Origin: Candidatus Lustribacter sp. | GTDB taxonomy: Bacteria > Vulcanimicrobiota > Vulcanimicrobiia > Vulcanimicrobiales > Vulcanimicrobiaceae | Length of the DNA: 64,000 nucleotides | Assembly (NCBI GenBank): GCA_965277805.1 | Contig: OZ255842.1 | Location: 704,001-768,000 of the forward strand | Reading direction: 5' to 3' | In this document: piece after piece, positions 1 to 64,000 of the stretch | Numbering within the stretch: position 1 is the stretch's first letter | How the letters are laid out: each line of letters starts with the position of its first letter | Translations under genes and position numbers: made by a program | Notes under the pieces: model-generated | Told to the model about the DNA's origin: nothing | Database searches by the model: none | Seen by the model: the letters and a program-made list of their open reading frames with translations, nothing else

Positions 1-1
1 T

Positions 2-739
2 GCGGCCGTGCTCGCGCGGTTCTACCGCGAACACGACTGGACGCGTATCGCGCTGATTACGTCGACGGATGCGAGCGGATCCGATTTCGAGAAGCAGTTC
101 GATGCGGCGATGGCGCTGCCCGAAAACAAGTCGATGCGGTTGCTCGATCGCGAACACTTCAACGCGGCGGACCTCAGCGTCGCAGCGCAGATGGCGCGCA
201 TCAAGGCCTCAGGGGCGCAAGCGCTCGTCACGTTCGCTACCGGAACGCCGCTTGGAACGCTCTTGCATGGCGTGCACGACGCCGCGCTCGACATTCCCGT
301 CTCGGCTTCGGGTGGAAACATGATCTACGAGCAGATGGCGGGCTACAAAGGCTTCACGCCGCGTCAACTCTTTTTCGCTGCCACGCGCGGCGTGGCGCCG
401 GACCCTCTCTTGCGCCCGGGTCCAATCCAGGACGCGCAGAAAGTCTACTTCGCGGCGTTTAAGGCGGCCGGCATTCGACCCGATTTCGCCTCGAGTCTGG
501 TGTGGGATCCGGGCATGATCATCGTGAGCGCGTTGCGCGCGATCGGCCCCGATGCAACCGCGGCGCAGTTGCACGATTGGATTCAGAAGTTGCACAGTTG
601 GGCCGGCATCGACGGGATTTACGATTTCCGTGACGATTCACAGCGCGGAATCGGCCAAAACGCGATGATCGTCTATCGCTGGGACGACGCGAACCAGACG
701 TTCGCCGTCGCCAGTCACGCTGCGGGGCATCTCAAATGA
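2..739 (+). CDS. ABC transporter substrate-binding protein, LivJ/LivK type (5'-truncated by window edge)
   Basis: Open frame from the window start. Motifs STDASG, EHF..ADLSVAAQ and G..G.YDF...QRG are shared with paralogues at 8951, 11361, 16856 and 50962. Stop overlaps the next ATG. Confidence 0.85.
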   Translation, partial: AAVLARFYREHDWTRIALITSTDASGSDFEKQFDAAMALPENKSMRLLDREHFNAADLSVAAQMARIKASGAQALVTFATGTPLGTLLHGVHDAALDIPVSASGGNMIYEQMAGYKGFTPRQLFFAATRGVAPDPLLRPGPIQDAQKVYFAAFKAAGIRPDFASSLVWDPGMIIVSALRAIGPDATAAQLHDWIQKLHSWAGIDGIYDFRDDSQRGIGQNAMIVYRWDDANQTFAVASHAAGHLK

Positions 740-2082
740 GCCGCTACGACGAATGGGTCGACCCGGTGAAGGGAACGGTGAGCCGCGATGTTTTCGTCAG
801 CGATGAAGCACACCGTGACGAACTCGAGCATCTGTTCAGCCGGGCCTGGCTCTTCGTCGGTCACGAGTGTCAAATTCCGAAGCCGGGCGATTTTTTCCAA
901 TCGCGTATGGGCGAGGAATCGGTGCTGCTCTGCCGCGATCGCGCCGGCGCGATTCACGTCTTCCTCAATACGTGCCGTCATCGCGGGATGAAAGTTTGCC
1001 GCTACGACGAGGGCAACACGCCGGTGTTCACTTGCCCCTACCATGCGTGGAGCTATTCGCTCGACGGGAAACTCGTCGGCGTGCCGATGTCGAATCCGCT
1101 CTACGATGGCGTACTCGACCGTTCGCAATGGGGGCTGATCGAGGTCGCGCAACTGGCGAACTACAAGGGCGCCATCTTTGCGACCTGGGATCCGCGTGCG
1201 CCGTCATTTGAGACCTACCTCGGTGAAGCGCGCACGCAACTCGACATTCTGCTCGACTGCCGTGACGGCCGGCCCGGTGGTTCCGAGGTGATCGGTGGGA
1301 TTCAGAAGTGGGTCGTGCCGTCGAATTGGAAGTTCGGCACCGAGAACTTCATGGGCGACACGTATCACAACGTCAGCCATCGTTCCGTCGATCTCGTCGG
1401 CATCAGTCCGAACGCCCGGTCGGGCATCAAGGGCCGGCGGAGTGACGAGATCGCCGGAACGCAGCACGTGTGGTTTGCGTATCCCGAAGGGCATGGGATC
1501 CACTCGATGATTCTGCCCGAGGAGAATTGGTACGTCGAAGCGTTTCGCGACAGTCCCGTCGTCGAAGAGTACTTCCGGCACTGTTACGAAGAACGCAAGA
1601 AACGATTGGGCCCGGAGAAATCGCGCTGGGTTGGGCTCGTGGGTTCGATCTTCCCCAACACATCGTTCCACGCGCGCCAGCCGCGCGCGCTCTTCGTGTG
1701 GCATCCGCATGGGCCGCGCTCGATGGAAATTTGGCGCTTCTATCTGGTCGACGCGGACGCACCCGCGGAGGTCAAAGATTTCCTGCGCCACTACTACATG
1801 CGCTATTCAGGACCGGCCGGCATGACCGAACAGGACGACATGGAGAACTGGAACTACGCAACGGCTGCCAGCTCGGGTACCATCGCGCGCCGGTACGCAT
1901 ACAATTACCAGCAGTCGATGAACGCGACGCACGCCGGCGTCTTCGGAACCGCGCCGGAGTCGACGCAGATGACGGAGCAGAACTCGCGCAACTTCTACGC
2001 GCGCTGGGCCGACTACGTGAGTAATCGCAATTGGCCGGTTCTTCTCGGCAACGGCGGCGCGCCGGTCGTTCGGGGCGCCTGA
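736..2082 (+). CDS. Aromatic ring-hydroxylating dioxygenase alpha subunit (Rieske, HcaE/BphA-like)
   Basis: Rieske motif CRHRG...CPYHAW, mononuclear Fe motif NWKFGTENFMGDTYH....H, and EQDDMENW. A beta subunit lies downstream. Confidence 0.95.
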   Translation: MSRYDEWVDPVKGTVSRDVFVSDEAHRDELEHLFSRAWLFVGHECQIPKPGDFFQSRMGEESVLLCRDRAGAIHVFLNTCRHRGMKVCRYDEGNTPVFTCPYHAWSYSLDGKLVGVPMSNPLYDGVLDRSQWGLIEVAQLANYKGAIFATWDPRAPSFETYLGEARTQLDILLDCRDGRPGGSEVIGGIQKWVVPSNWKFGTENFMGDTYHNVSHRSVDLVGISPNARSGIKGRRSDEIAGTQHVWFAYPEGHGIHSMILPEENWYVEAFRDSPVVEEYFRHCYEERKKRLGPEKSRWVGLVGSIFPNTSFHARQPRALFVWHPHGPRSMEIWRFYLVDADAPAEVKDFLRHYYMRYSGPAGMTEQDDMENWNYATAASSGTIARRYAYNYQQSMNATHAGVFGTAPESTQMTEQNSRNFYARWADYVSNRNWPVLLGNGGAPVVRGA

Positions 2083-2083
2083 C

Positions 2084-2869
2084 ATGGCCGTGATCGTTAC
2101 CGGAGGCACGTGGGGCATCGGCCAAGCGATCTCGCTCGAGCTCGCCGCGCGAGGTCACGACGTCGTCGCCTTCGGCCTCGACGCGCCGCAAGTTTCGAGC
2201 ATTGCTCGCAATGGCACGAATGCGACCCGCGAGGCAGCGGCGGCGCGCGAGCTTCACGTCGACGCGCTCGACGCCGATGTCACCGATGCCGGCGCCGTCT
2301 CACGCGTCGTGGCCCACACGCTCGAACGGTACGGACACATCGACGCGCTCGTAAACAATGCCGCGATCGGACCCCTGGGAACGATTTTGGACACGAGCGA
2401 AGAGCTGTGGGATCGCATCATGGCGGTCAATCTGAAGGGTCCGTACCTCTGTTGCCGGGCCGTGCTGCCGCACATGATTGAACGCGGCGGCGGCCGCATC
2501 GTGAACATCGGCTCAGGTTCGGGCTGGGGCAAGCCCAACATGTTTGCCTATAGTGCGAGTAAGGGTGGAATATTCGCGTTCAGTGCCGCGCTGGCGTACG
2601 ATTACTTTCACCAGCATATTCGCGTCAACACGGTCGTTCCGGGTGGCGGCGGGATGCCGACCGGCATGAGCCTCGGCCGTGTCGGCGGGGATCCGGCGAA
2701 GCTCACGGGCCCGGGCACGGTGGCGGGACGTCCGGCCGACGGCGTTGACATCGCAAACGCCGTGGCCTTTCTGCTTTCGCCGGAAGCCGACACGATCTCG
2801 GGGACCGTCATCGATGTCGGCTGCTTTTCGCATCAGGGCGGTCCGATTCTCCAGGGAGCGCGCGCATGA
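2084..2869 (+). CDS. SDR family oxidoreductase (candidate dihydrodiol dehydrogenase)
   Basis: TGGTWGIG, NNAA and catalytic YSASK motifs. Lies between the dioxygenase alpha and beta genes. Confidence 0.9.
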   Translation: MAVIVTGGTWGIGQAISLELAARGHDVVAFGLDAPQVSSIARNGTNATREAAAARELHVDALDADVTDAGAVSRVVAHTLERYGHIDALVNNAAIGPLGTILDTSEELWDRIMAVNLKGPYLCCRAVLPHMIERGGGRIVNIGSGSGWGKPNMFAYSASKGGIFAFSAALAYDYFHQHIRVNTVVPGGGGMPTGMSLGRVGGDPAKLTGPGTVAGRPADGVDIANAVAFLLSPEADTISGTVIDVGCFSHQGGPILQGARA

Positions 2870-3390
2870 ACCGCTATGAACTTCGTTCGGACATCGAGAA
2901 CTTCTTATATACCGAAGCGGAACTGCTCGACGAACGCCGCTTTACGGAATGGCTCGATCTGCTCGCTGAGGACCTCACGTATTTCATGCCGATCCAACGC
3001 AACGTCAGGTTTGGCGACGACGAACGCCGGCAGACCCGCGCCGGCGTCGACATCAGTTGGGTCGACGAGGACAAGTGGACGCTTTCCAAACGCGTCGAGC
3101 AACTCATGACGGGACTGCACTGGGCTGAGGAACCGGCGTCTCGTGTTTCGCATTTAGTCACCAACGTGCAGGTTAAGGATGTCCAGCCGTCCCTCGATGC
3201 GCCGGAGCGCGCGCTCGTTGCGTCACGCTTTCTGATCTATCAAAACCGCGTCGACCACGAGACCGCATTGTTTGCCGGCAAGCGGCTCGATTCGTTGCGA
3301 CGCGTTGAGGGTGAATGGAAACTTGCGCGCCGCGAGATCACGCTCGACCAGAGCGTGCTGCTGGCGAAGAACCTGACGGTGTTCTTCTGA
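2866..3390 (+). CDS. Aromatic ring-hydroxylating dioxygenase beta subunit (HcaF-like)
   Basis: FLYTEAELLDERRF.EWL, WAEEP.SR..H and C-terminal LLAKNLTVFF. Confidence 0.95.
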   Translation: MNRYELRSDIENFLYTEAELLDERRFTEWLDLLAEDLTYFMPIQRNVRFGDDERRQTRAGVDISWVDEDKWTLSKRVEQLMTGLHWAEEPASRVSHLVTNVQVKDVQPSLDAPERALVASRFLIYQNRVDHETALFAGKRLDSLRRVEGEWKLARREITLDQSVLLAKNLTVFF

Positions 3391-3614
3391 TGTCGGATAA
3401 GATTCTGGCCGGCGGCGGCGACGACTACCTTGCGATTCGCGAGCTCAATCCCGGCGATCGCATCCACCTCAGAGGCAACATTCTCGCCGAAGTCGTCGAC
3501 AATCCGCGCGACGGCATGTGGATCATCGTACGTTATCTGGAGACGCCGGCCGGTCCGGTTACGGGGAGCGATCCTGAAATGGTCATGGCCGACGAGGTCA
3601 TCGCGCGCGCATGA
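3390..3614 (+). CDS. Small hypothetical protein (74 aa, beta-rich, no Cys)
   Basis: ATG overlaps the upstream stop (TGATG) and its stop overlaps the downstream ATG (ATGA). Exactly fills the operon gap. Confidence 0.75.
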   Translation: MSDKILAGGGDDYLAIRELNPGDRIHLRGNILAEVVDNPRDGMWIIVRYLETPAGPVTGSDPEMVMADEVIARA

Positions 3615-4561
3615 AACGTTCTGCATTTCTGGGAACGGCGGTGGGCGTTCTAGGCGCGCCGGGAGCGCTGGTGACAACGGCGCTGGCCGCTGCCGAAGCA
3701 CCGTTCGTCGTCGGGTCGTTGTCAAGCGCGATGGACGCGGCGATCTACTATCCGCTCCAGCAGGGCTGGTTCAAGGCGGCCGGACTCGACGTCACCGTCG
3801 AACCAATCACGGCGGGGCCTTCCGCGATGGCCGGTGTCGTCGGCGGCAGCATGCAGACCGCGGATGGGAACGTGTTATCGCTGGCCGTCGCACACAGCAA
3901 AGGGATCCCGGTCGTCCTCATCGCGCCCGGCGCGAGCTGGACCTCAGCGTCCGAGACGTCGGTTGGGATCGTCGCCGGACCGGCGGTGCAATCGCTCAAG
4001 GATCTCGTCGGCGGTACCATCGCGGTCCCGAGCCTTCAAGACCTGCTCACCGTCTCGACCAAAGGATTCCTCGACAAAAACGGCGTCGACTCTGCCTCCG
4101 TGCACTTCACCGAGATGCCCCCGGCGAGCATGCCCGCGGCACTGCAAGCGCAGCGCGTCACCGCGGTCGCCGTCTACGATCCGTTTCGCAGCCAGTCAAT
4201 TTCGCAGGGCGGACACATGATCGGTTCCCCCTACTCCTCGATCGCGCCGAGCTTCTTGGTGACCGCGTTCTTCGCGTACCGGCCGTGGGTCGACGCGCAC
4301 CGGCAGGCGACCGCCGCGTTCGGTTCGGTGTACGCGCGCGGCGCGGCGTACACGAACCTCCACCACGAGGAGTTGCTGCCGTTGGTTTCGAGCTTCTCGC
4401 ATGTGCCGCTCGAGGTGCTGCAGCGCGGGATCTATTCGCCGGTCCCCTCCAACGGGCTCGATCCCGCGATCATTCAGCCGGTGATCGATGCGGCTGCGAA
4501 ATACCACGTGATTCCGCGGTCGTTTCCGGCAAAGGAATTCATCTTCTCCGGCGGCGCCTAA
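3611..4561 (+). CDS. ABC substrate-binding protein, NitT/TauT (SsuA/THI5-like)
   Basis: Tat-like leader (KRSAFL), G.FKAAGLDV, and C-terminal IQPVIDAAAKY..I..SFPA family motif. Confidence 0.85.
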   Translation: MKRSAFLGTAVGVLGAPGALVTTALAAAEAPFVVGSLSSAMDAAIYYPLQQGWFKAAGLDVTVEPITAGPSAMAGVVGGSMQTADGNVLSLAVAHSKGIPVVLIAPGASWTSASETSVGIVAGPAVQSLKDLVGGTIAVPSLQDLLTVSTKGFLDKNGVDSASVHFTEMPPASMPAALQAQRVTAVAVYDPFRSQSISQGGHMIGSPYSSIAPSFLVTAFFAYRPWVDAHRQATAAFGSVYARGAAYTNLHHEELLPLVSSFSHVPLEVLQRGIYSPVPSNGLDPAIIQPVIDAAAKYHVIPRSFPAKEFIFSGGA

Positions 4562-4565
4562 GTCA

Positions 4566-5498
4566 TCAGACCGTAAACATCACCTCGTCGGCTCGCACGG
4601 GGCGGCTGATGAGACCGTGACGCATCGCAACCGCCAGCGGCGGGTCGATGAGCTTCGCGTCGAGCGACGTCGCGAATGTATTGCGTGCCATCACGTTCAC
4701 GATATCGATCGGGATCTTGGTGTAACGGCTTTCGATGGCCGCGCTCTCCGCACGCTGCGTGTTGGCCCAGCGGGCCACCTGATAGATCACGGGCAGCAGC
4801 CGGGCGGCGAGCGCTCTGTTCTTGGTGAGCCAATCGCGCGAAGCGACGAAGCCGTTGATGTAGAACAACGGCGCGATCGCGGTGTACGGAACACCGAGCA
4901 CGCGCTGGTCGGCCCTCGCTTCGGAGAGGAACGGCTCACCTTGCAGCGCAGCCGCGACGGTGCCGCGCTGGAGAGCGGCGTTCATCTCGGGAAGTCCCAG
5001 TTCGAAGAGCTTGACTTTGGCCGGGTCGGCGCCGTTCGCACGCAGCCATTCTTTGGTTCCGGCCGCACTGAGTGAGTTCAAGCTCGAAACGCCGACCGAG
5101 CCGCCTTCCAGGTCGCGCGCGCCGCGGTACGGGCTCGATTTCGCCGTTACGAGCACCAGCGTACCGGTACTGGACGTAAAGAGCGCGCCGCCCGCGAAGA
5201 ACGCGAGCGGGATTCCGTGAATGACGGCATTCGCAACCTGGAGTGCGTCAATGACGCCGACGTCGAGTGCGCCGCCCACGATCGCTTGCGTGATCAGACC
5301 GTTGTTGTTGAACGTCTGGATGTCGAACGCGATGCCGGCCGGCTGCAGCAGCCCGAGCTCTTGCGCGTACACGGGGAGCAAGCCCGAATCGTTCAGACCG
5401 ATTCCGATGCGTATCGTCGCGAGCGTTTGCGCTGAGGCTTGCGACGGCCGTGAAAGCGCGGTCGCAGCACCGGCCAGGAGGAGCGTCCGGCGATCCAT
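4566..5498 (-). CDS. ABC substrate-binding protein, NitT/TauT
   Basis: DRRTLL Tat leader with ASA cleavage site, WLRANGADP.KVK..E, paralogous to the other NitT/TauT SBPs. Confidence 0.85.
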   Translation of the reverse strand: MDRRTLLLAGAATALSRPSQASAQTLATIRIGIGLNDSGLLPVYAQELGLLQPAGIAFDIQTFNNNGLITQAIVGGALDVGVIDALQVANAVIHGIPLAFFAGGALFTSSTGTLVLVTAKSSPYRGARDLEGGSVGVSSLNSLSAAGTKEWLRANGADPAKVKLFELGLPEMNAALQRGTVAAALQGEPFLSEARADQRVLGVPYTAIAPLFYINGFVASRDWLTKNRALAARLLPVIYQVARWANTQRAESAAIESRYTKIPIDIVNVMARNTFATSLDAKLIDPPLAVAMRHGLISRPVRADEVMFTV

Positions 5499-6814
5499 TA
5501 GCGCCGTCCGGCCATGGCGAGGTTCGGCTTATTGCCGTCGAAATACGCTTTCCACCAGTCGCCCGAAAGATCGGCATCCGCCGGCGCTTCGACCGAAAGC
5601 GTGGCCAGCTCCGCCAGCGGATCGGGTTCGGAGGGGCGGTGCACCATCCGCGGATCCCGCCCGGCGGCCTTGGCAGCAATTGCTTCCAGCAGCTGCTTGC
5701 GCATCATGATCACGGCGCGATCCGTATAGCCTAAGTGCTCTCGCGATCGATCCATAATGACCCCTTGCGCTTCGGTCGCACACTTGTCGTGAATGTAAAA
5801 ACTCGGGCCCAGGCCGGCGAAGCTCTTGGCTTTCATGTCGGCCCGGTTTTGCTTGAAGCGATTCTCCCGATTGAGGGGTAGAAAGTAGTCCGCCGTCACC
5901 TCGCGGAAATTCGTCATCATGAACTCGGCGTCGACGTCCCCGTCGAAGCGGTGGCAGACGACGTACTTCCAGTGGTTCGCGTCGTCGATCGGCACGTGCC
6001 AGTTCATCTGATAGCCGCAGTTTTCCGAAATCGGGTCGGTCCGCGGATTCGTTAACGGGCTGCCATGGATCGCGCACGTGTTCGGCATGATAAAATTGCT
6101 GATTCGCACCCAGCGCCGGCCGGGCGCGTTCTCGCGCGCCGTTGTGATGCGCAGCCCGTAGGGCGTCTCGATGACCTGGATTTCCGGCTGCGGATCGCCG
6201 GCGAAGATCTCGTTGAGGCCCCCGGAGATGTTTCTGATTTGCTGCGTGCCCTCGGGAAAGAAGCGGTGGAGATACGAGAGATGCTGCGGGTCGATGTTCC
6301 CTTCACTCGCCTGCAGGTAGTTGCACTCTTGATGCACCTTCATCGTAAACGTCTGCGTCGACGGCGCGGACAAGAAATGGAATGCGGGCAGTTCGGGCGG
6401 CTCGCCGCTGCCCATATACGCAAGAATCAGGCCGCCGGCTTCGTGACAGGGATAGGCCACCGTCCGGACTTTGTCTTTGAAGGCCGATCCCGGCGGTTCG
6501 CCCGGCTGATGGATACAACGTCCTCGGCCGTCTACGAGCCAACCGTGATAGATGCAGCGCAGGCCGCCGTCTTCGACGCGCCCGTACGCGAGATCGACCG
6601 AGCGGTGAGGACACCGCCGGTCGATGAGCTGCGGCTTCCCCGCCTGGTCGCGAAACATCACCAGCTCTTCGCCGAGGATCTCGACGGGAAGCGGCTCGTC
6701 GGCGTTCAACTCGCGCGATAGCGCGGCCGGTTGCCAATACGACCGCATCATTTCACCGCCCGGCGTCCCGGGGCCGGTGCGCGTAAGCAACTCGTTGTCC
6801 GAAGTTTTCAGCAT
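5498..6814 (-). CDS. Rieske oxygenase, phthalate 4,5-dioxygenase-like alpha subunit
   Basis: Start re-picked at MLKTSDNELLTRTGPGTP. CPHR...CIYHGW, EGNIDPQHLSYLH and DRSREHLG..D. Confidence 0.92.
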   Translation of the reverse strand: MLKTSDNELLTRTGPGTPGGEMMRSYWQPAALSRELNADEPLPVEILGEELVMFRDQAGKPQLIDRRCPHRSVDLAYGRVEDGGLRCIYHGWLVDGRGRCIHQPGEPPGSAFKDKVRTVAYPCHEAGGLILAYMGSGEPPELPAFHFLSAPSTQTFTMKVHQECNYLQASEGNIDPQHLSYLHRFFPEGTQQIRNISGGLNEIFAGDPQPEIQVIETPYGLRITTARENAPGRRWVRISNFIMPNTCAIHGSPLTNPRTDPISENCGYQMNWHVPIDDANHWKYVVCHRFDGDVDAEFMMTNFREVTADYFLPLNRENRFKQNRADMKAKSFAGLGPSFYIHDKCATEAQGVIMDRSREHLGYTDRAVIMMRKQLLEAIAAKAAGRDPRMVHRPSEPDPLAELATLSVEAPADADLSGDWWKAYFDGNKPNLAMAGRR

Positions 6815-6920
6815 CGTAAATTTCCTGCAGTCCTCGAGTCGATATGATGACGTTGTCGCGCGCGGCTGGGATATCCTAGAACGCCCGGCGTAGATCGATC
6901 CGACCGTGTGAAGGAGAAGC

Positions 6921-7892
6921 ATGAACGAGCGGACGTTTCCCCGTTTGCGCCGGGCCCTTTTCTTGAGCAGTTGCGCGGCGTTCGCAGCCGCGCCGCGCCC
7001 GGCGCGAGCGCAATCCTTGACGAAGCTCAGCATCGGGTCCACCGCGTCGGGCGACGTCGTCGTGGCCTTGTGGGCCCAGCAGAGCGGGATCTTCCAGAAG
7101 TACGGCCTCGACGCCGACATCCAGCGCCTCAACAGCAGCTCGGCCGTCGTCGCCGCAGTGCTCGGCGGCTCGCTGGGCCTTGGCCGGGCGAGCCTGTTCT
7201 CGCTCGTGGTGGCGCGTGGGAAAGGCCTGCCGATCGCGCTCGAAGCTCCGTCGGCGTTGTACCGGGTGACGTCGCCCGACGCTGCGCTGGTCGTAGCGGC
7301 CGACTCGCCGATCCGCAACGCGCGCGATTTGAACGGCAAGCTGCTCGCGTCGGCATCGCTCGGCGATCTGTTCACGACCATGAACTCGGCCTGGATCGAT
7401 GCCAACGGCGGCGATTCGCACAGCGTCAAATATGTCGAGCTGCCCGGTTCGGCGACGGCCAATGCGATCGTCGCCGGCCGCGTCGATGCGGCGATGCTCG
7501 CCGATCCGGCGCTCAGCGAAGCCGTGCGCAGCGGCAAGTGCCGCGTCCTCGGCCATCCCGAAGACGTGCTCGGTAAGGTCTCGATGGCAACGGCATATTT
7601 CTGTTCGGCTGACTTTGCCGCAAAGGACCCCGCCTTGATGGCGCGCATCCGCAAAGCCCTGGATGAGTCAGCGGCCTATGCGATCGCCCACCCGGCCGAG
7701 ATGATCCCGGTCATCGCCAAATTCAGCGGCGTCGATCCGAAACTCGTCGTACCGGCGCAGCTCGGACGAGCGTCTGACCTGGTGGATGCGCGTTTGACGC
7801 AACCGACGATCGACGTGTGCGCGAAGTACAATACGATCCCGAAAGGTTTCCCGGTGCGCGAGATGATCGACCCGAGCGTGTTCGGGCCGTAG
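6921..7892 (+). CDS. ABC substrate-binding protein, NitT/TauT
   Basis: AAGGAG RBS, Tat-like leader RRALFL...ARA, WIDANGGDS and GRVDAA. Confidence 0.87.
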   Translation: MNERTFPRLRRALFLSSCAAFAAAPRPARAQSLTKLSIGSTASGDVVVALWAQQSGIFQKYGLDADIQRLNSSSAVVAAVLGGSLGLGRASLFSLVVARGKGLPIALEAPSALYRVTSPDAALVVAADSPIRNARDLNGKLLASASLGDLFTTMNSAWIDANGGDSHSVKYVELPGSATANAIVAGRVDAAMLADPALSEAVRSGKCRVLGHPEDVLGKVSMATAYFCSADFAAKDPALMARIRKALDESAAYAIAHPAEMIPVIAKFSGVDPKLVVPAQLGRASDLVDARLTQPTIDVCAKYNTIPKGFPVREMIDPSVFGP

Positions 7893-7897
7893 ACCCT

Positions 7898-8944
7898 CTA
7901 CGAAAACTCAGGCGCGATCTGCTCTGCGAACCGGTGCATCTGCTCTTTGACCATCCCGTCCGGTTTGCAGCCGTAGTTGAAGTAGAGAATCACTTCGCCG
8001 ATGCCGCTCGCTTCGACGCGCTTGAGGTCCTCGGTAATCGAGTCGGCAGAGCCGATCAAAATCGACTTGGCATTCAAACCTTCCGGCGTCGCTTTCTTTA
8101 GGCGGTCAACCATGTCGATAAAATACCGCAAACTCGGCGGTACGGTCGCCGGGTCGCTCGGCAGCGACGGCAAGACCGCCGTAAAATAGTCGATCATCGC
8201 TTTCCGGCCGTACGCCTCTTCGGCGGCGTTGTCGGCGATGTGAATGAAATAGCTGCAACTCGTGCGCTGCGGCGCTCGATCGTACTTCGCGCACTCCTCG
8301 CGGTAGCGTTCGATCGCGCCGGCCAAGCTGCCGTAGACCATCGCAGCTGCGAAAGGCGCATAGATGATGTTCCAATCCTTACGCGCCGCCATTTGCATCG
8401 ATGGTGGCGAGAAGCTTGCGATGAAGGGCCGCATCGGCTGCTGCATCGGTTTTGGACGAACATCCAAGTTATCGAAGCTATAGTAGCGGCCGTGATGCGA
8501 AATCGGCCCGGTTTCCGTCCAGGCCCGCCACAACACGTCCATGCCCTCTTCAAAGATGTCCGCCGAATCGCCAAAAGATATACCGAACGGAACGTACTCC
8601 TTCTGGTCGTAACCGCGACCGGCCGCGAAATCGACCCGGCCCCCCGAAAGGAGGTCGAGCGTCGCCCATTCTTCGGCGACGTCGAGCGGATGATGGACGG
8701 GCAGCAATACGACTGCCGGAGCAAGGCGAATGCGCTTCGTCGCACCGGCCAATTGCGCGAGGATCATGTGCGGCGCCGCATTCACGCCCAGCAGGTTGAA
8801 GTGATGCTCGCCGATCCACGCCGAATGGTAACCCAGATCTTCGGCTAGGAGCGCCTGATCGTAGATCTCACGGATGAACGCTTCAGGTGTCCGCGCGTTG
8901 TTCGGATACCGGTTGTCGCTCAGCGTGAAGTAGCCGAAATTCAT
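7898..8944 (-). CDS. LLM-class (luciferase-like) flavin-dependent monooxygenase
   Basis: AWIGEHHF, TKRIRL and EEWATLDLLSGGRVDF..GRGY. Confidence 0.92.
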   Translation of the reverse strand: MNFGYFTLSDNRYPNNARTPEAFIREIYDQALLAEDLGYHSAWIGEHHFNLLGVNAAPHMILAQLAGATKRIRLAPAVVLLPVHHPLDVAEEWATLDLLSGGRVDFAAGRGYDQKEYVPFGISFGDSADIFEEGMDVLWRAWTETGPISHHGRYYSFDNLDVRPKPMQQPMRPFIASFSPPSMQMAARKDWNIIYAPFAAAMVYGSLAGAIERYREECAKYDRAPQRTSCSYFIHIADNAAEEAYGRKAMIDYFTAVLPSLPSDPATVPPSLRYFIDMVDRLKKATPEGLNAKSILIGSADSITEDLKRVEASGIGEVILYFNYGCKPDGMVKEQMHRFAEQIAPEFS

Positions 8945-8950
8945 TCGGTT

Positions 8951-10135
8951 CTAGCGGCGCTCCGCTGCAATCGGGATCGCTCCGGGCCGGCTAACCGGGA
9001 TGCCGCTGCCGTGGGCGGGATCCCATCGCACGATGACTTGAGACTCCGCGGTCAATCCATGCTGATCGCCCGAGCTGAAATCGTAGCGTCCGTTGATTCC
9101 GACGAAGTTGCGGATGGCCAACAGGTAGTCGCGCACTTGGCTAGCGGATGCGTTCGGGCCGAGCTTGCGCAACGCGGCGATCGCCATCATCCCGGGATCC
9201 CAAACGTAAGGTGCGGCGCCGGGCGACGGGGTGATACCGGCCGCCCGGAAGAGGTCGAGGAACAACTTGATTGCCGCTTTGTGCGGCGGTGATTCGATCA
9301 GGTCCGGGACCAGAAACGGATAGCCCGGTAAGAACAGGTCATGCGGCATGAACGACGTGTACTGTGCCAACTGCACGGGGCTGTAATTGCCCCCGGTCGT
9401 CATCACCGGCAGCGTCACGTTCGCATCGTTGAGCGAACGCAGCACGGTGCCGAACGGCGTGCCCACGCACCACACGACGACGACGTCCGCATCGGAGTTC
9501 TTGATCTTCGCCGCCTGTGCCGCGATGCTCACGTCGGTCGGCGCAAAGTGCTCGCGGTCCACCACCCGGACTGCGCTGTTTTCCGGCTGGGCGATTGCGG
9601 CGTCGGCAGCCTTCTCGTTGACCGCACCGGAGGCGTCGTTCGAGACGACGAACGCAAAGCGCCGGAAGCCGCGCAGGCGCAAGTATTTGAGCATCGATCC
9701 GTCGGCGACGACAGCCGGCATGCTCGCGGCGAACACGTAAGAGTTCGCTGGCGGTGCGATCGGCGGGGAGAGGCAGTACTCGACCGGTCCGTGGTCGAGC
9801 GCGATTGCGGCAACGGCCTGGCAGGGTCCCGTGACGGCCGGTCCCAGCATCAGCGGTGCGTTCGTCGCTGCGATCTGATTGGCCAGCTGCACGGCAACCT
9901 GCGGGCTCGAGGTATCGTCGTGAAAAACGAACTGCAGCGGCCGCCCGCCGATGCCGCCGGTCTTATTCGTATAAGCTTCGAGCACGTGCAGCGCGTCGAC
10001 CTGATCCTTGCCGGTGAAGCTCGTGCTCCCGGTGAGCGAGAGGATCACGTCGATCTTCACCGGCGCGGGCTGCGCGGAGCCCGGAGCAACGAGTGCCGCC
10101 GCGATGAGCAGCACCGCAATAGTCCGCGCGATCAT
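8951..10135 (-). CDS. ABC substrate-binding protein, LivJ/LivK type
   Basis: Start MIARTIAVLL overlaps the upstream stop. Signal peptide, ILSLTG, GGIGGRPL, DD.SSPQVAVQL. Confidence 0.88.
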   Translation of the reverse strand: MIARTIAVLLIAAALVAPGSAQPAPVKIDVILSLTGSTSFTGKDQVDALHVLEAYTNKTGGIGGRPLQFVFHDDTSSPQVAVQLANQIAATNAPLMLGPAVTGPCQAVAAIALDHGPVEYCLSPPIAPPANSYVFAASMPAVVADGSMLKYLRLRGFRRFAFVVSNDASGAVNEKAADAAIAQPENSAVRVVDREHFAPTDVSIAAQAAKIKNSDADVVVVWCVGTPFGTVLRSLNDANVTLPVMTTGGNYSPVQLAQYTSFMPHDLFLPGYPFLVPDLIESPPHKAAIKLFLDLFRAAGITPSPGAAPYVWDPGMMAIAALRKLGPNASASQVRDYLLAIRNFVGINGRYDFSSGDQHGLTAESQVIVRWDPAHGSGIPVSRPGAIPIAAERR

Positions 10136-11355
10136 GCGAATTGTCTGCGGGTCGGGACCTGGCGTTTCATGACGATCTGTTCTCCAGTGCGGGACGATTC
10201 GAGGATGCCGAAGCAGACTTCCAGCGTCGCGAGCCCCCACGCGCCGTCGTGCAGCGGTTGCTCGTTCGAGACGAAGGCCCGGTGCATTTCGGCCAGCTCG
10301 GCGATCCGTCCGCCCACGGTTTGCTCGACCGGAACCTCGTAGCGCCCCTCGGGACCATACACGTAGAGGCCGGCCGGTGATTGGCGCATGGTCGCGTTCT
10401 CGCAGCTGACGACAACGAGACCGAAAAACTTTTGCATCGTCTTGCCGGCCGCCTCGCCTCCGTGGCGCGGCTCGTACTGTGCCGCACCGTAGCGGCCCTG
10501 TTCTTTTTGCGATTCGAGCAGCGTGTCGCGCGCGTCCGGCGCGGCGCCGGTGAGCGCCATGAACGCCTGCCGGCGGCGGGCATTGGTCAACGGGTCGCGG
10601 TATTCGCCGCCTTCGCTGCGCCACTCGAAGAACTCGGCGGTGTCGAGCAAACTGCGGCCGTCGTAGACGAGCGTCGCCGGCACGCCGGTCTCGAACTCGA
10701 AATGACATACGTAGCCGCCCTCAACACCGGTGAGGCCGTCGGGAAAAGTGGTGCCGCGCACCGTGCGCACCTTGCCGCCCGCGATTTGGCGGATGATGTC
10801 GACGTGGTGCGGACCTTGGTTCAGTACCGGACCGTGGGTGTCGATCAGTTCCGAGCGCAGCCGCGGGCGATGGTTGAACTCGTTGAAGTTCCAGCAATTG
10901 ATCGCGCGCAGCGCCCCGAACTCGCCGGACTCGACCAGCGCTTGCATCTTTTGAATCGGGGCATCGAAACTGTGGGTGTGGCCGGCGAGCAATTTGATGC
11001 CGGTTTCCTCGGCAATGGCGACCATGCGCGCGGCTTCGTCGAGGTCGAGCGTCAACGGCTTCTCGACGATCGCATGTTTGCCGTTGCGGGCCGCATGCGT
11101 CGCGTGTTCGAGGTGAAAGGCCGGCGGCGTGGCGATGTAGACGACGTCGACGTTCGCGTCGCGGACCAGCTCGGCGGCATCGGCATAGACGTTGCAATCG
11201 AATTCGCCGGCAAACGCGTCGCGCGCGTGGGCGCGCGGATCGGCGCCCGCAACCACGCGCCAACGCGGATCCTGCGCTTTGCGGATGTCCTCGAGAATGA
11301 GCGCGCCGGCCTGTCCCAGCCCGATCAGGCCGAGTCGCATTTGCTGTTGCTGCAT
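10132..11355 (-). CDS. Gfo/Idh/MocA oxidoreductase, similar to phthalate 4,5-cis-dihydrodiol dehydrogenase (OphB-like)
   Basis: GLIGLG, VEKPL, GHTHSFD, RPR..E, NQGPH and W..ATLEVC. Confidence 0.85.
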   Translation of the reverse strand: MQQQQMRLGLIGLGQAGALILEDIRKAQDPRWRVVAGADPRAHARDAFAGEFDCNVYADAAELVRDANVDVVYIATPPAFHLEHATHAARNGKHAIVEKPLTLDLDEAARMVAIAEETGIKLLAGHTHSFDAPIQKMQALVESGEFGALRAINCWNFNEFNHRPRLRSELIDTHGPVLNQGPHHVDIIRQIAGGKVRTVRGTTFPDGLTGVEGGYVCHFEFETGVPATLVYDGRSLLDTAEFFEWRSEGGEYRDPLTNARRRQAFMALTGAAPDARDTLLESQKEQGRYGAAQYEPRHGGEAAGKTMQKFFGLVVVSCENATMRQSPAGLYVYGPEGRYEVPVEQTVGGRIAELAEMHRAFVSNEQPLHDGAWGLATLEVCFGILESSRTGEQIVMKRQVPTRRQFA

Positions 11356-11360
11356 GCGCC

Positions 11361-12524
11361 TTACGGTTTCGCCGTGCCGCCGAGACCGCTAACGGCATCA
11401 AAGCCGTCCTCGGCCGCGTTGAAATGCAGCATCACGACACCGTTCGGACCCAGACCCTGGCCGGGATGCGCCGCGAAGTCGTAGACACCGTTGATCCCGT
11501 TGAAGTGGCTGTTCACGATGTAATTGCGCAGCTGCTCGGCGGTCGCGTTCGTACCGAGCTTGCGGAACGCACTGACAACCATCATAATCTGATCGTAACC
11601 GTACCCGCTGCTGATGTCAGGGTGCATGCCTGCGGCGACAAACGCCGCTTTGAAATCTTCGGCGGCGCGGCGCGTCGGACCGGAAGGGAGCGAACGCGGA
11701 TCGAGCGCTGGTGCGCCCGGAAACGAGCAATCGCTGGGCATCAGCGTCGCATAGGCTTTCATCTCGCCGTAGCTGAGGTTACCCGAGCCGCCGACGAACG
11801 GCATCTTCAAGCCGGCGTCGTTGTAGCCGTGCAGGATCGTTCCGAGACTGTTGCCGGTCGTCCAACCGACGAGCGCCTGTGCTCCGGACGCCGTGATCTG
11901 TGAGATCTGCGCCGAGACGCTCACGTCCGCCACGCCGAAGTGCTGGTGGCTGACGATCGTGACCCCGCGGAAGTCGGGTTGCGCGAGCACGGAATCGATG
12001 ATGCGGTCGGCGTCGGTGCCGGTCGCGTCGTTTGAGGTGAGGATCGCGATGCGTCTCAAGCCGCGGTTACGCAGATAGCGTAAGCCCACGGTGATCTGAT
12101 CGACCGTCGAAACCGGACCGGAAAACGAGAGCGATCCTTCGGCCGGATGGTAGCCGGTCGAGAAACAGTACATCAGCAGATCTTTCGAGACCGGAAACAT
12201 CGCGTTGCAGACCGCGACGAGCGCCGAGCCGAACACGAACGGCACGTGCTTTGCGGTCAACGCCGTCATGAGCTGCACGCCGACTTGCGGGCTCGACGCA
12301 TCGTCTTGCACGTCGAAGTGCACCGGTTGCCCGCTGATGCCGCCGCCGCGATTGACGATCGCCTCCATCACGCCCAGCGTCTGCGCTTCGGCTTTGCCGA
12401 GGAATGCGCCCGAACCGGATAGCGGGAACACCGCCTCGATTACGAACGGATCGGCCGCGCGCGCCGGCGCCGATCCCGCCAGTATGGCGGCAACGAATAT
12501 CCAAACGAGCCATGATTTCATCAT
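11361..12524 (-). CDS. ABC substrate-binding protein, LivJ/LivK type
   Basis: GAGGTG RBS before MMKSWLVW. Signal peptide ending ARA-ADP, GSGAFLG, DDASSPQV. Confidence 0.88.
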   Translation of the reverse strand: MMKSWLVWIFVAAILAGSAPARAADPFVIEAVFPLSGSGAFLGKAEAQTLGVMEAIVNRGGGISGQPVHFDVQDDASSPQVGVQLMTALTAKHVPFVFGSALVAVCNAMFPVSKDLLMYCFSTGYHPAEGSLSFSGPVSTVDQITVGLRYLRNRGLRRIAILTSNDATGTDADRIIDSVLAQPDFRGVTIVSHQHFGVADVSVSAQISQITASGAQALVGWTTGNSLGTILHGYNDAGLKMPFVGGSGNLSYGEMKAYATLMPSDCSFPGAPALDPRSLPSGPTRRAAEDFKAAFVAAGMHPDISSGYGYDQIMMVVSAFRKLGTNATAEQLRNYIVNSHFNGINGVYDFAAHPGQGLGPNGVVMLHFNAAEDGFDAVSGLGGTAKP

Positions 12525-12610
12525 GTCACCTCTTGGCGGCCGCTTCGTCACGCGCCGAGACGCCCCCGCCGGACGCAGGCAAGGTATTCGCGGCGGCGTA
12601 AGCGACCTGC

Positions 12611-13561
12611 ATGCAGCTAATTGCGCGCCGTACGCTCCTCGCTCAGCTTGCCGCCGCCGGTGCGGTTGCGGTGGCGCCGCGCGCGCGGGCGGCGGATCTG
12701 CAAACGGTGCGCGTCGCCTCAGCCCTCTCGGACGACATCGCGCCGGTGCTCTACGGAATCTCGAGCGGCATCTTCACGCGGCTCGGCCTCGACATTCAGC
12801 TCCAAGCCGCGAACAGCGGGGCGGCAGCCGCCGCAGCCGTGCTCGGCGGTTCGCTCGAGATCGCGAAGTCGGGCACGATGGCGATCGTGACCGGTCACGT
12901 GCGCGGCGTGCCGTTGACGGCGATTTGGCCCGCGGCGATCTCGACCGCGGCCGCGCCGATGTGCGGGCTCGTCGTGCGCAAGTCGGCCGGCATCACGACC
13001 GCCAAGGATTGCAACGGGAAAACGTTCACCGGCGCGTCGCTCCAAGACCTCAACCAACTCGCGGCGATGGCATGGGTCGACGCCAACGGCGGCGACTCCA
13101 AAACGATGAAGTTCGCCGAGATCACGTCATCGGCCACGATTCCCGCGCTCGAGGCCGGCCGCATCGACGGCGCGACGGTGCTCAATCCGATCTTGCAAGT
13201 GGCGATGCGGACGCCGAGCGTGAAGTTGCTGGCCAACCCGTTCGACACGATCTCGAAGCACTTCTGTTCGAGCACGTGGTTTACGACCACCGACTACGCC
13301 GCGAAGAATCCCGACGTCGTGCGCCGGTTCGTGACGGGCCTGCAAGAAGCGACGCGCTACGAATACGCGCACCAGTCGCAGATGGCGCACTATCTGGCGC
13401 CGTTTCTGCACGTCGACGAAGCGTCGCTGGCCGCGTTCCCACGCACGACCGACGGCCTCACCCTCGACCCGAACGACTACCAGCCCGTCATCGACATCGC
13501 CGTCCGCTACGCCCTAATCCCCAAGTCGTTCAACGCAAGCGAGATGCTAACCGCATCGTAA
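12611..13561 (+). CDS. ABC substrate-binding protein, NitT/TauT
   Basis: ARRTLL Tat leader, WVDANGGDSK and GRIDGA. Confidence 0.87.
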   Translation: MQLIARRTLLAQLAAAGAVAVAPRARAADLQTVRVASALSDDIAPVLYGISSGIFTRLGLDIQLQAANSGAAAAAAVLGGSLEIAKSGTMAIVTGHVRGVPLTAIWPAAISTAAAPMCGLVVRKSAGITTAKDCNGKTFTGASLQDLNQLAAMAWVDANGGDSKTMKFAEITSSATIPALEAGRIDGATVLNPILQVAMRTPSVKLLANPFDTISKHFCSSTWFTTTDYAAKNPDVVRRFVTGLQEATRYEYAHQSQMAHYLAPFLHVDEASLAAFPRTTDGLTLDPNDYQPVIDIAVRYALIPKSFNASEMLTAS

Positions 13562-13617
13562 CCTGCGCTGGGGCATTGCTTGCGGCAGCGTCGCCCACAG
13601 CAGCTGTCCTTCCGAGG

Positions 13618-14886
13618 CTACGGCGTGACTAGCTCTACTCCGCCGCGCCAGAAGCCTTGCACCGGGTCGCCGGGTGCGATGATCGCCGAGCGCGTGATCA
13701 GCTCGTCGAACGGGTTCGCGCCGTCCTTGCGAAGGATCAGCGGATCGCGCCCCTCTTGCACGTCTTGGATGCCTTGGAAGATGATCTTGCGCTGTTCGAT
13801 CATCGGCTTATCCGCAACGCCGAGGTGTTCGAGGCTGCGATCGTAGATCGGTCCTTGCGATTCCACCGCCATGCGGTCCTGATCTTGGAAGCTGTTGCCG
13901 ACGCCCGAATACGTGCGCGTCTTCATTTCTTGGCGGTCCTGTAAGTAACGGTTTTCGGCCGTACGCACCGGGCGCAGTTGATTGTCGACTTCGAATGCTT
14001 GAATGGAGTCTTGGTATTCGTGGTCGATCGGGCCGACCGCGCTGTAATGGATCACGTACTTCCAGTGATGTTCGTCGTCGATCGGCACGTGCCAGTGCAG
14101 CGAGTAGCCGTCATCGTCGTTGGGGCGACGTTCGCGCGGGTTGAAGATCGGAGCGCCGACGAACGCTTGCATGTTCGGCATGATGAAGTTCGTGAGCCGC
14201 ACGTACTTCGAGCCGTCTTTGAGCGTGCGCACCGAATAGGCGCGCAAGCCGAACGGGGTTTCCTCGCACATCGTCTCGGGCGAAGAGTCTTGCGAATTGT
14301 ACTGATTGCTCGGGCCGTTGACGAGTTTCGAATCGAACAGCAGGTGCAAGAACGAGAGATGCGAGGGATCGATGTCGTTCGCTTGCACGAAATTGCACTC
14401 GTGGTAGCGCTTGGTTACGCTCGAGTTCGCGGCGTCGGCCAGCAAGAACGGGATCTTCGGAATCGGCGGCGCTTCGCCCGTCCCCATGTAGGCGAGCACG
14501 AGTCCGCCGGCTTCAACGCACGGATAGCCTTTGTGCCGGATGCGGTCCTTGAACGTACTGGCCGCGGGCTCGTTCGGCTGTTCGAGGCACTGACCGGTCT
14601 TCGAGAAGAGCCAGCCGTGATAGAGGCAGCGCAGGCCGCCGGGTTCGAGCCGTCCGTAGCTCAGGTCCATCCCGCGATGCGGGCAACGGCGTTCGATCAA
14701 CGCCGGCTTCCCGTCGGCGTCGCGGAAGAGCACGAGATTTTCGCTCATCACGCGCACGGGCATCGGCGTATCGATGTCGAGTTCCGCCGAGAGCGCCACC
14801 GGCTGCCAGTAGCGGCGCATGAAATCGCCGCAGGCGGTGCCGGGGCTCGTTTCCGTGAGCAATTTGTTTTGAGCAACAGTGAGCAT
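13618..14886 (-). CDS. Rieske oxygenase, phthalate 4,5-dioxygenase-like alpha subunit
   Basis: AGGAG RBS before MLTVAQNKLL. CPHR...CLYHGW, IDPSHLSFLH and ESQGPIYDRSLEHLG. Close paralogue of 5498-6814. Confidence 0.9.
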   Translation of the reverse strand: MLTVAQNKLLTETSPGTACGDFMRRYWQPVALSAELDIDTPMPVRVMSENLVLFRDADGKPALIERRCPHRGMDLSYGRLEPGGLRCLYHGWLFSKTGQCLEQPNEPAASTFKDRIRHKGYPCVEAGGLVLAYMGTGEAPPIPKIPFLLADAANSSVTKRYHECNFVQANDIDPSHLSFLHLLFDSKLVNGPSNQYNSQDSSPETMCEETPFGLRAYSVRTLKDGSKYVRLTNFIMPNMQAFVGAPIFNPRERRPNDDDGYSLHWHVPIDDEHHWKYVIHYSAVGPIDHEYQDSIQAFEVDNQLRPVRTAENRYLQDRQEMKTRTYSGVGNSFQDQDRMAVESQGPIYDRSLEHLGVADKPMIEQRKIIFQGIQDVQEGRDPLILRKDGANPFDELITRSAIIAPGDPVQGFWRGGVELVTP

Positions 14887-14947
14887 CGAATCTCCTAACG
14901 ACCGAGCCGGAGGGTACCGCAATATTCGAACCCGTATGGGCAAACTC

Positions 14948-15773
14948 ATGTACCCTCTCGGCCGGGCCCGGTGGCTAGCCGGCATGGCCGTCGCCGCGAC
15001 GGCCGGCATGCTGCCGCGCAGCGCATATGCCGACGACGCCGGCGCGCCCGTCGCCGTGCATTTTGCTTCGGCCGCCGACGACGACGTGACGCCGGTGCTC
15101 TACGCCGATCAAGCCGGCTGGTTTCGCGACGCGGGCTTGGCCGTCCATATCGATCGGCTCAACAGCGGCACCGCGGTCTCGGCGGCCGTGGCCGGCGGTG
15201 CGATCGACGTGGGCAAAGCGAGTATGCTCAGCCTCGTGCTCGCGCACGCGCGCGCCGTCCCGTTGACGATCATCGCGCCGGGCAGTCTCTCGCTGCCCAA
15301 CATCATGAACAGCGGATTGATCGTGCGTAAAGAATCGCCGATTCATACGGCCGCCGACTTGAGCGGAAAGATCGTTTCGGTTCCGGCGCTCAGTCAGGAT
15401 CGCCACCGGCAAGTACCGGATGATCGGGCGGCCGATCGAAGGCATCGCGCCGCGTTTGATGATCTCGGCCTGGGTGAGCAACGGTGACTGGGCTGCCAAG
15501 AACGCGGCCGTCGTGCGCAAGGTCGGCCAGATCCTGATGCGCGCCGGCGCCTTCGCCAACGGTCACCACGATCAAACCGCCGATCTCGTCGCAGCGTTTT
15601 CCGGCATCGAGCCGGCGACGGTGCGCACGATGGCGCGAGCGGTGTTCGCCGATAAGCTCGATCCGGCGGACATTCAGCCGCTGATCAACGTCGCGGTCCG
15701 GTACGGCGCGATCAAGCAACGCTTCCCGGCAACGGAATTGTTCAACTCCGGCGCATACGGGCTTTCACGCTAG
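14948..15773 (+). pseudogene. Disrupted NitT/TauT substrate-binding protein (internal deletion of about 51 codons plus a frameshift near 15400)
   Basis: The N-terminal half (to VPALSQD) and C-terminal half (IATGKYRMIG...QPLINVAVRY) are in different frames. The central W.D..GGD...R.DAA segment present in paralogues is absent. Confidence 0.8.
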
Positions 15774-15791
15774 TCAGAGGGAGACCGCACT

Positions 15792-16841
15792 ATGGATACT
15801 CACCGTCGCGACTTTCTCGCGCTGACTGCCGCCGGTGCGTTGGCTCTGCCGCTGCTCGCCAAACCCGCCCTGGCCGAAACGGCGCCCGGACTCTCGTACG
15901 ACTCGCGCCTGATGGGCACGCCGAAGTTCATCGATGTCGACGGCATCCGCACGCGCTACTATGATGCCGGACGTGGTCCGGCGCTCGTGCTCATCCACGG
16001 CGGCCAGTGGCCCGCGACCGCGTCGGCCGACGGCTTCGCCGCGATCTTTGATCATCTCGCCACGACCTATCACGTGTACGCCTTCGACAAGCTCGGCATG
16101 GGCTATACCGATCTGCCGAAGACGCTCGCGGGCTACTCGATGGACGCGATCATCGCCCACGCCTACGGGTTCATTCAAGCCGTCGGCCTCAAGCGTGCCA
16201 TCGTCGCCGGCCATTCGCGCGGTGCGTTGCCGGCTGCGCGCATCGCCGCCGACCATCCGGAACTCGTCTCGCACTTGATCATCTTCGACACCAACGCGCT
16301 CGCCGGCGATGACGCGACGCTCACAGCGCGGCCCGACCGTTCGCTCGAAACGCAGATTCCGACGCGCGAGCAGATTCGCGCCGCCGACATGGCGAGCATT
16401 CTTTCGGTCAATAAAGCGATCGTTACCGATGCGTGGGTCGATTCGGAATTCCGCATCGCGCACTTGGCGAAAACACAGGAAGCCGCGCGGCAATTCGCGG
16501 CCGCTAAGGCGCAGTGGATTCAGAATAACCCCGAGCGTGCGAAGGCCGAGCCGGGACTGCTCGGCGACGACGGACCGCTGGTCTGGTGGCTGGCCGATGC
16601 GAAACATGCCACGCTCGATTTGATCCGGGCCGGTCACTTGAAGATGCCGGTCGCGATCATCTGGGGCTGGAATGACAACTTCGCCCCGCTGCGCTTCGGC
16701 TTGAGTGCGATGGACACGATCGCGAAAGCTAACGACAACACCGAAATGCACATCGTCAATCACGCCTCGCACTTCGTCTTCGCCGAACAGCCCCTCGAAG
16801 TGACACGGCTGATCAACAGCTTCATCCGCGCCTACTCGTAG
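15792..16841 (+). CDS. Tat-exported alpha/beta hydrolase (meta-cleavage-product hydrolase-like fold)
   Basis: GAGGGAG RBS, HRRDFL...ALA leader, HGG oxyanion motif, GHSRG nucleophile elbow, WG.ND and catalytic His in HASHF. Confidence 0.85.
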   Translation: MDTHRRDFLALTAAGALALPLLAKPALAETAPGLSYDSRLMGTPKFIDVDGIRTRYYDAGRGPALVLIHGGQWPATASADGFAAIFDHLATTYHVYAFDKLGMGYTDLPKTLAGYSMDAIIAHAYGFIQAVGLKRAIVAGHSRGALPAARIAADHPELVSHLIIFDTNALAGDDATLTARPDRSLETQIPTREQIRAADMASILSVNKAIVTDAWVDSEFRIAHLAKTQEAARQFAAAKAQWIQNNPERAKAEPGLLGDDGPLVWWLADAKHATLDLIRAGHLKMPVAIIWGWNDNFAPLRFGLSAMDTIAKANDNTEMHIVNHASHFVFAEQPLEVTRLINSFIRAYS

Positions 16842-16855
16842 TTACTTGATCGTCG

Positions 16856-18046
16856 TTACTTGACCGGGGCGCCGCCGAATTTGGAAATCGCCACCCAGGT
16901 GTCACGTCCGGCATCCCAGCGCACCATGATGCCGTTTTTCTCGGTCAGCCCGCGCTGGCTGCCGTCGCGGAAGTCGTATGTGCCGTTGGCTCCCGAAAAG
17001 CCGTGCAGGTCGGAGAGGTAGTCGCGCAATTGCGCCGGCGTGGCGGAGAGGCCGAGCTTCTTATACGCGCCGAGCAAAATGAGCGGCGGATCCCAGCCGA
17101 TGGCTTGCGCAACGTCGGCGTGAACGCCGACCGCTTTGAACGCGTCGACGAATTGCCGCACGGCGGTCGCCAAGTCGCCGGGTGGGATCGACTCGGGCGC
17201 GACGCACGGAAGGCCGGCCGACATAAATCCGGACGGCATGATGGCGGCGAACTGCTTCATCTCCGAGTAAATCAAATTCGAGGCCGACACACCGATCGGC
17301 AGATCCAGTCCGACGTCGGCGTAGCCGTGGAAGACCGTCCCGATCGGGCTGCCGGTGCCCCACGCGACGATCGCTTGAGCGCCGGACGCTTTGATGTGCG
17401 ATAACTGGGCCGTTACGGTCGGGTCGGAAACGGCATAATGTTCGCGATCGACGAGCGTCATATCTTTGAATTCCGGCCGGGCGAGGGCCGCGTCCAACCC
17501 CGTTTCGCCGTCTTGGCCGCTCGCATCCGTCGACGTGATCAGCGCGATTTTCTTCCAGCCGCGCTGTTGAAAATAGCGAATGTTGACGGCGATCAGGTCG
17601 CCGGTCGAGACGCCGTAAGTATAGCCGTACGAACCCTTCGGCGGATGGAAGCCGGCCGACAGACAATAGAGCAACGGTCCATCGGCTTTGAGCAGCGCCT
17701 GGATCGCGTTGCAGCCGCCGGCCAATGACGGCCCGACGATCGATGAGACATGCTTGCTGATCAGCGCATTCGCGAGCTGGACGTCGACTTGCGGGCTCGA
17801 CTCATCATCGGCGACCACGAACTTGATCGGGCGGCCGCCGATGCCGCCGCTTTTGTTGACGCGATCTTCGACCAGCGCGATCGCGCTCTGCTCGGCCTTG
17901 CCGAGAAACGCTCCGGGCCCGGTGAGCGAGAGGATGACGTTGATCTCGAACGGGTCGGCCGCACCCGCGCGCGGCATGTTCGCAGCGAGCAGAACGGCGG
18001 CAGCGCATGCCGCTGCGGCAAAGCGGAGAATATGCGATCGGGTCAT
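16856..18046 (-). CDS. ABC substrate-binding protein, LivJ/LivK type
   Basis: AGGAGAGG RBS, signal peptide, ILSLTGPGAFLG, STDASGQDG and G.YDFRDGSQRG. Confidence 0.88.
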   Translation of the reverse strand: MTRSHILRFAAAACAAAVLLAANMPRAGAADPFEINVILSLTGPGAFLGKAEQSAIALVEDRVNKSGGIGGRPIKFVVADDESSPQVDVQLANALISKHVSSIVGPSLAGGCNAIQALLKADGPLLYCLSAGFHPPKGSYGYTYGVSTGDLIAVNIRYFQQRGWKKIALITSTDASGQDGETGLDAALARPEFKDMTLVDREHYAVSDPTVTAQLSHIKASGAQAIVAWGTGSPIGTVFHGYADVGLDLPIGVSASNLIYSEMKQFAAIMPSGFMSAGLPCVAPESIPPGDLATAVRQFVDAFKAVGVHADVAQAIGWDPPLILLGAYKKLGLSATPAQLRDYLSDLHGFSGANGTYDFRDGSQRGLTEKNGIMVRWDAGRDTWVAISKFGGAPVK

Positions 18047-18055
18047 AGCCTCTCC

Positions 18056-18598
18056 TTAGGATTCGCTATCGAATCCGGCGCTGATGCGTAACAGTAACGA
18101 TGCAAGTTGCGCGCGCTCGTCCAGGCTCAAGACGCCCATGCCGATTTCCGTATCGTCGTAGCGCAGCGGAACGGCAGCCTCGACGCGCTTGCGGCCGCGG
18201 GCGGTGAGCCGCACGACCATGCTCCGCCGATCGTTGGGGTTGGGCGTCCGCTTGACCAAGCCGTCGCGTTCGAGACCATCGATCGTCGCCGACACCGATG
18301 CGTTCGTCGTATGGATCAAGTCGCTGATTTCGCTGGGGGTCAGCATCTGGGTAGGCGTCATGTAGAGCACGACGAGATGGTTGTATTTCGCCGCGTTGAG
18401 GCCGAGGGGCGCCAGCGCCGCGTTGGTGCGGTCGTTGATCCGCTGCGCCAGCGCCCGCAGCGCGAATAAGGCCACGACCGTATTGGGTTCGGAGTGATCC
18501 GGGAACCGCTCTTGCTGGCGTACCATCAGCTCGGGCGGCAGGCGCACGATGGCCTTGCGCTGCGAGCGCGGCCCGGCCGCTTCCGGCTTGACCGTCAC
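18056..18598 (-). CDS. MarR family transcriptional regulator
   Basis: Winged-helix motif LERDGLVKR.PNPNDRRS..V.LT..G. Confidence 0.92.
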   Translation of the reverse strand: MTVKPEAAGPRSQRKAIVRLPPELMVRQQERFPDHSEPNTVVALFALRALAQRINDRTNAALAPLGLNAAKYNHLVVLYMTPTQMLTPSEISDLIHTTNASVSATIDGLERDGLVKRTPNPNDRRSMVVRLTARGRKRVEAAVPLRYDDTEIGMGVLSLDERAQLASLLLRISAGFDSES

Positions 18599-18630
18599 GG
18601 CGTTCCGGAGTATTGTGGCATCTAAACAAC

Positions 18631-19962
18631 ATGCTTACTGAAGAACAGAACGTCCTCCTCACGCGGGTCGGTCCCGGGACGCCGATGGGCGACCTCTTGC
18701 GGCGCTACTGGATGCCGGTTGCCGGCGTCAGCGAGTTTGAGAAGCTGACGATCAAACCGCTGCGGTTATTCGGCGAGGATCTCGTTCTCTATCGCGATAT
18801 GAGCGGCACGTTCGGCCTCGTCGACCGGCATTGTCCGCACCGGCGCGCCGACTTATCGTACGGCTTCGTCGAAGATTGCGGCATCCGGTGCAACTATCAC
18901 GGCTGGCGCTTCGATGAAGCCGGCAACTGCCTCGAGCAGCCGTTCGAAGACGTTGCGAATCCCGATGCGAACTTTAAAGCTAAGGTGCACGTTACGGCCT
19001 ATCCGGTCGAAACGAAGGGTGGTCTCGTGTGGGCGTACATGGGTCCGCAGCCGGCGCCGCTGCTGCCCGACTGGGAACCGTTCTCATGGCCGAACGGCTT
19101 CGTGCAGATCATCACCTCGGTGATTCCGTGCAATTGGCTGCAATGCCAAGAGAACTCGATCGACCCCGTTCACTTCGAGTGGATGCACCGCAACTGGTCG
19201 GTGCGGCTCAAGGGCGAGACCGGACCGTACGGCAAGAAGCACACGCGGATCGATTTCAAAGAGTTCGAGTACGGCTTCACCTATCACCGCCTGGTCGAAG
19301 ACATGCCCGAAGACCACGAGCGCTGGACGGTCGGGCGAATCGCGCTCTGGCCGAATTGTCTCGGACCGAATCAGCATTTCGAATGGCGCGTTCCGATCGA
19401 TGACGAGAACACGCTCTTCGTGCAATGGCACTTCACGCGCGTGCCGCGCGAACGCGAGCCCTACGTTCAGGAAAGTATTCCGACGTGGGAAGGGCCGGTA
19501 ACCGATCCGTTCACCGGGCGCTTTATCAGCAGCCACATCGCGAATCAGGATTTCATCGCATGGGCGGGTCAGGGCCGCATCACCGACCGCACGAAAGAGG
19601 CGCTCGGCATCAGCGACCGCGGCGTCATCTTGATGCGCAAGCAGTTCTTCGATGATCTCAAACGGATCGAACGCGGTGAGGATCCCAAGGGCATCATCCG
19701 CGATCCGAGCATCAACCACCGCATCGAGCTGCCGATCGTCAGCCGCGAACTGCTGACCGAAGGCGTGTCGCTCGCGGAGATGCTCGACGATCCTTCGCTC
19801 GATCCGCGCAACGGCTTTCCGAACCAGTACGGACAGCCTGAAGCAGTGCGCGTCGCGTTCCTGGAAGCGATGGGCCTCGATCCCAACGGCGAGATCGCCG
19901 ACGGTTCGGAGTTTCTCGCAACGGCGAGCGCCGCACCGAAAAAGCGGATGGTCTGGAGCTAG
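18631..19962 (+). CDS. Rieske oxygenase alpha subunit (LigXa/5,5'-dehydrodivanillate O-demethylase-like)
   Basis: MLTEEQN.LLTRVGPGTPMG, CPHRR...CNYHGW and NWLQCQENSIDPVHFEWMH. Substrate assignment is tentative. Confidence 0.88.
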   Translation: MLTEEQNVLLTRVGPGTPMGDLLRRYWMPVAGVSEFEKLTIKPLRLFGEDLVLYRDMSGTFGLVDRHCPHRRADLSYGFVEDCGIRCNYHGWRFDEAGNCLEQPFEDVANPDANFKAKVHVTAYPVETKGGLVWAYMGPQPAPLLPDWEPFSWPNGFVQIITSVIPCNWLQCQENSIDPVHFEWMHRNWSVRLKGETGPYGKKHTRIDFKEFEYGFTYHRLVEDMPEDHERWTVGRIALWPNCLGPNQHFEWRVPIDDENTLFVQWHFTRVPREREPYVQESIPTWEGPVTDPFTGRFISSHIANQDFIAWAGQGRITDRTKEALGISDRGVILMRKQFFDDLKRIERGEDPKGIIRDPSINHRIELPIVSRELLTEGVSLAEMLDDPSLDPRNGFPNQYGQPEAVRVAFLEAMGLDPNGEIADGSEFLATASAAPKKRMVWS

Positions 19963-19964
19963 CC

Positions 19965-20744
19965 CTAGCGCATCCGCGTCGTGATCAGCTGGCCGGTCAT
20001 GAAGCGCGCTGCGGGACCGGCGAGGAAGAGGACTTCTTCGGCGATGTCCTCGGATTCGCTCAGCTTGCCGAGCGGGTCGTTTTTGATCCGCGATTCGCGC
20101 AGCGCGGGCGGCATCGAATTGCGCACGGCGGGCGTATCGGTCGTGCCGGGATTGAGGGCGTTGACCGTGATGCCGCGCGACCCGAGTTCGAGCGCCAGGG
20201 TCTTCGTATAAGCGATCACGCCGCCTTTGGAGGCAGCGTAGGCCGCGCGTGACTTGTCGCCCAGTAAGCCGCGATCGGAGGCGATGAGCACCATCGTGCC
20301 GGTGGCGCGCGGGATAATCGTGCGAGCGACGGCGCGCGTCACGAACATCGTGCCGTTGAGGTTCATGCCGATCACGGCATGCCAGGCATCGTCGGCGAGG
20401 TCGACGACGTCGGCGCGTCCGCCGGCGCCCCCCGCGCAGTGCACCAGGATGTCGATCGCGCGGAAGCGCGCGATCGTGCGGTCGACCATCTGCTGCGCGG
20501 CCGGCGCCGATGCAACGTCGACCTCCAACGCGACGGCTTCGTGTCCGGCGGCGACGATCTCGCCGGCCGCCTGTTCGGCGCCCGTGAGGTTCTTGTCGGC
20601 GAGTGCGACCGCCGCACCGCTTTGTGCGAGCCGGATCGCGCACGCGCGTCCGATGCCGCTGGCGGCGCCGGTAACGAGCGCGACGCGGCCGCGCAGGTCG
20701 ACCGTCATCGGCGCGCCGTTGGGCAGTGGGGTTCCGTCAGTCAT
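19965..20744 (-). CDS. SDR family oxidoreductase
   Basis: GGAG RBS, TGAASGIG, YAASK and VNALNPG. Confidence 0.9.
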   Translation of the reverse strand: MTDGTPLPNGAPMTVDLRGRVALVTGAASGIGRACAIRLAQSGAAVALADKNLTGAEQAAGEIVAAGHEAVALEVDVASAPAAQQMVDRTIARFRAIDILVHCAGGAGGRADVVDLADDAWHAVIGMNLNGTMFVTRAVARTIIPRATGTMVLIASDRGLLGDKSRAAYAASKGGVIAYTKTLALELGSRGITVNALNPGTTDTPAVRNSMPPALRESRIKNDPLGKLSESEDIAEEVLFLAGPAARFMTGQLITTRMR

Positions 20745-20794
20745 GTGATATGGTCTCCAGGCAAACAAGCCGAGTGCGGCGCATCGAGTTACTT

Positions 20795-21229
20795 ATGCAA
20801 GCTTTGGCGTTTTCGCTCCCCGTCAATCCGCCCGGGACGACCGAGCCGCTGACCCGCCGAATGGTGTGGGCCGGGCTCGTCATGAAAGCGGAGAACGCGG
20901 TGCCGTTCGTTCCCGGCATGCAAGAGTGCGCGGTCGTGGAGCGCTTCGAGGGCGGCTTCATTCGCAACATCCTCATCAACGGCCGGCACTTGACCGAACG
21001 CATCACGCTGACGCCCGAAGCGCAAGTCCTGTTCGAACGCGCCGATGCGGCCGGCAAGCCTACCGGTGGCTGGATTGCCAACGTGCTGAGCGAGGGTGAG
21101 GATGGATTGCTCCTCACCTTCGTGCTCAACGTGCCGTCGGAACCGGGGCGAGATTTGAAACAGAGTTACACTGCCGCCATCGCCGCGACGCTCAAGGCGA
21201 CGCGCGAACTGGTTGCGGTGAAGAGCTAG
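20795..21229 (+). CDS. AtaL-like / DUF1857 (SRPBCC superfamily) protein
   Basis: PVNPP...LTR..VWAGL.MKAE....FVP....C pattern typical of this family. Confidence 0.7.
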   Translation: MQALAFSLPVNPPGTTEPLTRRMVWAGLVMKAENAVPFVPGMQECAVVERFEGGFIRNILINGRHLTERITLTPEAQVLFERADAAGKPTGGWIANVLSEGEDGLLLTFVLNVPSEPGRDLKQSYTAAIAATLKATRELVAVKS

Positions 21230-22167
21230 AAGTACATTTCCTTGGCCGGGAACGAGTTCGAGATCAGCTTGTATTTCGCCGCGGCATCGATGAACGGCTG
21301 AAGCAGCGCGGGGTCGGAGCTCGTGGCACCTTCGACGCGCGCGCTCTTTTGAAAGACCTCGAGCGGCACTTTGCTGAACTGCGACATCAGCACGGCCGTT
21401 TCGGCGTGATGCGTATTCGTATACTGTGCGGCCTGATAGGTGATCCGGGCAAAGTCGCGCATCGCCTGCGGGTGCGCCGCGGCCCAATCTTTGTTGGCGA
21501 AGTACACGCCGAAGACGAAGTGCGTCGAAATCGCGCTGTAGGGCTCGGTGATCGACTTCACGCCGCCGGCGGCAAGCGCGTTCTCCAGCTCCGGCGCTTG
21601 AACGGCGTCGGCATCGACTCGGTGGGCGATGAGAGCGGGGCCCGCGAGCGTGTTCGGAATCTCGATGAACTTGAGCGTCTTCGAGTCGCCGCCGGTTTTG
21701 TCGACCCAGGCGCTGACCACGAGCGTATTGAGATCGTTGAGCGCCGGAACGCCGATCGTTTTTCCGTTGAGCTCCGCGCCCGTCTTGACGTTTGAATCGG
21801 ACGGAACGAGCAGCTCGTTGAACGGAACGGCCGGGTTCCAAATGGCACCGTTCGCGGCCAGCACGAGCGGCAGGTTCTTCAAATGCGCGACGAACGACGC
21901 GACCGCGCTGCCCTTGCCCATCTCGTAGGCGCCGGTGACGGCGGCGGTCGTGGCCGCGGTTCCGCTCGAGGTCGGAATCACTTGCACGTCGAGTCCGGCC
22001 TTCTTATAAAGGGCGGCGTTCACCGCGTAGATCACGGGCGTCAGGTCGTCGGTCGGAACGCCGCCAAGGCGGATCGTGAGCAACGGCGCCTGCGCGCTCG
22101 AGGGCGGCACGGCAAGCGAAAGGAGCGCGAGCACCGCGAGTGCCGCAATGAGTCGAAGATTCCGCAT
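21226..22167 (-). CDS. ABC substrate-binding protein, NitT/TauT
   Basis: Signal peptide MRNLRLIAAL, TDDLTPV.YA, WVDKTGGDSK and QPFIDAAAKY. Confidence 0.87.
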   Translation of the reverse strand: MRNLRLIAALAVLALLSLAVPPSSAQAPLLTIRLGGVPTDDLTPVIYAVNAALYKKAGLDVQVIPTSSGTAATTAAVTGAYEMGKGSAVASFVAHLKNLPLVLAANGAIWNPAVPFNELLVPSDSNVKTGAELNGKTIGVPALNDLNTLVVSAWVDKTGGDSKTLKFIEIPNTLAGPALIAHRVDADAVQAPELENALAAGGVKSITEPYSAISTHFVFGVYFANKDWAAAHPQAMRDFARITYQAAQYTNTHHAETAVLMSQFSKVPLEVFQKSARVEGATSSDPALLQPFIDAAAKYKLISNSFPAKEMYF

Positions 22168-22171
22168 CAAG

Positions 22172-22663
22172 TTAGGCTTTCCCGGACTGCGCCGTTTCGT
22201 AGACCTGTAATTGGGCATCGGTCATCCACTCTTTGTGCGCGTCGACGTTGACGCGTTCCGGCGTGCCGCCCGAACTGTCGAACGAGACACACTGCAAGAG
22301 CTCGAGATCGACCGGTCCCGATTTCTCGAACCAGTAACGCGCGCCGCCCGGAATGGCGATCATCTCTTCGGGCCCGAGTTCCGCGATCAGCACGTCGCCC
22401 GGACCGTAGAACTTGACCCGCCCGCGCAACACGAACCACGTCGTGTCCGAGTTGTTGTGATAGTGGAGGTTGTTCTCGCCGCCCTCGTGGACGATTTGCA
22501 TCGCCAACCGTCCGAGACGCGTTTTCGTGAGCGGGATGATGTCTTTCGGCTTGCCGGAGAGCTCCGAGCGCTCGTACTTGACGATCTTGACCTTCGACTC
22601 GCACTCGCGGTGAAACGCCTCTTTTTCTTCGGGGCTCATCTTGGCTAGGGTCTCAGCTCTCAC
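22172..22663 (-). CDS. Cupin domain protein
   Basis: GGENNLHYH...D..W.VL.G and IPGGARYWF cupin motifs. Start overlaps the upstream LLM gene. Confidence 0.85.
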   Translation of the reverse strand: MRAETLAKMSPEEKEAFHRECESKVKIVKYERSELSGKPKDIIPLTKTRLGRLAMQIVHEGGENNLHYHNNSDTTWFVLRGRVKFYGPGDVLIAELGPEEMIAIPGGARYWFEKSGPVDLELLQCVSFDSSGGTPERVNVDAHKEWMTDAQLQVYETAQSGKA

Positions 22664-23822
22664 GTTCGGATCCTTTCGGGGCCCGCAGGCCGGCTTTCTC
22701 TAATCGCGGGATGATCTCGGCACGCAGGTACGGCAGTTCATCGAGGTAGTTCACGATGGTCATCCCGATTCCATCGAGGCCGACGTCGCTCAGGGTTTGG
22801 AAGAGGCCGGCGACGGTGTCGGGGTCGCCGATGAAGGGGAATTGCCGGATCGCGCGCTGGCGATGGGCGAGGTAGGTGGGCGAAGTCAGATCGCGCGCGA
22901 TGCCCTGCTGCAGCAGTTGCGCGTCGACCGCATCCCAATCGGCGTGTTCGTCGAGAACGTAACGGTAGTACTCGATCGCTTCCTTTTGCGTCGGCCGGCA
23001 GATGACGTTGACGTTCGTGTACACGCCCATCGTGCGCCCGACGGCAGCCGCGCGTCCGCGCAAGCTGTCGACGATCTTCTTGACGCCGGCGACGTCGGGC
23101 GTGACGACCCCGCTCTTCTCGTCGAACTCCGATGCGCGCACGGCCGTGAAGAACGCGTCGCAATTGCGCACGCCGAAATCCTGACCGATCTCGGAGAGGC
23201 CGGCGTTGAGCAAGAGCGGTTGGGTTCCGCCGTACGGCTTCGGCTTGGAGAGCACGTCGGTGAGTTGGAAGTACGTGCCGTTGAAGTCGAAGTTCTCGGG
23301 CTCCGTCCACAAGCGCCGGACGATGTCGAGCCACTCCTGGCCGTGGGCGTAACGTTCGTCGTGCTCGAGCAGCGAAACGCCGAACATGCCGAACTCTTCG
23401 TCTTTGTTGCCCACGACGAGGTTGAGCCCGAAGCGTCCGTGCCCGGCGTGATCCGCCGTTACCATTTGCTTCGCCGCGACGACCGGGTGAAAGATCGGCG
23501 TGTGCACCGTTCCGAAAATCGTGATACGTTTCGTCAGGGCCAAAAGCGCAGCCGCCCACGTGAGCGTTTCGAAACTCGATTCCTGATAGTGCGTGGCGCC
23601 GCCCCACCCGCGCCAGCGGCCGAGGGGCAGAAAGAATTCCAGGCCGTAGTCATCGGCCATTTGCGCGAGCCGGACGTTATCGTCCCACGAGCCGCTCCAG
23701 CGTTCGGGAACCAGCGTCGCGTTTTTCCCGGAATTGAGGTTGCAGCCGAAAATTCCAAGCTTGAGCTTGTTGGTGCTTCCCATCGCCGACCGGTTCACCA
23801 CCGGAATCATTTGCTCGAGCAT
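22653..23822 (-). CDS. LLM-class flavin-dependent monooxygenase (SfnG/RutA-like subgroup)
   Basis: NKLKLGIFG.N, RW.GWGG, ETLTWAA.LLA.T and GRFGLNLV.G. Start is uncertain. Confidence 0.88.
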   Translation of the reverse strand: MLEQMIPVVNRSAMGSTNKLKLGIFGCNLNSGKNATLVPERWSGSWDDNVRLAQMADDYGLEFFLPLGRWRGWGGATHYQESSFETLTWAAALLALTKRITIFGTVHTPIFHPVVAAKQMVTADHAGHGRFGLNLVVGNKDEEFGMFGVSLLEHDERYAHGQEWLDIVRRLWTEPENFDFNGTYFQLTDVLSKPKPYGGTQPLLLNAGLSEIGQDFGVRNCDAFFTAVRASEFDEKSGVVTPDVAGVKKIVDSLRGRAAAVGRTMGVYTNVNVICRPTQKEAIEYYRYVLDEHADWDAVDAQLLQQGIARDLTSPTYLAHRQRAIRQFPFIGDPDTVAGLFQTLSDVGLDGIGMTIVNYLDELPYLRAEIIPRLEKAGLRAPKGSERES

Positions 23823-23879
23823 GCGCTGGCGAAAGGCGTTCGGCTGCTGCGCCCGTATCCCCCGGCGGGGGGACGCAAA

Positions 23880-24836
23880 ATGACATTTCGCCGGTATTCG
23901 ACCGCCGCATTGGGTGCTGTGCTCGTTGCTCTGTGGGGCTGCCCGCTTGCGATCGACGCGCAACAGGCTCCAACCGCGCCGCTGATCCATATCGCGGCAT
24001 CGGCTGCTGAAACGTACGCGCAGGCGTTCTTTGCGCAAGACATCGGCCTCTACCAAAAAGCGGGGCTGAACGTCGAGGTCGACACGCTCGGCACCGGCGC
24101 AGCCGTGTCCTCGGCGGTCGCCGGCGGCGGCGTCGAGATCGGCGTTGCGACGATGCTCAATCTGGCGAACGCGATCGCGCGTAACGTGCCGTTCGTCGTC
24201 ATCGCGCCGGCCGCGTTGGAAACCACCAAGCAGCCGACCGGTTTGCTCTGCGTTGCCAAAACGTCGGCCTACAAGACGGCCAAGGACTTCGACGGACAAA
24301 CGATCGCCATTCCGGCGCTGAAGCAAACCGTCGATCTCGCCGTGCGTGAGTGGCTGCAGCAGGGCGGCGAAGATCCGACGCGCGTCCACATCATCGAGGC
24401 GCCGTTCTCCGAAATGGGTCCGGCGGTCGAACGCGGCACGTACGCTGCGGCGGCGATCTCCGAACCCTCGCTCTCACAAGCGCAACGTGCCGGCGGCATC
24501 CGCTGCATCGGCGATCCGTACTCCGCCATCGCACCGACGTACATGCTCGGCGCGTGGTTTACGACGAAAGACTACGCGGCGAAGAATCCGGACGTCGTGC
24601 GCAAAGTCGCGGCGGCGCTCACGGAAGCGGGGAAGTGGGCGAACGCGCATCACTTCGAATCGGCGGCGATCGTCTCGAAAGTCAACAAGGTCGACGTCGA
24701 AACCATTCGCAACGAAGTGCGGCCGCGGTACGCCGAAGAGCTGAAGCTGAGCGACATCCAGCCGCAACTCGATGCCGGATTCAAGTTCGGCTTCTTGACC
24801 CGCCAGATGAACGCGGCGGAGCTGCTCGCGAAGTGA
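23880..24836 (+). CDS. ABC substrate-binding protein, NitT/TauT
   Basis: Signal peptide MTFRRYSTAALGAVLVALWG, GLY.KAGLNVE, WL..GG.D and IQPQLD. Confidence 0.87.
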   Translation: MTFRRYSTAALGAVLVALWGCPLAIDAQQAPTAPLIHIAASAAETYAQAFFAQDIGLYQKAGLNVEVDTLGTGAAVSSAVAGGGVEIGVATMLNLANAIARNVPFVVIAPAALETTKQPTGLLCVAKTSAYKTAKDFDGQTIAIPALKQTVDLAVREWLQQGGEDPTRVHIIEAPFSEMGPAVERGTYAAAAISEPSLSQAQRAGGIRCIGDPYSAIAPTYMLGAWFTTKDYAAKNPDVVRKVAAALTEAGKWANAHHFESAAIVSKVNKVDVETIRNEVRPRYAEELKLSDIQPQLDAGFKFGFLTRQMNAAELLAK

Positions 24837-24846
24837 ACCGCCGGGC

Positions 24847-26250
24847 GTGACCCTCGCCGCGCGGACGCTGGTGGAGAAGATCTGGGACGATCATCTCGTC
24901 GGCCGGCGTGAGGACGGCCGTGACCTGCTCTACGTCGATCGCGTGATGATGGACGACGTGCGCGCTCCCGATGCGATCCGCATGCTCGAAGCGAGCGGAC
25001 GTCCGATGCGCCGGCCCGACCTTGCGTTCGCGGCGATCGATCATACGATCGGGACCCATCCCGGACGCGATGCGCAGCTCTCGCCCGCGGTCGCGGCGAT
25101 GGTCGACGCCGTGCGTGCCGGCGCGGCTAGGCATGCGTTCCGCTTCTTCGACGTCGGCGCGCCGGAACAAGGCATCTCGCACGTCGTCGCGCCGGAGATG
25201 GGGCTGGTCTTGCCCGGTGCCACGCACGTGTGTTCCGACAGTCACGCCGCCACGGTGGGCGCGCTCGGAGCGCTCGCGTTCGGCTGCAGCTCGACGGACC
25301 TTGCGCACGTGCTCGCGAGCCAGACGATCGCGCTCGAACGCCCGCGCACGATGCGCGTTCAACTCAACGGAAGATTGCAAGCCGGCGTCGATGCGAAGGA
25401 CGTTGCCCTCTCGTTGATCGGCGCGTTCGGCATCCACGCCGCGCGCGGCTACGCGATCGAGTACGCCGGACCCATCGTAGCTGCGATGCCGGTCGAGCAG
25501 CGCTTCACGCTTTGCAACATGGCGATCGAAATGGGCGCGCGCAGCGCACTGATCGCGCCCGATGCGACGACGATTGCGTGGCTGGCCGAGCGGCCGTGGC
25601 GGCTCGACGAGGGCGCGCGCGCTGCGGCCCACGCGCAGTGGCAAACGCTCAAGAGCGATGACGGCGCGCGCTTTGACCGCACGCTCGAGGTCGACTGCGA
25701 CGGGATCGAACCGCAGATCACGTGGGGGACCGATCCGAGCATGGTGATTCCGATCTCGGGAGTGGTGCCCGACCCCTCGAATGCCGAACCCGCGCGGCGG
25801 ATCGCGCTCGAACGCGCGCTCGCCTACATGGATCTGGTCCCGGGCGATACGCTCGCCGGACGTCCGCTCGAGCGCGTCTTCATCGGTTCGTGCACGAACG
25901 CGCGGCTCGACGACCTGCGCGCGGCGGCGCAGCAAGTGCGCGGTGCGCACGTCGCGCCGGGCGTGCGCGCGATCGTCGTGCCGGGTTCGAGCGCCGTCAA
26001 ACGGCAAGCAGAAGCGCTCGGCTTCGATGCGGTCTTTCGCGACGCGGGCTTCGAGTGGCACGAATCGGGCTGCTCGATGTGTTCGGCCGGCAGCGCCGAT
26101 TCCGGCTTGCCGGGCGAACGCTGCGCGTCGACGAGCAACCGTAACTTCGAAGACCGCCAAGGACGCGGCGTGCGCACGCACTTGGTGAGCCCGCGTACCG
26201 CCGCGGCATCGGCGCTCGCCGGCCATTTCGTCGCCGCGCGGACGGCCTGA
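24847..26250 (+). CDS. leuC: LeuC-like aconitase-family hydratase/isomerase large subunit (divergent)
   Basis: RTL.EK.WD.H, DH, QGI.H, DSH, TLCNMAIEMGAR, [4Fe-4S] ligands IGSCTN and GCSMC, and STSNRNFE.RQG. Substrate is probably not isopropylmalate. Confidence 0.88.
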   Translation: MTLAARTLVEKIWDDHLVGRREDGRDLLYVDRVMMDDVRAPDAIRMLEASGRPMRRPDLAFAAIDHTIGTHPGRDAQLSPAVAAMVDAVRAGAARHAFRFFDVGAPEQGISHVVAPEMGLVLPGATHVCSDSHAATVGALGALAFGCSSTDLAHVLASQTIALERPRTMRVQLNGRLQAGVDAKDVALSLIGAFGIHAARGYAIEYAGPIVAAMPVEQRFTLCNMAIEMGARSALIAPDATTIAWLAERPWRLDEGARAAAHAQWQTLKSDDGARFDRTLEVDCDGIEPQITWGTDPSMVIPISGVVPDPSNAEPARRIALERALAYMDLVPGDTLAGRPLERVFIGSCTNARLDDLRAAAQQVRGAHVAPGVRAIVVPGSSAVKRQAEALGFDAVFRDAGFEWHESGCSMCSAGSADSGLPGERCASTSNRNFEDRQGRGVRTHLVSPRTAAASALAGHFVAARTA

Positions 26251-26251
26251 C

Positions 26252-26893
26252 GTGAAGCCGTTTCGCGCGTTTGCCGGAATCGCCGCGCCGCTGCTCGTCG
26301 ACGACATCGACACCGACCAAATCGCACCGGCGTCGGTGCACTCGCGCCGGCTCGACCCGGATTACGGCGCGCTGTTCTTCGCCCGCAAACGCCTGCACGC
26401 CGACGGCAGCGAGGATCCGGCCTTCGTGCTCAATCGCGGCGCCTACCGGAACGCGAGCATTCTCGTTACCGGAACGCGGTTCGGCTGCGGGAGCGCGCGC
26501 GAGAGCGCGATCTGGGCCTTGATGGGCTTCGGCATCCGGGCGATCGTGGCGCGCAGCTTTGCCGAGATGTATCGCGAGAACTGTTTGCGCAACGGGGTGC
26601 TCACGATCGTGCTGGACCCCTCCGAGCAGGCGGCATTCGAAGCACAGGTCGTGGCCGTCGAGGGTGCGGCGCCGTTTACGGTCGACTTGCGCGATCCGCA
26701 CATCGCGGCGCCCGGCGGCCGCCGCTATGACTTCGCGATCGCTCCGGCGGAGCGGATCGTGCTGCTCGAGGGCACCGACTTGGTCGACCTGACGCTGCGT
26801 CAGTCGCCCGCGATCGATGCGTGGGAAGCCGGCATGCGCCGCTCGCGGCCTTGGCTGCAGGATGTGGGCCGCAGTGAAGGTATGGGCCGATGA
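26252..26893 (+). CDS. leuD: LeuD-like small subunit (divergent)
   Basis: DDIDTDQI.P, FGCGSARESA.WAL..FG and SFAE.Y..N...NG.L. Confidence 0.88.
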   Translation: MKPFRAFAGIAAPLLVDDIDTDQIAPASVHSRRLDPDYGALFFARKRLHADGSEDPAFVLNRGAYRNASILVTGTRFGCGSARESAIWALMGFGIRAIVARSFAEMYRENCLRNGVLTIVLDPSEQAAFEAQVVAVEGAAPFTVDLRDPHIAAPGGRRYDFAIAPAERIVLLEGTDLVDLTLRQSPAIDAWEAGMRRSRPWLQDVGRSEGMGR

Positions 26894-27942
26894 TGCGGAT
26901 TGCGTTGCGGCTCCTTGTCCTGGCGTTGGTCGCGGCTCTCGGCGCTGCGACGCCGCCGGCCGTCCGCGCTGCCGATTTGCTGCCGGTCGTCATCGGCAAC
27001 ATTCCGTCGTTTACGGCCGCGCCGCTTTACATCGCGATCGACAAGGGGTACTACACGGCGGCCGGACTCGACGTGCAGTTGACCAGTACCGGTTCGCCCG
27101 CCGACCAAGCCGCGATGTTGTCGACCAACCGTTTGCAACTCGTGGGCGGCGCGGTGACCGCGGGATTCTTCAACGCGTTCGCCCGGAAGCTGCCGGTATC
27201 GCTCGTGCTCTCGCGCGCCGTGTCGCCGATCAACCATTACCTGATGGCACGCATGGGGCTCAAAGGCGAGCTCAAAGGGCCGGCCGATCTCAAGGGCAAG
27301 ATCATCGCGATCGATCAGAACGGCACCGATCTGTCATATGAGTTGCTGAAGACCTTGCAGTCGGCCGGCATGACGCTGGCCGACGTGCAGGTGAAGTTTT
27401 TGCCGTTTTCGGAGCAGCCCGCGGCGCTCGCGACCGGTGCGGTCGATCTGGCGCTGATGGTCTCGCCGCTGCAAGACGCGACCGCCGATAAGGGCATCGC
27501 CTTCAAGTTTCTCAATACCGATTCGTACATCAAGCTGCGTCCGATGGCGGGATCCGTGCTCGAAATGAATCGCGATTGGGCGGCCGCGCATCCCGATGCC
27601 GCCAAGGCGTTCGTCGCCGCCACGTTGCGCGCCACGCAGTACTATTGCGAAGCGTATCACCACGGGGCGAACCGGCCCGACGTCGTGCGCATCCTGGCCA
27701 AGTATTCGAACGTGCAGGATCCCGCGCTGATCGAGAAGATCGACTGGACCGCAATGGACATCGGCGGGCGCATCTCGATGCCGAGCATCATGGACATCCA
27801 GAACTTCTACGTGCAGGAGAAGCTCGTGAACGTGCCCGTTCCCGAGTCGGATCTGACGCCGCCCGCCTGGGTTGATCAAGCGCGCGCGACCCTACCGCCG
27901 TTCAAGCTGGCGCACGACGATCACCGACCGGGATGCCGGTAG
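26890..27942 (+). CDS. ABC substrate-binding protein, NitT/TauT
   Basis: Signal peptide, PLYIA.DKGYY...GLDV and DLKGK.IA. Directly upstream of the ATPase and permease. Confidence 0.9.
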   Translation: MMRIALRLLVLALVAALGAATPPAVRAADLLPVVIGNIPSFTAAPLYIAIDKGYYTAAGLDVQLTSTGSPADQAAMLSTNRLQLVGGAVTAGFFNAFARKLPVSLVLSRAVSPINHYLMARMGLKGELKGPADLKGKIIAIDQNGTDLSYELLKTLQSAGMTLADVQVKFLPFSEQPAALATGAVDLALMVSPLQDATADKGIAFKFLNTDSYIKLRPMAGSVLEMNRDWAAAHPDAAKAFVAATLRATQYYCEAYHHGANRPDVVRILAKYSNVQDPALIEKIDWTAMDIGGRISMPSIMDIQNFYVQEKLVNVPVPESDLTPPAWVDQARATLPPFKLAHDDHRPGCR

Positions 27943-28736
27943 CGGCGCGCCGCGGCGCGGCCATCGAGATATCGCACCTCCGCAAGACGTTTGAATCCGG
28001 CAAGAACTCGATCGTGGCGATCGACGATCTGAGCATCTCGATCGCCGGCGGCGAATTCGTGTGTTTCGTCGGCCCGTCGGGCTGCGGCAAGTCGACGCTG
28101 CTGCGGATCCTGGCCGGACTGGAAACCGCGGATTCGGGCGAGGTGCGGATGGACGCCGGCGACGCCGCCGTCCAGAATGCGATGGTGTTCCAAGAGGCCA
28201 GCATCTTTCCGTGGAAGACCGTCGGCGACAACATCGCCTTCGGCTTGCGCGCGCTGGGCGTCGGCCGCGAGGAGTGTGCGACGCGCGTCGACGCCGCGCT
28301 GCGCATGGTCGGCTTGACGCGCTTCCGCGACCACTACCCGAGCCAGATCTCGGGCGGCATGAAGCAGCGCGCGGCGATCGCGCGCGCCTTGGTGATGAAT
28401 CCTGCGGTGCTGTTGATGGACGAACCCTTTGCCGCACTCGACGCGCAGAACCGCGCGATCCTCCAAGCGGAACTGGCGAACATCTGCGAGCAAGCCGGCA
28501 CGACGGTCGTCTACATCACGCATTCGCTCGAAGAAGCGTTGATGCTCGGCGACCGCACCGTCGTGCTGACGGCGCAGCCCGCGCGCATCAAGGACGTGGT
28601 CGTGGTGCCGTTCGCGCGCCCGCGCGACACGATCGAGGTCAGCGCTACGCCGGAATTCGGCGAACTGAAGCTGCGGATGTGGAACGTGCTCGAGGCGGAA
28701 GTGCTGGCGGCTCGGCGCGAGCACGAAGGCATTTGA
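27933..28736 (+). CDS. ABC transporter ATP-binding protein, NitT/TauT
   Basis: Walker A GPSGCGKST, signature ISGGMKQR, Walker B LLMDEPF and H-loop ITH. Confidence 0.96.
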   Translation: MPVAARRGAAIEISHLRKTFESGKNSIVAIDDLSISIAGGEFVCFVGPSGCGKSTLLRILAGLETADSGEVRMDAGDAAVQNAMVFQEASIFPWKTVGDNIAFGLRALGVGREECATRVDAALRMVGLTRFRDHYPSQISGGMKQRAAIARALVMNPAVLLMDEPFAALDAQNRAILQAELANICEQAGTTVVYITHSLEEALMLGDRTVVLTAQPARIKDVVVVPFARPRDTIEVSATPEFGELKLRMWNVLEAEVLAARREHEGI

Positions 28737-29503
28737 CTCGCGCGCAGGCGGAGCGGCGGCGGCAGCGGATCCTCGAGATCGCCTCGCCGGTCGTGTTCTT
28801 GCTGGTGTGGGAAAGCGTCGTCCGGCTGGGCTGGGTCGATGCGCGCTTCGTGCCGCCGCCGAGCGCGGTCGTGGTACGCTTCTTCGATTTGGCCGGTTCG
28901 GGCGTCTTGTGGACCGACGTTTCGATCACGCTCTTCCGGATCGCGTGCGGGTTCACGATCGGCGTGATTCCCGGCGTCGCAATCGGTCTCTTGATGGCGA
29001 TGTTCAAGCCGTTGCGCTACGTGCTCGACCCGCTGGTCGCCGCGATTTATCCGATTCCGAAGATCGCGCTGATGCCGCTCCTGATGCTGGCGTTCGGGAT
29101 CGGTGAGTTGTCGAAGATCGCGCTGGTCGCGATCGGCACGTTTTTCCCGGTGCTGATCAGTACGTATGCGGGCGCCGCGAACATCGAGACGATCTATCTC
29201 GATGCGGCGAAGAACTTTCGCGCCGGCGCGGGCATGATGTTCCGCGAGGTGATCTTCTTCGGCGCGCTGCCGCAGATCTTCGCCGGGCTGCGGCTCGCGC
29301 TCGGCACATCGTTTCTCGTGATCGTCGCGGCGGAGTTCGTGTCGGCGGATACGGGGATCGGCCAGTTGATCTGGTCGTCGTGGCAGGTCTTGCAAGTCGA
29401 CCGGATGTTCGTCGGCATCGTGCTGATCGGCGTGCTCGGGGTGGCGTCGACCGCCATTCTGCAAGAGATCGAATATCGCTTGATGCCGTGGCGGAAGCGG
29501 TGA
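28733..29503 (+). CDS. ABC transporter permease, NitT/TauT
   Basis: TTG start overlaps the ATPase stop. PPPS.V, PIPKIAL.PL, ALP.IF.GLR, IVAAE and multiple hydrophobic segments. Confidence 0.93.
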   Translation: MTRAQAERRRQRILEIASPVVFLLVWESVVRLGWVDARFVPPPSAVVVRFFDLAGSGVLWTDVSITLFRIACGFTIGVIPGVAIGLLMAMFKPLRYVLDPLVAAIYPIPKIALMPLLMLAFGIGELSKIALVAIGTFFPVLISTYAGAANIETIYLDAAKNFRAGAGMMFREVIFFGALPQIFAGLRLALGTSFLVIVAAEFVSADTGIGQLIWSSWQVLQVDRMFVGIVLIGVLGVASTAILQEIEYRLMPWRKR

Positions 29504-30978
29504 ACGCGCAACGGTGCGACGTCCTCGTCATCGGCGGCGGGATCGCGGGGCTTACGGCGGCACTGGCTGCTCGCGACGCCGGTGCATCGGTGCAGCTGCT
29601 CGAACGGGCGCCACGTGCGGAACGCGGCGGCAACACGCGTTTCTCCAACGGTGCGCTGCGCGCGGCTTACCGGAACGTCGACGAGGTCCGGCGTCTCATT
29701 CCCGATCTCAGCGACGAACAAGTCGCCTGCACCGACTTCGGCACGTACACGCGCGAACGGTACCTCACCGATCTGATGCGCGTGACCGAAGGACGCAGCG
29801 ATCCGATGCTGGGCGGGATCCTGGCCGGCGAGAGCTTCGACGTGCTGTGCTGGATGATGGAACGCGGCGTGCGTTACGACCCGCTGTGGTCGGCCCAAGC
29901 GCCGCCGGCGAACGGCCGCGTGAGTTTCTACGGCGGCAGCGCGTTCGAGGCGCGCGGTTTGGGCGCTGGCTTGATCGATGCGCTCTACGATGCGTTAGAG
30001 CAGCGCGGCGGCCGCGTGACGTATGGTGCGCGGGCACTGACGCTCGCGCGCGAAGGTGCCGGCGTGGGTGGTGCGAGCGTGCGCTTTGCGGACGGCAGCA
30101 TGCACGATCTCGCCGCGCGCGCCGTGATCGTTGCCTGCGGCGGCTTCGAATCAGACGTCGAATGGCGCACGCGCTACCTCGGTCCGGGTTGGGATCTCGC
30201 CAAAGTGCGGGGCACGCGCTTCAACACCGGCGACGGCTTGCGCATGGCGCTCGACGCGGGCGCGCAACCCTACGGACAGTGGTCGGGGTGTCACGCGGCG
30301 AGTTGGGCCGCGCATGCGCCGGTGGCCGGCGACGTGACGATCGAGGAGAAGTTCAAACGCGACGACTTCATGCACGGGATCTTCGTCAACGCGAACGGCA
30401 GACGGTTCGTCGACGAGGGCGCCGATCTGCGCGCCCTCACCTACGCGAAATACGGCCGCGCGGTGATGGAGCAGCCGGGTTCGGTCGCGTGGCAGATCTT
30501 CGATGCAAAGACGGTGCCGCTGCTGAGCGAGGATTACCGCGAACCGAGCGTGGCGCCCATCCGCGCGAACACGCTCGAGGAGCTGGCAACGGCGTTGAGC
30601 GGGGTTAACGGTCGCGCGTTGCTCGAGACGATCGCGGAATATAATCGTGCCGTGCGCGACGACGTGCCGCACGATCCAAGCCGGAAAGACGGCCGCGGCA
30701 CGAGCGGGCTCGCGATTCCCAAGTCGAATTGGGCCACGACGATCGACGCCCCGCCGTTCGAAGCGCATCCGGTATCGTTCGGGATTACGTTCACGTTCGG
30801 CGGCGTGCGCATCGACGAGCGTTGCCGCGTGCTCGACGCCGAGGGCACGGCGATCCCCGGGCTCTTTGCCGCCGGCGAAATGATCGGCGGTTTGTTCTAC
30901 TTCAATTATCCGGGCGGCTCGGGACTGGTATCGGCGGCCGTGTTCGGGCGCCTCGCAGGACGTTCGGCCGCGCTATAA
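29500..30978 (+). CDS. tcuA: FAD-dependent tricarballylate dehydrogenase TcuA-like
   Basis: GGGIAG, RGGNTRF, ACGGFE, YLGPGWDLAKVRGTRFNTGDG, W.GCH, TYAKYG, GITFTFGG and YFNYPGG.GL. Confidence 0.85.
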   Translation: MNAQRCDVLVIGGGIAGLTAALAARDAGASVQLLERAPRAERGGNTRFSNGALRAAYRNVDEVRRLIPDLSDEQVACTDFGTYTRERYLTDLMRVTEGRSDPMLGGILAGESFDVLCWMMERGVRYDPLWSAQAPPANGRVSFYGGSAFEARGLGAGLIDALYDALEQRGGRVTYGARALTLAREGAGVGGASVRFADGSMHDLAARAVIVACGGFESDVEWRTRYLGPGWDLAKVRGTRFNTGDGLRMALDAGAQPYGQWSGCHAASWAAHAPVAGDVTIEEKFKRDDFMHGIFVNANGRRFVDEGADLRALTYAKYGRAVMEQPGSVAWQIFDAKTVPLLSEDYREPSVAPIRANTLEELATALSGVNGRALLETIAEYNRAVRDDVPHDPSRKDGRGTSGLAIPKSNWATTIDAPPFEAHPVSFGITFTFGGVRIDERCRVLDAEGTAIPGLFAAGEMIGGLFYFNYPGGSGLVSAAVFGRLAGRSAAL

Positions 30979-33114
30979 CGCGTACGGTGCGCGCGGCATC
31001 ACCCAGCGCCGCAACATCCCGCCGACGGCTGCCGGATCGATCGGTTTGGGAATGTGATCGTTCATACCGGCATCGAGGCACTGGCGGCGGTCGTCTTCCA
31101 TAGCGTGTGCCGTCATCGCGATGATCGGCAGCTGCGTCGCGTCGAGCCGGCGCCGGATGAGACGGGTGGCTTCCATGCCGTCCATCTCCGGCATCTGCAC
31201 GTCCATCAGCACGGCGTCAAAATGCGCGTCCGGCGCGAGTGCCTTGTCGACCGCTTCACGCCCGTTGGATGCCGACTCGATCGTGACGCCGTACCGGCGC
31301 AGGATGCGCTCGATGATCTGGAGGTTGATCTGGTTGTCTTCGGCGACCAGGAGGTGTGCGCCGGCATATTCGACAGCTTCGCTTGCCGCATCGGTTTCGC
31401 GTTTGGCCCCGCGCGCATCGGTGGCCGCGGTGAACGTGGCCGTAAACGTAAACGCGCTGCCGGCCCCGGGACTGCTGGTGAACGAGATCCGACCTCCGAG
31501 ATGCTCGGCGAGCGCCTTGCTGATCGTGAGGCCGAGGCCGGTGCCGCCGAAACGGCGCGTGATCGAGTTATCACCTTGCGTGAACGGTTGAAAGACGCGC
31601 GATTGCGCTTCGGCGTCCATGCCCATGCCCGTGTCGCGAACGGTCGTCGTCAACTCGACACGGTCGCCGGTGAACTGCGTCGCCTCGATCGTGACGAGAA
31701 CCGCTCCCGCCGCGGTGAACTTGATGCCGTTCGAGATGAGGTTCAAGAGGATCTGTCCGTAACGCGCTGCGTCGCCGACAAGGACCGGCGGCACGCTCGC
31801 GCCGGCGCGTATCTCGAACTGCAAGCCTTTTTCCGCCGCGCGGAGGGCTGAGATCCCGCCGATGTTTTCCAGCACCGATGCAACCTCGAAGCGAACCTCT
31901 TCGAGCTCGAGCTTGCCGGCCTCGATTTTCGAAAAATCCAAGATGTCGTTGATGACGTTGAGCAGCGACTTCGCGGAATAGTCGATTTTGCTGATGTAGT
32001 CGCGCTGTTCGTTCGTCAGATCCGTGCGCAATGCGAGGTCGGCCATACCGATCACGCCGTTCATCGGCGTACGTATTTCGTGGCTCATGTTGGCTAAGAA
32101 GAGGCTCTTGGCGCGCGTTGCCGCGTTGGCGGCCTCGTTTGCTGCGCGCAGATCGCGGCGGACGAGTTGCTGCTGACGCCAGACGAGCAAGAGGCCCAGG
32201 ATCACGAAGGTGGTAGCCCAGGCGGTGAGCAGCATGGTGCGCGCGATGCCGGCGGTTTGCGCCGCGATATCGTTATATGAGAGGCCCGACAGAACGACGA
32301 TGGGAAATCCCGGCACGCTCTTGTAGGCGAAAACGCGCAACACGTGGTCGAGCGGGGTCGCGTACCAATATGAACCATCGGGTGAATGAGAAAGCCGGTT
32401 CCACATCGAGGCCGATGCGGCGAACATCCGCCCGACGTGCGAGGGCGATCCGTCGCCCGTCGTGCGCGCACGAATCACGAGATCGCCGGTGCCGACCATT
32501 TCGATGACACCTTCGCGACCGATATCGTTCGCGCCGTAGCCGAAGGCGAAGCTGCCGACGTCGAGCACCGCCGTGATCGCTCCGATGGGGCGGCCGTCGT
32601 GATTGCGAACCGACCGCGCAAACGGAATGGAGAAACGTTTCGAGACGCGTCCGATCAGCGGCTTCCCGATCACGAGCGCATGCGTGTGAAGCGCGGCTTG
32701 AAAATAGGCCCGGTCGCCGACCGAAATCGGAGCGCTGCCGCCCGCGCCGATCGCAACGCCGTGACCGGCGATATCGACGACCGCGACGTTGCCCGCCAGC
32801 CCTTCGTAGAGCCGTTCGCGGGCAACCGTCCGGATCGTGCCCGCCGGACCTCGTTCGGCATCGTAAGCGCCGATTAATCGGATGATGTTGTCGACCAGCT
32901 TCATGGTTGAGGCAACGTCGCCCGCATACGACGCGGCCAACTGCGTGGCGCGCGCGAGCGCGTCGGCCGTGGCGCGCTGGTTGAGGGCGCGCAGTTCTGA
33001 GCTGTACGTCAACCAAGTGGCCGCCAGCAAGACGGCGGCTACGAGAAGCGCGCGCCAGTTGTCGGCGATCGAGAAGAATCGTCCTATGCCGGGCGTCGGC
33101 GCTCCCAGGCCCAT
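30973..33114 (-). CDS. Hybrid sensor histidine kinase/response regulator (TM-Cache-TM, HisKA, HATPase, REC)
   Basis: H-box FLANMSHEIRTPMNG, NL.SNG.KFT, DTGMG, GGTGLGL and receiver LVAEDN...LMDVQMP...KP. Confidence 0.95.
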   Translation of the reverse strand: MGLGAPTPGIGRFFSIADNWRALLVAAVLLAATWLTYSSELRALNQRATADALARATQLAASYAGDVASTMKLVDNIIRLIGAYDAERGPAGTIRTVARERLYEGLAGNVAVVDIAGHGVAIGAGGSAPISVGDRAYFQAALHTHALVIGKPLIGRVSKRFSIPFARSVRNHDGRPIGAITAVLDVGSFAFGYGANDIGREGVIEMVGTGDLVIRARTTGDGSPSHVGRMFAASASMWNRLSHSPDGSYWYATPLDHVLRVFAYKSVPGFPIVVLSGLSYNDIAAQTAGIARTMLLTAWATTFVILGLLLVWRQQQLVRRDLRAANEAANAATRAKSLFLANMSHEIRTPMNGVIGMADLALRTDLTNEQRDYISKIDYSAKSLLNVINDILDFSKIEAGKLELEEVRFEVASVLENIGGISALRAAEKGLQFEIRAGASVPPVLVGDAARYGQILLNLISNGIKFTAAGAVLVTIEATQFTGDRVELTTTVRDTGMGMDAEAQSRVFQPFTQGDNSITRRFGGTGLGLTISKALAEHLGGRISFTSSPGAGSAFTFTATFTAATDARGAKRETDAASEAVEYAGAHLLVAEDNQINLQIIERILRRYGVTIESASNGREAVDKALAPDAHFDAVLMDVQMPEMDGMEATRLIRRRLDATQLPIIAMTAHAMEDDRRQCLDAGMNDHIPKPIDPAAVGGMLRRWVMPRAPYAL

Positions 33115-33154
33115 CGCCGCGTCGATTCTGGACCCCGACGGAGCCTACCCCTCC

Positions 33155-34609
33155 CTAGGGCTTTTGCATCTCCGTTCCGCACAAGGCGCAACCCGTCGGA
33201 TGGCTTTCCGAGATGTGCGCGCGCACGTGGTCGATCGACTCCTTGGCCTCGCGCATCACCCGCGCTACGTCGATCGCGGTGAGTCGACCGTGGCGCTTGA
33301 GGATTCGTCCGTCGACAAGCACCGTGTCGACGTTGTTCGGGTGTGCCGACTGCACGATCATGTGCACGGGATCCGTGAAAGGCGCCATGTTGAGCGCGTC
33401 GGTCCGCACCAAAATCAAATCGGCCTGTTTCCCTGGCGTAAGCGAACCGACTCGGTCGGCGATCCCGAGGTCGCGGGCACCGCCCATCGTTGCCATTTCC
33501 AGCGCGGTGCGTGCGGGCAAGGCGAATTCGCTCTGCTTGCGTCCGTTTTCCTCATTCTGGATGCCGCGCATCGTCTCGAACATGTCGGCGTTGCCGCAGA
33601 GGATGACCGTGTCGATCGAGAGGCTGACCGGATTCCCCGTCGCCAAGTATTCGCCGATCGGACCGAAGCCGAAACCCGTACGCATCTCCGTGAACGGGCT
33701 GAAGCTTACGTGCGCACCGGATTTTGCGACGCGTTCGATGTCGCCGGGTGCCGGATTGGTGGCGTGGACGAGCTGCAGGTCGGGCCCGAGCAGGCCGGCG
33801 TCGTCGAGCGCTTTGATGCCGAACGTTTTCTTCGCGTTCGTTCCGATGTGAATCGTGATCGGAAGCTTGTTGGCGCGCGCGAAGGCGAACTCGCGCCGGC
33901 AGATGTCGATGGTGTTGTTTTCCGGACCGCGTGATGCGATACCGAGTGTGATCAAGCCGTCGTTGGGAACGTCGAAGTACTGTTTCTTCACGCGCAGTAC
34001 GTCGTCGAGCGGCAGCGTTTCGTTCGGACCGGTGTTGCGGGAATACCCGTATGAGAAGAGCGCGCGTCCGCCGACTTCGCGGTGCACGGCGAGTTCGGCA
34101 TCGGCATACGCGGGCTTGAGCAGGTTGTGCGACCAGTTGTGAACGGTCGTCAAGCCGCTATTGAGTGCCTCGGCCAGCGCAAGCCGGACCCCGCGCGCGT
34201 TGTCTTCGGGACTGAAGAGCACGCCCATGACGCGGCTGTAGGGGAAGTAGCCCGTGGCTTCGGTGTCGCCCGACATATTGCGCGAGATCGTCTCCCACAT
34301 GTGCCAGTGCGTTTCGATCAGTCCCGGCAGCACGATCATGGTGCGCGCATCGATGACTTCCGCGCCGGGCGCGCTCAGGTTCGGACCGACGGCGACGATC
34401 CGGCCGTTCCGCACGTGGACGTCGCCTTGCGGGATGTCGCCGAGCTTCGGGTCCATCGTGAGCAGGTAACCGTTGCGCACGAGATAGTCGCCGCGCGACG
34501 GTAACTGCGGCGAAGGTGCGGCGGCGGCGATCGAGTGGTTCGCGAGCAGGCCGAGGCTGCCGGCAGCCATACCGGAGAGAAGTTCACGCCGGTTCGGAAC
34601 GATGTTCAT
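33155..34609 (-). CDS. Tat-exported amidohydrolase (MTA/SAH-deaminase/AtzA-like family)
   Basis: AAGGAG RBS before MNIVPNRRELL. PGLIETHWH, IH, VH, SID and GSL.PGK.AD. Confidence 0.88.
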   Translation of the reverse strand: MNIVPNRRELLSGMAAGSLGLLANHSIAAAAPSPQLPSRGDYLVRNGYLLTMDPKLGDIPQGDVHVRNGRIVAVGPNLSAPGAEVIDARTMIVLPGLIETHWHMWETISRNMSGDTEATGYFPYSRVMGVLFSPEDNARGVRLALAEALNSGLTTVHNWSHNLLKPAYADAELAVHREVGGRALFSYGYSRNTGPNETLPLDDVLRVKKQYFDVPNDGLITLGIASRGPENNTIDICRREFAFARANKLPITIHIGTNAKKTFGIKALDDAGLLGPDLQLVHATNPAPGDIERVAKSGAHVSFSPFTEMRTGFGFGPIGEYLATGNPVSLSIDTVILCGNADMFETMRGIQNEENGRKQSEFALPARTALEMATMGGARDLGIADRVGSLTPGKQADLILVRTDALNMAPFTDPVHMIVQSAHPNNVDTVLVDGRILKRHGRLTAIDVARVMREAKESIDHVRAHISESHPTGCALCGTEMQKP

Positions 34610-34695
34610 GTTCGTGCTCCTTATGAAGTTCCGCACTACGGGAGGGTTAGCAGGTCATCCTCGATGATAACTTCCCGTCCGAAGAAGGAGCACCG

Positions 34696-35676
34696 ATGCG
34701 GAAACTCTCATCGATCGTCGCCCGAATGCTGGCCGTGGCGGGGCTTGCCGTCATGACGAGTACGGCGTTGCCGGTGGCGATCACCGCGCAACCCGCGCCC
34801 GAACACATTACGGTCGGCGCGTCGACAGACGATCTCGTGCGTCCACTGCTCTACGCCGTCGACGCGGGCCTGTTCAAGAAAGCCGGGCTCGACGTCGAGA
34901 TCGTCAAGCTGGCCAACGGTGCGGCCGTTGCGGCGGCCGTTGCGGGCGGTTCGCTCGATCTCGGTAAGGGCAGCGCGCTCACGCCGGTTCAAGCCTACGC
35001 GAAGGGCATTCCGTTCACCGTCACGGCCAATCTCGGCGATTATACGGCCGATGCGCCCAGCATCGCGATGCTGGTGCTGAAGAGCTCCCCGTTGCGCGGT
35101 CCCAAAGATCTGGCCGGAAAGACCATCGGCATGGTCGGGTTGCAAGACTCGATCACGCTCGGCATCTACACTTGGCTCGAGCAGAACGGCGTCGACATCG
35201 CCGCCGAGAAGTTCGTCGAGATCGGCAACTCGGCCGGCGCCGCGGCGCTGCAAGCTGGCCGCGTCGATGCGATGATGTTCCAGGAGCCGGCGCTTTCAGC
35301 CGCCATCTCGCTGCCGGACTTGCGCGTCTTTGCCTACCCCGACAACGCGCTCGGCAAGCGCTTTTCGATCGGCACGATCTTCGGCATGAGCTCGTGGGTG
35401 AACGCGCACCGCGATGCGGTCACGCGCTTCAACATCGCGCTGCGCGATGCCGAGGCCTACGTCGGCGCGCACGAAAACGAGACCAAGCCGCTGGCCGCGA
35501 AGTTCGCCGGCGTCGATGTCGCGTCGATGCAGAACGTGCGCCCGCCGCTGCGGACGCTCTTCGTCGAACCGAGCGATATTCAAACCCAGATCGATGCCGC
35601 CGCGAAGTATAAGTTCATCGCGAAAGGGTTCGACGCCAACGAATTTATTTGCGACTGCGCTTTGCGGAAGAAGTAG
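34696..35676 (+). CDS. ABC substrate-binding protein, NitT/TauT
   Basis: AAGGAG RBS, signal peptide, GLFKKAGLDV, GRVDA and IDAAAKYKFI. Confidence 0.87.
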   Translation: MRKLSSIVARMLAVAGLAVMTSTALPVAITAQPAPEHITVGASTDDLVRPLLYAVDAGLFKKAGLDVEIVKLANGAAVAAAVAGGSLDLGKGSALTPVQAYAKGIPFTVTANLGDYTADAPSIAMLVLKSSPLRGPKDLAGKTIGMVGLQDSITLGIYTWLEQNGVDIAAEKFVEIGNSAGAAALQAGRVDAMMFQEPALSAAISLPDLRVFAYPDNALGKRFSIGTIFGMSSWVNAHRDAVTRFNIALRDAEAYVGAHENETKPLAAKFAGVDVASMQNVRPPLRTLFVEPSDIQTQIDAAAKYKFIAKGFDANEFICDCALRKK

Positions 35677-36067
35677 CCGCTTTAGCCTTGGGTGCGTTCT
35701 TCTTGAGATGGGTTTGATTGTACTCAATGGCCGCGCGAACCAGCGCTTTTAACGCGCGCTCGTCCACCTTATCGCCCTCGAAGAAATCGATCGCGCGCCG
35801 CGTGTTGCCGCCCATGCCGGAGTTGAAGAGCTTATCGGGGTCCGGCAGCTTCGCGCCGTAAGCGAACGTGACGTTCACTTTCGCTTTGAACGCGTTGGCC
35901 ACGGCGATCATGCCGTCGCGCGACCACAACGGGCTGCCCATCCACTTGAACTCCTCGACGATCTGCGGATCGGCGGCAAGGATCGTCTTGCGAACGGTCG
36001 CGAACGTCTTGCCGCGCCAGTCGGGAATGTCCGCGATGAGCTCATCGATCTGCTTTGACGGGTTCAT
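35645..36067 (-). CDS. DUF1801 (YdhG-like) domain protein
   Basis: DWRG.T....R..I..ADP...EE.KW..P.W and GA.L.DP..LFN....GN.RRAID. Start overlaps the VOC stop. Confidence 0.85.
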   Translation of the reverse strand: MNPSKQIDELIADIPDWRGKTFATVRKTILAADPQIVEEFKWMGSPLWSRDGMIAVANAFKAKVNVTFAYGAKLPDPDKLFNSGMGGNTRRAIDFFEGDKVDERALKALVRAAIEYNQTHLKKNAPKAKAATSSAKRSRK

Positions 36068-36474
36068 TTTTTCTGATTGAAGCGCAGCAGCGTTCCCGAG
36101 GGGTCGCGGAAGGCGCAATCGCGGACGCCGTAGGGCTGGTCGATCGGTTCTTGGATCACTTCGGCGCCGGCGGCGCGGATGCGCTCGAACGTGGCGTCGA
36201 CGTCGTCGCTCGTGAAGATGACGCCGCGCATCATTCCTTTGGCCAGCAGTTCGGCGATGGCTTTGCGGTCGGCCGGCGAGGCGTTCGGATCGGCGGCCGG
36301 CGGTTCGAGGACGATGCTCATGTCCGGCTGCACGCGCGAACCCAGCGTCACCCAGCGCATTTGCTCGAATTTGACGTCGGCGCGGACTTCGAGACCGAGC
36401 ACGTCGCGGTAGAAGGCGAGTGCCTTCTCGTGGTCGTCCACGGCGATAAAACAGGTCGAAACGGTGAGATTCAT
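36064..36474 (-). CDS. VOC (glyoxalase/bleomycin resistance) family protein
   Basis: ALAFYRDVLG and QEP.DQPYGVRDCAFRDPSG. Confidence 0.92.
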   Translation of the reverse strand: MNLTVSTCFIAVDDHEKALAFYRDVLGLEVRADVKFEQMRWVTLGSRVQPDMSIVLEPPAADPNASPADRKAIAELLAKGMMRGVIFTSDDVDATFERIRAAGAEVIQEPIDQPYGVRDCAFRDPSGTLLRFNQKK

Positions 36475-36478
36475 GCCG

Positions 36479-36901
36479 TCAGGTTACCAGCCGCCGACCG
36501 AATTTGGCTTCTTCCTTTCTGACCGGCCGCGTCATGATCTTGGCGAAGCAGGCCGGGATGGCGGCCAAGTGGTCGTGGGAGCGTGCGCGATACGCGCTCG
36601 GGCTCTCGCCGACCAGCTCCGTAAACCGCGTGCTGAATGACCCGAGCGACGTGCAGCCCACCGCGAAGCAGACGTCCGTCACGCTGAGATCGCCGCGCCG
36701 CAGCAGCGCCTTGGCTCGCTCGATCCGGCGGGTCATGAGATAGCTATAGGGCGTTTCACCGAACGCCGCGCGGAAACTGCGCGAGAAGTGTCCGGCCGAC
36801 ATGAGCGCGTTCCGCGCGAGCGCCGGTACGGACAACGGCTCGGCATAGTCGCGGTCCATGGTATCGCGAGCCCGGCGCAGGCGCACGAGGTCGGTGATCA
36901 T
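36479..36901 (-). CDS. AraC family transcriptional regulator (DNA-binding domain only)
   Basis: HFSRSF..AFGETP..YL..RRIERA and SLGSFS.RF..LVG.SP..YR. Confidence 0.92.
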   Translation of the reverse strand: MITDLVRLRRARDTMDRDYAEPLSVPALARNALMSAGHFSRSFRAAFGETPYSYLMTRRIERAKALLRRGDLSVTDVCFAVGCTSLGSFSTRFTELVGESPSAYRARSHDHLAAIPACFAKIMTRPVRKEEAKFGRRLVT

Positions 36902-36957
36902 CGCCCGTCCTTCGACGGGCAGAGGCGAGGCCTTTTGTGCGGCGGAAGTTCGATGGC

Positions 36958-37890
36958 GTGCAGAGAGTTGAGAACGAGTTCGACGTCATCGTTGCGGGCG
37001 CGGGCATTGCGGGACTGACCGCGGCCCTGACCGCGGCGCGGCTGGGGCGCAAGACGATGGTGCTGGCCGGCAATTTGCTCGGCGGCCAACTGCTGAGCAT
37101 CGAAACGGTCGACGGCTTTCCGGGCTTTCCGGACGGTATCCCCGGCTACGATCTCTGCCCGATCGCTCAGGAGCAGGCGCAGAACGCGGGCGCGGAATTC
37201 TTACAGACGACGATCGACGGCCTGACGCGCGAGGGCGACGGTTGGAAGGTCGCAACCGGCGAGGGCGATCTGACCGCGCGCGCCGTTATCGTCGCGACCG
37301 GCGCGGCGCTCAAACATCTCGGCGTGCCGGGTGAAGAAGCGTTCAGCGGCAAGGGCGTGAGCCACTGCGCAACCTGCGACGGCCCGTTCTTCAAAAGCAA
37401 GGACACGGTGGTTGTCGGCGGCGGTGACAGCGCGCTGCAGGAAGCGTTAACGTTAGCGCAGTTTGCCGCGAAGACGATCATCGTCAATCGCGCGCCGCAA
37501 CTCACCGGGCAAGCGCTCTATCGTCAACGCGTCGCGGACAACGCGACGATCGAAGTACGCAATGATGCGACGGTTACGGAAATTCTCGGGAACGGCTCGG
37601 TATCGAGCGTGCGGATCGCCAGTGGCGGTGCGACGTCCGATCTGCCGGTCGCGGGAGTCTTCGTCTATATCGGGCTCGCGCCGGAGGCGGAATTTCTCGC
37701 CGGCGTCTTGACCCTCGACACCGACGGCGCCGTGCCGACCGACAGCGCGATGCGCACGAGCCTCCCGGGCATCTGCGCCGCCGGCACCGTGCGCGCGGGA
37801 GCGGCCGGCCGCGCTGCGGCGTCGGCCGGCGACGGCAGCGTCGCCGCGATTACGATCGACCGCTACCTCAGCGACGGCACGTGGAGCTAG
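36958..37890 (+). CDS. Thioredoxin-reductase-like FAD-dependent oxidoreductase (atypical)
   Basis: GAGIAG, GGQL, ATG, GVSHCATCDG and VVGGGDSA..EA. Start could be 36937. Confidence 0.85.
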   Translation: MQRVENEFDVIVAGAGIAGLTAALTAARLGRKTMVLAGNLLGGQLLSIETVDGFPGFPDGIPGYDLCPIAQEQAQNAGAEFLQTTIDGLTREGDGWKVATGEGDLTARAVIVATGAALKHLGVPGEEAFSGKGVSHCATCDGPFFKSKDTVVVGGGDSALQEALTLAQFAAKTIIVNRAPQLTGQALYRQRVADNATIEVRNDATVTEILGNGSVSSVRIASGGATSDLPVAGVFVYIGLAPEAEFLAGVLTLDTDGAVPTDSAMRTSLPGICAAGTVRAGAAGRAAASAGDGSVAAITIDRYLSDGTWS

Positions 37891-37966
37891 CGGCGGCGCA
37901 AGCAAGCCATTGGTATTAGGCTAACGGTGGGGCGCCTAGCGTACGCTGCCGAACGTAGCTGGTTCA

Positions 37967-39130
37967 GTGTTAAGCAGCCGCGATTCCCATGGTAATTCAG
38001 ACGAGCCTCATTGGGCGCTTGCTGCTGTGCGTCTCGAACTCGCCAAGAGCGAGGAGCGCTATCGCATTCTGGGTGAAGCGCTTCCCGGCGTGACCTGGAC
38101 GGCAAACCCCGAGGGGCTCGTCGACGATATCGTCGGCTTCTCGGCCGCGAGCCGGCTCGGCTCATCCTCGCTTGGGGAGGGCTGGCTCGCGCTGGTTCAT
38201 GATGAGGACCGCGCGGCGACGCTCGTGCTATGGCAGGCGGCGCTTGAGGCGGGCACGTCCTACGAAGCGCAATTCCGTTCGCTCGGCGACGACGGCGTTT
38301 ATCGCTGGCAACTCGTGCGCGCGCTGCCGCAGCGTGACGCCGTCGGCAAGATCATGCGCTGGATCGGCGTCAACATCGATGTCGACGAGCAGCACCGTGC
38401 GCTCGAGCACGAGCAGCGCATCGCGTTCATGCTTCAGGAAGCGTCGCTGCCGACGACGTTGCCGGCCATTCCAAACGTGTACTTGTGCGCGTATTATCGT
38501 CCGGGTCACAGCGAGGCGACGATCGGCGGTGATTGGTACGACGCGTTTCTGCTCGAAGACGGACGCCTCGTCTTGACGATCGGCGACGTGCTCGGCAAAG
38601 GGCTCGGGGCGGCCGTAACGATGGGGAACATTCGGCAAGCGATGCGCGCGGTCGCGCGACTCCTGCCCGATCCGAATGCGCTGCTCGATGCGGCCGATCA
38701 TACGGTGCGTTCCGACTCTGCGCTGACGGACGTCTACGCGACGGCACTCGCCGGCATCTACGATCCGCGCCGGCAGTCGTTCTCGTTTGCATCCGCGGGA
38801 CATCCGGGTCCGGTGCTGCGGCATCCCGACGGGCGCATCGAAGAACTCTCGTCGCCGGGCACGCTACTCGGCATGCGCAACCGCGACGAGGTCAACACAG
38901 TCACGATCGGGGTTCCGCACGGCTCGGCGCTGGTGTTCGTGACGGACGGCTTGCTCGAAGCAACGCGCGACCTCGACGACGGTGTCCTGCGCGTCAATTC
39001 GGCCATGCGCTCGGAAGACGTGTGGGCGGCGGAGAATTGCGCGCACGCGCTCGTGACCTACGTGCTCGCCGGACAGCCGGCAACCGATGACGTCGCCGTT
39101 CTCATTGCGGAATTCGGACCATCGGACTGA
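37967..39130 (+). CDS. PAS + PP2C/SpoIIE-type phosphatase
   Basis: PAS/PAC (W...VH.ED...YRW...W.G...D), GGDWYD, IGDV.GKG, SAGHP, TDGL.E and DD. Start is uncertain. Confidence 0.9.
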   Translation: MLSSRDSHGNSDEPHWALAAVRLELAKSEERYRILGEALPGVTWTANPEGLVDDIVGFSAASRLGSSSLGEGWLALVHDEDRAATLVLWQAALEAGTSYEAQFRSLGDDGVYRWQLVRALPQRDAVGKIMRWIGVNIDVDEQHRALEHEQRIAFMLQEASLPTTLPAIPNVYLCAYYRPGHSEATIGGDWYDAFLLEDGRLVLTIGDVLGKGLGAAVTMGNIRQAMRAVARLLPDPNALLDAADHTVRSDSALTDVYATALAGIYDPRRQSFSFASAGHPGPVLRHPDGRIEELSSPGTLLGMRNRDEVNTVTIGVPHGSALVFVTDGLLEATRDLDDGVLRVNSAMRSEDVWAAENCAHALVTYVLAGQPATDDVAVLIAEFGPSD

Positions 39131-39135
39131 AACGG

Positions 39136-39897
39136 CTAAACGTCATGGATAACCGCCGACGCTCGTAACAGGCCGGTGAATTGCGTGCGGGCCACCGCGT
39201 AGCATTCGCAGGCAGCCTCTTCGAGGCCGGGCCGGTCGAGAACCTTGATGATGCCGTGCGCGTACTTGATGAAACCGGCTTTTTGCAACGTCGATGCGGC
39301 GATCGCCACCCCCGAGCGGCCCGTGCCGAGCATCATTGCGAGAAACTCTTGCGTTAGCGGTATCACGTCCGAGTCGACCCGGTCCCTGGTCATCAAGAGC
39401 CAACGCGCGCAACGCTCGTTGATGCTGTGTAGCCGATTGCATGCGGCAAGCTGTCCGAGCATGTTGACATAGGCTTGCAAATAACGGTCGAGCAACTGCC
39501 GGAACGCTGCATCGTTGGCGGCCAATTCGCGAAACACGTCGGCGGGAATTCGTATCGCCGTACCGCGGACTTGGCAATAACAGACGTTCGCCGTCGATGA
39601 GGCGCCCATCAGCAGCGGGAAGGCGGACATCCCCTCGCGTCCGATCGTCCCGATCTCAATTTGGCTCCCGTCGATCATGCGTGCGACCACCGACAGAACG
39701 CAGTCGAGCGGAAAGTAGACGTCGTTGATCGGTTCTTCGGCGTCGTAGATTGGCTGGCGCAACCCGACCGGCAACAGTTCGCCGCGTTCGAGAACGACGG
39801 CAATGCTCGACGAGCCGAGCGCGTGAAGGATGGCATTCTGCGCCAAAGACGCCGGGGTGATCGGGGGATTGCCGCGGGCGGCCCGTTTTACAACCAA
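39136..39897 (-). CDS. Crp/Fnr family transcriptional regulator
   Basis: GGAGG upstream of TTG. VYFP...V.S, E.G.IGREG, ACNRLH...ER.ARWLL and LTQEFLA.MLG..R..V. Confidence 0.9.
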   Translation of the reverse strand: MVVKRAARGNPPITPASLAQNAILHALGSSSIAVVLERGELLPVGLRQPIYDAEEPINDVYFPLDCVLSVVARMIDGSQIEIGTIGREGMSAFPLLMGASSTANVCYCQVRGTAIRIPADVFRELAANDAAFRQLLDRYLQAYVNMLGQLAACNRLHSINERCARWLLMTRDRVDSDVIPLTQEFLAMMLGTGRSGVAIAASTLQKAGFIKYAHGIIKVLDRPGLEEAACECYAVARTQFTGLLRASAVIHDV

Positions 39898-40010
39898 GGT
39901 AAGCGACCGCCTCCGAAATGCGATGTGCTCCCATCGTACCATGTAGAGAGGGGTTCTGCTGCATTCCATACAGACGCGCGGGCGAAACGTGCGTACGCTT
40001 GTCGAAGCGA

Positions 40011-40202
40011 ATGGATTACTTGATCTCGTGCTCCTGCGGCCACACGATCGAACAGCACGATTTTTACGACGGCTGCACTCGCTGTAGTTGCCGGCGCCAT
40101 CGGGGTGAGGCGATTGAGGCATTGATCGAAAAAATACGGGGCGAATCGCTGTCGCCGGCGTCATCGAATGCCACGGTACACGCCGGCTGGAAAAAAGCCT
40201 AG
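40011..40202 (+). CDS. Small Cys/His-rich hypothetical protein (63 aa, putative metal-binding)
   Basis: CSCGH....H....GC..C.C cluster. Ends 8 nt before the PP2C gene. Confidence 0.65.
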   Translation: MDYLISCSCGHTIEQHDFYDGCTRCSCRRHRGEAIEALIEKIRGESLSPASSNATVHAGWKKA

Positions 40203-40210
40203 GGCCTTTG

Positions 40211-40978
40211 ATGCTAGATCCGCTCGCGGCGGGCCCTTCTCAAGAGCCGTCGCTAACGCGCTTTAACGGCCTCGAGATCAGCTCGCGCATCATCCCGGCG
40301 GCGGGTGCCCCGCGCGGCGGGGATTGGTGCGACGTTTTCGCCGTCGACGATGACGTCCTCGCGCTCTCGATCGGTGATGTCTGCGGACACGGTGTCGAGA
40401 AGTTCGATGCGATGGTCGCCATGCGTCAAGCGATCCGTGATGCCGTGCTTCGCAAGCTCGATCCCGCTCAAACGCTCTCGCAGGTCAACATGTTCCTCAA
40501 TGAGTTCGATCCCGGTGAAATCATCACCGCGATCGTCGGGCTCATCGATACGCGCCGGCGCTCGATCGTCTACGCGAACGCCGGTCATCCGCCGCCGATC
40601 GTGGCCGGCCCATCCGGAGCGTCGTTTGTCGCGTCGGCCGAGCCTGACGTCCCGCTGGGGATCGAGCCCCATTTCACGCCGGCGATTCATGAGCTCAGCT
40701 TACCGGCTTCAACATTGATCGTTTTCTATACGGACGGCGTTACCGGGAGTACGCGCGACTCGCTGCAGGGCGATGCTCAGCTCTGCGCCGCAGCAAAGTT
40801 CGCGCGCGATTTTCCGGAGTTGCCGACGGCCGCGACGATCGAAGCCATGACGATCGCTGCCGGAAACTTTGACGATGTGGCCATCTTGACGGTCCGAACG
40901 CCGCTCTTCCCGATCCTTCGCAGTCGCGGTCCCAAACGACATGTCGCATCCCGTGTGCGGGTGCTCACCGGTGAGTGA
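40211..40978 (+). CDS. Stand-alone PP2C/SpoIIE-type phosphatase
   Basis: GGDWCD, IGDVCGHG, NAGHPPP, YTDG and DD.A. Confidence 0.9.
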   Translation: MLDPLAAGPSQEPSLTRFNGLEISSRIIPAAGAPRGGDWCDVFAVDDDVLALSIGDVCGHGVEKFDAMVAMRQAIRDAVLRKLDPAQTLSQVNMFLNEFDPGEIITAIVGLIDTRRRSIVYANAGHPPPIVAGPSGASFVASAEPDVPLGIEPHFTPAIHELSLPASTLIVFYTDGVTGSTRDSLQGDAQLCAAAKFARDFPELPTAATIEAMTIAAGNFDDVAILTVRTPLFPILRSRGPKRHVASRVRVLTGE

Positions 40979-41459
40979 CTGGGCGAGGGAGGTGAGCGCG
41001 GACGTGCTTGCCGTTTGTCCGTTTTCGATCGCGCAAGAGTACGCATCCGACTATTTTCGTCATGCCGAAGCAGGTCATGACGAAGCCGAAATACGCGTGC
41101 CGATTCGTTTCCTGCCGCCGATCGTTCGCCGGCGCGTCGAGTTGCGTTTTGGAATTCATTCCGACGGGACCGAGCCGGGCCGCACGCACGACGAGATCCG
41201 CGTGCGCTGGAGCAGCGGCACGTGGCTGCTTCCGGAATTCCATGGGTCCGTGCGGTTGCGCATCGCCGGGTCTGCGACGCGCGTGCTCGTCGACGGATCG
41301 TATCATGCGCCGTTCGGTTTCGTCGGCCGCGTCTTTGACAGCCTGATCGGCGAACATATCGCTCATGCGAGCGTGCGCGATCTCGCGCATCGCATTGCGG
41401 TTTATTTGGAAGAGCGCGAACGAGCCTGGCGAGCGCGGGTCTCCATAGCGACCCCCTGA
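40971..41459 (+). CDS. Hypothetical protein (possibly SRPBCC/START-like fold)
   Basis: GTG overlaps the upstream stop. P.F.G...L..., G.Y..P.G..G..FD...G..IA pattern. Confidence 0.65.
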   Translation: MSDWAREVSADVLAVCPFSIAQEYASDYFRHAEAGHDEAEIRVPIRFLPPIVRRRVELRFGIHSDGTEPGRTHDEIRVRWSSGTWLLPEFHGSVRLRIAGSATRVLVDGSYHAPFGFVGRVFDSLIGEHIAHASVRDLAHRIAVYLEERERAWRARVSIATP

Positions 41460-41506
41460 GGAATCTCCCGAAGGTCTGCGATCGTGCGCCGACGGAAATG
41501 CGCGAT

Positions 41507-42973
41507 ATGACGCGTTCGGGCTCCGACTACCTCGCATCCATCAAAGACGACGGACGTCAGGTCTTCATCGACGGAGCTTGCGTTCGCGACGTCACGACGC
41601 ATCCGGCCTTTCGCGAAGCGACCCGCTCGATCGCCGCCCTCTTCGATGTCATTGCCGATCCGGCGAATCGCGAGCTCCTTACCTTCCCTTCGCCGGCGAC
41701 CGGCGAGCCGGTCAGCTTGGCGTACCTGATCCCGCGCTCGAGCGAGGATCTTACAAAGCGGCGCAAGGCGCTGTGGCGGCTGGCCGAAGAGTCGTTCGGC
41801 TATATGGGACGCACGCCCGAGCACGTCGCCGCGTTCTTCACCGCGTTCGCCGGCGCGCCGAGCGTGTGGGCGAAGACGAAGCCGCTCTACTACGAAAACG
41901 TCGTCAAGTTCTACGAGAAGATGCGCGATGAGAGCTTGTACGTCGCCTACACGATCGTGCCGCCGCAGATCGACCGCTCGAAGCCCGCGCACCTGCAGAC
42001 CGACCCGACGCTGTACGCGGGCGTGGTTGAAGAGAAACCGGACGGCATCGTCGTCAAGGGTGCGCAGATGCTCGGCACGGGCGCCGCGCTCGCCGACTAC
42101 ATCCATCTGAGCTGCATTCACCCGCTGCAGCCCGGCGACGACAACTATGCCATTTCGGTAGCGATCCCGTGCAGCGCGCCGGGCGTGCGGATCTATTCGC
42201 GCCGCTCGTACGCGGAAGGCGCGACCAGCATGTTCGACTACCCGCTTGCCGCGCGCTTTGATGAGACCGACGCGCTGCTGGTCTATGACAACGTCTTCGT
42301 TCCGTGGGAACACGTCTTCATCTATAAGGACATCGCGCTGACGCGCGCGTCGTTCTTCGAATCGTCGGCCCATTTGCTCGGCAACAACCAGGCGCAGATC
42401 CGCTTCGCAGTCAAGATGAAATTCTTGGCCGGGCTCGTGCGCACGGTCGCCGAGACCACGGGCTCGATCTCGCTGCCGCCGGTTCAAGGCGCGCTGGGTG
42501 ATATCGCGTCGCTGGCGGCGCTGGTCGAAGGCCTCGTGCTCGCACAGGAAGCGCACTGCAAGCTCGACGCCGACGGCCTGATGCGCCCAGGTGCGCAGGA
42601 ACAGTACTCGCAAATGGTGTTACAGCCGGAACTGCACAACCGCATGCTCAATGCGATTCGCGATCTCGTCGGCGGCGGCGTGATCCAGTTGCCGTCATCG
42701 GTCGAGGACTTTGCGAATCCGGAAATCGCGGCCGACATCGAGCGCTACATCCAGTCGCCCGGTGCGCCTGCGAAGGAGCGCGTCAAACTGATGAAGCTCG
42801 TCTGGGACGCGCTCGGCTCGGAGTTTGCCGGGCGCCATGCCCAGTACGAAATGTTCTACGCCGGTGCACCCTTCGTCACCAAGGGTCACATGTATCGCAA
42901 CTACGATTTCAGCGGCGCGAAGGCGCTGGTCGAACGCGCGTTGGCGGGCTACGATTTGGACGGGCGACGCTAG
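41507..42973 (+). CDS. 4-hydroxyphenylacetate 3-hydroxylase (HpaB)-family flavin monooxygenase, oxygenase component
   Basis: G..YL.SI.DDGR.V..DG..V.DV..HPAF, GRTPEH, FDYPL..RFDE.D, VFVPWE and GSEF.GRH.QYE.FY.G. Confidence 0.92.
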   Translation: MTRSGSDYLASIKDDGRQVFIDGACVRDVTTHPAFREATRSIAALFDVIADPANRELLTFPSPATGEPVSLAYLIPRSSEDLTKRRKALWRLAEESFGYMGRTPEHVAAFFTAFAGAPSVWAKTKPLYYENVVKFYEKMRDESLYVAYTIVPPQIDRSKPAHLQTDPTLYAGVVEEKPDGIVVKGAQMLGTGAALADYIHLSCIHPLQPGDDNYAISVAIPCSAPGVRIYSRRSYAEGATSMFDYPLAARFDETDALLVYDNVFVPWEHVFIYKDIALTRASFFESSAHLLGNNQAQIRFAVKMKFLAGLVRTVAETTGSISLPPVQGALGDIASLAALVEGLVLAQEAHCKLDADGLMRPGAQEQYSQMVLQPELHNRMLNAIRDLVGGGVIQLPSSVEDFANPEIAADIERYIQSPGAPAKERVKLMKLVWDALGSEFAGRHAQYEMFYAGAPFVTKGHMYRNYDFSGAKALVERALAGYDLDGRR

Positions 42974-43947
42974 TGGAACGCGTTGCCGCTGCCGACCGGC
43001 CGGGACGCATCGACGTCCACTTTCATATGATCCCGCAGTTCTTTCGCGAAGCGGCGGAAGCCGCAGGCCGCCGGCCGGCGATCAGCAGCGGACTGCCGTC
43101 GTGGACGCCCGAATCGGCCGTGGGGCTCATGGACCGGGCGGCGATTGCGACCGCAATCACGTCCATCAGCGCGCCGGGCGTGCACTTCGGCGATGATCTC
43201 GCCGCGAAGAACCTCGCCCGGCAATGTAACGAGTACGCTGCCGGCCTCGCGCGCGAATTTCCGGGCCGCTTTGGAGGATTCGCCGTCCTGCCGCTGCCGC
43301 ATATCGAGTATTCGCTGGAGGAAGTCCGCTACGCGCTCGATACGTTGCACCTCGACGGCGTGCTGTTATTTGCGAATTGCCAAGGACGCTATCTCGGCGA
43401 CGCGCAGTTCGACCCGCTGCTCGAGGAACTCAACCGGCGGGGATGCATCGTGTTCATCCACCCCGCGCCGCATCCGGCCAACGCGTCGATCGGATTGGAT
43501 TTGCCGCAATTCGTGGTCGAGTACGTTTTCGACACGACGCGGGCGGCGACGAACATGCTCTTCAACCAAACCCTGACGCGCTTTCCGAACATCCGTTTTA
43601 TTTTAGCTCACGCCGGCGGCACGCTTCCGTATATCGCTTGGCGCGTCGCCAACTCGCCGCAGATCGACCCGAAGCGCTTCGGGGGCGTCACTGCGGCATC
43701 GATCCTCGAGCAGCTGAGCGGTTTCTGGTTTGATACCGCGCTCTCGCCCACCGCGCAAGCATTTGCCGGCGTGCGGAACGTTTGCGACGATAGCCACATC
43801 CTGTTCGGCAGCGATTGGCCATACGCGCCGGAGCAGTTGACCCACGCGTCGATCGCGGCTATCGAAGAAGAAGCCGGTATCGACGATGCCTTTAAAGACG
43901 CAATCAGGAGCGGGAACGCGCGCCGGCTGTTCGCGCGATTTCGCTAG
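42973..43947 (+). CDS. Amidohydrolase_2 family protein (ACMSD/6-methylsalicylate-decarboxylase-like)
   Basis: IDVHFH, FIHP, FDTTRA, LAHAGG and LFGSDWPY. GTG overlaps the upstream stop. Confidence 0.88.
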   Translation: MERVAAADRPGRIDVHFHMIPQFFREAAEAAGRRPAISSGLPSWTPESAVGLMDRAAIATAITSISAPGVHFGDDLAAKNLARQCNEYAAGLAREFPGRFGGFAVLPLPHIEYSLEEVRYALDTLHLDGVLLFANCQGRYLGDAQFDPLLEELNRRGCIVFIHPAPHPANASIGLDLPQFVVEYVFDTTRAATNMLFNQTLTRFPNIRFILAHAGGTLPYIAWRVANSPQIDPKRFGGVTAASILEQLSGFWFDTALSPTAQAFAGVRNVCDDSHILFGSDWPYAPEQLTHASIAAIEEEAGIDDAFKDAIRSGNARRLFARFR

Positions 43948-45172
43948 ACCCCGACGCCATCGCTAGCCCGGCACGCGAACGTGGGATTGCGAACACGAGC
44001 AGAATCACGACCCCGAGCGCGCAGCACGCGCTAAAGACGAAGGCGGAGCCGTAACTGACGGTGGAGGCGAGAAGTGCGAAGGCGATCGGTCCCAACGTTT
44101 GTCCGCCCTGGCCGGTGAATTGCCAGAGGCCGAGAAACGTTCCGCGCCCCTCGGGCGGTGCGACGTCGGCGCCGATCGTTTGCACGGAGCCGCCCGTGAG
44201 CGATTGCGTGACCACGGCTAAGAGAAACAGCGCCACGTACCAGTAAATGTCGAGCTGAAGGAAAGCGGAGACCGCCAGCGCGGCGAGGGCGCATGCGACC
44301 GCCAAGAATCCCGGTATCATCGTGCGCATGCGGCCCAACTTGTCGAGCAGCCAGCCCGCAGCGAATCCCAACGGCAAGGCGGTGACGGCGGCGGCGGTCG
44401 CGAGATAGCCGATCTGCACCGGTCCGAGACGGTATTGGAATGCCGCATAGAGATGGAAGAGATCCGCGAAGAACGGCCCGCGCGTCAGACCCGCAAAGAG
44501 CGCAACGCCGAAATAGGCGAGACGCGGAACGACGAGATCGCGCAGCGACTCGAGCAGGTTGATCCGCTTCGCATTCCCCGTCGCCGCAATGCGCCGCGGC
44601 GTGTCGCCGGCGAAGAGAACCGTCGGGACCAGTGCGGCCAGAGCCAGCAGCGCGTACGCGATGAACGGCGATCGAATCCCGAGATTGGCTGCGATGAGGC
44701 CGCCGATCATCGGGCCGACCAGCCGCCCGAGGTTGTCCATAGAATACATCCAGCTGATCTGCCGCCCGCGCTGATCCGGCGCCGCGCCGTGGCTGATGGC
44801 GGCGAGCCGCGAAACGAGCCACATTTGCTGCGCGAAGCCGCTCGCAAATCGCAACGCGAGCAAAACGGCAAACGACGACGTGTAGGCGATGCTGATCGCA
44901 GACACGGCAATGATGAGCGGGCCGGCGATGAGGACGGGGCGCCGGCCGAACCGGTCGACGAGCCATCCGGCGGGGATCGTGCCGCACAAGCTGCCGATCA
45001 GAAAAAACGTGATGACGCCGCTTGCGACGCCGAAGCTGACGTGGAACGAGCTTGCCAAGGCCGGTATTGCCGGCAACGCGATGCCGAGGCCGGTCGAGAG
45101 GATGAGGGCGGGCAGATACGTCGCGAGCAGCGCACGCCAGGAGAGCGCGGCTCCTGCGTCGTTCGGGGTCAT
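43904..45172 (-). CDS. MFS transporter
   Basis: Motif A in both halves (GWLVDRFGRR and GWLLDKLGR), about 12 hydrophobic segments. Confidence 0.9.
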   Translation of the reverse strand: MTPNDAGAALSWRALLATYLPALILSTGLGIALPAIPALASSFHVSFGVASGVITFFLIGSLCGTIPAGWLVDRFGRRPVLIAGPLIIAVSAISIAYTSSFAVLLALRFASGFAQQMWLVSRLAAISHGAAPDQRGRQISWMYSMDNLGRLVGPMIGGLIAANLGIRSPFIAYALLALAALVPTVLFAGDTPRRIAATGNAKRINLLESLRDLVVPRLAYFGVALFAGLTRGPFFADLFHLYAAFQYRLGPVQIGYLATAAAVTALPLGFAAGWLLDKLGRMRTMIPGFLAVACALAALAVSAFLQLDIYWYVALFLLAVVTQSLTGGSVQTIGADVAPPEGRGTFLGLWQFTGQGGQTLGPIAFALLASTVSYGSAFVFSACCALGVVILLVFAIPRSRAGLAMASGSSEIARTAGARSRS

Positions 45173-45271
45173 TGTCCGGGGAATTGGCGCCGCATCAGAT
45201 CGTTCCCGGGCAGGGTTGGTCCTCGGCCCCAGCGGGAACATGACCCTTATGTACGTACCCGCCATCGGGGT

Positions 45272-47341
45272 ATGATGAGCGTTGCTGACGCGCTTCCCGA
45301 AGACTGCGCCGAGATCGGCCGTTTTTTGCGTGGCGATACGAGAATCGGTCAAACCTTGGCAGCGAATCTCTTCGGCGGCTGCCGCCGCAGCGATCCGCTC
45401 TTCGAGCGGGCCCGGGAGATCGTCAACGCGTTGATCTCGGGGTTCGAGGCGGGGGCGGACGACTTCGCCGCGCTCGGCATGACGTTCGGATCCCATGCCG
45501 GCCGCTTGTCGCGGGACTCCCGTATGTCGCGCATCGAGTCGCTGATCGTCGACGTGCCGGATGCCCTCGAACCGCGTTTGCGTGCGACCGCGCGCATGTG
45601 CGTTGCGCGCTTCGTCGGCGGCTATCTCGCTAGCGTCATCAACGGAGATGCCGCCTGGGAGTATGAGTTCACCGCGGTCATCGTGCGCCGCCTCGGCACC
45701 GCGCGCTCGGGCCGTGAGATTGCGAACGTCGCCGTCGAAGCCGGCAAACGCAGACTCCACGTTGACGTCGCGTTCGTGTTCGAACGGCAAGAGGAGCAAT
45801 GGTCGCTCCTCGCCGAGCGAGGCCTGCGGTCGGTGCGCGACGGCCACGCCGTGTGGCGTCTGCCGGTCGACGCCGTCGAAGCGCTGGCCAGCGGCGAACC
45901 GATGGCGTTCGTCGGCTGGGACGATGCGCCGGCGGAGTTGCGCGCGTTCGCGCGCACCGAGGACCTCGCGACGGCGCTGCTCGTCCCGCTCATGGTGGAA
46001 GGCGAATGCGCGGCGCTGCTCTGCTACGGCCGCCGCGAGCCGGTGCCGTTTACTTCGCGCGAACGCGCATTCGCGGGGATCCTGTCGGCGCAAATCGGCG
46101 CGCGGTCGCGAGAACTCCGCGCGCAATCGCGCAGTCGCGAGGCGCTCGAGGCGTTGCGCGCGTCCGAGCTGCGAACACGCGAGCAGTTGCGCAAGACCGA
46201 GCGTGCCGCCGACGTGTTGCAGCGGGCTTACATCCCGCGCGCGCTGCCGTCCCATCAGCACCTTCGCTTCGATGCGATGTATCTTCCGGCGGGCGACGAA
46301 GCGCGCGTGGGCGGCGATTGGTACGACGCGTTCGAACTCGACGACGGGCGGCTCGTATTTTCCGTCGGCGACGTCGCGGGGCACGGGCTCGACGCCGCGG
46401 TGACGATGGGTTTCGTGCGCCAAGCCGTTCGCATTGCGGCCATCGCCACCCGCAGCCCGTCAGATATCCTCGTCACCGCAAACCGTGCGCTGCTCTCGCA
46501 ACAGCTCTCGCCGACGACCGCGATCGTCGGCGTCTATGACCCGGCCGAGCGCGCCGTGCACTATTCGTCGGCCGGGCACCCGCCGCCGATCTTCGTCGAT
46601 GCCGGCGGCCCACGCCCGCTGCCTCACGGCGGCCTTCCGCTCGGCGTCGTGGAGGTTGCGGAGTTCGCGGTCGAGCGAGTCGAACTCGAAGAACATACCG
46701 CGCTCGTTCTCTACACCGACGGATTGATCGAACAGCACCGGGACGTCATCGCCGGCCTCGATCGCTTGATCGCGGAGATCGGCCGGCTGCTCGCACGGCG
46801 CGGCGAACCCGAAAACTGGGCGGCCGTCATCGCCGAGCGCGTCCTCGACGGTCCGGCGAACGACGATCTTGCCGTGCTCGCGATCCGCGCGGTGGCTGCG
46901 TCGCGCGAATCCGGAATCAGTGCGGTGCAGACGCATCGCGACACGATCGCCTGGGATTTTCAGGCTGCCGACGCACGCGCGATCGCGCTCTGCCGAAACC
47001 ACTTCATGCGTTTTCTCGAACCGCTCGTTCAACCGGGCAGCGACTTGTTTGGGACGGAACTTGCGCTCGGAGAAGTGCTGACGAATGCGCTCGTGCACGC
47101 GCCGGGTTCGATGCACGTCGAGCTGAGCTGGGAGGGGAACACGCCCGTCGTTCAGGTGCGTGATTGCGGGCGCGGTGGTTTACCCAATGCTTCGCTACCG
47201 GCCGATGCGCTCAAGGAGAACGGCCGCGGAATGTTTTTGGTCGAACAGTTTACCGAACGCTGCAGCGTTACTCGAACGTTCGGCGGATCCACGGTTACGC
47301 TGTGGCTGGCACTCGAGCGAAGGGAGGAGACGATACCGTGA
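45272..47341 (+). CDS. Multidomain regulator: unknown N-domain + GAF + PP2C/SpoIIE + RsbW-like HATPase
   Basis: GAF (ALLVPL...), GGDWYD, GDV.GHG, YTDGL.E and DD, then E...NA..H, D.G.G and E.GRG.F. Start is uncertain. Confidence 0.88.
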   Translation: MMSVADALPEDCAEIGRFLRGDTRIGQTLAANLFGGCRRSDPLFERAREIVNALISGFEAGADDFAALGMTFGSHAGRLSRDSRMSRIESLIVDVPDALEPRLRATARMCVARFVGGYLASVINGDAAWEYEFTAVIVRRLGTARSGREIANVAVEAGKRRLHVDVAFVFERQEEQWSLLAERGLRSVRDGHAVWRLPVDAVEALASGEPMAFVGWDDAPAELRAFARTEDLATALLVPLMVEGECAALLCYGRREPVPFTSRERAFAGILSAQIGARSRELRAQSRSREALEALRASELRTREQLRKTERAADVLQRAYIPRALPSHQHLRFDAMYLPAGDEARVGGDWYDAFELDDGRLVFSVGDVAGHGLDAAVTMGFVRQAVRIAAIATRSPSDILVTANRALLSQQLSPTTAIVGVYDPAERAVHYSSAGHPPPIFVDAGGPRPLPHGGLPLGVVEVAEFAVERVELEEHTALVLYTDGLIEQHRDVIAGLDRLIAEIGRLLARRGEPENWAAVIAERVLDGPANDDLAVLAIRAVAASRESGISAVQTHRDTIAWDFQAADARAIALCRNHFMRFLEPLVQPGSDLFGTELALGEVLTNALVHAPGSMHVELSWEGNTPVVQVRDCGRGGLPNASLPADALKENGRGMFLVEQFTERCSVTRTFGGSTVTLWLALERREETIP

Positions 47342-47760
47342 GCGGACTGAACGAGCAGAGCGACATTCAAACGTGCCGCGAGCACCACGCGCATCTAGTG
47401 GATTTGCTGGCGAATCTGCCCGCGCTCGAGCCCGAAAATGCGGCGCCGTTGACCGAGCGGCTACGCTTGTTCAAGACCGTCTTGCTGCGTCATCTGCGTT
47501 TCGAGGACGATCAGCTCTACCCGCGTCTCCAGCGTTCCGCCGATCCGGTCGTCGTTGAAACCGCGACGCGCTATCAGCGCGAAATGGGCGGTTTGGCCGC
47601 GCAATGCGTTGCGTTCTTCGACGCGTGGGCAACGCCGCAAGCGGTTGAAAACGCGTTCGGTGCCTTTCTTACCGACTGGGCCGCCGTCCGTGTCGCGCTC
47701 GAACGGCGCATCCATGCCGAAGACACCGAACTCTACGAAATGGCCGAGCGCACAATTTGA
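47338..47760 (+). CDS. Hemerythrin/HHE-domain protein
   Basis: GGGAGGAG RBS and GTG overlapping the upstream stop. EHH, HL..ED..LYP and RI..ED..LY. Confidence 0.8.
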   Translation: MSGLNEQSDIQTCREHHAHLVDLLANLPALEPENAAPLTERLRLFKTVLLRHLRFEDDQLYPRLQRSADPVVVETATRYQREMGGLAAQCVAFFDAWATPQAVENAFGAFLTDWAAVRVALERRIHAEDTELYEMAERTI

Positions 47761-47806
47761 GCGGCATAGCGTGAGAACGTGCACGAGCCGTCGAACGGCG
47801 GCGCAC

Positions 47807-49543
47807 ATGCGAATTCTGCGTTCGGCGGCCCTGGTGCTCGTTGGGGTTCTCGCCGGCTGCGGCGGCGGTGGCGGTGCCACGCCTGCCGCGCAAGGGGCCG
47901 GGTCGGGCGCGCAAGGCGCAGGGACGATGTCGTTCAAGCTGACTGTCCCGGCCGCATCGACGACGAGCAGTTCCGTGCGGCGGACCGCGGCAATCACCCC
48001 GGCGACCGGCGGCGTGCTCATGCAAGCGTACGCGCACACCGACACGGCCCACGCGAACCCGATCGCAAGCGGCGCCTTCGACATCTCGAGCGGCTCGAGT
48101 CTTTGCGTGACCGGTCCGCCGCGGCTGTGCACCTTATCGCTCAGCGTGCCGGCCGGCTCGGTCGATATCGTCGCAACGACGTATGATGCCGCACCGGTCT
48201 CGGGCGCGTTCACCACGGCCCACGTGCTGGGTCAAGGCACGATCTTCGGCGTCATGGTCCTTCAGAATGCCACGAATGCGTTGAACCTCGTCGTCGGCGG
48301 CACCGTCGCTTCGGTTGCCGTAACGCCGGCGACGCAGACGGTCGCGATGTCGGCGCCGTCAAACTACAGCCTCAGCTTTACCGCTCGCGACGCGCAAAAC
48401 GAAGTGATCATCGCGGGGGCGAACACCGTCACCAACGGTGCGGGCAATACGGAAACCGACACGTTTTCCAATCCGATCGTCTTTCACGTCAGCGAAAGCG
48501 GCGGCACGGGGCATACGTTGCTTTCGCTCGACGGCGGAACGCACGCGCCGTCCGTCAGCGCGACCAAATCGTCGGACACGATCACCGTGTTTTACGACGG
48601 AGCCGCCGCAGCGGGTTATATTGCGACGATTTCTGCGACGGCCGCCGGTGCGAGCGCCGCGAGCGTGTCGATGAACCTCAACTCCGCCACCTCGATCTAT
48701 ATTGCAAATCGCAACACCGGCAGCGTCTTGGTCTTTCCGCTCAATGGGCCGTTCGGGAACGTCGCGCCCTCCCGGTCGGTCGGCGGTTCGAATAGCCCGC
48801 TCACCGATCCGGTCGGTTTGACCGTCGACGCGGCAGGCAACATTTACACCGAGGACGACAGCGGCACAACGGTCATCGTCTTTACGCCGGGCCAAACCGG
48901 CAACGTCGTCGCGTCGCGGACGTTCATGTCGATGACTGGTGCCTCGAGTGAAGGCCTCACGGTCGACGGATCGGGGAATCTGTACCAATCGTCGTACGGC
49001 ACTCCGTCGGTGCTGCTCCTGCCGTCAAATTCGTCCGGCACCGTCCCGCCGACACGCAACCTCACCGGGCCGGCGACGACGTTGAACCAACCCATCGGCG
49101 TGACCCTCGATAGCTCGAACAATCTCTACGTTGCGGATCGCAGCGGTCAGGCGATCGATGTCTTTGCGCCGGGCGCGACCGGTAACACGGCGCCGGCAAG
49201 CGTCATCACGGGCCCGGCGACAATGCTTTCAGACCCCGTCGCGGTGGCCATCGACGGAACCGGGCGCATCCTCGTCGCAAACGAATTTACCGGCATCACG
49301 ATCTATTCCAGCGGCGCGAGTGGAAACGTTGCCCCGGTAGCTTCGATCAGCGGTTCGAATACGCTTTTTGTGTCGCTGAGCGGTATCGGCGTCGATCCGA
49401 GCGGCGGATTTTGGGTTTCCGATCCGTCCGGCAATCAGCTCTTGAAATTCGCGACGAATGCGAACGGAAACGTCGCGCCGATCGCAACGATTTCCGGGGG
49501 CGCCACGGGCCTCGGCGACCCGCAGCAACTGACGATTCGTTAA
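47807..49543 (+). CDS. Lipoprotein with Ig-like N-region and NHL-type beta-propeller
   Basis: Lipobox LAGC. Six repeats of G(N/T)(V/T)(A/P/V)P...G...L..P.G...D..G..Y. Confidence 0.82.
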   Translation: MRILRSAALVLVGVLAGCGGGGGATPAAQGAGSGAQGAGTMSFKLTVPAASTTSSSVRRTAAITPATGGVLMQAYAHTDTAHANPIASGAFDISSGSSLCVTGPPRLCTLSLSVPAGSVDIVATTYDAAPVSGAFTTAHVLGQGTIFGVMVLQNATNALNLVVGGTVASVAVTPATQTVAMSAPSNYSLSFTARDAQNEVIIAGANTVTNGAGNTETDTFSNPIVFHVSESGGTGHTLLSLDGGTHAPSVSATKSSDTITVFYDGAAAAGYIATISATAAGASAASVSMNLNSATSIYIANRNTGSVLVFPLNGPFGNVAPSRSVGGSNSPLTDPVGLTVDAAGNIYTEDDSGTTVIVFTPGQTGNVVASRTFMSMTGASSEGLTVDGSGNLYQSSYGTPSVLLLPSNSSGTVPPTRNLTGPATTLNQPIGVTLDSSNNLYVADRSGQAIDVFAPGATGNTAPASVITGPATMLSDPVAVAIDGTGRILVANEFTGITIYSSGASGNVAPVASISGSNTLFVSLSGIGVDPSGGFWVSDPSGNQLLKFATNANGNVAPIATISGGATGLGDPQQLTIR

Positions 49544-49546
49544 TCG

Positions 49547-49966
49547 TCAGCGCGCGTCGCGCGTCTCGCGATCGTTCTCACGTTCCAATGCTTGGGCCAG
49601 CTCGGCCTTCGTCATGCGCGTCGTGACGGCGATCTCGCGCCGCTTCGCTTCGTCGAAGAGATCCTGTTTGGTGCGGCCTTCGACGTCGACCCCGCCGTAG
49701 GACGGACCGCTCGCGTTCGGACCGCCTTCCTTTGAACGCGGGTCGGACGGGCCCCGTTCATCTTTCGGTTCCCAATGGTCGCCGCGTTTTTCGAATGAGT
49801 GCTTGACCGACGCCCACGCCGCGCGGTGGGCGCGTGCCTCGTCGCCGTGATAGGTCTCCTCGGCATGTTCGAGCGTCGCTTCGTACGTGTCTTGGGCTTT
49901 TTTTGACGAGCGCTCCAGCGTCGACGGGAGCGAAGCGAACTCGCCGTGTTTTCCTTTGCTTGGCAT
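49547..49966 (-). CDS. chaB: ChaB family protein with C-terminal Rho-N-like helical tail
   Basis: GAGG RBS, LPSTL.RS..KAQ.T, RAHR.AW..VK..FEK.GD.W..K and TK..L...A.......MTK.EL. Confidence 0.82.
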   Translation of the reverse strand: MPSKGKHGEFASLPSTLERSSKKAQDTYEATLEHAEETYHGDEARAHRAAWASVKHSFEKRGDHWEPKDERGPSDPRSKEGGPNASGPSYGGVDVEGRTKQDLFDEAKRREIAVTTRMTKAELAQALERENDRETRDAR

Positions 49967-49994
49967 CTCTATTTCCTCGCGTCTTGGACGGCAT

Positions 49995-50020
49995 ATACCG
50001 TAGGGCCGGCTGTTAGAAAC
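49995..50020 (-). promoter_or_regulatory. Candidate SigB/SigF-type promoter for chaB (GTTT-N16-CGGTAT)
   Basis: Minus strand reads GTTT ctaacagccggcccta CGGTAT, ending 28 nt before the ATG. One mismatch to GGGTAT. Confidence 0.4.
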
Positions 50021-50066
50021 GGGTCTGCCTCCGCCGCGCGGCTGACCGTGTTATGAGGAGGGCACC

Positions 50067-50912
50067 ATGGCCGATTCCGCTCTGCGCCTTCCCACCAACG
50101 CCCCCGGCGACGTGTACGTCGACCGGACGTGCATCGATTGCGATACGTGCCTGCACCTCGCGCCGGCGGTCTTTGACAGCAGCGGCGGGCGCTCGTATGT
50201 CCGCCGGCAGCCGCAAGGCGCGGACGACCTCGCCGCGACGCTGCGCGCGGTCGTCGCTTGTCCGGTCGGCGCGATCGGCGATGAACGTCACCGCTCGCTC
50301 GCCGCTGCAGCGGCATCGTTTCCGCTGCGGATTGACGGGCCGGTGTCGGAGCTCGGATTCCACGCGCGCTCGTCCTACGGTGCGAGCAGTTATCTGCTGG
50401 AACTGCCGGGCGCCAATTGGATGATCGATTCGCCGCGCTGGAACGCCGGTCTCGCGGCGGCGATCGAGCGGCTTGGCGGCGTATCGAAGATCTTCCTGAC
50501 GCATCAGGACGACGTCGCCGACGCGGCGCGGTACGCGAAGCGCTTCGGCGCGCAGCGGATCATTCACGCGCGCGATCGCTCGGCCATGCCCGATGCCGAG
50601 ATCGTGATCGACGGCGATGATGCCGTGACCATCGGTCCGTGCACCATCGTTCCGACGCCGGGTCATACGCGCGGTCATTGCGTGCTGCACTACGGCGACT
50701 ATTTATTTACCGGCGACCACTTGGCGTGGGACGCACAACGCGCGGAGCTGACGGCCCACCGCAACGTGTGCTGGTACGATTGGCCGACGCAGCTGCGTTC
50801 GGTCGCGCGCCTGCGCGAGCTCTCGTTTTCGTGGATTCTTCCCGGCCACGGCGAACGGGTGCACCTGGATCCGCCGGCTATGCGCGCGCTGTTGAGCAAC
50901 GTCGCCGCCTAA
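50067..50912 (+). CDS. Ferredoxin-domain/metallo-beta-lactamase-fold fusion protein
   Basis: GAGGAGG RBS, CIDCDTC...CP Fe-S motif, THQDD, PGHT.G, TGDH and PGHG. Confidence 0.88.
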   Translation: MADSALRLPTNAPGDVYVDRTCIDCDTCLHLAPAVFDSSGGRSYVRRQPQGADDLAATLRAVVACPVGAIGDERHRSLAAAAASFPLRIDGPVSELGFHARSSYGASSYLLELPGANWMIDSPRWNAGLAAAIERLGGVSKIFLTHQDDVADAARYAKRFGAQRIIHARDRSAMPDAEIVIDGDDAVTIGPCTIVPTPGHTRGHCVLHYGDYLFTGDHLAWDAQRAELTAHRNVCWYDWPTQLRSVARLRELSFSWILPGHGERVHLDPPAMRALLSNVAA

Positions 50913-50921
50913 GCTCCGCAT

Positions 50922-50948
50922 TTCCAGGGAACTGCCCGATCCCTGGAA
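50922..50948. promoter_or_regulatory. Perfect 9-bp inverted repeat (TTCCAGGGA-N9-TCCCTGGAA), operator or hairpin
   Basis: Lies in the 49-nt gap between two co-directional genes. No U-tract. Confidence 0.45.
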
Positions 50949-50961
50949 GAAGGTTCGCGCG

Positions 50962-52116
50962 TTGAAGGCTTTCTTGCTCGCCCTTTCGATTGCGCTCGGT
51001 GCACCGCTTGCCGCAACGGCGGAGCCGCCGGTGATCGTACCGGTGATTCTGCCGGTCACCGGCGGCAACGCGTTTGCGGGCAGCGGTCAACGCACCGCAT
51101 TAGCGTTGCTTGGGGAACTCGTCAACCGCGGCGGCGGGATTCGCGGCCGCAGTATCGTGTTCGACGTACACGACTCCGGTTCGAATTCGCAGGTCGCGGT
51201 GCAACTGCTGCACCAGTTCGTCGGCCCCGACACGCCGGTCTTCATCGGCGATTCGTCGCTGGCGACCTGCGCTGCCATTGCAGCTCAGGTGCAGGACGCG
51301 GGACCGGTCGATTTCTGCCTTTCGCCCGGGCTCGTGACGAAGCCGAACGGATTCTCGTTCGCGCCCGGTCATCCGTCGACGCAGATCGCGGCCGGCGTGC
51401 TCGGCTATCTGCGCGCCAAACACGTGAAGCGCGTGGCGCTGATCGTGGCCACCGACGCCACCGGCATTTCGATGGACGGCTACTTCGTCGACGTGTTCGC
51501 GAAGCCGCAGAACCGCGATCTCACGCTCGTCACGCGCGAACACTTCAATCCGGCCGATCTCAGCGTGGACGCGCAGATTACGCGGATCAAAGCCGCCGGC
51601 GCGCAAGCGATCATCGCTTACACGAGCGGCGCGACATTCGGAACCGTGCTGCACGGTCTGAACGACGTCGGCCTCACCGTTCCGGTCATCACGAGCCAAG
51701 GGAACTTGTCGTACGCTTTCCTCGAGCAGTACAAAGCGGTGCTGCCGCGGGAACTGCTCTTCGTATCCGGGCCGTTGCCCTCGGCCGGTGAGGCGGTTCC
51801 GGACGGCCCCTTCAAATCGGCGCAGCTCGCATATCTCGCTGCCTTCAGCAACACGAAGATCAAACCGGATTTCTCCCAAGCGGTCGCGTGGGATGCGGGA
51901 ACGATCATCGTGGCCGCGCTGCGCAAGCTCGGCCCGCAGGCGACCGCCGAGCAGGTGCGCAGTTACGTGACGGGTCTGCATGACTTTCCCGGCGTGCAGG
52001 GGATGTATGATTTTCGCAACGGAGATGGCCATGGTGCTCCCGATTTGAGCATGCTGCAATGGGACCCGGGCAAGAACGCCTGGTTTATCGCGTCGGGCGT
52101 CGGAGCACGTAAATGA
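50962..52116 (+). CDS. ABC substrate-binding protein, LivJ/LivK type
   Basis: Signal peptide, ILPVTG, GGI.GR.I, TDATG and EHFNPADLSV.AQ. Confidence 0.88.
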   Translation: MKAFLLALSIALGAPLAATAEPPVIVPVILPVTGGNAFAGSGQRTALALLGELVNRGGGIRGRSIVFDVHDSGSNSQVAVQLLHQFVGPDTPVFIGDSSLATCAAIAAQVQDAGPVDFCLSPGLVTKPNGFSFAPGHPSTQIAAGVLGYLRAKHVKRVALIVATDATGISMDGYFVDVFAKPQNRDLTLVTREHFNPADLSVDAQITRIKAAGAQAIIAYTSGATFGTVLHGLNDVGLTVPVITSQGNLSYAFLEQYKAVLPRELLFVSGPLPSAGEAVPDGPFKSAQLAYLAAFSNTKIKPDFSQAVAWDAGTIIVAALRKLGPQATAEQVRSYVTGLHDFPGVQGMYDFRNGDGHGAPDLSMLQWDPGKNAWFIASGVGARK

Positions 52117-52144
52117 CGAACGGCGCGGAGGAAGACTGCCGCTG

Positions 52145-53389
52145 ATGTTGAGCCGCGAAGAGAACGAACTGCTGTGCCGGGTCGGCCCGGAAACGCCGAT
52201 GGGCCGCATGATGCGGCGCTACTGGCTGCCGATCGCGATGAGCACCGAGCTCGCGATAGGCGCGCCCAAGCGGGTGCTCCTGTTGGGTGAGAACTACGTT
52301 GCGTACCGCGGTGGAGACGGAACGGTCGGATTTCTCGATGAGCTGTGTCCGCATCGCGGCGCTTCGCTCGTGCTCGCGCGCACCGAAGGCTGCGCGCTGC
52401 GCTGCATCTACCATGGCTGGCTCGTGCACCGCGACGGTGCGGTGCTCGAGATGCCGGCCGAACCGGAAGGCACCGCGTTCACCGCCAAGGTGCGCCAGCC
52501 GTCGTACGCAGTGCACGAGCATGCCGGGCTCGTGTGGGCCTACGTCGGGCCGCCCGAAGCGCGTCCGCCGGTCCCGGATTTCGCGTTCGGCCGCGTTCCC
52601 GCGAGCCATCGCGTCGAAGCGAAGCATCGCGTCGACTGCAACTGGACGCAAGCGGTCGAGGGCGCGATCGACAGCGCCCACTCCAGCTACCTGCACTCCG
52701 ATGACATCGTCGGCAACAGCAGCGTCGCGCACTCGAACACCGAGGGACGGCAAACGGAGCGGCCCTCGCGCGACGGTCGTCCGCGCATCCAGACGGAAGA
52801 TACGCCGTACGGCTTCTACTATGCGGCGCTCCGCAAGCCGATCGTCGATCCCGAACTCAACACCTATGCGCGCATCACGCACTTCATCGCGCCGTTCACG
52901 GCCGTCATTCCGCTGGGCCAGCTGCAGAACGTGCAGATGTTCTGTCCGATCGATGACGAGCACACCTATCACTACAACGTGAAGTTCGGCCCCGCGCCGC
53001 TCACACCGGAGCAGCGGCGCCGGCTGGAGCCGCAGGACCAAACCGACGGCGACTTCGGCACCGCCCGCCGGCGCGAGAACAACTGGCTTCAAGACCGCGA
53101 AGCGATGAAGACCAAGAACTACACCGGCATCGACGTCGTACGCAATCAGGACACGGCCGTGCAAGAGAGCATGGGCCCGATCTTCGACCGCAGCAAGGAG
53201 CACCTCGGGGTCAGCGACACCGCGATCATCCGCATGCGCCGGCGGATGCTCGATTCGGTGCGCGGCTTCGCCGCCGGGTCAGAGCCGCTCGGGCTAAGCG
53301 CGAATTACGCCGACGTGCTCGGCGTCGAGGGCATTCTGCCGCTCACGGCGCCGTGGCAGCAGCTGCTCGCTCAGCCGACGACCGCGTAG
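52145..53389 (+). CDS. Rieske oxygenase, phthalate 4,5-dioxygenase-like alpha subunit
   Basis: GGAGG RBS, CPHRG...CIYHGW, EGAIDSAHSSYLH and QD.A.QESMG...DRS.EHLG.SD. Confidence 0.93.
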   Translation: MLSREENELLCRVGPETPMGRMMRRYWLPIAMSTELAIGAPKRVLLLGENYVAYRGGDGTVGFLDELCPHRGASLVLARTEGCALRCIYHGWLVHRDGAVLEMPAEPEGTAFTAKVRQPSYAVHEHAGLVWAYVGPPEARPPVPDFAFGRVPASHRVEAKHRVDCNWTQAVEGAIDSAHSSYLHSDDIVGNSSVAHSNTEGRQTERPSRDGRPRIQTEDTPYGFYYAALRKPIVDPELNTYARITHFIAPFTAVIPLGQLQNVQMFCPIDDEHTYHYNVKFGPAPLTPEQRRRLEPQDQTDGDFGTARRRENNWLQDREAMKTKNYTGIDVVRNQDTAVQESMGPIFDRSKEHLGVSDTAIIRMRRRMLDSVRGFAAGSEPLGLSANYADVLGVEGILPLTAPWQQLLAQPTTA

Positions 53390-53760
53390 GCTTCGAGCTG
53401 GATCACCACGTTCCGGCGGAAGTGATCGTACTCGGTCACGTGCCGCGCCGGACGCGAGTGCTCGTCGGGAAAATACGCGACCCACTGCTTGTTGATCTCA
53501 TCGCGCAGTCCCAGCGATTTCACGGCGATGCTGATCTTCACGACGTCGTCCATCGATGCGCCCGCCGCTTTCATGATGCGCTCAAGGTTTTTGAATGCGT
53601 TCGCGACTTGCGCGGCTTCGTCGTCGGGTGCCTTGCCGGTTTCGAGATCGCCCCCGCCGACGCCGCCGGTCATCACGACGTTGCCGACGCGCGATGCGAG
53701 CGGAATGGGATTGTCTCCATGGCGGAGTCCGTCGATCTCGATGCTCTTGCGATTGCTCAT
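53371..53760 (-). CDS. RidA/YjgF family protein
   Basis: PIP.ASRVG, N..W..YFPD..SRPAR and QLE. Confidence 0.88.
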   Translation of the reverse strand: MSNRKSIEIDGLRHGDNPIPLASRVGNVVMTGGVGGGDLETGKAPDDEAAQVANAFKNLERIMKAAGASMDDVVKISIAVKSLGLRDEINKQWVAYFPDEHSRPARHVTEYDHFRRNVVIQLEAYAVVG

Positions 53761-53785
53761 GCGGCGCGGTTCGCGAGCGTGCGCA

Positions 53786-54751
53786 TCATTTCCGGCGCGT
53801 CAGCGGCATGCTCGGTGCGAGGACCCCGCTCAGGTCGATGTGCTGCGTGATGATGCCCCACTTGTAGGCAAAATCCAACGGCGCTTGCAGTTCCGCGAGC
53901 GTGACCGTTTCGGCGGTGGTCGAGCGGAAGCCGTCGGCGAGCGCAACCGGATCCTGGCCCGAAAAGGCCGCCACCAAGCCGAGCGTTTCGTCTTGGTGCG
54001 CGTTCGTGTAGTGCGCGGCCTCGGTAAGACCGGCGACGAAGCCGTTGACGATATCGGGATTCTTTGCGATGTAATCGACCGTTGCGACCCAGCAGGACAC
54101 GAGATAGAGCGGTGCGATCGCATCGTAGGGTGCGCCGAGCACGCGGAACTTCCCCGATTTCTGCGCGAGACCCAAGTACGGCGGCTTGAGCGTTGCCATG
54201 TCGATGCGGCCCGCGTCGAGCGCCTCGAGCGCTTCGATGGGTTTCACCTCGACCGTGCGCAGCGATTTCCCGTCGCCACCGCGCTGGTCGAGCCAGGCGC
54301 GGGTTGCCGCGATGCCGATATCGTTGACGGCGTCGCCGCCGATGATCTTGCCGTTGAGATCGCGCGGCGCTCGAATGGGCGCGTCCTTGCGCACGAGCAG
54401 GAACGCATCCGGCCTCGCACTCGTGTATACCGACGCCGGCGCGATGATGCGCAGCGGCAGACCGCGAGCGTAGGCTTGATAGACCGGCCACAAGCTGCCC
54501 GAACCGATATCCGCCGAGCCGCCGACGATGGCGGCATAAATCGCGGCGCCGCTCCCCATCGCGACGATGTTCGCGTCGATCCCGCGCTTGCGGAAGAGCC
54601 CGGCTTTCTGCGCGTAGAGCACCGACTTCGCGCCGTCGGTCGGCAGCTCGAGCACGCGCACCGCGTGCAGTTCTTGCGCGCCGGCCGGTGTGGTTGCTTG
54701 ACCGAGCGCCGCGACCGTCGCCAGCTTGATGAAATCACCGCGCTGCAGCAA
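53786..54751 (-). CDS. ABC substrate-binding protein, NitT/TauT
   Basis: AGGGGGG before TTG, Tat-like leader QRGDFIK, WLD..GGD and GRID.A. Confidence 0.86.
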   Translation of the reverse strand: MLQRGDFIKLATVAALGQATTPAGAQELHAVRVLELPTDGAKSVLYAQKAGLFRKRGIDANIVAMGSGAAIYAAIVGGSADIGSGSLWPVYQAYARGLPLRIIAPASVYTSARPDAFLLVRKDAPIRAPRDLNGKIIGGDAVNDIGIAATRAWLDQRGGDGKSLRTVEVKPIEALEALDAGRIDMATLKPPYLGLAQKSGKFRVLGAPYDAIAPLYLVSCWVATVDYIAKNPDIVNGFVAGLTEAAHYTNAHQDETLGLVAAFSGQDPVALADGFRSTTAETVTLAELQAPLDFAYKWGIITQHIDLSGVLAPSMPLTRRK

Positions 54752-54855
54752 GCAAATGGCCCCCCTGAATGCCGCGTCGGGTGTTCTGCGGTCGATTCGC
54801 GGTCCCTCGCGCGGGCCACACAGGGACGCGGACCGGTGCGGGAAAGTAGCGGGTT

Positions 54856-55749
54856 ATGGACGTTCGCGAAACGGAACTGCTGAAAGACCGCGTCGTTGTG
54901 ATCACCGGCGGCGCTCGCGGCATGGGTCGCGCTTACACGCACGCGTTTCTGAAGGCCGGTGCGAGGGTCGTCTCGACCGATCGCTCGTGGAACGGCGTCG
55001 AACCGCTCGACGATGCGCTGACCAACGGCGGCCGCAGCGCGCTGGCGGCCGATATGGACGTTACGAACGAAGAGCAGCTCGATGCCGTCTACGCGCAGAC
55101 GATCGAGCGCTTCGGCACGGTCGACGTGCTGATCAACAACGCCGGCCTGCGCCAGCGCGATCTCTTTCCGCCGAGCGGCCGCGTCACGACGCTCCAGACG
55201 AAAGATTCCGACTGGGAGAAGTCGTTTGCGGTCAACGTGTTCGGCGCGCTCAAAGTAACGCGCCGCTTCATCCGCCCAATGATCGAACAGCGTCGCGGCA
55301 GCATCATCAACATCGTCAGCAGCGGTATCCTGCACCACTCGCACGGCGGCGCGTATATGGCGCTGCGTCCGAACAGCCAAGAGATGCCGTATCAGTCGGG
55401 CAAGGCCGCGCTCGCCACGATGAGCTTCTACCTGGCCGATGAGGTCAAGCAGCACAACGTCGCGGTGAACATCCTCATTCCGGGCCACACGCGAACGACG
55501 GGCTTCGACGAGCAAAACATCGCGCGCATGAAAAACGGCGCGACGCAGACCGGACCCAAGCCGCTCGTCCCCGAACACATGGTACCGATTGCGCTGCATC
55601 TCGCGGCCCAGCCGAACGGCCTGGTTACCGGCAAGATGTTCGACGTTCAGACCTGGAACATCGAGCACGGTCTCGGTGACCAGGAGCACTGGCGCGATAC
55701 GTCGTTCTCCTACGAAGCGTTGCGCGCCAGCATTGCGGTCGCGCCATGA
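54856..55749 (+). CDS. SDR family oxidoreductase
   Basis: TGGARGMG, NNAG, catalytic YQSGK and PG. Confidence 0.9.
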   Translation: MDVRETELLKDRVVVITGGARGMGRAYTHAFLKAGARVVSTDRSWNGVEPLDDALTNGGRSALAADMDVTNEEQLDAVYAQTIERFGTVDVLINNAGLRQRDLFPPSGRVTTLQTKDSDWEKSFAVNVFGALKVTRRFIRPMIEQRRGSIINIVSSGILHHSHGGAYMALRPNSQEMPYQSGKAALATMSFYLADEVKQHNVAVNILIPGHTRTTGFDEQNIARMKNGATQTGPKPLVPEHMVPIALHLAAQPNGLVTGKMFDVQTWNIEHGLGDQEHWRDTSFSYEALRASIAVAP

Positions 55750-58004
55750 GCACGCGCGCGACGTTCCTCGCCGGAACAACCGGTTTGGTCGTCGTCGCGA
55801 CCGCCGGCGGCGTGCGCAGTTTGGCCTATGCGGCCGACGCGCCGGCCCCGGCGAAGATGACCTCGCTCGGCGCGTGGCTGCGCATGCTGCCCGACGGCAC
55901 GGTCGAGATGTGCACGGATAAAGTCGAGATCGGCATGGGCACGCCGACCGGGCTCGCCCAGTTCGTTGCCGACGAACTCGACGTTCCGTTCGATAAGGTG
56001 CTGCCGATCGTCGGCAGTACCGACCGGACCGTGTTCGCCGGCGGCGTCGGCGGCAGCAATTCCACCGCGCGCGGCAACTCGGCGATCCGTAAGGTGGCGG
56101 CCCAGATGCGCAGCATCTTGCTGGCCGCCGCGGCGCAGCAACTCGGCGTTCCGGCGACCCAGCTCAGCGTCAACAACGGCGTGATCCACGTCGCCGGCGA
56201 GCCGGGCAAAACCCTGCGCTATACCGACGTTCTGAGCGCGCTCTCGCCCGATCCGCAATTGCCGATCAGCGGCGTGCTTTACGACATCGACGTCACCGTT
56301 ACCGCGCAACCCAAAGCGTTTAGCCAGTATCGCGTGGCGGGCTCGCCGCTGCCGCGCAAGGACGTCCCGGCCAAAGCGTTCGGACATTATCCCTACGTCG
56401 TCAATGTACGGCCGCCCGGTATGCTGCACGGCCGATTCGCCTATCCGCCGACGATCGGCGCGACGCTCTTGACCGCCGATGAGGCGTCGATCGCGGGCAT
56501 CGGTGACGCGCGCCTCATCCGGGCAGGTGGTTTTGCCGGCGTGGTGGCGACGCGGGAATGGGACGCCATTCGCGCCATTCGCGCACTCAAAACGACCTGG
56601 ACGCCGTCCGTCGTGACATTGCCGGCGCAAGAGCAACTCGCGGACTACATGTGGGCCCAGACGCCGTTCAAGCAAGACGTGCTGAAAAGCGGCGACGTTG
56701 AAACGGCAATCGGAGCGGCGCCGGTCGAAGCGAAGTATTTCTGGCCGTTTCAATCGCACGCCAACATGGGCCCCGGCTGCCACGTCGTCGATGTGCGGCC
56801 GGATTCCGTGACGGTGTGGTCGGGAACGCAAAAGACGTTTGCCTTGCGCCAAGGCATTGCCAACGTGCTCGCGCGTCCGCTCGAGCAAGTACGCGTCGAG
56901 TGGATCGCCGATGCAGGTTCCTACGGCCGGGCCGGTTTGGAAGAATCGGCCGCCGCCGCAGCATTGCTTTCGCGCGCCGTCGGACATCCGGTGCGCGTGC
57001 AATCGATGCGTGCCGACAACACGCAGTGGGCGACGAAGGCGCCCGCGATCGTCTCCCGCATGCGCGCGAACGTTCAGGACGGAACGATCGTTGCGCTCGA
57101 CGGGGTGCTGAGACAATTCAACGGCGCGGAGATCTTCTCGCAGCCGAGCGCTGCCGGATCGTTCCTCGCGGGGCAAATGGCCGGTTTTACCAATACCGTC
57201 CAATACGAGTTCGGCCAATACGGCAACAACACCGCGAAGTACGAAATTCCCAACCTGCGCTCGACGGCCGAGCTGCTGGCGCCGTTCGCGCCGTCGCTCT
57301 CACCGCTCCGCACGGCGCACATGCGCGATCCCGAAGGCCCGGGCATCACCTTCATCTTCGAATCGTTCATGGACGAATTGGCCGCGCACGCCGGAGCCGA
57401 CGCCATCGCGTTCCGGCTCAAGCATCTCAAAGATCCCCGTCATATCGAAGTACTGCAGCACGTTGCGAAGGCGGCCGGCTGGCAAACGCGTCCGTCGGCA
57501 TCGGTGAAGCAGCTGGGTGCAAACGGCGAACTGATCGGGCGCGGCGTCGCCTTCGCCACGCTGCGTGAAACGATCGTTGCAACGGTCGCCGAAGTCATCG
57601 TCAACCCGAAAACCGGTGCGCTCCGCGTGCGGCGCTTGATCTGCGCGCACGATTGCGGCTTCATCGTCAACCCGAGGTCGCTGCAGGGCACGATCGAGGC
57701 CAACCTCCTCCAGTCGCTCAGCCGCTCGATCTACGAACAGGTAACGTTCGACGATCGGAACGTGACCTCGGTCGATTGGCGAACGTATCCGGTCGTGTAC
57801 ATGCGCGACGTTCCCGACGAGGTCAAGGTCGTGCTCATCAACCAGCCGTCGATCGCGCCGACCGGGGGCGGCGAACCCTCATCACGGCCGACCGCCGCCG
57901 CGATCGCCAACGCCATCTTCGACGCCACCGGCGTGCGCGTACGCACCGCGCCGCTCACCACGAAAAACATCCTCGCCGCGCTGCAAGCGAAGGGCACGGC
58001 CTGA
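55746..58004 (+). CDS. Xanthine-dehydrogenase-family molybdopterin-binding subunit (IorB/NicB-like)
   Basis: K.E.G.G..TGLAQ..A.EL, PFQSHA.MGP, GSYGR, FE.FMDELA, AHDCG..VNP and GGGEP....AAAIANA.FDATG.R.R..P. Confidence 0.92.
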   Translation: MSTRATFLAGTTGLVVVATAGGVRSLAYAADAPAPAKMTSLGAWLRMLPDGTVEMCTDKVEIGMGTPTGLAQFVADELDVPFDKVLPIVGSTDRTVFAGGVGGSNSTARGNSAIRKVAAQMRSILLAAAAQQLGVPATQLSVNNGVIHVAGEPGKTLRYTDVLSALSPDPQLPISGVLYDIDVTVTAQPKAFSQYRVAGSPLPRKDVPAKAFGHYPYVVNVRPPGMLHGRFAYPPTIGATLLTADEASIAGIGDARLIRAGGFAGVVATREWDAIRAIRALKTTWTPSVVTLPAQEQLADYMWAQTPFKQDVLKSGDVETAIGAAPVEAKYFWPFQSHANMGPGCHVVDVRPDSVTVWSGTQKTFALRQGIANVLARPLEQVRVEWIADAGSYGRAGLEESAAAAALLSRAVGHPVRVQSMRADNTQWATKAPAIVSRMRANVQDGTIVALDGVLRQFNGAEIFSQPSAAGSFLAGQMAGFTNTVQYEFGQYGNNTAKYEIPNLRSTAELLAPFAPSLSPLRTAHMRDPEGPGITFIFESFMDELAAHAGADAIAFRLKHLKDPRHIEVLQHVAKAAGWQTRPSASVKQLGANGELIGRGVAFATLRETIVATVAEVIVNPKTGALRVRRLICAHDCGFIVNPRSLQGTIEANLLQSLSRSIYEQVTFDDRNVTSVDWRTYPVVYMRDVPDEVKVVLINQPSIAPTGGGEPSSRPTAAAIANAIFDATGVRVRTAPLTTKNILAALQAKGTA

Positions 58005-58066
58005 CCGCGTAACGGCGTCACGCGTGGCCCAAGGCATCGGCGCACGTGGCCGCGCAATTTGGCCCG

Positions 58067-59326
58067 ATGTCGAGCGCGCCCGCCACACTTCCCCACGTGC
58101 ACCTCGACGTCGGCGATACGAAGTTCATCCGCGACCCGTATCCGCGTCTCGCCGAGCTGCGCGAGACGACGCCGATCTTCTACGAACCGCGGCTGGACAA
58201 GATTTTCGTCACGCGGTACGAGGACGTATCGACCGCGCTGCGCGCGCGGAACTTCGGAACGTCGATCCTGCACGTGCTCTCACGCGACGAACTCGGTTGG
58301 CCGCCGCCGGATCCACGGCAGGCCGACTTCGACCGCTTCGAAACGAACCATCTACTGTCGAACGAGCCGCCGAAGCACACGCGCTTGCGAGGTTTGGTCG
58401 GTAAGGCCTTCACACCGCGGCGGGTTGAGGGTTTGCGCAAGCGCATCGCCGCCGTCGTCGAGAGCACGCTCGACGAGCTGGCCTTGCGCGAGTCCTTTGA
58501 TCTCGTCCACGACTTTGCGGAGCCGCTGCCCGTCATCCTGATCTGCGAACTGCTCGGCGTCGGCGCGGAGCATCGTGCGAACCTGCGCGCATGGTCGGCG
58601 GCGATCGTGAAGATGTACGAGATGGGGCACACGGAGGAACAGCAGCGCGCCGCCAACGACGCGGTCGTTGCGTTCAGCGCCCTCGTGCGCGAGGTTGTTG
58701 CCGCGCGGCGGGCGCAGCCGGCCGACGACTTGATCACGGCGCTCGCCGAAGTGGAAGACGGCGGGGAAACGTTGACCGAGGACGAGCTGATCGGGACGTG
58801 CATTCTGCTGCTGAATGCGGGCCACGAAGCGACCGTCAACGGGACGAGCAACGCAATCATCACCCTGATGCGCCATCGCGCGGACTGGGATGCATTCGTC
58901 GGTGCCGCTCGCTCGCCGGCCGCCGATGCGCTCATTAAAACCGCGATTGAAGAACTGCTGCGCTACGATACGCCGCTGCCGTGCTTCGAGCGGTGGGTGC
59001 TCGAGGACACCGTGTTCGCCGGCGTTGCGCTCGAACGCGGCGCGAAACTCGCGCTGCTGTACGCGAGCGCCAACCGCGACCCGCGCAAGTTCGCAGCACC
59101 CGACACCCTCGATCTCACCCGCGATCCGAACCCGCACGTCAGCTTCGGCTTGGGCATTCACTTCTGCCTCGGCGCGCCGCTGGCGCGGCTCGAATTGCAA
59201 ACCGGGCTTTCGGCGCTGGCGCGCCGTTTTCCGAACCTGCACCTCGCCGGCGAGGGCGCGCCGCTCGAGTACGGGGCCGGTTTCGTCATCCGGGGCGTGC
59301 AGCGGCTGCCGGTGCGCGCGCGATGA
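58067..59326 (+). CDS. Cytochrome P450
   Basis: PP.HTRLR, I-helix AGHEAT, EELLR, ANRDP and heme motif FGLGIHFCLG. Confidence 0.96.
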   Translation: MSSAPATLPHVHLDVGDTKFIRDPYPRLAELRETTPIFYEPRLDKIFVTRYEDVSTALRARNFGTSILHVLSRDELGWPPPDPRQADFDRFETNHLLSNEPPKHTRLRGLVGKAFTPRRVEGLRKRIAAVVESTLDELALRESFDLVHDFAEPLPVILICELLGVGAEHRANLRAWSAAIVKMYEMGHTEEQQRAANDAVVAFSALVREVVAARRAQPADDLITALAEVEDGGETLTEDELIGTCILLLNAGHEATVNGTSNAIITLMRHRADWDAFVGAARSPAADALIKTAIEELLRYDTPLPCFERWVLEDTVFAGVALERGAKLALLYASANRDPRKFAAPDTLDLTRDPNPHVSFGLGIHFCLGAPLARLELQTGLSALARRFPNLHLAGEGAPLEYGAGFVIRGVQRLPVRAR

Positions 59327-60864
59327 CACATTTGCTGCGCGCCGCGGCGTTGGCGGTGATGCTCGTGCTCGTGCTTGGCGCGGGCGCCGGAGCCGTTGCG
59401 GCGCCGCGCGCTTCGGCCACCGATCGCACCGCGGCATATTTGGACCGCATCCGGACGCAGCGGCCGTTGTTGATGCACTTTCTCGAGCGCATGCCGAAGG
59501 GCGGCGACCTGCATCATCATCTCACGGGTGCGGTCTACGCGGAGAGCTACATCCGCTATGCGGTGGAAGACGGTGACTGCATCGACGGCGCGAGCTATAC
59601 GATCGTTGCACCGCCGTGCGATCCGGCGGCCGGCCGGTTCCCGGCCACGCGCGCCTTGAGCGACTTCGTCTTTCGCAACCACACGATCGATGCGTTATCG
59701 GTGCGCGATTTTACGCCGAGCCATGACGATTCGGACATCCGGCTGCACTTCTTCGCCGCGTTCGATAAGTTCGATCTCGTCACCAACGGTCACTGGGGTG
59801 AGATGTTTGCCGAGGTCGTGGCGCGCGCGGCGGCACAAAACGAGATCTACCTCGAAACGATGCTCACGCCCGATCAGGGCGAGGTGTTGAAGCTGGCGGA
59901 AACCGTGCCGTGGAGCGACGATCTGCCGGCGCTGCGCGCGCGGTTGCTGTCGGCGGGGATGGCGAAAGCGGTGCGCGACGGCAGCGCCAACCTCGATGCC
60001 GGCGAGCAGAAGATGCGCGCGATCCTGGGCTGCGGCACCGCGCACGCGGATCCCGGCTGCGCCCTGACGCTGCGCTTTCAGTACCAGGTGCTGCGCGCGT
60101 TCCCCAAGACGTCGGTCTTCGCGCAGATGCTGGCGGGGTTCGAAATGGCCCGCGCCGATCCGCGCGTCGTCGCGATCAACCTCGTCGAGTCGCAAGACGA
60201 GTATAACGCGCTCAACGACTTCGGACTCCAGATGCGAATGCTCGACTACTTACACGGCGTCTACCCGGACGTGCACATCTCCCTGCACGCGGGCGAACTG
60301 ACGCCCGGCGAAGTACCGCCCGAAGAGCTGCGCGCATCGCACATCCGGCAGTCGATCGAACGCGGGCACGCCGAGCGTATCGGACACGGGCTGGATATCG
60401 TGTACGAGCGCGACCCGCCCGCCCTGCTCGCGGAGATGCGGCGCCGCCACATCTTGGTGGAAGACTGCCTCTACAGTCACGAGCTGGTGCGCGGGATGCG
60501 CGGCCGCGATAACGTGCTGCCGATCTATCTCGCCGCCGGGGTTCCGGTCGCGCTCGCGACCGACGATGAGGCCGTGACGCGTGCCGATCTCACGACGTCG
60601 TTTCGGCGTGCGGTTGAGGGCTACAACATCGGCTACCGCCGGATCAAAACGATGGTGCGCGACAGCCTCGATCACGCGTTCTTGCCCGGGGCGAGCCTGT
60701 GGCGCGCACCCGAGCAATTCACGATCGTCGCCGCGTGCGCACACGATGCGCCGAGCGACGTGCCGGCATCGGCGAGCTGCCGGCGCTATCTCGACGCGAG
60801 TGAGCGCGCGCGCGTCGAATGGCGGGAAGAGGTCGCCTTCGCACACTTCGAGAGGAACTTCTGA
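59323..60864 (+). CDS. Secreted adenosine-deaminase-family protein (copy 1)
   Basis: Signal peptide, PKGGDLHHHLTG, YLE.M, LHAGE, RIGHG and ATDDE. ATG overlaps the P450 stop. Confidence 0.88.
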   Translation: MTHLLRAAALAVMLVLVLGAGAGAVAAPRASATDRTAAYLDRIRTQRPLLMHFLERMPKGGDLHHHLTGAVYAESYIRYAVEDGDCIDGASYTIVAPPCDPAAGRFPATRALSDFVFRNHTIDALSVRDFTPSHDDSDIRLHFFAAFDKFDLVTNGHWGEMFAEVVARAAAQNEIYLETMLTPDQGEVLKLAETVPWSDDLPALRARLLSAGMAKAVRDGSANLDAGEQKMRAILGCGTAHADPGCALTLRFQYQVLRAFPKTSVFAQMLAGFEMARADPRVVAINLVESQDEYNALNDFGLQMRMLDYLHGVYPDVHISLHAGELTPGEVPPEELRASHIRQSIERGHAERIGHGLDIVYERDPPALLAEMRRRHILVEDCLYSHELVRGMRGRDNVLPIYLAAGVPVALATDDEAVTRADLTTSFRRAVEGYNIGYRRIKTMVRDSLDHAFLPGASLWRAPEQFTIVAACAHDAPSDVPASASCRRYLDASERARVEWREEVAFAHFERNF

Positions 60865-62396
60865 TGTTACGGACCATCGTCATCGCCGCGCTCGCGTTGG
60901 CGTTCGAAATCGGAGCGGCACCGCCGGCGACGCCGGCAGCGCGAACCGAAGCCTATCTCGCGGCGGCGGTCAAATCGGCACCGGTGAACCCGACGAATTT
61001 GACGCTGTTTCTCAGCCGCATCCCCAAGGGCGGCGACCTGCACCACCACCTCACCGGTGCGGTCTATGCCGAGAGCTACATTCAATATGCGGCCGAGGAT
61101 GGCGACTGCTTGGATGCGACCTTTACGATCGTCGCGCCGCCGTGCGATCCGGCCAAAGGCCAGTCGCCCGCCTCGCGCGCCGTCACCGACTATCTCTTTC
61201 GCAACCTGGCGATCAACGCGCTCTCGGCGCGCAACTATTCGCCGGTCGTGGGCGACGCGAGCATCCTCGTGCACTTTTTCCAAACGTTCTTCAAGTTCGA
61301 TCTGGTGACCAACGGGCACTGGCCGGAGATGCTGGCCGAGGTCGTTCACCGCGCGGCGATTCAGCACGAGCTCTACCTCGAGACGATGCTCTCGCCCGAC
61401 AAGTTCAAATCGTTGCCGCTCGGGCAACGCGTCGGTTGGGATCCCGACTTCGACCGGCTGCGCGCGAAACTCGATGCCGCCGGCGTGCCGGCGCTGGTGG
61501 CCGAGAGCCGCCGGAACCTCGATTCAGCGGAAGCCGGCGAGCGCCGCATCTTGGGCTGCGGCGGCGCTACTCCCGACGTGGGTTGCGGCTTGACCGTGCG
61601 CTATATTTTCCAAGTGCTGCGCGATGAGCCCAAGGAGCAGGTGTTCGCGCAAATTCAAACGGCGTTCGAACTCGCCGCGGTGGATCCGCGCGTCGTCTCG
61701 ATCAATCCGGTGCAACCGCAAGACGACTACCTGCCGATGAGCGACTTCGAGTTGCACATGCAGATGTTCGGCTACTTCCATAAGCGCTATCCGAAGATTC
61801 AGATCTCGATGCACGCGGGCGAGCTGTTTCCGGGCCTCGGCAAACCCGAGGAGATGGAGAACCCATCGCACATCCGCGATTCGATCGAGATCGGCGGCGC
61901 GGTGCGCATCGGCCACGGTCTGGACGTGCTCTACGAACGCGATCCGCGCGGACTGCTTGCGATGATGGCGCGCCGTCACATCCTCGTCGAAGATCCGATC
62001 TACATTCACGAGATGCTCGGACCCGGTGTCGTCGGCGGCGACCTCCTGCCGATCTACATGCACGCCGGAGTGCCCGTGTCGCTCGCAACCGATGACGAAG
62101 GCGGAATTCGCAGCAACCTGACGCAGACGTTTCTGCGCGCGGTGCAGGGCTACCACGTCGACTACTATGGGCTCAAGAAGCTGGTGCGCGACAGTCTCGA
62201 GCACGGTTTCATGGGTGGGGCGGATCTGTGGGCCGCACCCGAACGGTTCGACGCGATGGTGCCGGCGTGTAACCGGCAACCGCTCACGGCGCAGCAAGCG
62301 TCAGGAGCCTGCCGTGCGTTTCTCGCCGCGAACTTGCGGGCCGCGCTCGAGTGGAAGGAGGAGGTCGCGTTCGCGCAATTCGAGTCGCGCTTCTGA
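60864..62396 (+). CDS. Secreted adenosine-deaminase-family protein (copy 2)
   Basis: TGATG coupling, signal peptide, the same motifs (HHH, HAGE, RIGHG, TDDE), colinear with copy 1. Confidence 0.88.
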   Translation: MLRTIVIAALALAFEIGAAPPATPAARTEAYLAAAVKSAPVNPTNLTLFLSRIPKGGDLHHHLTGAVYAESYIQYAAEDGDCLDATFTIVAPPCDPAKGQSPASRAVTDYLFRNLAINALSARNYSPVVGDASILVHFFQTFFKFDLVTNGHWPEMLAEVVHRAAIQHELYLETMLSPDKFKSLPLGQRVGWDPDFDRLRAKLDAAGVPALVAESRRNLDSAEAGERRILGCGGATPDVGCGLTVRYIFQVLRDEPKEQVFAQIQTAFELAAVDPRVVSINPVQPQDDYLPMSDFELHMQMFGYFHKRYPKIQISMHAGELFPGLGKPEEMENPSHIRDSIEIGGAVRIGHGLDVLYERDPRGLLAMMARRHILVEDPIYIHEMLGPGVVGGDLLPIYMHAGVPVSLATDDEGGIRSNLTQTFLRAVQGYHVDYYGLKKLVRDSLEHGFMGGADLWAAPERFDAMVPACNRQPLTAQQASGACRAFLAANLRAALEWKEEVAFAQFESRF

Positions 62397-62406
62397 ATGC
62401 GGGAGC

Positions 62407-63354
62407 TTAGTGGTTCGCGTAGGTCGGTATCAGGCGCGAGCGCAGGTACTCGGCAAAGGGGACCGGCGGATAACGCGGCGGCCGTCGATCGGACGCGCAG
62501 CCCGGAATGCACGCGATCACCGCGTCCGGATTCGGTTCGCAGAAGAAGGCCGCAGAATAGCGTTCGCGGCCCGAACGGTTGACGACGCGGTGCGCGGTCG
62601 ATGCGTACACGTCGTTGGTCCAGCGCATCAGCGCATCACCGATGTTGCACACGAACGTATCGGGCACCGGGTCGAGCGCGATCCACGTGCCGTCGCGCCG
62701 GCGCACCTCGAGACCGCCGGCATCATCTTGGACCAGCAGGGTGAGGCCGCCGTAGTCGGTGTGCGGCGCGGCGCCGTGGAGGCGGCCGTCGAATTCGCCC
62801 GGATGCGGCGGATAGCGTAAGATGCGCAGCGCCGAGAGCGAGCGGTCGTAGTCGCTCGCAAAGAAGTCCGGCTCGAGGCCGAGATCGACGGCGATGGCGC
62901 GGTGAAGTGCGGCGCCCAAGTTTTCCATGCCGGCGAAATACGCGAGCAGCGCGTCGCGAAATCCCGGCAGGCGCGGCCACTGGTTGACGCCGACGAAGGG
63001 CGTCCCGGCGCGCAGATCCGGATCGTCGGGTTCGCGCTCGCGTCCGGCGTTGAATGATTCCTTGGCATCGGCCGGCCGGCTGGGGTCGAGTTTCTCGAGT
63101 GCCATGCGCGCGTAGCCGAGATAATGCGGCGACGCTTCGATCGGCGTTTCTGCTTTGACGGCAAGCGGCAGCGCGAAGAACGCCTGCGCGGCCGCGAACA
63201 GATCGTCGATCAGCGGCCGGGCGATCCCGTGGTTTGCAACCGCGAAGAACCCGATGCCGCGCGCCGCAGCGCCGATCGCGTGCGCAACCGCAACGATGCC
63301 GGCATCCCCTCCGTCGCGCAACGGACCGAGGTCGATGACCGGAACGCGCTCCAT
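62407..63354 (-). CDS. Isopenicillin-N-synthase-family 2OG-Fe(II) oxygenase
   Basis: Start MERVPVIDL. GFF....HG, D.KE, L.YP, HTDYG..TLL.QD, N.GD...RWTN, HRV and RYS. Confidence 0.92.
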   Translation of the reverse strand: MERVPVIDLGPLRDGGDAGIVAVAHAIGAAARGIGFFAVANHGIARPLIDDLFAAAQAFFALPLAVKAETPIEASPHYLGYARMALEKLDPSRPADAKESFNAGREREPDDPDLRAGTPFVGVNQWPRLPGFRDALLAYFAGMENLGAALHRAIAVDLGLEPDFFASDYDRSLSALRILRYPPHPGEFDGRLHGAAPHTDYGGLTLLVQDDAGGLEVRRRDGTWIALDPVPDTFVCNIGDALMRWTNDVYASTAHRVVNRSGRERYSAAFFCEPNPDAVIACIPGCASDRRPPRYPPVPFAEYLRSRLIPTYANH

Positions 63355-63483
63355 GTTGCTGGGATTCGCGCTCAAAACGAGCGCGCCCCCGTGTAAAACT
63401 CTCGACAAACGTCGAACGGTTCGCCTAACCGATCCACCGCTGGAGTCTTGAGAGCCGTTCGCCTGCGGCGTACCATACGTACT

Positions 63484-64000
63484 ATGCAACCTTCCGAGGC
63501 GGGCGTTTGTCCATGCCGTGTCAGCAGCGCCGCCGAAGCCTTTACCGCGCTGCGGCGCGACGGTGCGGTGATCCTTACCGGCTGCGGCGATTCGCGCGAG
63601 GACGCCGCCGCGCTGGCGCGCAGCGTGCTGGAATCGTTGGCGCCGGTCATCCCCGATCCCGCGCCGATTAAGGAAGGCGGCGGCAACGCGGATCGCACCT
63701 ACACCAACATGCCGGGCGCGGACGGCCGTACGCTGGTGCCGTTCCAAACCGGGCATACCGACGGCTTCGCGTACGGCGATCGGTATCCGGACTTCATCTT
63801 TCTGCTCTGCGTTCGCGCGGCCGCTGCCGGCGGGGAATCGTTCGTCATCGATACGTACCGGATACTCGACGCGTTGGCGGCGTCGGAATCGGCGGACGAT
63901 CGGGCATTTCATCAATTCTTGACGACAACGCCGATCGAACAAACCGAGCCCGGCTTTCAATCTTCCCTCGCACCGGCCATCGGCGATAACGGTGCGGGCC
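63484..64000 (+). CDS. TauD/TfdA family dioxygenase (3'-truncated; absent from the ORF track)
   Basis: Manual translation MQPSEAG...GHTDGFAYGDRYPDFIFLLCVRAAAAGGESFVID shows the HxD, P...L.C and GGES...D motifs. Open to the window end. Confidence 0.8.
   Translation, partial: MQPSEAGVCPCRVSSAAEAFTALRRDGAVILTGCGDSREDAAALARSVLESLAPVIPDPAPIKEGGGNADRTYTNMPGADGRTLVPFQTGHTDGFAYGDRYPDFIFLLCVRAAAAGGESFVIDTYRILDALAASESADDRAFHQFLTTTPIEQTEPGFQSSLAPAIGDNGAG

Follow-up and report, generated by a model that had tools for sequence, protein, structure and literature searches.

A probable lineage-specific mosaic of scavenging operons around putatively exported ADA-like deaminases in Candidatus Lustribacter

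Five genes packed head to tail, with Fe(II)/2-oxoglutarate (2OG) oxygenase genes beyond them, raise the question of whether this locus encodes one dedicated pathway, as a sequence-only reading had proposed, or an assembly of separate modules. The window (the whole 64,000-nt stretch of DNA analysed, from the genome denoted G000) was compared with related genomes and metagenome loci. The region probably represents a lineage-specific mosaic of scavenging operons, comprising four small transcription units, with no single dedicated pathway; its recurring part is the putatively exported pair of adenosine deaminase (ADA)-like proteins beside a 2OG oxygenase.

The gene row and its flanks

The features of the locus are as follows, with the Pfam scores of the SDR and of every gene after it above the gathering scores.

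53371..53760, - strand: RidA/YjgF-family protein, 129 aa (Ribonuc_L-PSP, 57.2 bits)
53786..54751, - strand: NMT1/THI5-type periplasmic SBP, 321 aa (NMT1, 75.3 bits)
54856..55749, + strand: SDR, 297 aa (adh_short, 154.5 bits)
55746..58004, + strand: IorB-type molybdopterin-binding large subunit (Moco), 752 aa (MoCoBD_2, 131.5 bits; MoCoBD_1, 85.5 bits)
58005..58066, no strand: module junction, 62 nt (alignment with two flanks in the relative G003)
58067..59326, + strand: cytochrome P450, 419 aa (p450, 81.8 bits)
59323..60864, + strand: ADA-superfamily deaminase 1 (ADA-like 1), putatively exported, 513 aa (A_deaminase, 60.3 bits)
60864..62396, + strand: ADA-superfamily deaminase 2 (ADA-like 2), putatively exported, 510 aa (A_deaminase, 42.7 bits)
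62407..63354, - strand: IPNS-family Fe(II)/2OG oxygenase, 315 aa (2OG-FeII_Oxy, 95.4 bits; DIOX_N, 95.7 bits)
63355..63483, no strand: spacer separating the divergent IPNS-like and TauD-family genes (sequence read)
63484..64000 (window end; the gene runs to window-equivalent 64308), + strand: TauD/TfdA-family Fe(II)/2OG oxygenase (TauD, 87.1 bits for the full gene)

The gene order reported by the sequence-only reading is borne out throughout. The five ORFs follow one another on the + strand as SDR, Moco subunit, P450, ADA-like 1 and ADA-like 2, with ATGA overlaps at the SDR/Moco (ccATGAgc at 55746) and P450/ADA-like 1 (gcgATGAca at 59323) junctions, a 1-nt overlap between the two ADA-like genes (ttcTGATGtt at 60862-60866), and an untranslated 62-nt gap between the Moco and P450 genes. 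Coordinates and Pfam matches likewise confirm the IPNS-family gene (its longest-ORF start corrected by PDB alignments), which is convergent with ADA-like 2, the stops being 10 nt apart; the TauD-family gene divergent from it (likely ATG at 63484); and the upstream SBP and RidA genes, both on the - strand. The RidA gene scores 50.7 bits with the NCBIfam Rid family, under the cut-off of 106. The SBP gene is divergent from the SDR gene across a 104-nt spacer, an adjacency that is uninformative because G000 holds about 247 NMT1-like loci. The sole promoter-like consensus hit of the region falls inside the IPNS-like/TauD spacer (63448-63476, + strand), and the Rfam families sought in this spacer gave no match. 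The locus continues for ~6 kb past the window end: the + strand there encodes an ABC ATPase, two permeases and an NMT1 SBP, and, further on, the - strand encodes a TRZ/ATZ-type amidohydrolase and the third NMT1 SBP of the locus. Given the uniform GC content (0.63-0.68 along the entire region), there is no island signature.

The ADA-like deaminases and their substrate

Among 19 aligned ADA-like sequences, the HxH, HAGE, GHG and TDD motifs (H64, H66, H322-A-G-E325, H355 and T413-D-D415) and two Cys pairs are invariant. By eye, the N-terminus of each window protein shows a basic n-region followed by a hydrophobic stretch and a c-region of small residues, and signal-like N-termini appear in 18/18 full-length rows of the alignment. 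From these features, we infer that the ADA-like proteins are members of a large clade of exported enzymes whose ADA catalytic residues are intact; ADA1 and ADA2 would be zinc deaminases of the ADA superfamily, Sec-exported and disulfide-bonded. The AlphaFold model of ADA-like 1 (pLDDT 84.6) finds its best fold matches in ADA barrels, with TM values of 0.72-0.77 to bacterial and mouse ADA when normalised to the target, and at most 0.55 to any solved chain when normalised to the query.

The Add/ADA1 enzymes (PF00962; Salmonella Add, 6N9M; mouse ADA, 1ADD) share with the ADA-like proteins the (beta/alpha)8 barrel and the metal and catalytic residues of the four motifs, but the ADA-like proteins are ~150 residues longer, contain a predicted signal peptide and the two conserved Cys pairs, are only 17-20% identical to Add/ADA1, have HLTG for HLDG, and score 70.1 (ADA-like 1) and 40.7 bits (ADA-like 2) with the adenosine deaminase equivalog, for which the cut-off is 216.55. 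The secreted ADGF/ADA2 proteins (human ADA2, 3LGD; Helix pomatia AMP deaminase, 9NTE) have a similar length (~500-510 aa) and the same ADA catalytic core, no other solved chains cover more of the query (TMq 0.52-0.55), and extracellular adenosine deamination would be a role common to them and the ADA-like proteins, which are themselves predicted to be secreted. Unlike ADGF/ADA2, however, the ADA-like proteins are bacterial and have no recognisable dimerisation or receptor-binding inserts; the identity is 15-16%, and bacterial Add gives better profile E-values than these proteins do (1.8e-6 and 2e-6). The Pfam scan at E<=0.001 gave no match to the ADGF N-terminal domain in the ADA-like proteins.

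Unbiased clustering of the neighbours across 78 loci with an ADA-like relative identified PNP (22 loci), CNT (19), thymidine phosphorylase (18) and cytidine deaminase (16), at least one of which is present in 26/78 loci; the relatives with such neighbours belong to other phyla. These 26 loci come mostly from one Terriglobia-labelled MAG group (42-52% identity) and are non-independent, and the Acidobacteriota relatives, which are the closest (60-70%), have none of these nucleoside neighbours. For the copies in the same genus, the genes around the G006 pair encode an NCS1 permease, beta-ureidopropionase-like, dihydropyrimidinase-like and PreA/PreT-like proteins and a Bmp/PnrA SBP, and a G005 copy adjoins a PfkB kinase. 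The link to purines and nucleosides drawn by the sequence-only reading is thus upheld by the intact catalytic set and by the neighbours of relatives. Most likely, ADA1 and ADA2 deaminate adenosine or close 6-aminopurine nucleosides in the periplasm, yielding ammonia and inosine-type products that would then be imported; such nucleoside and nitrogen scavenging would be functionally similar to that of eukaryotic secreted ADA2/ADGF.

The alternative that survives best, although we regard it as unlikely, is that the ADA-like proteins are not adenosine deaminases but hydrolyse another amino- or chloro-heterocycle or nucleotide in the periplasm, with adenine, AMP, N6-substituted purines and pterins as candidates, and that the nucleoside-gene neighbours are a feature of a single branch in a clade of diverse functions. 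Apart from the scores below the equivalog cut-off, this would fit the 15-20% identity to solved ADA, ADAL, ADGF and Cad1 chains with no clear nearest subfamily, the ~150 extra residues without counterpart in solved chains, and the Thr that follows HxHL in place of the Asp of Salmonella Add, on account of which adenosine may not be the substrate. There are, moreover, two to three paralogs per genome, suggestive of diverged specificities; the two window proteins are 55% identical, and G003, G006 and G005 each carry both types. Two publications (PMC10358891, PMC12273558) describe an ADGF-family enzyme with a preference for AMP. All this has to be set against the conservation of the complete ADA catalytic set, the commonest neighbours, which fit a nucleoside substrate, and the PfkB kinase and Bmp/PnrA SBP that adjoin the genus copies, so that we retain nucleoside deamination as the preferred assignment.

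One operon or joined modules

The Moco gene encodes an IorB-type subunit that is 72% identical to its paralog in the IorAB locus at G000:C1:5165316-5168032. IorA lies directly upstream in 17 of the 18 other IorB-like loci, the 18th ending at a contig end; among the IorB-like loci examined, an SDR takes the position of IorA only at the window copy and at its G003 ortholog, and the homology between the Moco gene and its paralog begins exactly at the ATGA junction. The SDR (motifs TGGARGMG and YQSGK) has replaced the IorA partner exactly at this point; in a recent construct, a duplicated IorB gene would have been placed behind the SDR, which stands where IorA would be. The Moco protein resembles the IorAB-type molybdenum hydroxylases (isoquinoline 1-oxidoreductase, membrane aldehyde dehydrogenase family) in the MoCoBD_2-MoCoBD_1 order, the length of ~750 aa and the Tat-like N-terminus (MSTRATFLAG..., by eye), as well as in its identity to a paralog that has IorA. 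It differs from them in that the adjacent 2Fe-2S subunit gives way to a translationally coupled SDR, none of the genome's 12 Fer2_2 (2Fe-2S partner) genes being in the window, and in that the N-terminus carries a single Arg and no twin Arg. The earlier proposal of a partly extracytoplasmic process is supported by the ADA-like N-termini. The proposed combination of a deaminase with a xanthine dehydrogenase-family hydroxylase is weak for an IorB-type paralog without a 2Fe-2S partner that reaches 155 bits with the xanthine dehydrogenase models (cut-off 780).

The P450, with the haem-thiolate motif FGLGIHFCLG, has its best NCBIfam match in Cyp119 (176 bits, cut-off 680) and would form the first unit together with ADA1 and ADA2. 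In the closest relative, G003 (97% aa identity), the SDR-Moco pair and the P450-ADA-ADA set are 3.2 kb apart, the insert containing an NMT1 SBP (- strand) and a BTAD-TPR regulator (+ strand), as judged by ORFs and Pfam. One side of the 62-nt gap in G000 aligns with the Moco end of G003, and the other side matches the 45 nt that precede the P450 gene in G003, so SDR-IorB would have become adjacent to the P450 only in G000, through loss of the 3.2-kb segment there or its gain in G003. In G006, ADA1-ADA2, IPNS and TauD-ABC remain together, with no SDR, Moco or P450 gene within the 20 kb of this locus and the P450 ortholog (81%) on a different contig; in G005, the IPNS->ADA arrangement is retained, TauD-ABC is divergent, and SDR, Moco and P450 were not found in the ADA locus. 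SDR, Moco and P450 each occur in 1/78 genome loci with an ADA-like relative.

Conserved synteny in relatives had been set beforehand as the test of a single five-gene pathway; the row is not conserved, being split in G003 and missing in G006 and G005, and 77/78 ADA-like loci are without SDR, Moco and P450. The five packed genes are separate modules that were joined recently, at the species level. We accordingly consider it rather improbable that SDR-Moco-P450-ADA-ADA is an operon for a dedicated modified purine, nucleoside or amino-heterocycle pathway in which both flanking 2OG oxygenases take part, even though three junctions overlap at start and stop codons, the ADA and IPNS-like families are both nucleoside-linked, and purifying selection acts on each of the five genes (dN/dS between G000 and G003 of 0.02-0.10; 0.024 for SDR and 0.097 for Moco). 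Besides the synteny, an IorB without IorA that is not xanthine dehydrogenase-like at the equivalog level speaks against such an operon, as does the topology: neither the P450 nor the SDR has a signal sequence, and with export-like deaminases, consecutive action of the P450 and these enzymes on one intermediate would require transport steps.

Consensus scans of the gap (58005-58066) detected no promoter-like site and no + strand terminator-like site, and the segment upstream of the G003 P450-ADA-ADA set, with its regulator, is absent from G000. The five G000 genes may therefore be co-transcribed, the P450 probably depending on read-through, and a functional unit of five genes, all kept intact by selection, may have been newly assembled within the mosaic.

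The flanking oxygenases

The HxD...H and RxS motifs are invariant in the IPNS-like oxygenase, and this convergent enzyme, the second unit, is predicted to be a genuine 2OG oxygenase. The solved chains closest to it are an ancestral EFE reconstruction (9OVH, E = 2.7e-61), PaIPNS (6JYV, 4e-52) and the fungal thymine dioxygenase T7H (5C3P, 1.1e-40), with which it shares the DIOX_N + 2OG-FeII_Oxy architecture, the facial triad and RxS; the substrate of T7H is a nucleobase. No substrate is transferable from any of these; 9OVH is a reconstruction, and PaIPNS has no known function (PMC12329707). In contrast to all three, the gene context of the IPNS-like enzyme is bacterial nucleoside/nucleobase uptake. 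G000 encodes 12 IPNS-family paralogs, and other copies there show the order ADA -> IPNS-like -> NCS1 permease within a purine-catabolic cluster. Among 46 IPNS-like metagenome loci of at least 6 kb, with neighbours counted within 8 kb, a nucleoside ABC system or an NCS1 or NCS2 permease is present in 32, a canonical ADA in 7 and a TRZ/ATZ-type amidohydrolase in 7. The subfamily is thus habitually found beside nucleoside/nucleobase importers and deaminases, in agreement with the earlier nucleoside/purine assignment, and would act on a substrate derived from a nucleobase or nucleoside, probably at a step after a deaminase.

The TauD-family gene, which encodes an HTD motif, is the first in an operon with a NitT/TauT-type ABC importer (ATPase, two permeases, NMT1 SBP), and this third unit would combine import with oxygenation. 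The gene order is that of the tau/ssu-type operons, a TauD-family oxygenase followed by the NitT/TauT components, and a TauD gene with an ABC importer is the classical tauABCD layout; unlike those operons, TauD-ABC has scores under the equivalog cut-offs, two permease genes, a narrow TauD subfamily and adjoining nucleoside-linked genes. The ATPase scores 197.6 bits with the taurine and 194.4 bits with the aliphatic-sulfonate ATPase models, the match of the NMT1a SBP to SsuA_fam reaches 89.3 bits, and the TauD protein weakly matches gamma-butyrobetaine and TmpA dioxygenases; no NCBIfam cut-off is reached by the TauD-ABC proteins. The TauD subfamily is unnamed and small (133 proteins at E<=1e-20 among 8000 candidates scored).

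IPNS and TauD each occur in 2/78 genome loci with an ADA-like relative, both same-genus, and the exported ADA, IPNS-like and TauD genes occur together in 1/78 metagenome loci. The ADA/IPNS/TauD-ABC set is common to four genomes, all of one genus, so that shared ancestry alone could account for the adjacency. That TauD-ABC and the NMT1 SBPs serve tau/ssu-type scavenging of organosulfonates or quaternary amines, functionally unconnected to the deaminases and adjacent to them by descent within one genus, would agree with these model matches, the tauABCD layout, the single-genus co-occurrence and the uninformative SBP adjacency, yet we consider it the least probable of the alternatives in view of the unmet cut-offs, the narrow, unnamed TauD subfamily and the fact that the adjacency of TauD-ABC to the IPNS-like and ADA genes outlasts an inversion that separates G005 from G000 and G006, at 58-75% protein identity.

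Organization and conservation of the five-gene row

The source genome of Candidatus Lustribacter sp. (G000) is a single contig of 5.53 Mb, and the genes of the region were read by combining an ORF listing with third-position GC and Pfam/NCBIfam scans.

Genes at the end of the window (window coordinates; each called from its ORF and Pfam/NCBIfam matches)
53371-53760, - strand, RidA
53786-54751, - strand, NMT1-type SBP
54856-55749, + strand, SDR
55746-58004, + strand, IorB-type molybdopterin-binding subunit (Moco gene)
58067-59326, + strand, P450
59323-60864, + strand, adenosine-deaminase-like protein ADA1, 513 aa
60864-62396, + strand, adenosine-deaminase-like protein ADA2, 510 aa
62407-63354, - strand, IPNS-family 2OG oxygenase (IPNS-like)
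from 63484, past the window end, + strand, TauD-family oxygenase

Past the window end, the TauD gene is followed by genes for a NitT/TauT-type ABC ATPase, two permeases and an NMT1 SBP, and a TRZ/ATZ-type amidohydrolase and a third NMT1 SBP are encoded convergently to these TauD-ABC genes. The sequence-only reading had treated the genes from SDR to ADA2 as one unit, and its account of the junctions holds, namely, an ATGA overlap, a 62-nt gap, a second ATGA and a 1-nt overlap. The GC content is even across the region (0.63-0.68), and no Rfam family reaches its gathering score in the 36 kb around the locus. A consensus scan, not made for this phylum, detects no promoter-like or terminator-like site on the + strand of the gap (58005-58066); over the whole scan the counts are at chance level, with 1 promoter-like site where 1.1 are expected and 9 terminator-like sites against 9.1. 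Co-transcription of the five genes is quite possible in G000. The P450 (Pfam p450, 81.8 bits) contains the haem-thiolate motif FGLGIHFCLG at residue 360 and the ExxR motif, as ELLR, at residue 296.

The row is an assembly of modules that is present in this form only in G000. In the closest relative, G003 (97% protein identity), the SDR-Moco and P450-ADA-ADA modules are not contiguous but have 3.2 kb between them, comprising an NMT1 SBP gene on the opposite strand and a gene for a 704-aa BTAD-TPR regulator. The 62-nt gap in G000 aligns with G003 in two parts, its left side with the terminal part of the Moco gene there and its right side, beginning about 45 nt ahead of the P450 start, with the DNA immediately preceding the G003 P450, so that the gap is either a deletion scar in G000 or marks an insertion site in G003. 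An ortholog of the G003 regulator is absent from G000, the best match (43% over 228 aa) being located elsewhere in the genome.

Across 41 genomes (G000 and 40 relatives, with the unpublished G015 and G036 counted in tallies only), the long ADA-like form was found in five, G000, G003, G005, G006 and G009; the other ADA-like matches in this search are weak and come from ordinary frames of about 360 aa. The ADA1-ADA2 pair is kept in G006 (about 82%) together with IPNS-like, again convergent, and TauD-ABC, again divergent, SDR, Moco and P450 were not found in the 20 kb examined at its ADA locus, and the P450 ortholog (81%) is on another contig, beside IF-1 and an M24 peptidase. In G005, an IPNS-like gene is followed co-directionally by an ADA gene, with TauD-ABC divergent and a second ADA type 6.5 kb off; SDR, Moco and P450 are absent from this ADA locus as well. 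A scan of one genome per species yielded 568 relatives of the ADA-like protein, and among the 78 loci that were kept and counted, SDR, Moco and P450 each appear in one, and IPNS and TauD each in two, these two (L022 and L023) being the only loci with a tandem ADA pair. The identities and gene order of L022 and L023 are the same as those of the G003 and G006 loci, of which they are probably not independent. Given this synteny comparison, the five-gene row cannot be upheld as a conserved cluster.

All five genes of the row are nevertheless kept by selection. Between G000 and G003, dN/dS is 0.097 for Moco, 0.024 for SDR, 0.089 for P450, 0.077 for ADA1 and 0.055 for ADA2, as calculated with an in-house Nei-Gojobori script on ungapped pairs (NMT1a was left out because an indel shifts the ungapped comparison); on this sequence measure, the Moco gene is not decaying.

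The specific purine or heterocycle pathway proposed for the whole row is not supported either: apart from the separation of the modules in the closest relative, the P450 and the SDR have no signal sequences while the deaminases look exported, which argues against a simple linear pathway. What is supported is the purine/nucleoside theme, partly extracytoplasmic, for the ADA-like and IPNS-like genes. The region does not yet amount to a new kind of system; it is these two enzyme families, both open to experiment, that give it its value, and not a new pathway. It also illustrates that genes which look convincingly like an operon may have come together only very recently, and shows which part carries the comparative signal.

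A large clade of probably exported ADA-like proteins

ADA1 and ADA2 match PF00962 with 60.3 and 42.7 bits (gathering score 27), with only the C-terminal two thirds of the profile aligned. In an alignment of 19 members, H64, H66, H322, E325, H355, D414 and D415 are invariant, within HxH, HAGE, GHG and TDD, and so are two Cys pairs; HxH, HAGE, the catalytic His and TDD are the metal and catalytic motifs of ADA. A signal-peptide-like start, judged by eye, is present in all 18 alignment rows that have an N-terminus, and the N-termini of ADA1 and ADA2 likewise appear Sec-signal-like by eye (Kyte-Doolittle maxima 3.33 and 3.08). The AlphaFold model (pLDDT 84.6) is an ADA barrel of the (beta/alpha)8 amidohydrolase type. 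Each of the best 48 Foldseek matches listed (E 7e-12 to 9e-10) is either a chain from the ADA family or an ADA-based design, and these relatives, which include bacterial and mouse ADA, adenine deaminase, ADAL, Cad1 and ADA2/ADGF, all show 15-20% identity. Normalised to the query, TM scores do not exceed 0.55, so that about 150 residues have no solved counterpart.

Both proteins miss the cut-off of the NCBIfam adenosine deaminase equivalog TIGR01430 (70.1 bits for ADA1 and 40.7 for ADA2, cut-off 216.55), and the profile search shows no clear nearest subfamily; the functional assignment therefore rests on gene context. The ADGF-specific N-terminal domain was not found in either protein, the Pfam scan at E<=0.001 giving A_deaminase only, and membership in ADGF was not retained, as neither profile nor fold sets ADGF apart from classical adenosine deaminase (Add/ADA1) as the nearest relative. 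The clade comprises at least 7431 proteins at E<=1e-10 among 8000 candidates scored, and its members are named only 'adenosine deaminase' or 'hypothetical' in their sources; a protein atlas holds clusters of them, mostly from Acidobacteriota, only as 'putative adenosine deaminase'. A literature search for exported or periplasmic bacterial adenosine deaminases, at the level of titles and abstracts, found no paper on this family among the results listed.

The neighbours were surveyed by unbiased clustering of all ORFs within 7 kb at 78 of the 568 loci. The most common are purine nucleoside phosphorylase (PNP; 22/78), a CNT nucleoside transporter (19), pyrimidine-nucleoside phosphorylase (TP; 18) and cytidine deaminase (CDA; 16), at least one of which occurs in 26 loci, typically in the order CDA, TP, PNP (divergent), ADA-like, CNT. 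These 26 loci come mostly from interrelated MAGs labelled Terriglobia or Angelobacter, and the relatives with 60-70% identity labelled Acidiferrales have none of the four neighbours within the 78-locus census. On one side of the G006 ADA pair lies a reductive pyrimidine-catabolism set (NCS1 permease, CN-hydrolase, dihydropyrimidinase-like and PreA/PreT-like proteins) and on the other a Bmp/PnrA SBP; one ADA-like copy in G005 is followed by a PfkB kinase. By this context, the clade most likely represents an exported nucleoside (adenosine) deaminase, the exact substrate being really uncertain. We thus appear to be dealing with a large exported bacterial branch of the ADA superfamily whose gene context points to periplasmic nucleoside deamination, which would be a route of nitrogen/nucleoside scavenging in Acidobacteriota and Eremiobacterota-labelled peat and soil bacteria.

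The IPNS-like oxygenases and their deaminase neighbours

The facial triad H198, D200 and H255 of the IPNS-like enzyme, together with R265 and S267 (RxS), is invariant in 13 sequences from the genus, and we take RxS in such an enzyme to argue for 2OG use rather than for IPNS proper. The nearest solved chains are an EFE ancestor reconstruction (9OVH), PaIPNS (6JYV) and a fungal thymine dioxygenase, of which PaIPNS, the nearest bacterial member, is given as being of unknown function in PMC12329707. The family is expanded in the genus, with 12 matches in G000, 12 in G003, 10 in G002 and 9 in G007, and is found in one of 33 genomes outside it at E<=1e-30.

Two further IPNS-like copies belong to a purine-catabolic cluster of G000 with two canonical ADA genes (L145, G000:C1:4683001-4703000), in which a TonB receptor is followed by canonical ADA, IPNS-like and NCS1 permease genes in this direction, then by a second IPNS-like gene, an NCS2 permease, the second ADA, a polysaccharide-deacetylase-family protein that is possibly a PuuE-type allantoinase, an M20 hydrolase and a PuuD-type urate oxidase. 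Another locus (L146, G000:C1:1975001-1993000) holds four IPNS-like genes in 10 kb with an NCS1 permease and an Amidohydro_3 protein, as well as a TonB receptor and an SBP_bac_5 protein. In fungi, XanA stands in for xanthine dehydrogenase, and such a role was considered for the IPNS-like enzyme given that no xanthine dehydrogenase was found inside the 20 kb of L145. The candidate was dropped: the best XDH-like gene of the genome (G000:C1:4704606-4706711; xdhB 282.8 bits and pucD 426.1 bits, both below cut-off), adjoined by a Fer2_2 gene (4706777-4706995), lies just beyond this cluster, so that the argument from a missing enzyme falls.

A metagenome scan gave 453 relatives of the IPNS-like protein, with 78 loci kept, 46 of them at least 6 kb long. 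In 32 of these 46, clustering and Pfam place a nucleoside ABC system of the Bmp/PnrA type or a permease of the NCS1 or NCS2 family no more than 8 kb away; 7 loci contain canonical ADA and 7 a TRZ/ATZ-type amidohydrolase, in many cases immediately upstream. The exported ADA and TauD accompany the IPNS-like gene in only one of the 78 loci (L147), which mirrors the G006 locus. The association of the IPNS-like enzyme with three types of deaminases (exported ADA-like, canonical ADA and TRZ/ATZ) is the strongest hint that oxygenase and deaminase could form a functional pair, and the consistent placement of the subfamily in operons for nucleoside/nucleobase uptake and deamination gives it a concrete candidate substrate class. 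Our search for a bacterial 2OG-dependent xanthine/purine oxygenase in titles and abstracts found no paper on this family among the results listed.

One can go further and propose that the exported ADA-like clade and this oxygenase subfamily cooperate in bacteria of soil and peat, in an undescribed oxygenase-dependent breakdown of nucleobases or nucleosides, and that the genus has in addition recruited the P450, TauD with its importer and the SDR-coupled IorB into a still-assembling pathway for modified purine nucleosides; we regard this extended proposal as unlikely.

A recurring metagenome operon consists of (TRZ/ATZ-type amidohydrolase), IPNS-like, Bmp/PnrA SBP, two BPD_transp_2 permeases, CN-hydrolase, isochorismatase-family hydrolase, double ABC ATPase and a second isochorismatase, in this order (loci L168, L172, L175, L178, L182, L186, L188, L198, L201, L202 and L206). 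This operon may well encode a so far undescribed pathway for breaking down a nucleoside or N-heterocycle.

The SDR-coupled IorB gene, the TauD-ABC genes and other neighbours

The Moco protein contains both molybdopterin-binding domains (Pfam MoCoBD_2, 131.5 bits, and MoCoBD_1, 85.5 bits). It scores 154.9 bits against the xanthine dehydrogenase equivalog XdhA NF043082 (cut-off 780), 119.7 against pucD (783.65) and 76.3 against xdhB (849.5); with XdhA so far off, the logic of a deaminase plus xanthine dehydrogenase, invoked from the sequence, is not directly applicable. A paralog with 72% identity (G000:C1:5165316-5167565) is preceded by a gene for a 156-aa Fer2_2 protein, the small-subunit partner IorA, and this IorAB locus adjoins a Rieske oxygenase and an SBP. 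IorA is directly upstream in 17 of 18 further IorB-like loci of the relatives and G000, the remaining one being cut by a contig end, and among the IorB-like loci compared, an SDR takes its place only at the window copy and its G003 ortholog. Fer2_2 has 12 matches genome-wide in G000, none of them within 704001-768000. DNA homology between the two paralogous loci starts at the ATGA itself (window 55746; L120:9562-9565), and therefore the SDR occupies precisely the former position of IorA, which makes this a clear case of one subunit being replaced before a molybdenum hydroxylase gene.

The subfamily of the TauD-family protein is narrow and unnamed, with 133 proteins reaching E<=1e-20 among 8000 candidates scored. 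No TauD equivalog appears among its NCBIfam matches at E<=1e-5, the best of which are gamma-butyrobetaine dioxygenase (48.9 bits, cut-off 414.75) and TmpA (47.5 bits); it is only weakly similar to gamma-butyrobetaine, TmpA and asparagine oxygenases, and the homolog search returned generic names only. NMT1/THI5-type SBPs (for example, window 53786-54751, L002:2517-3599 and L002:4949-5953) are expanded to 247 loci in G000, as counted by tblastn from a single G003 member over alignments of 200 aa or more with E<1e-20; this is about one per 22 kb and far exceeds the number of ABC transporters observed in their vicinity. With about 247 such loci in the genome, adjacency to NMT1 is unusable as evidence of linkage. 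Orphan-SBP expansions are known for other SBP families, and the NMT1 expansion recalls them.

Several other gene arrangements were observed. A 281-aa ORF at window 50067-50912 combines, in one frame, an N-terminal Fer4_13 single-cluster ferredoxin (58.5 bits) with a weak metallo-beta-lactamase match (23.7 bits) and is followed by a Peripla_BP_6 SBP and a LigXa-like Rieske oxygenase; either this Rieske enzyme or the P450 might have the ORF product as its redox partner. Window 41498-46423 encodes an HpaB-type 4-hydroxyphenylacetate 3-hydroxylase and an Amidohydro_2 protein on the + strand and, on the - strand, an 839-aa ORF with an MFS domain starting only at residue 440, for which either the start is called too long or an N-terminal extension is present. 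A TonB-dependent receptor with a CarboxypepD_reg N-terminal domain is found beside a PhyH-family dioxygenase in two places (L002:8386-12149 and L145:1733-5589).
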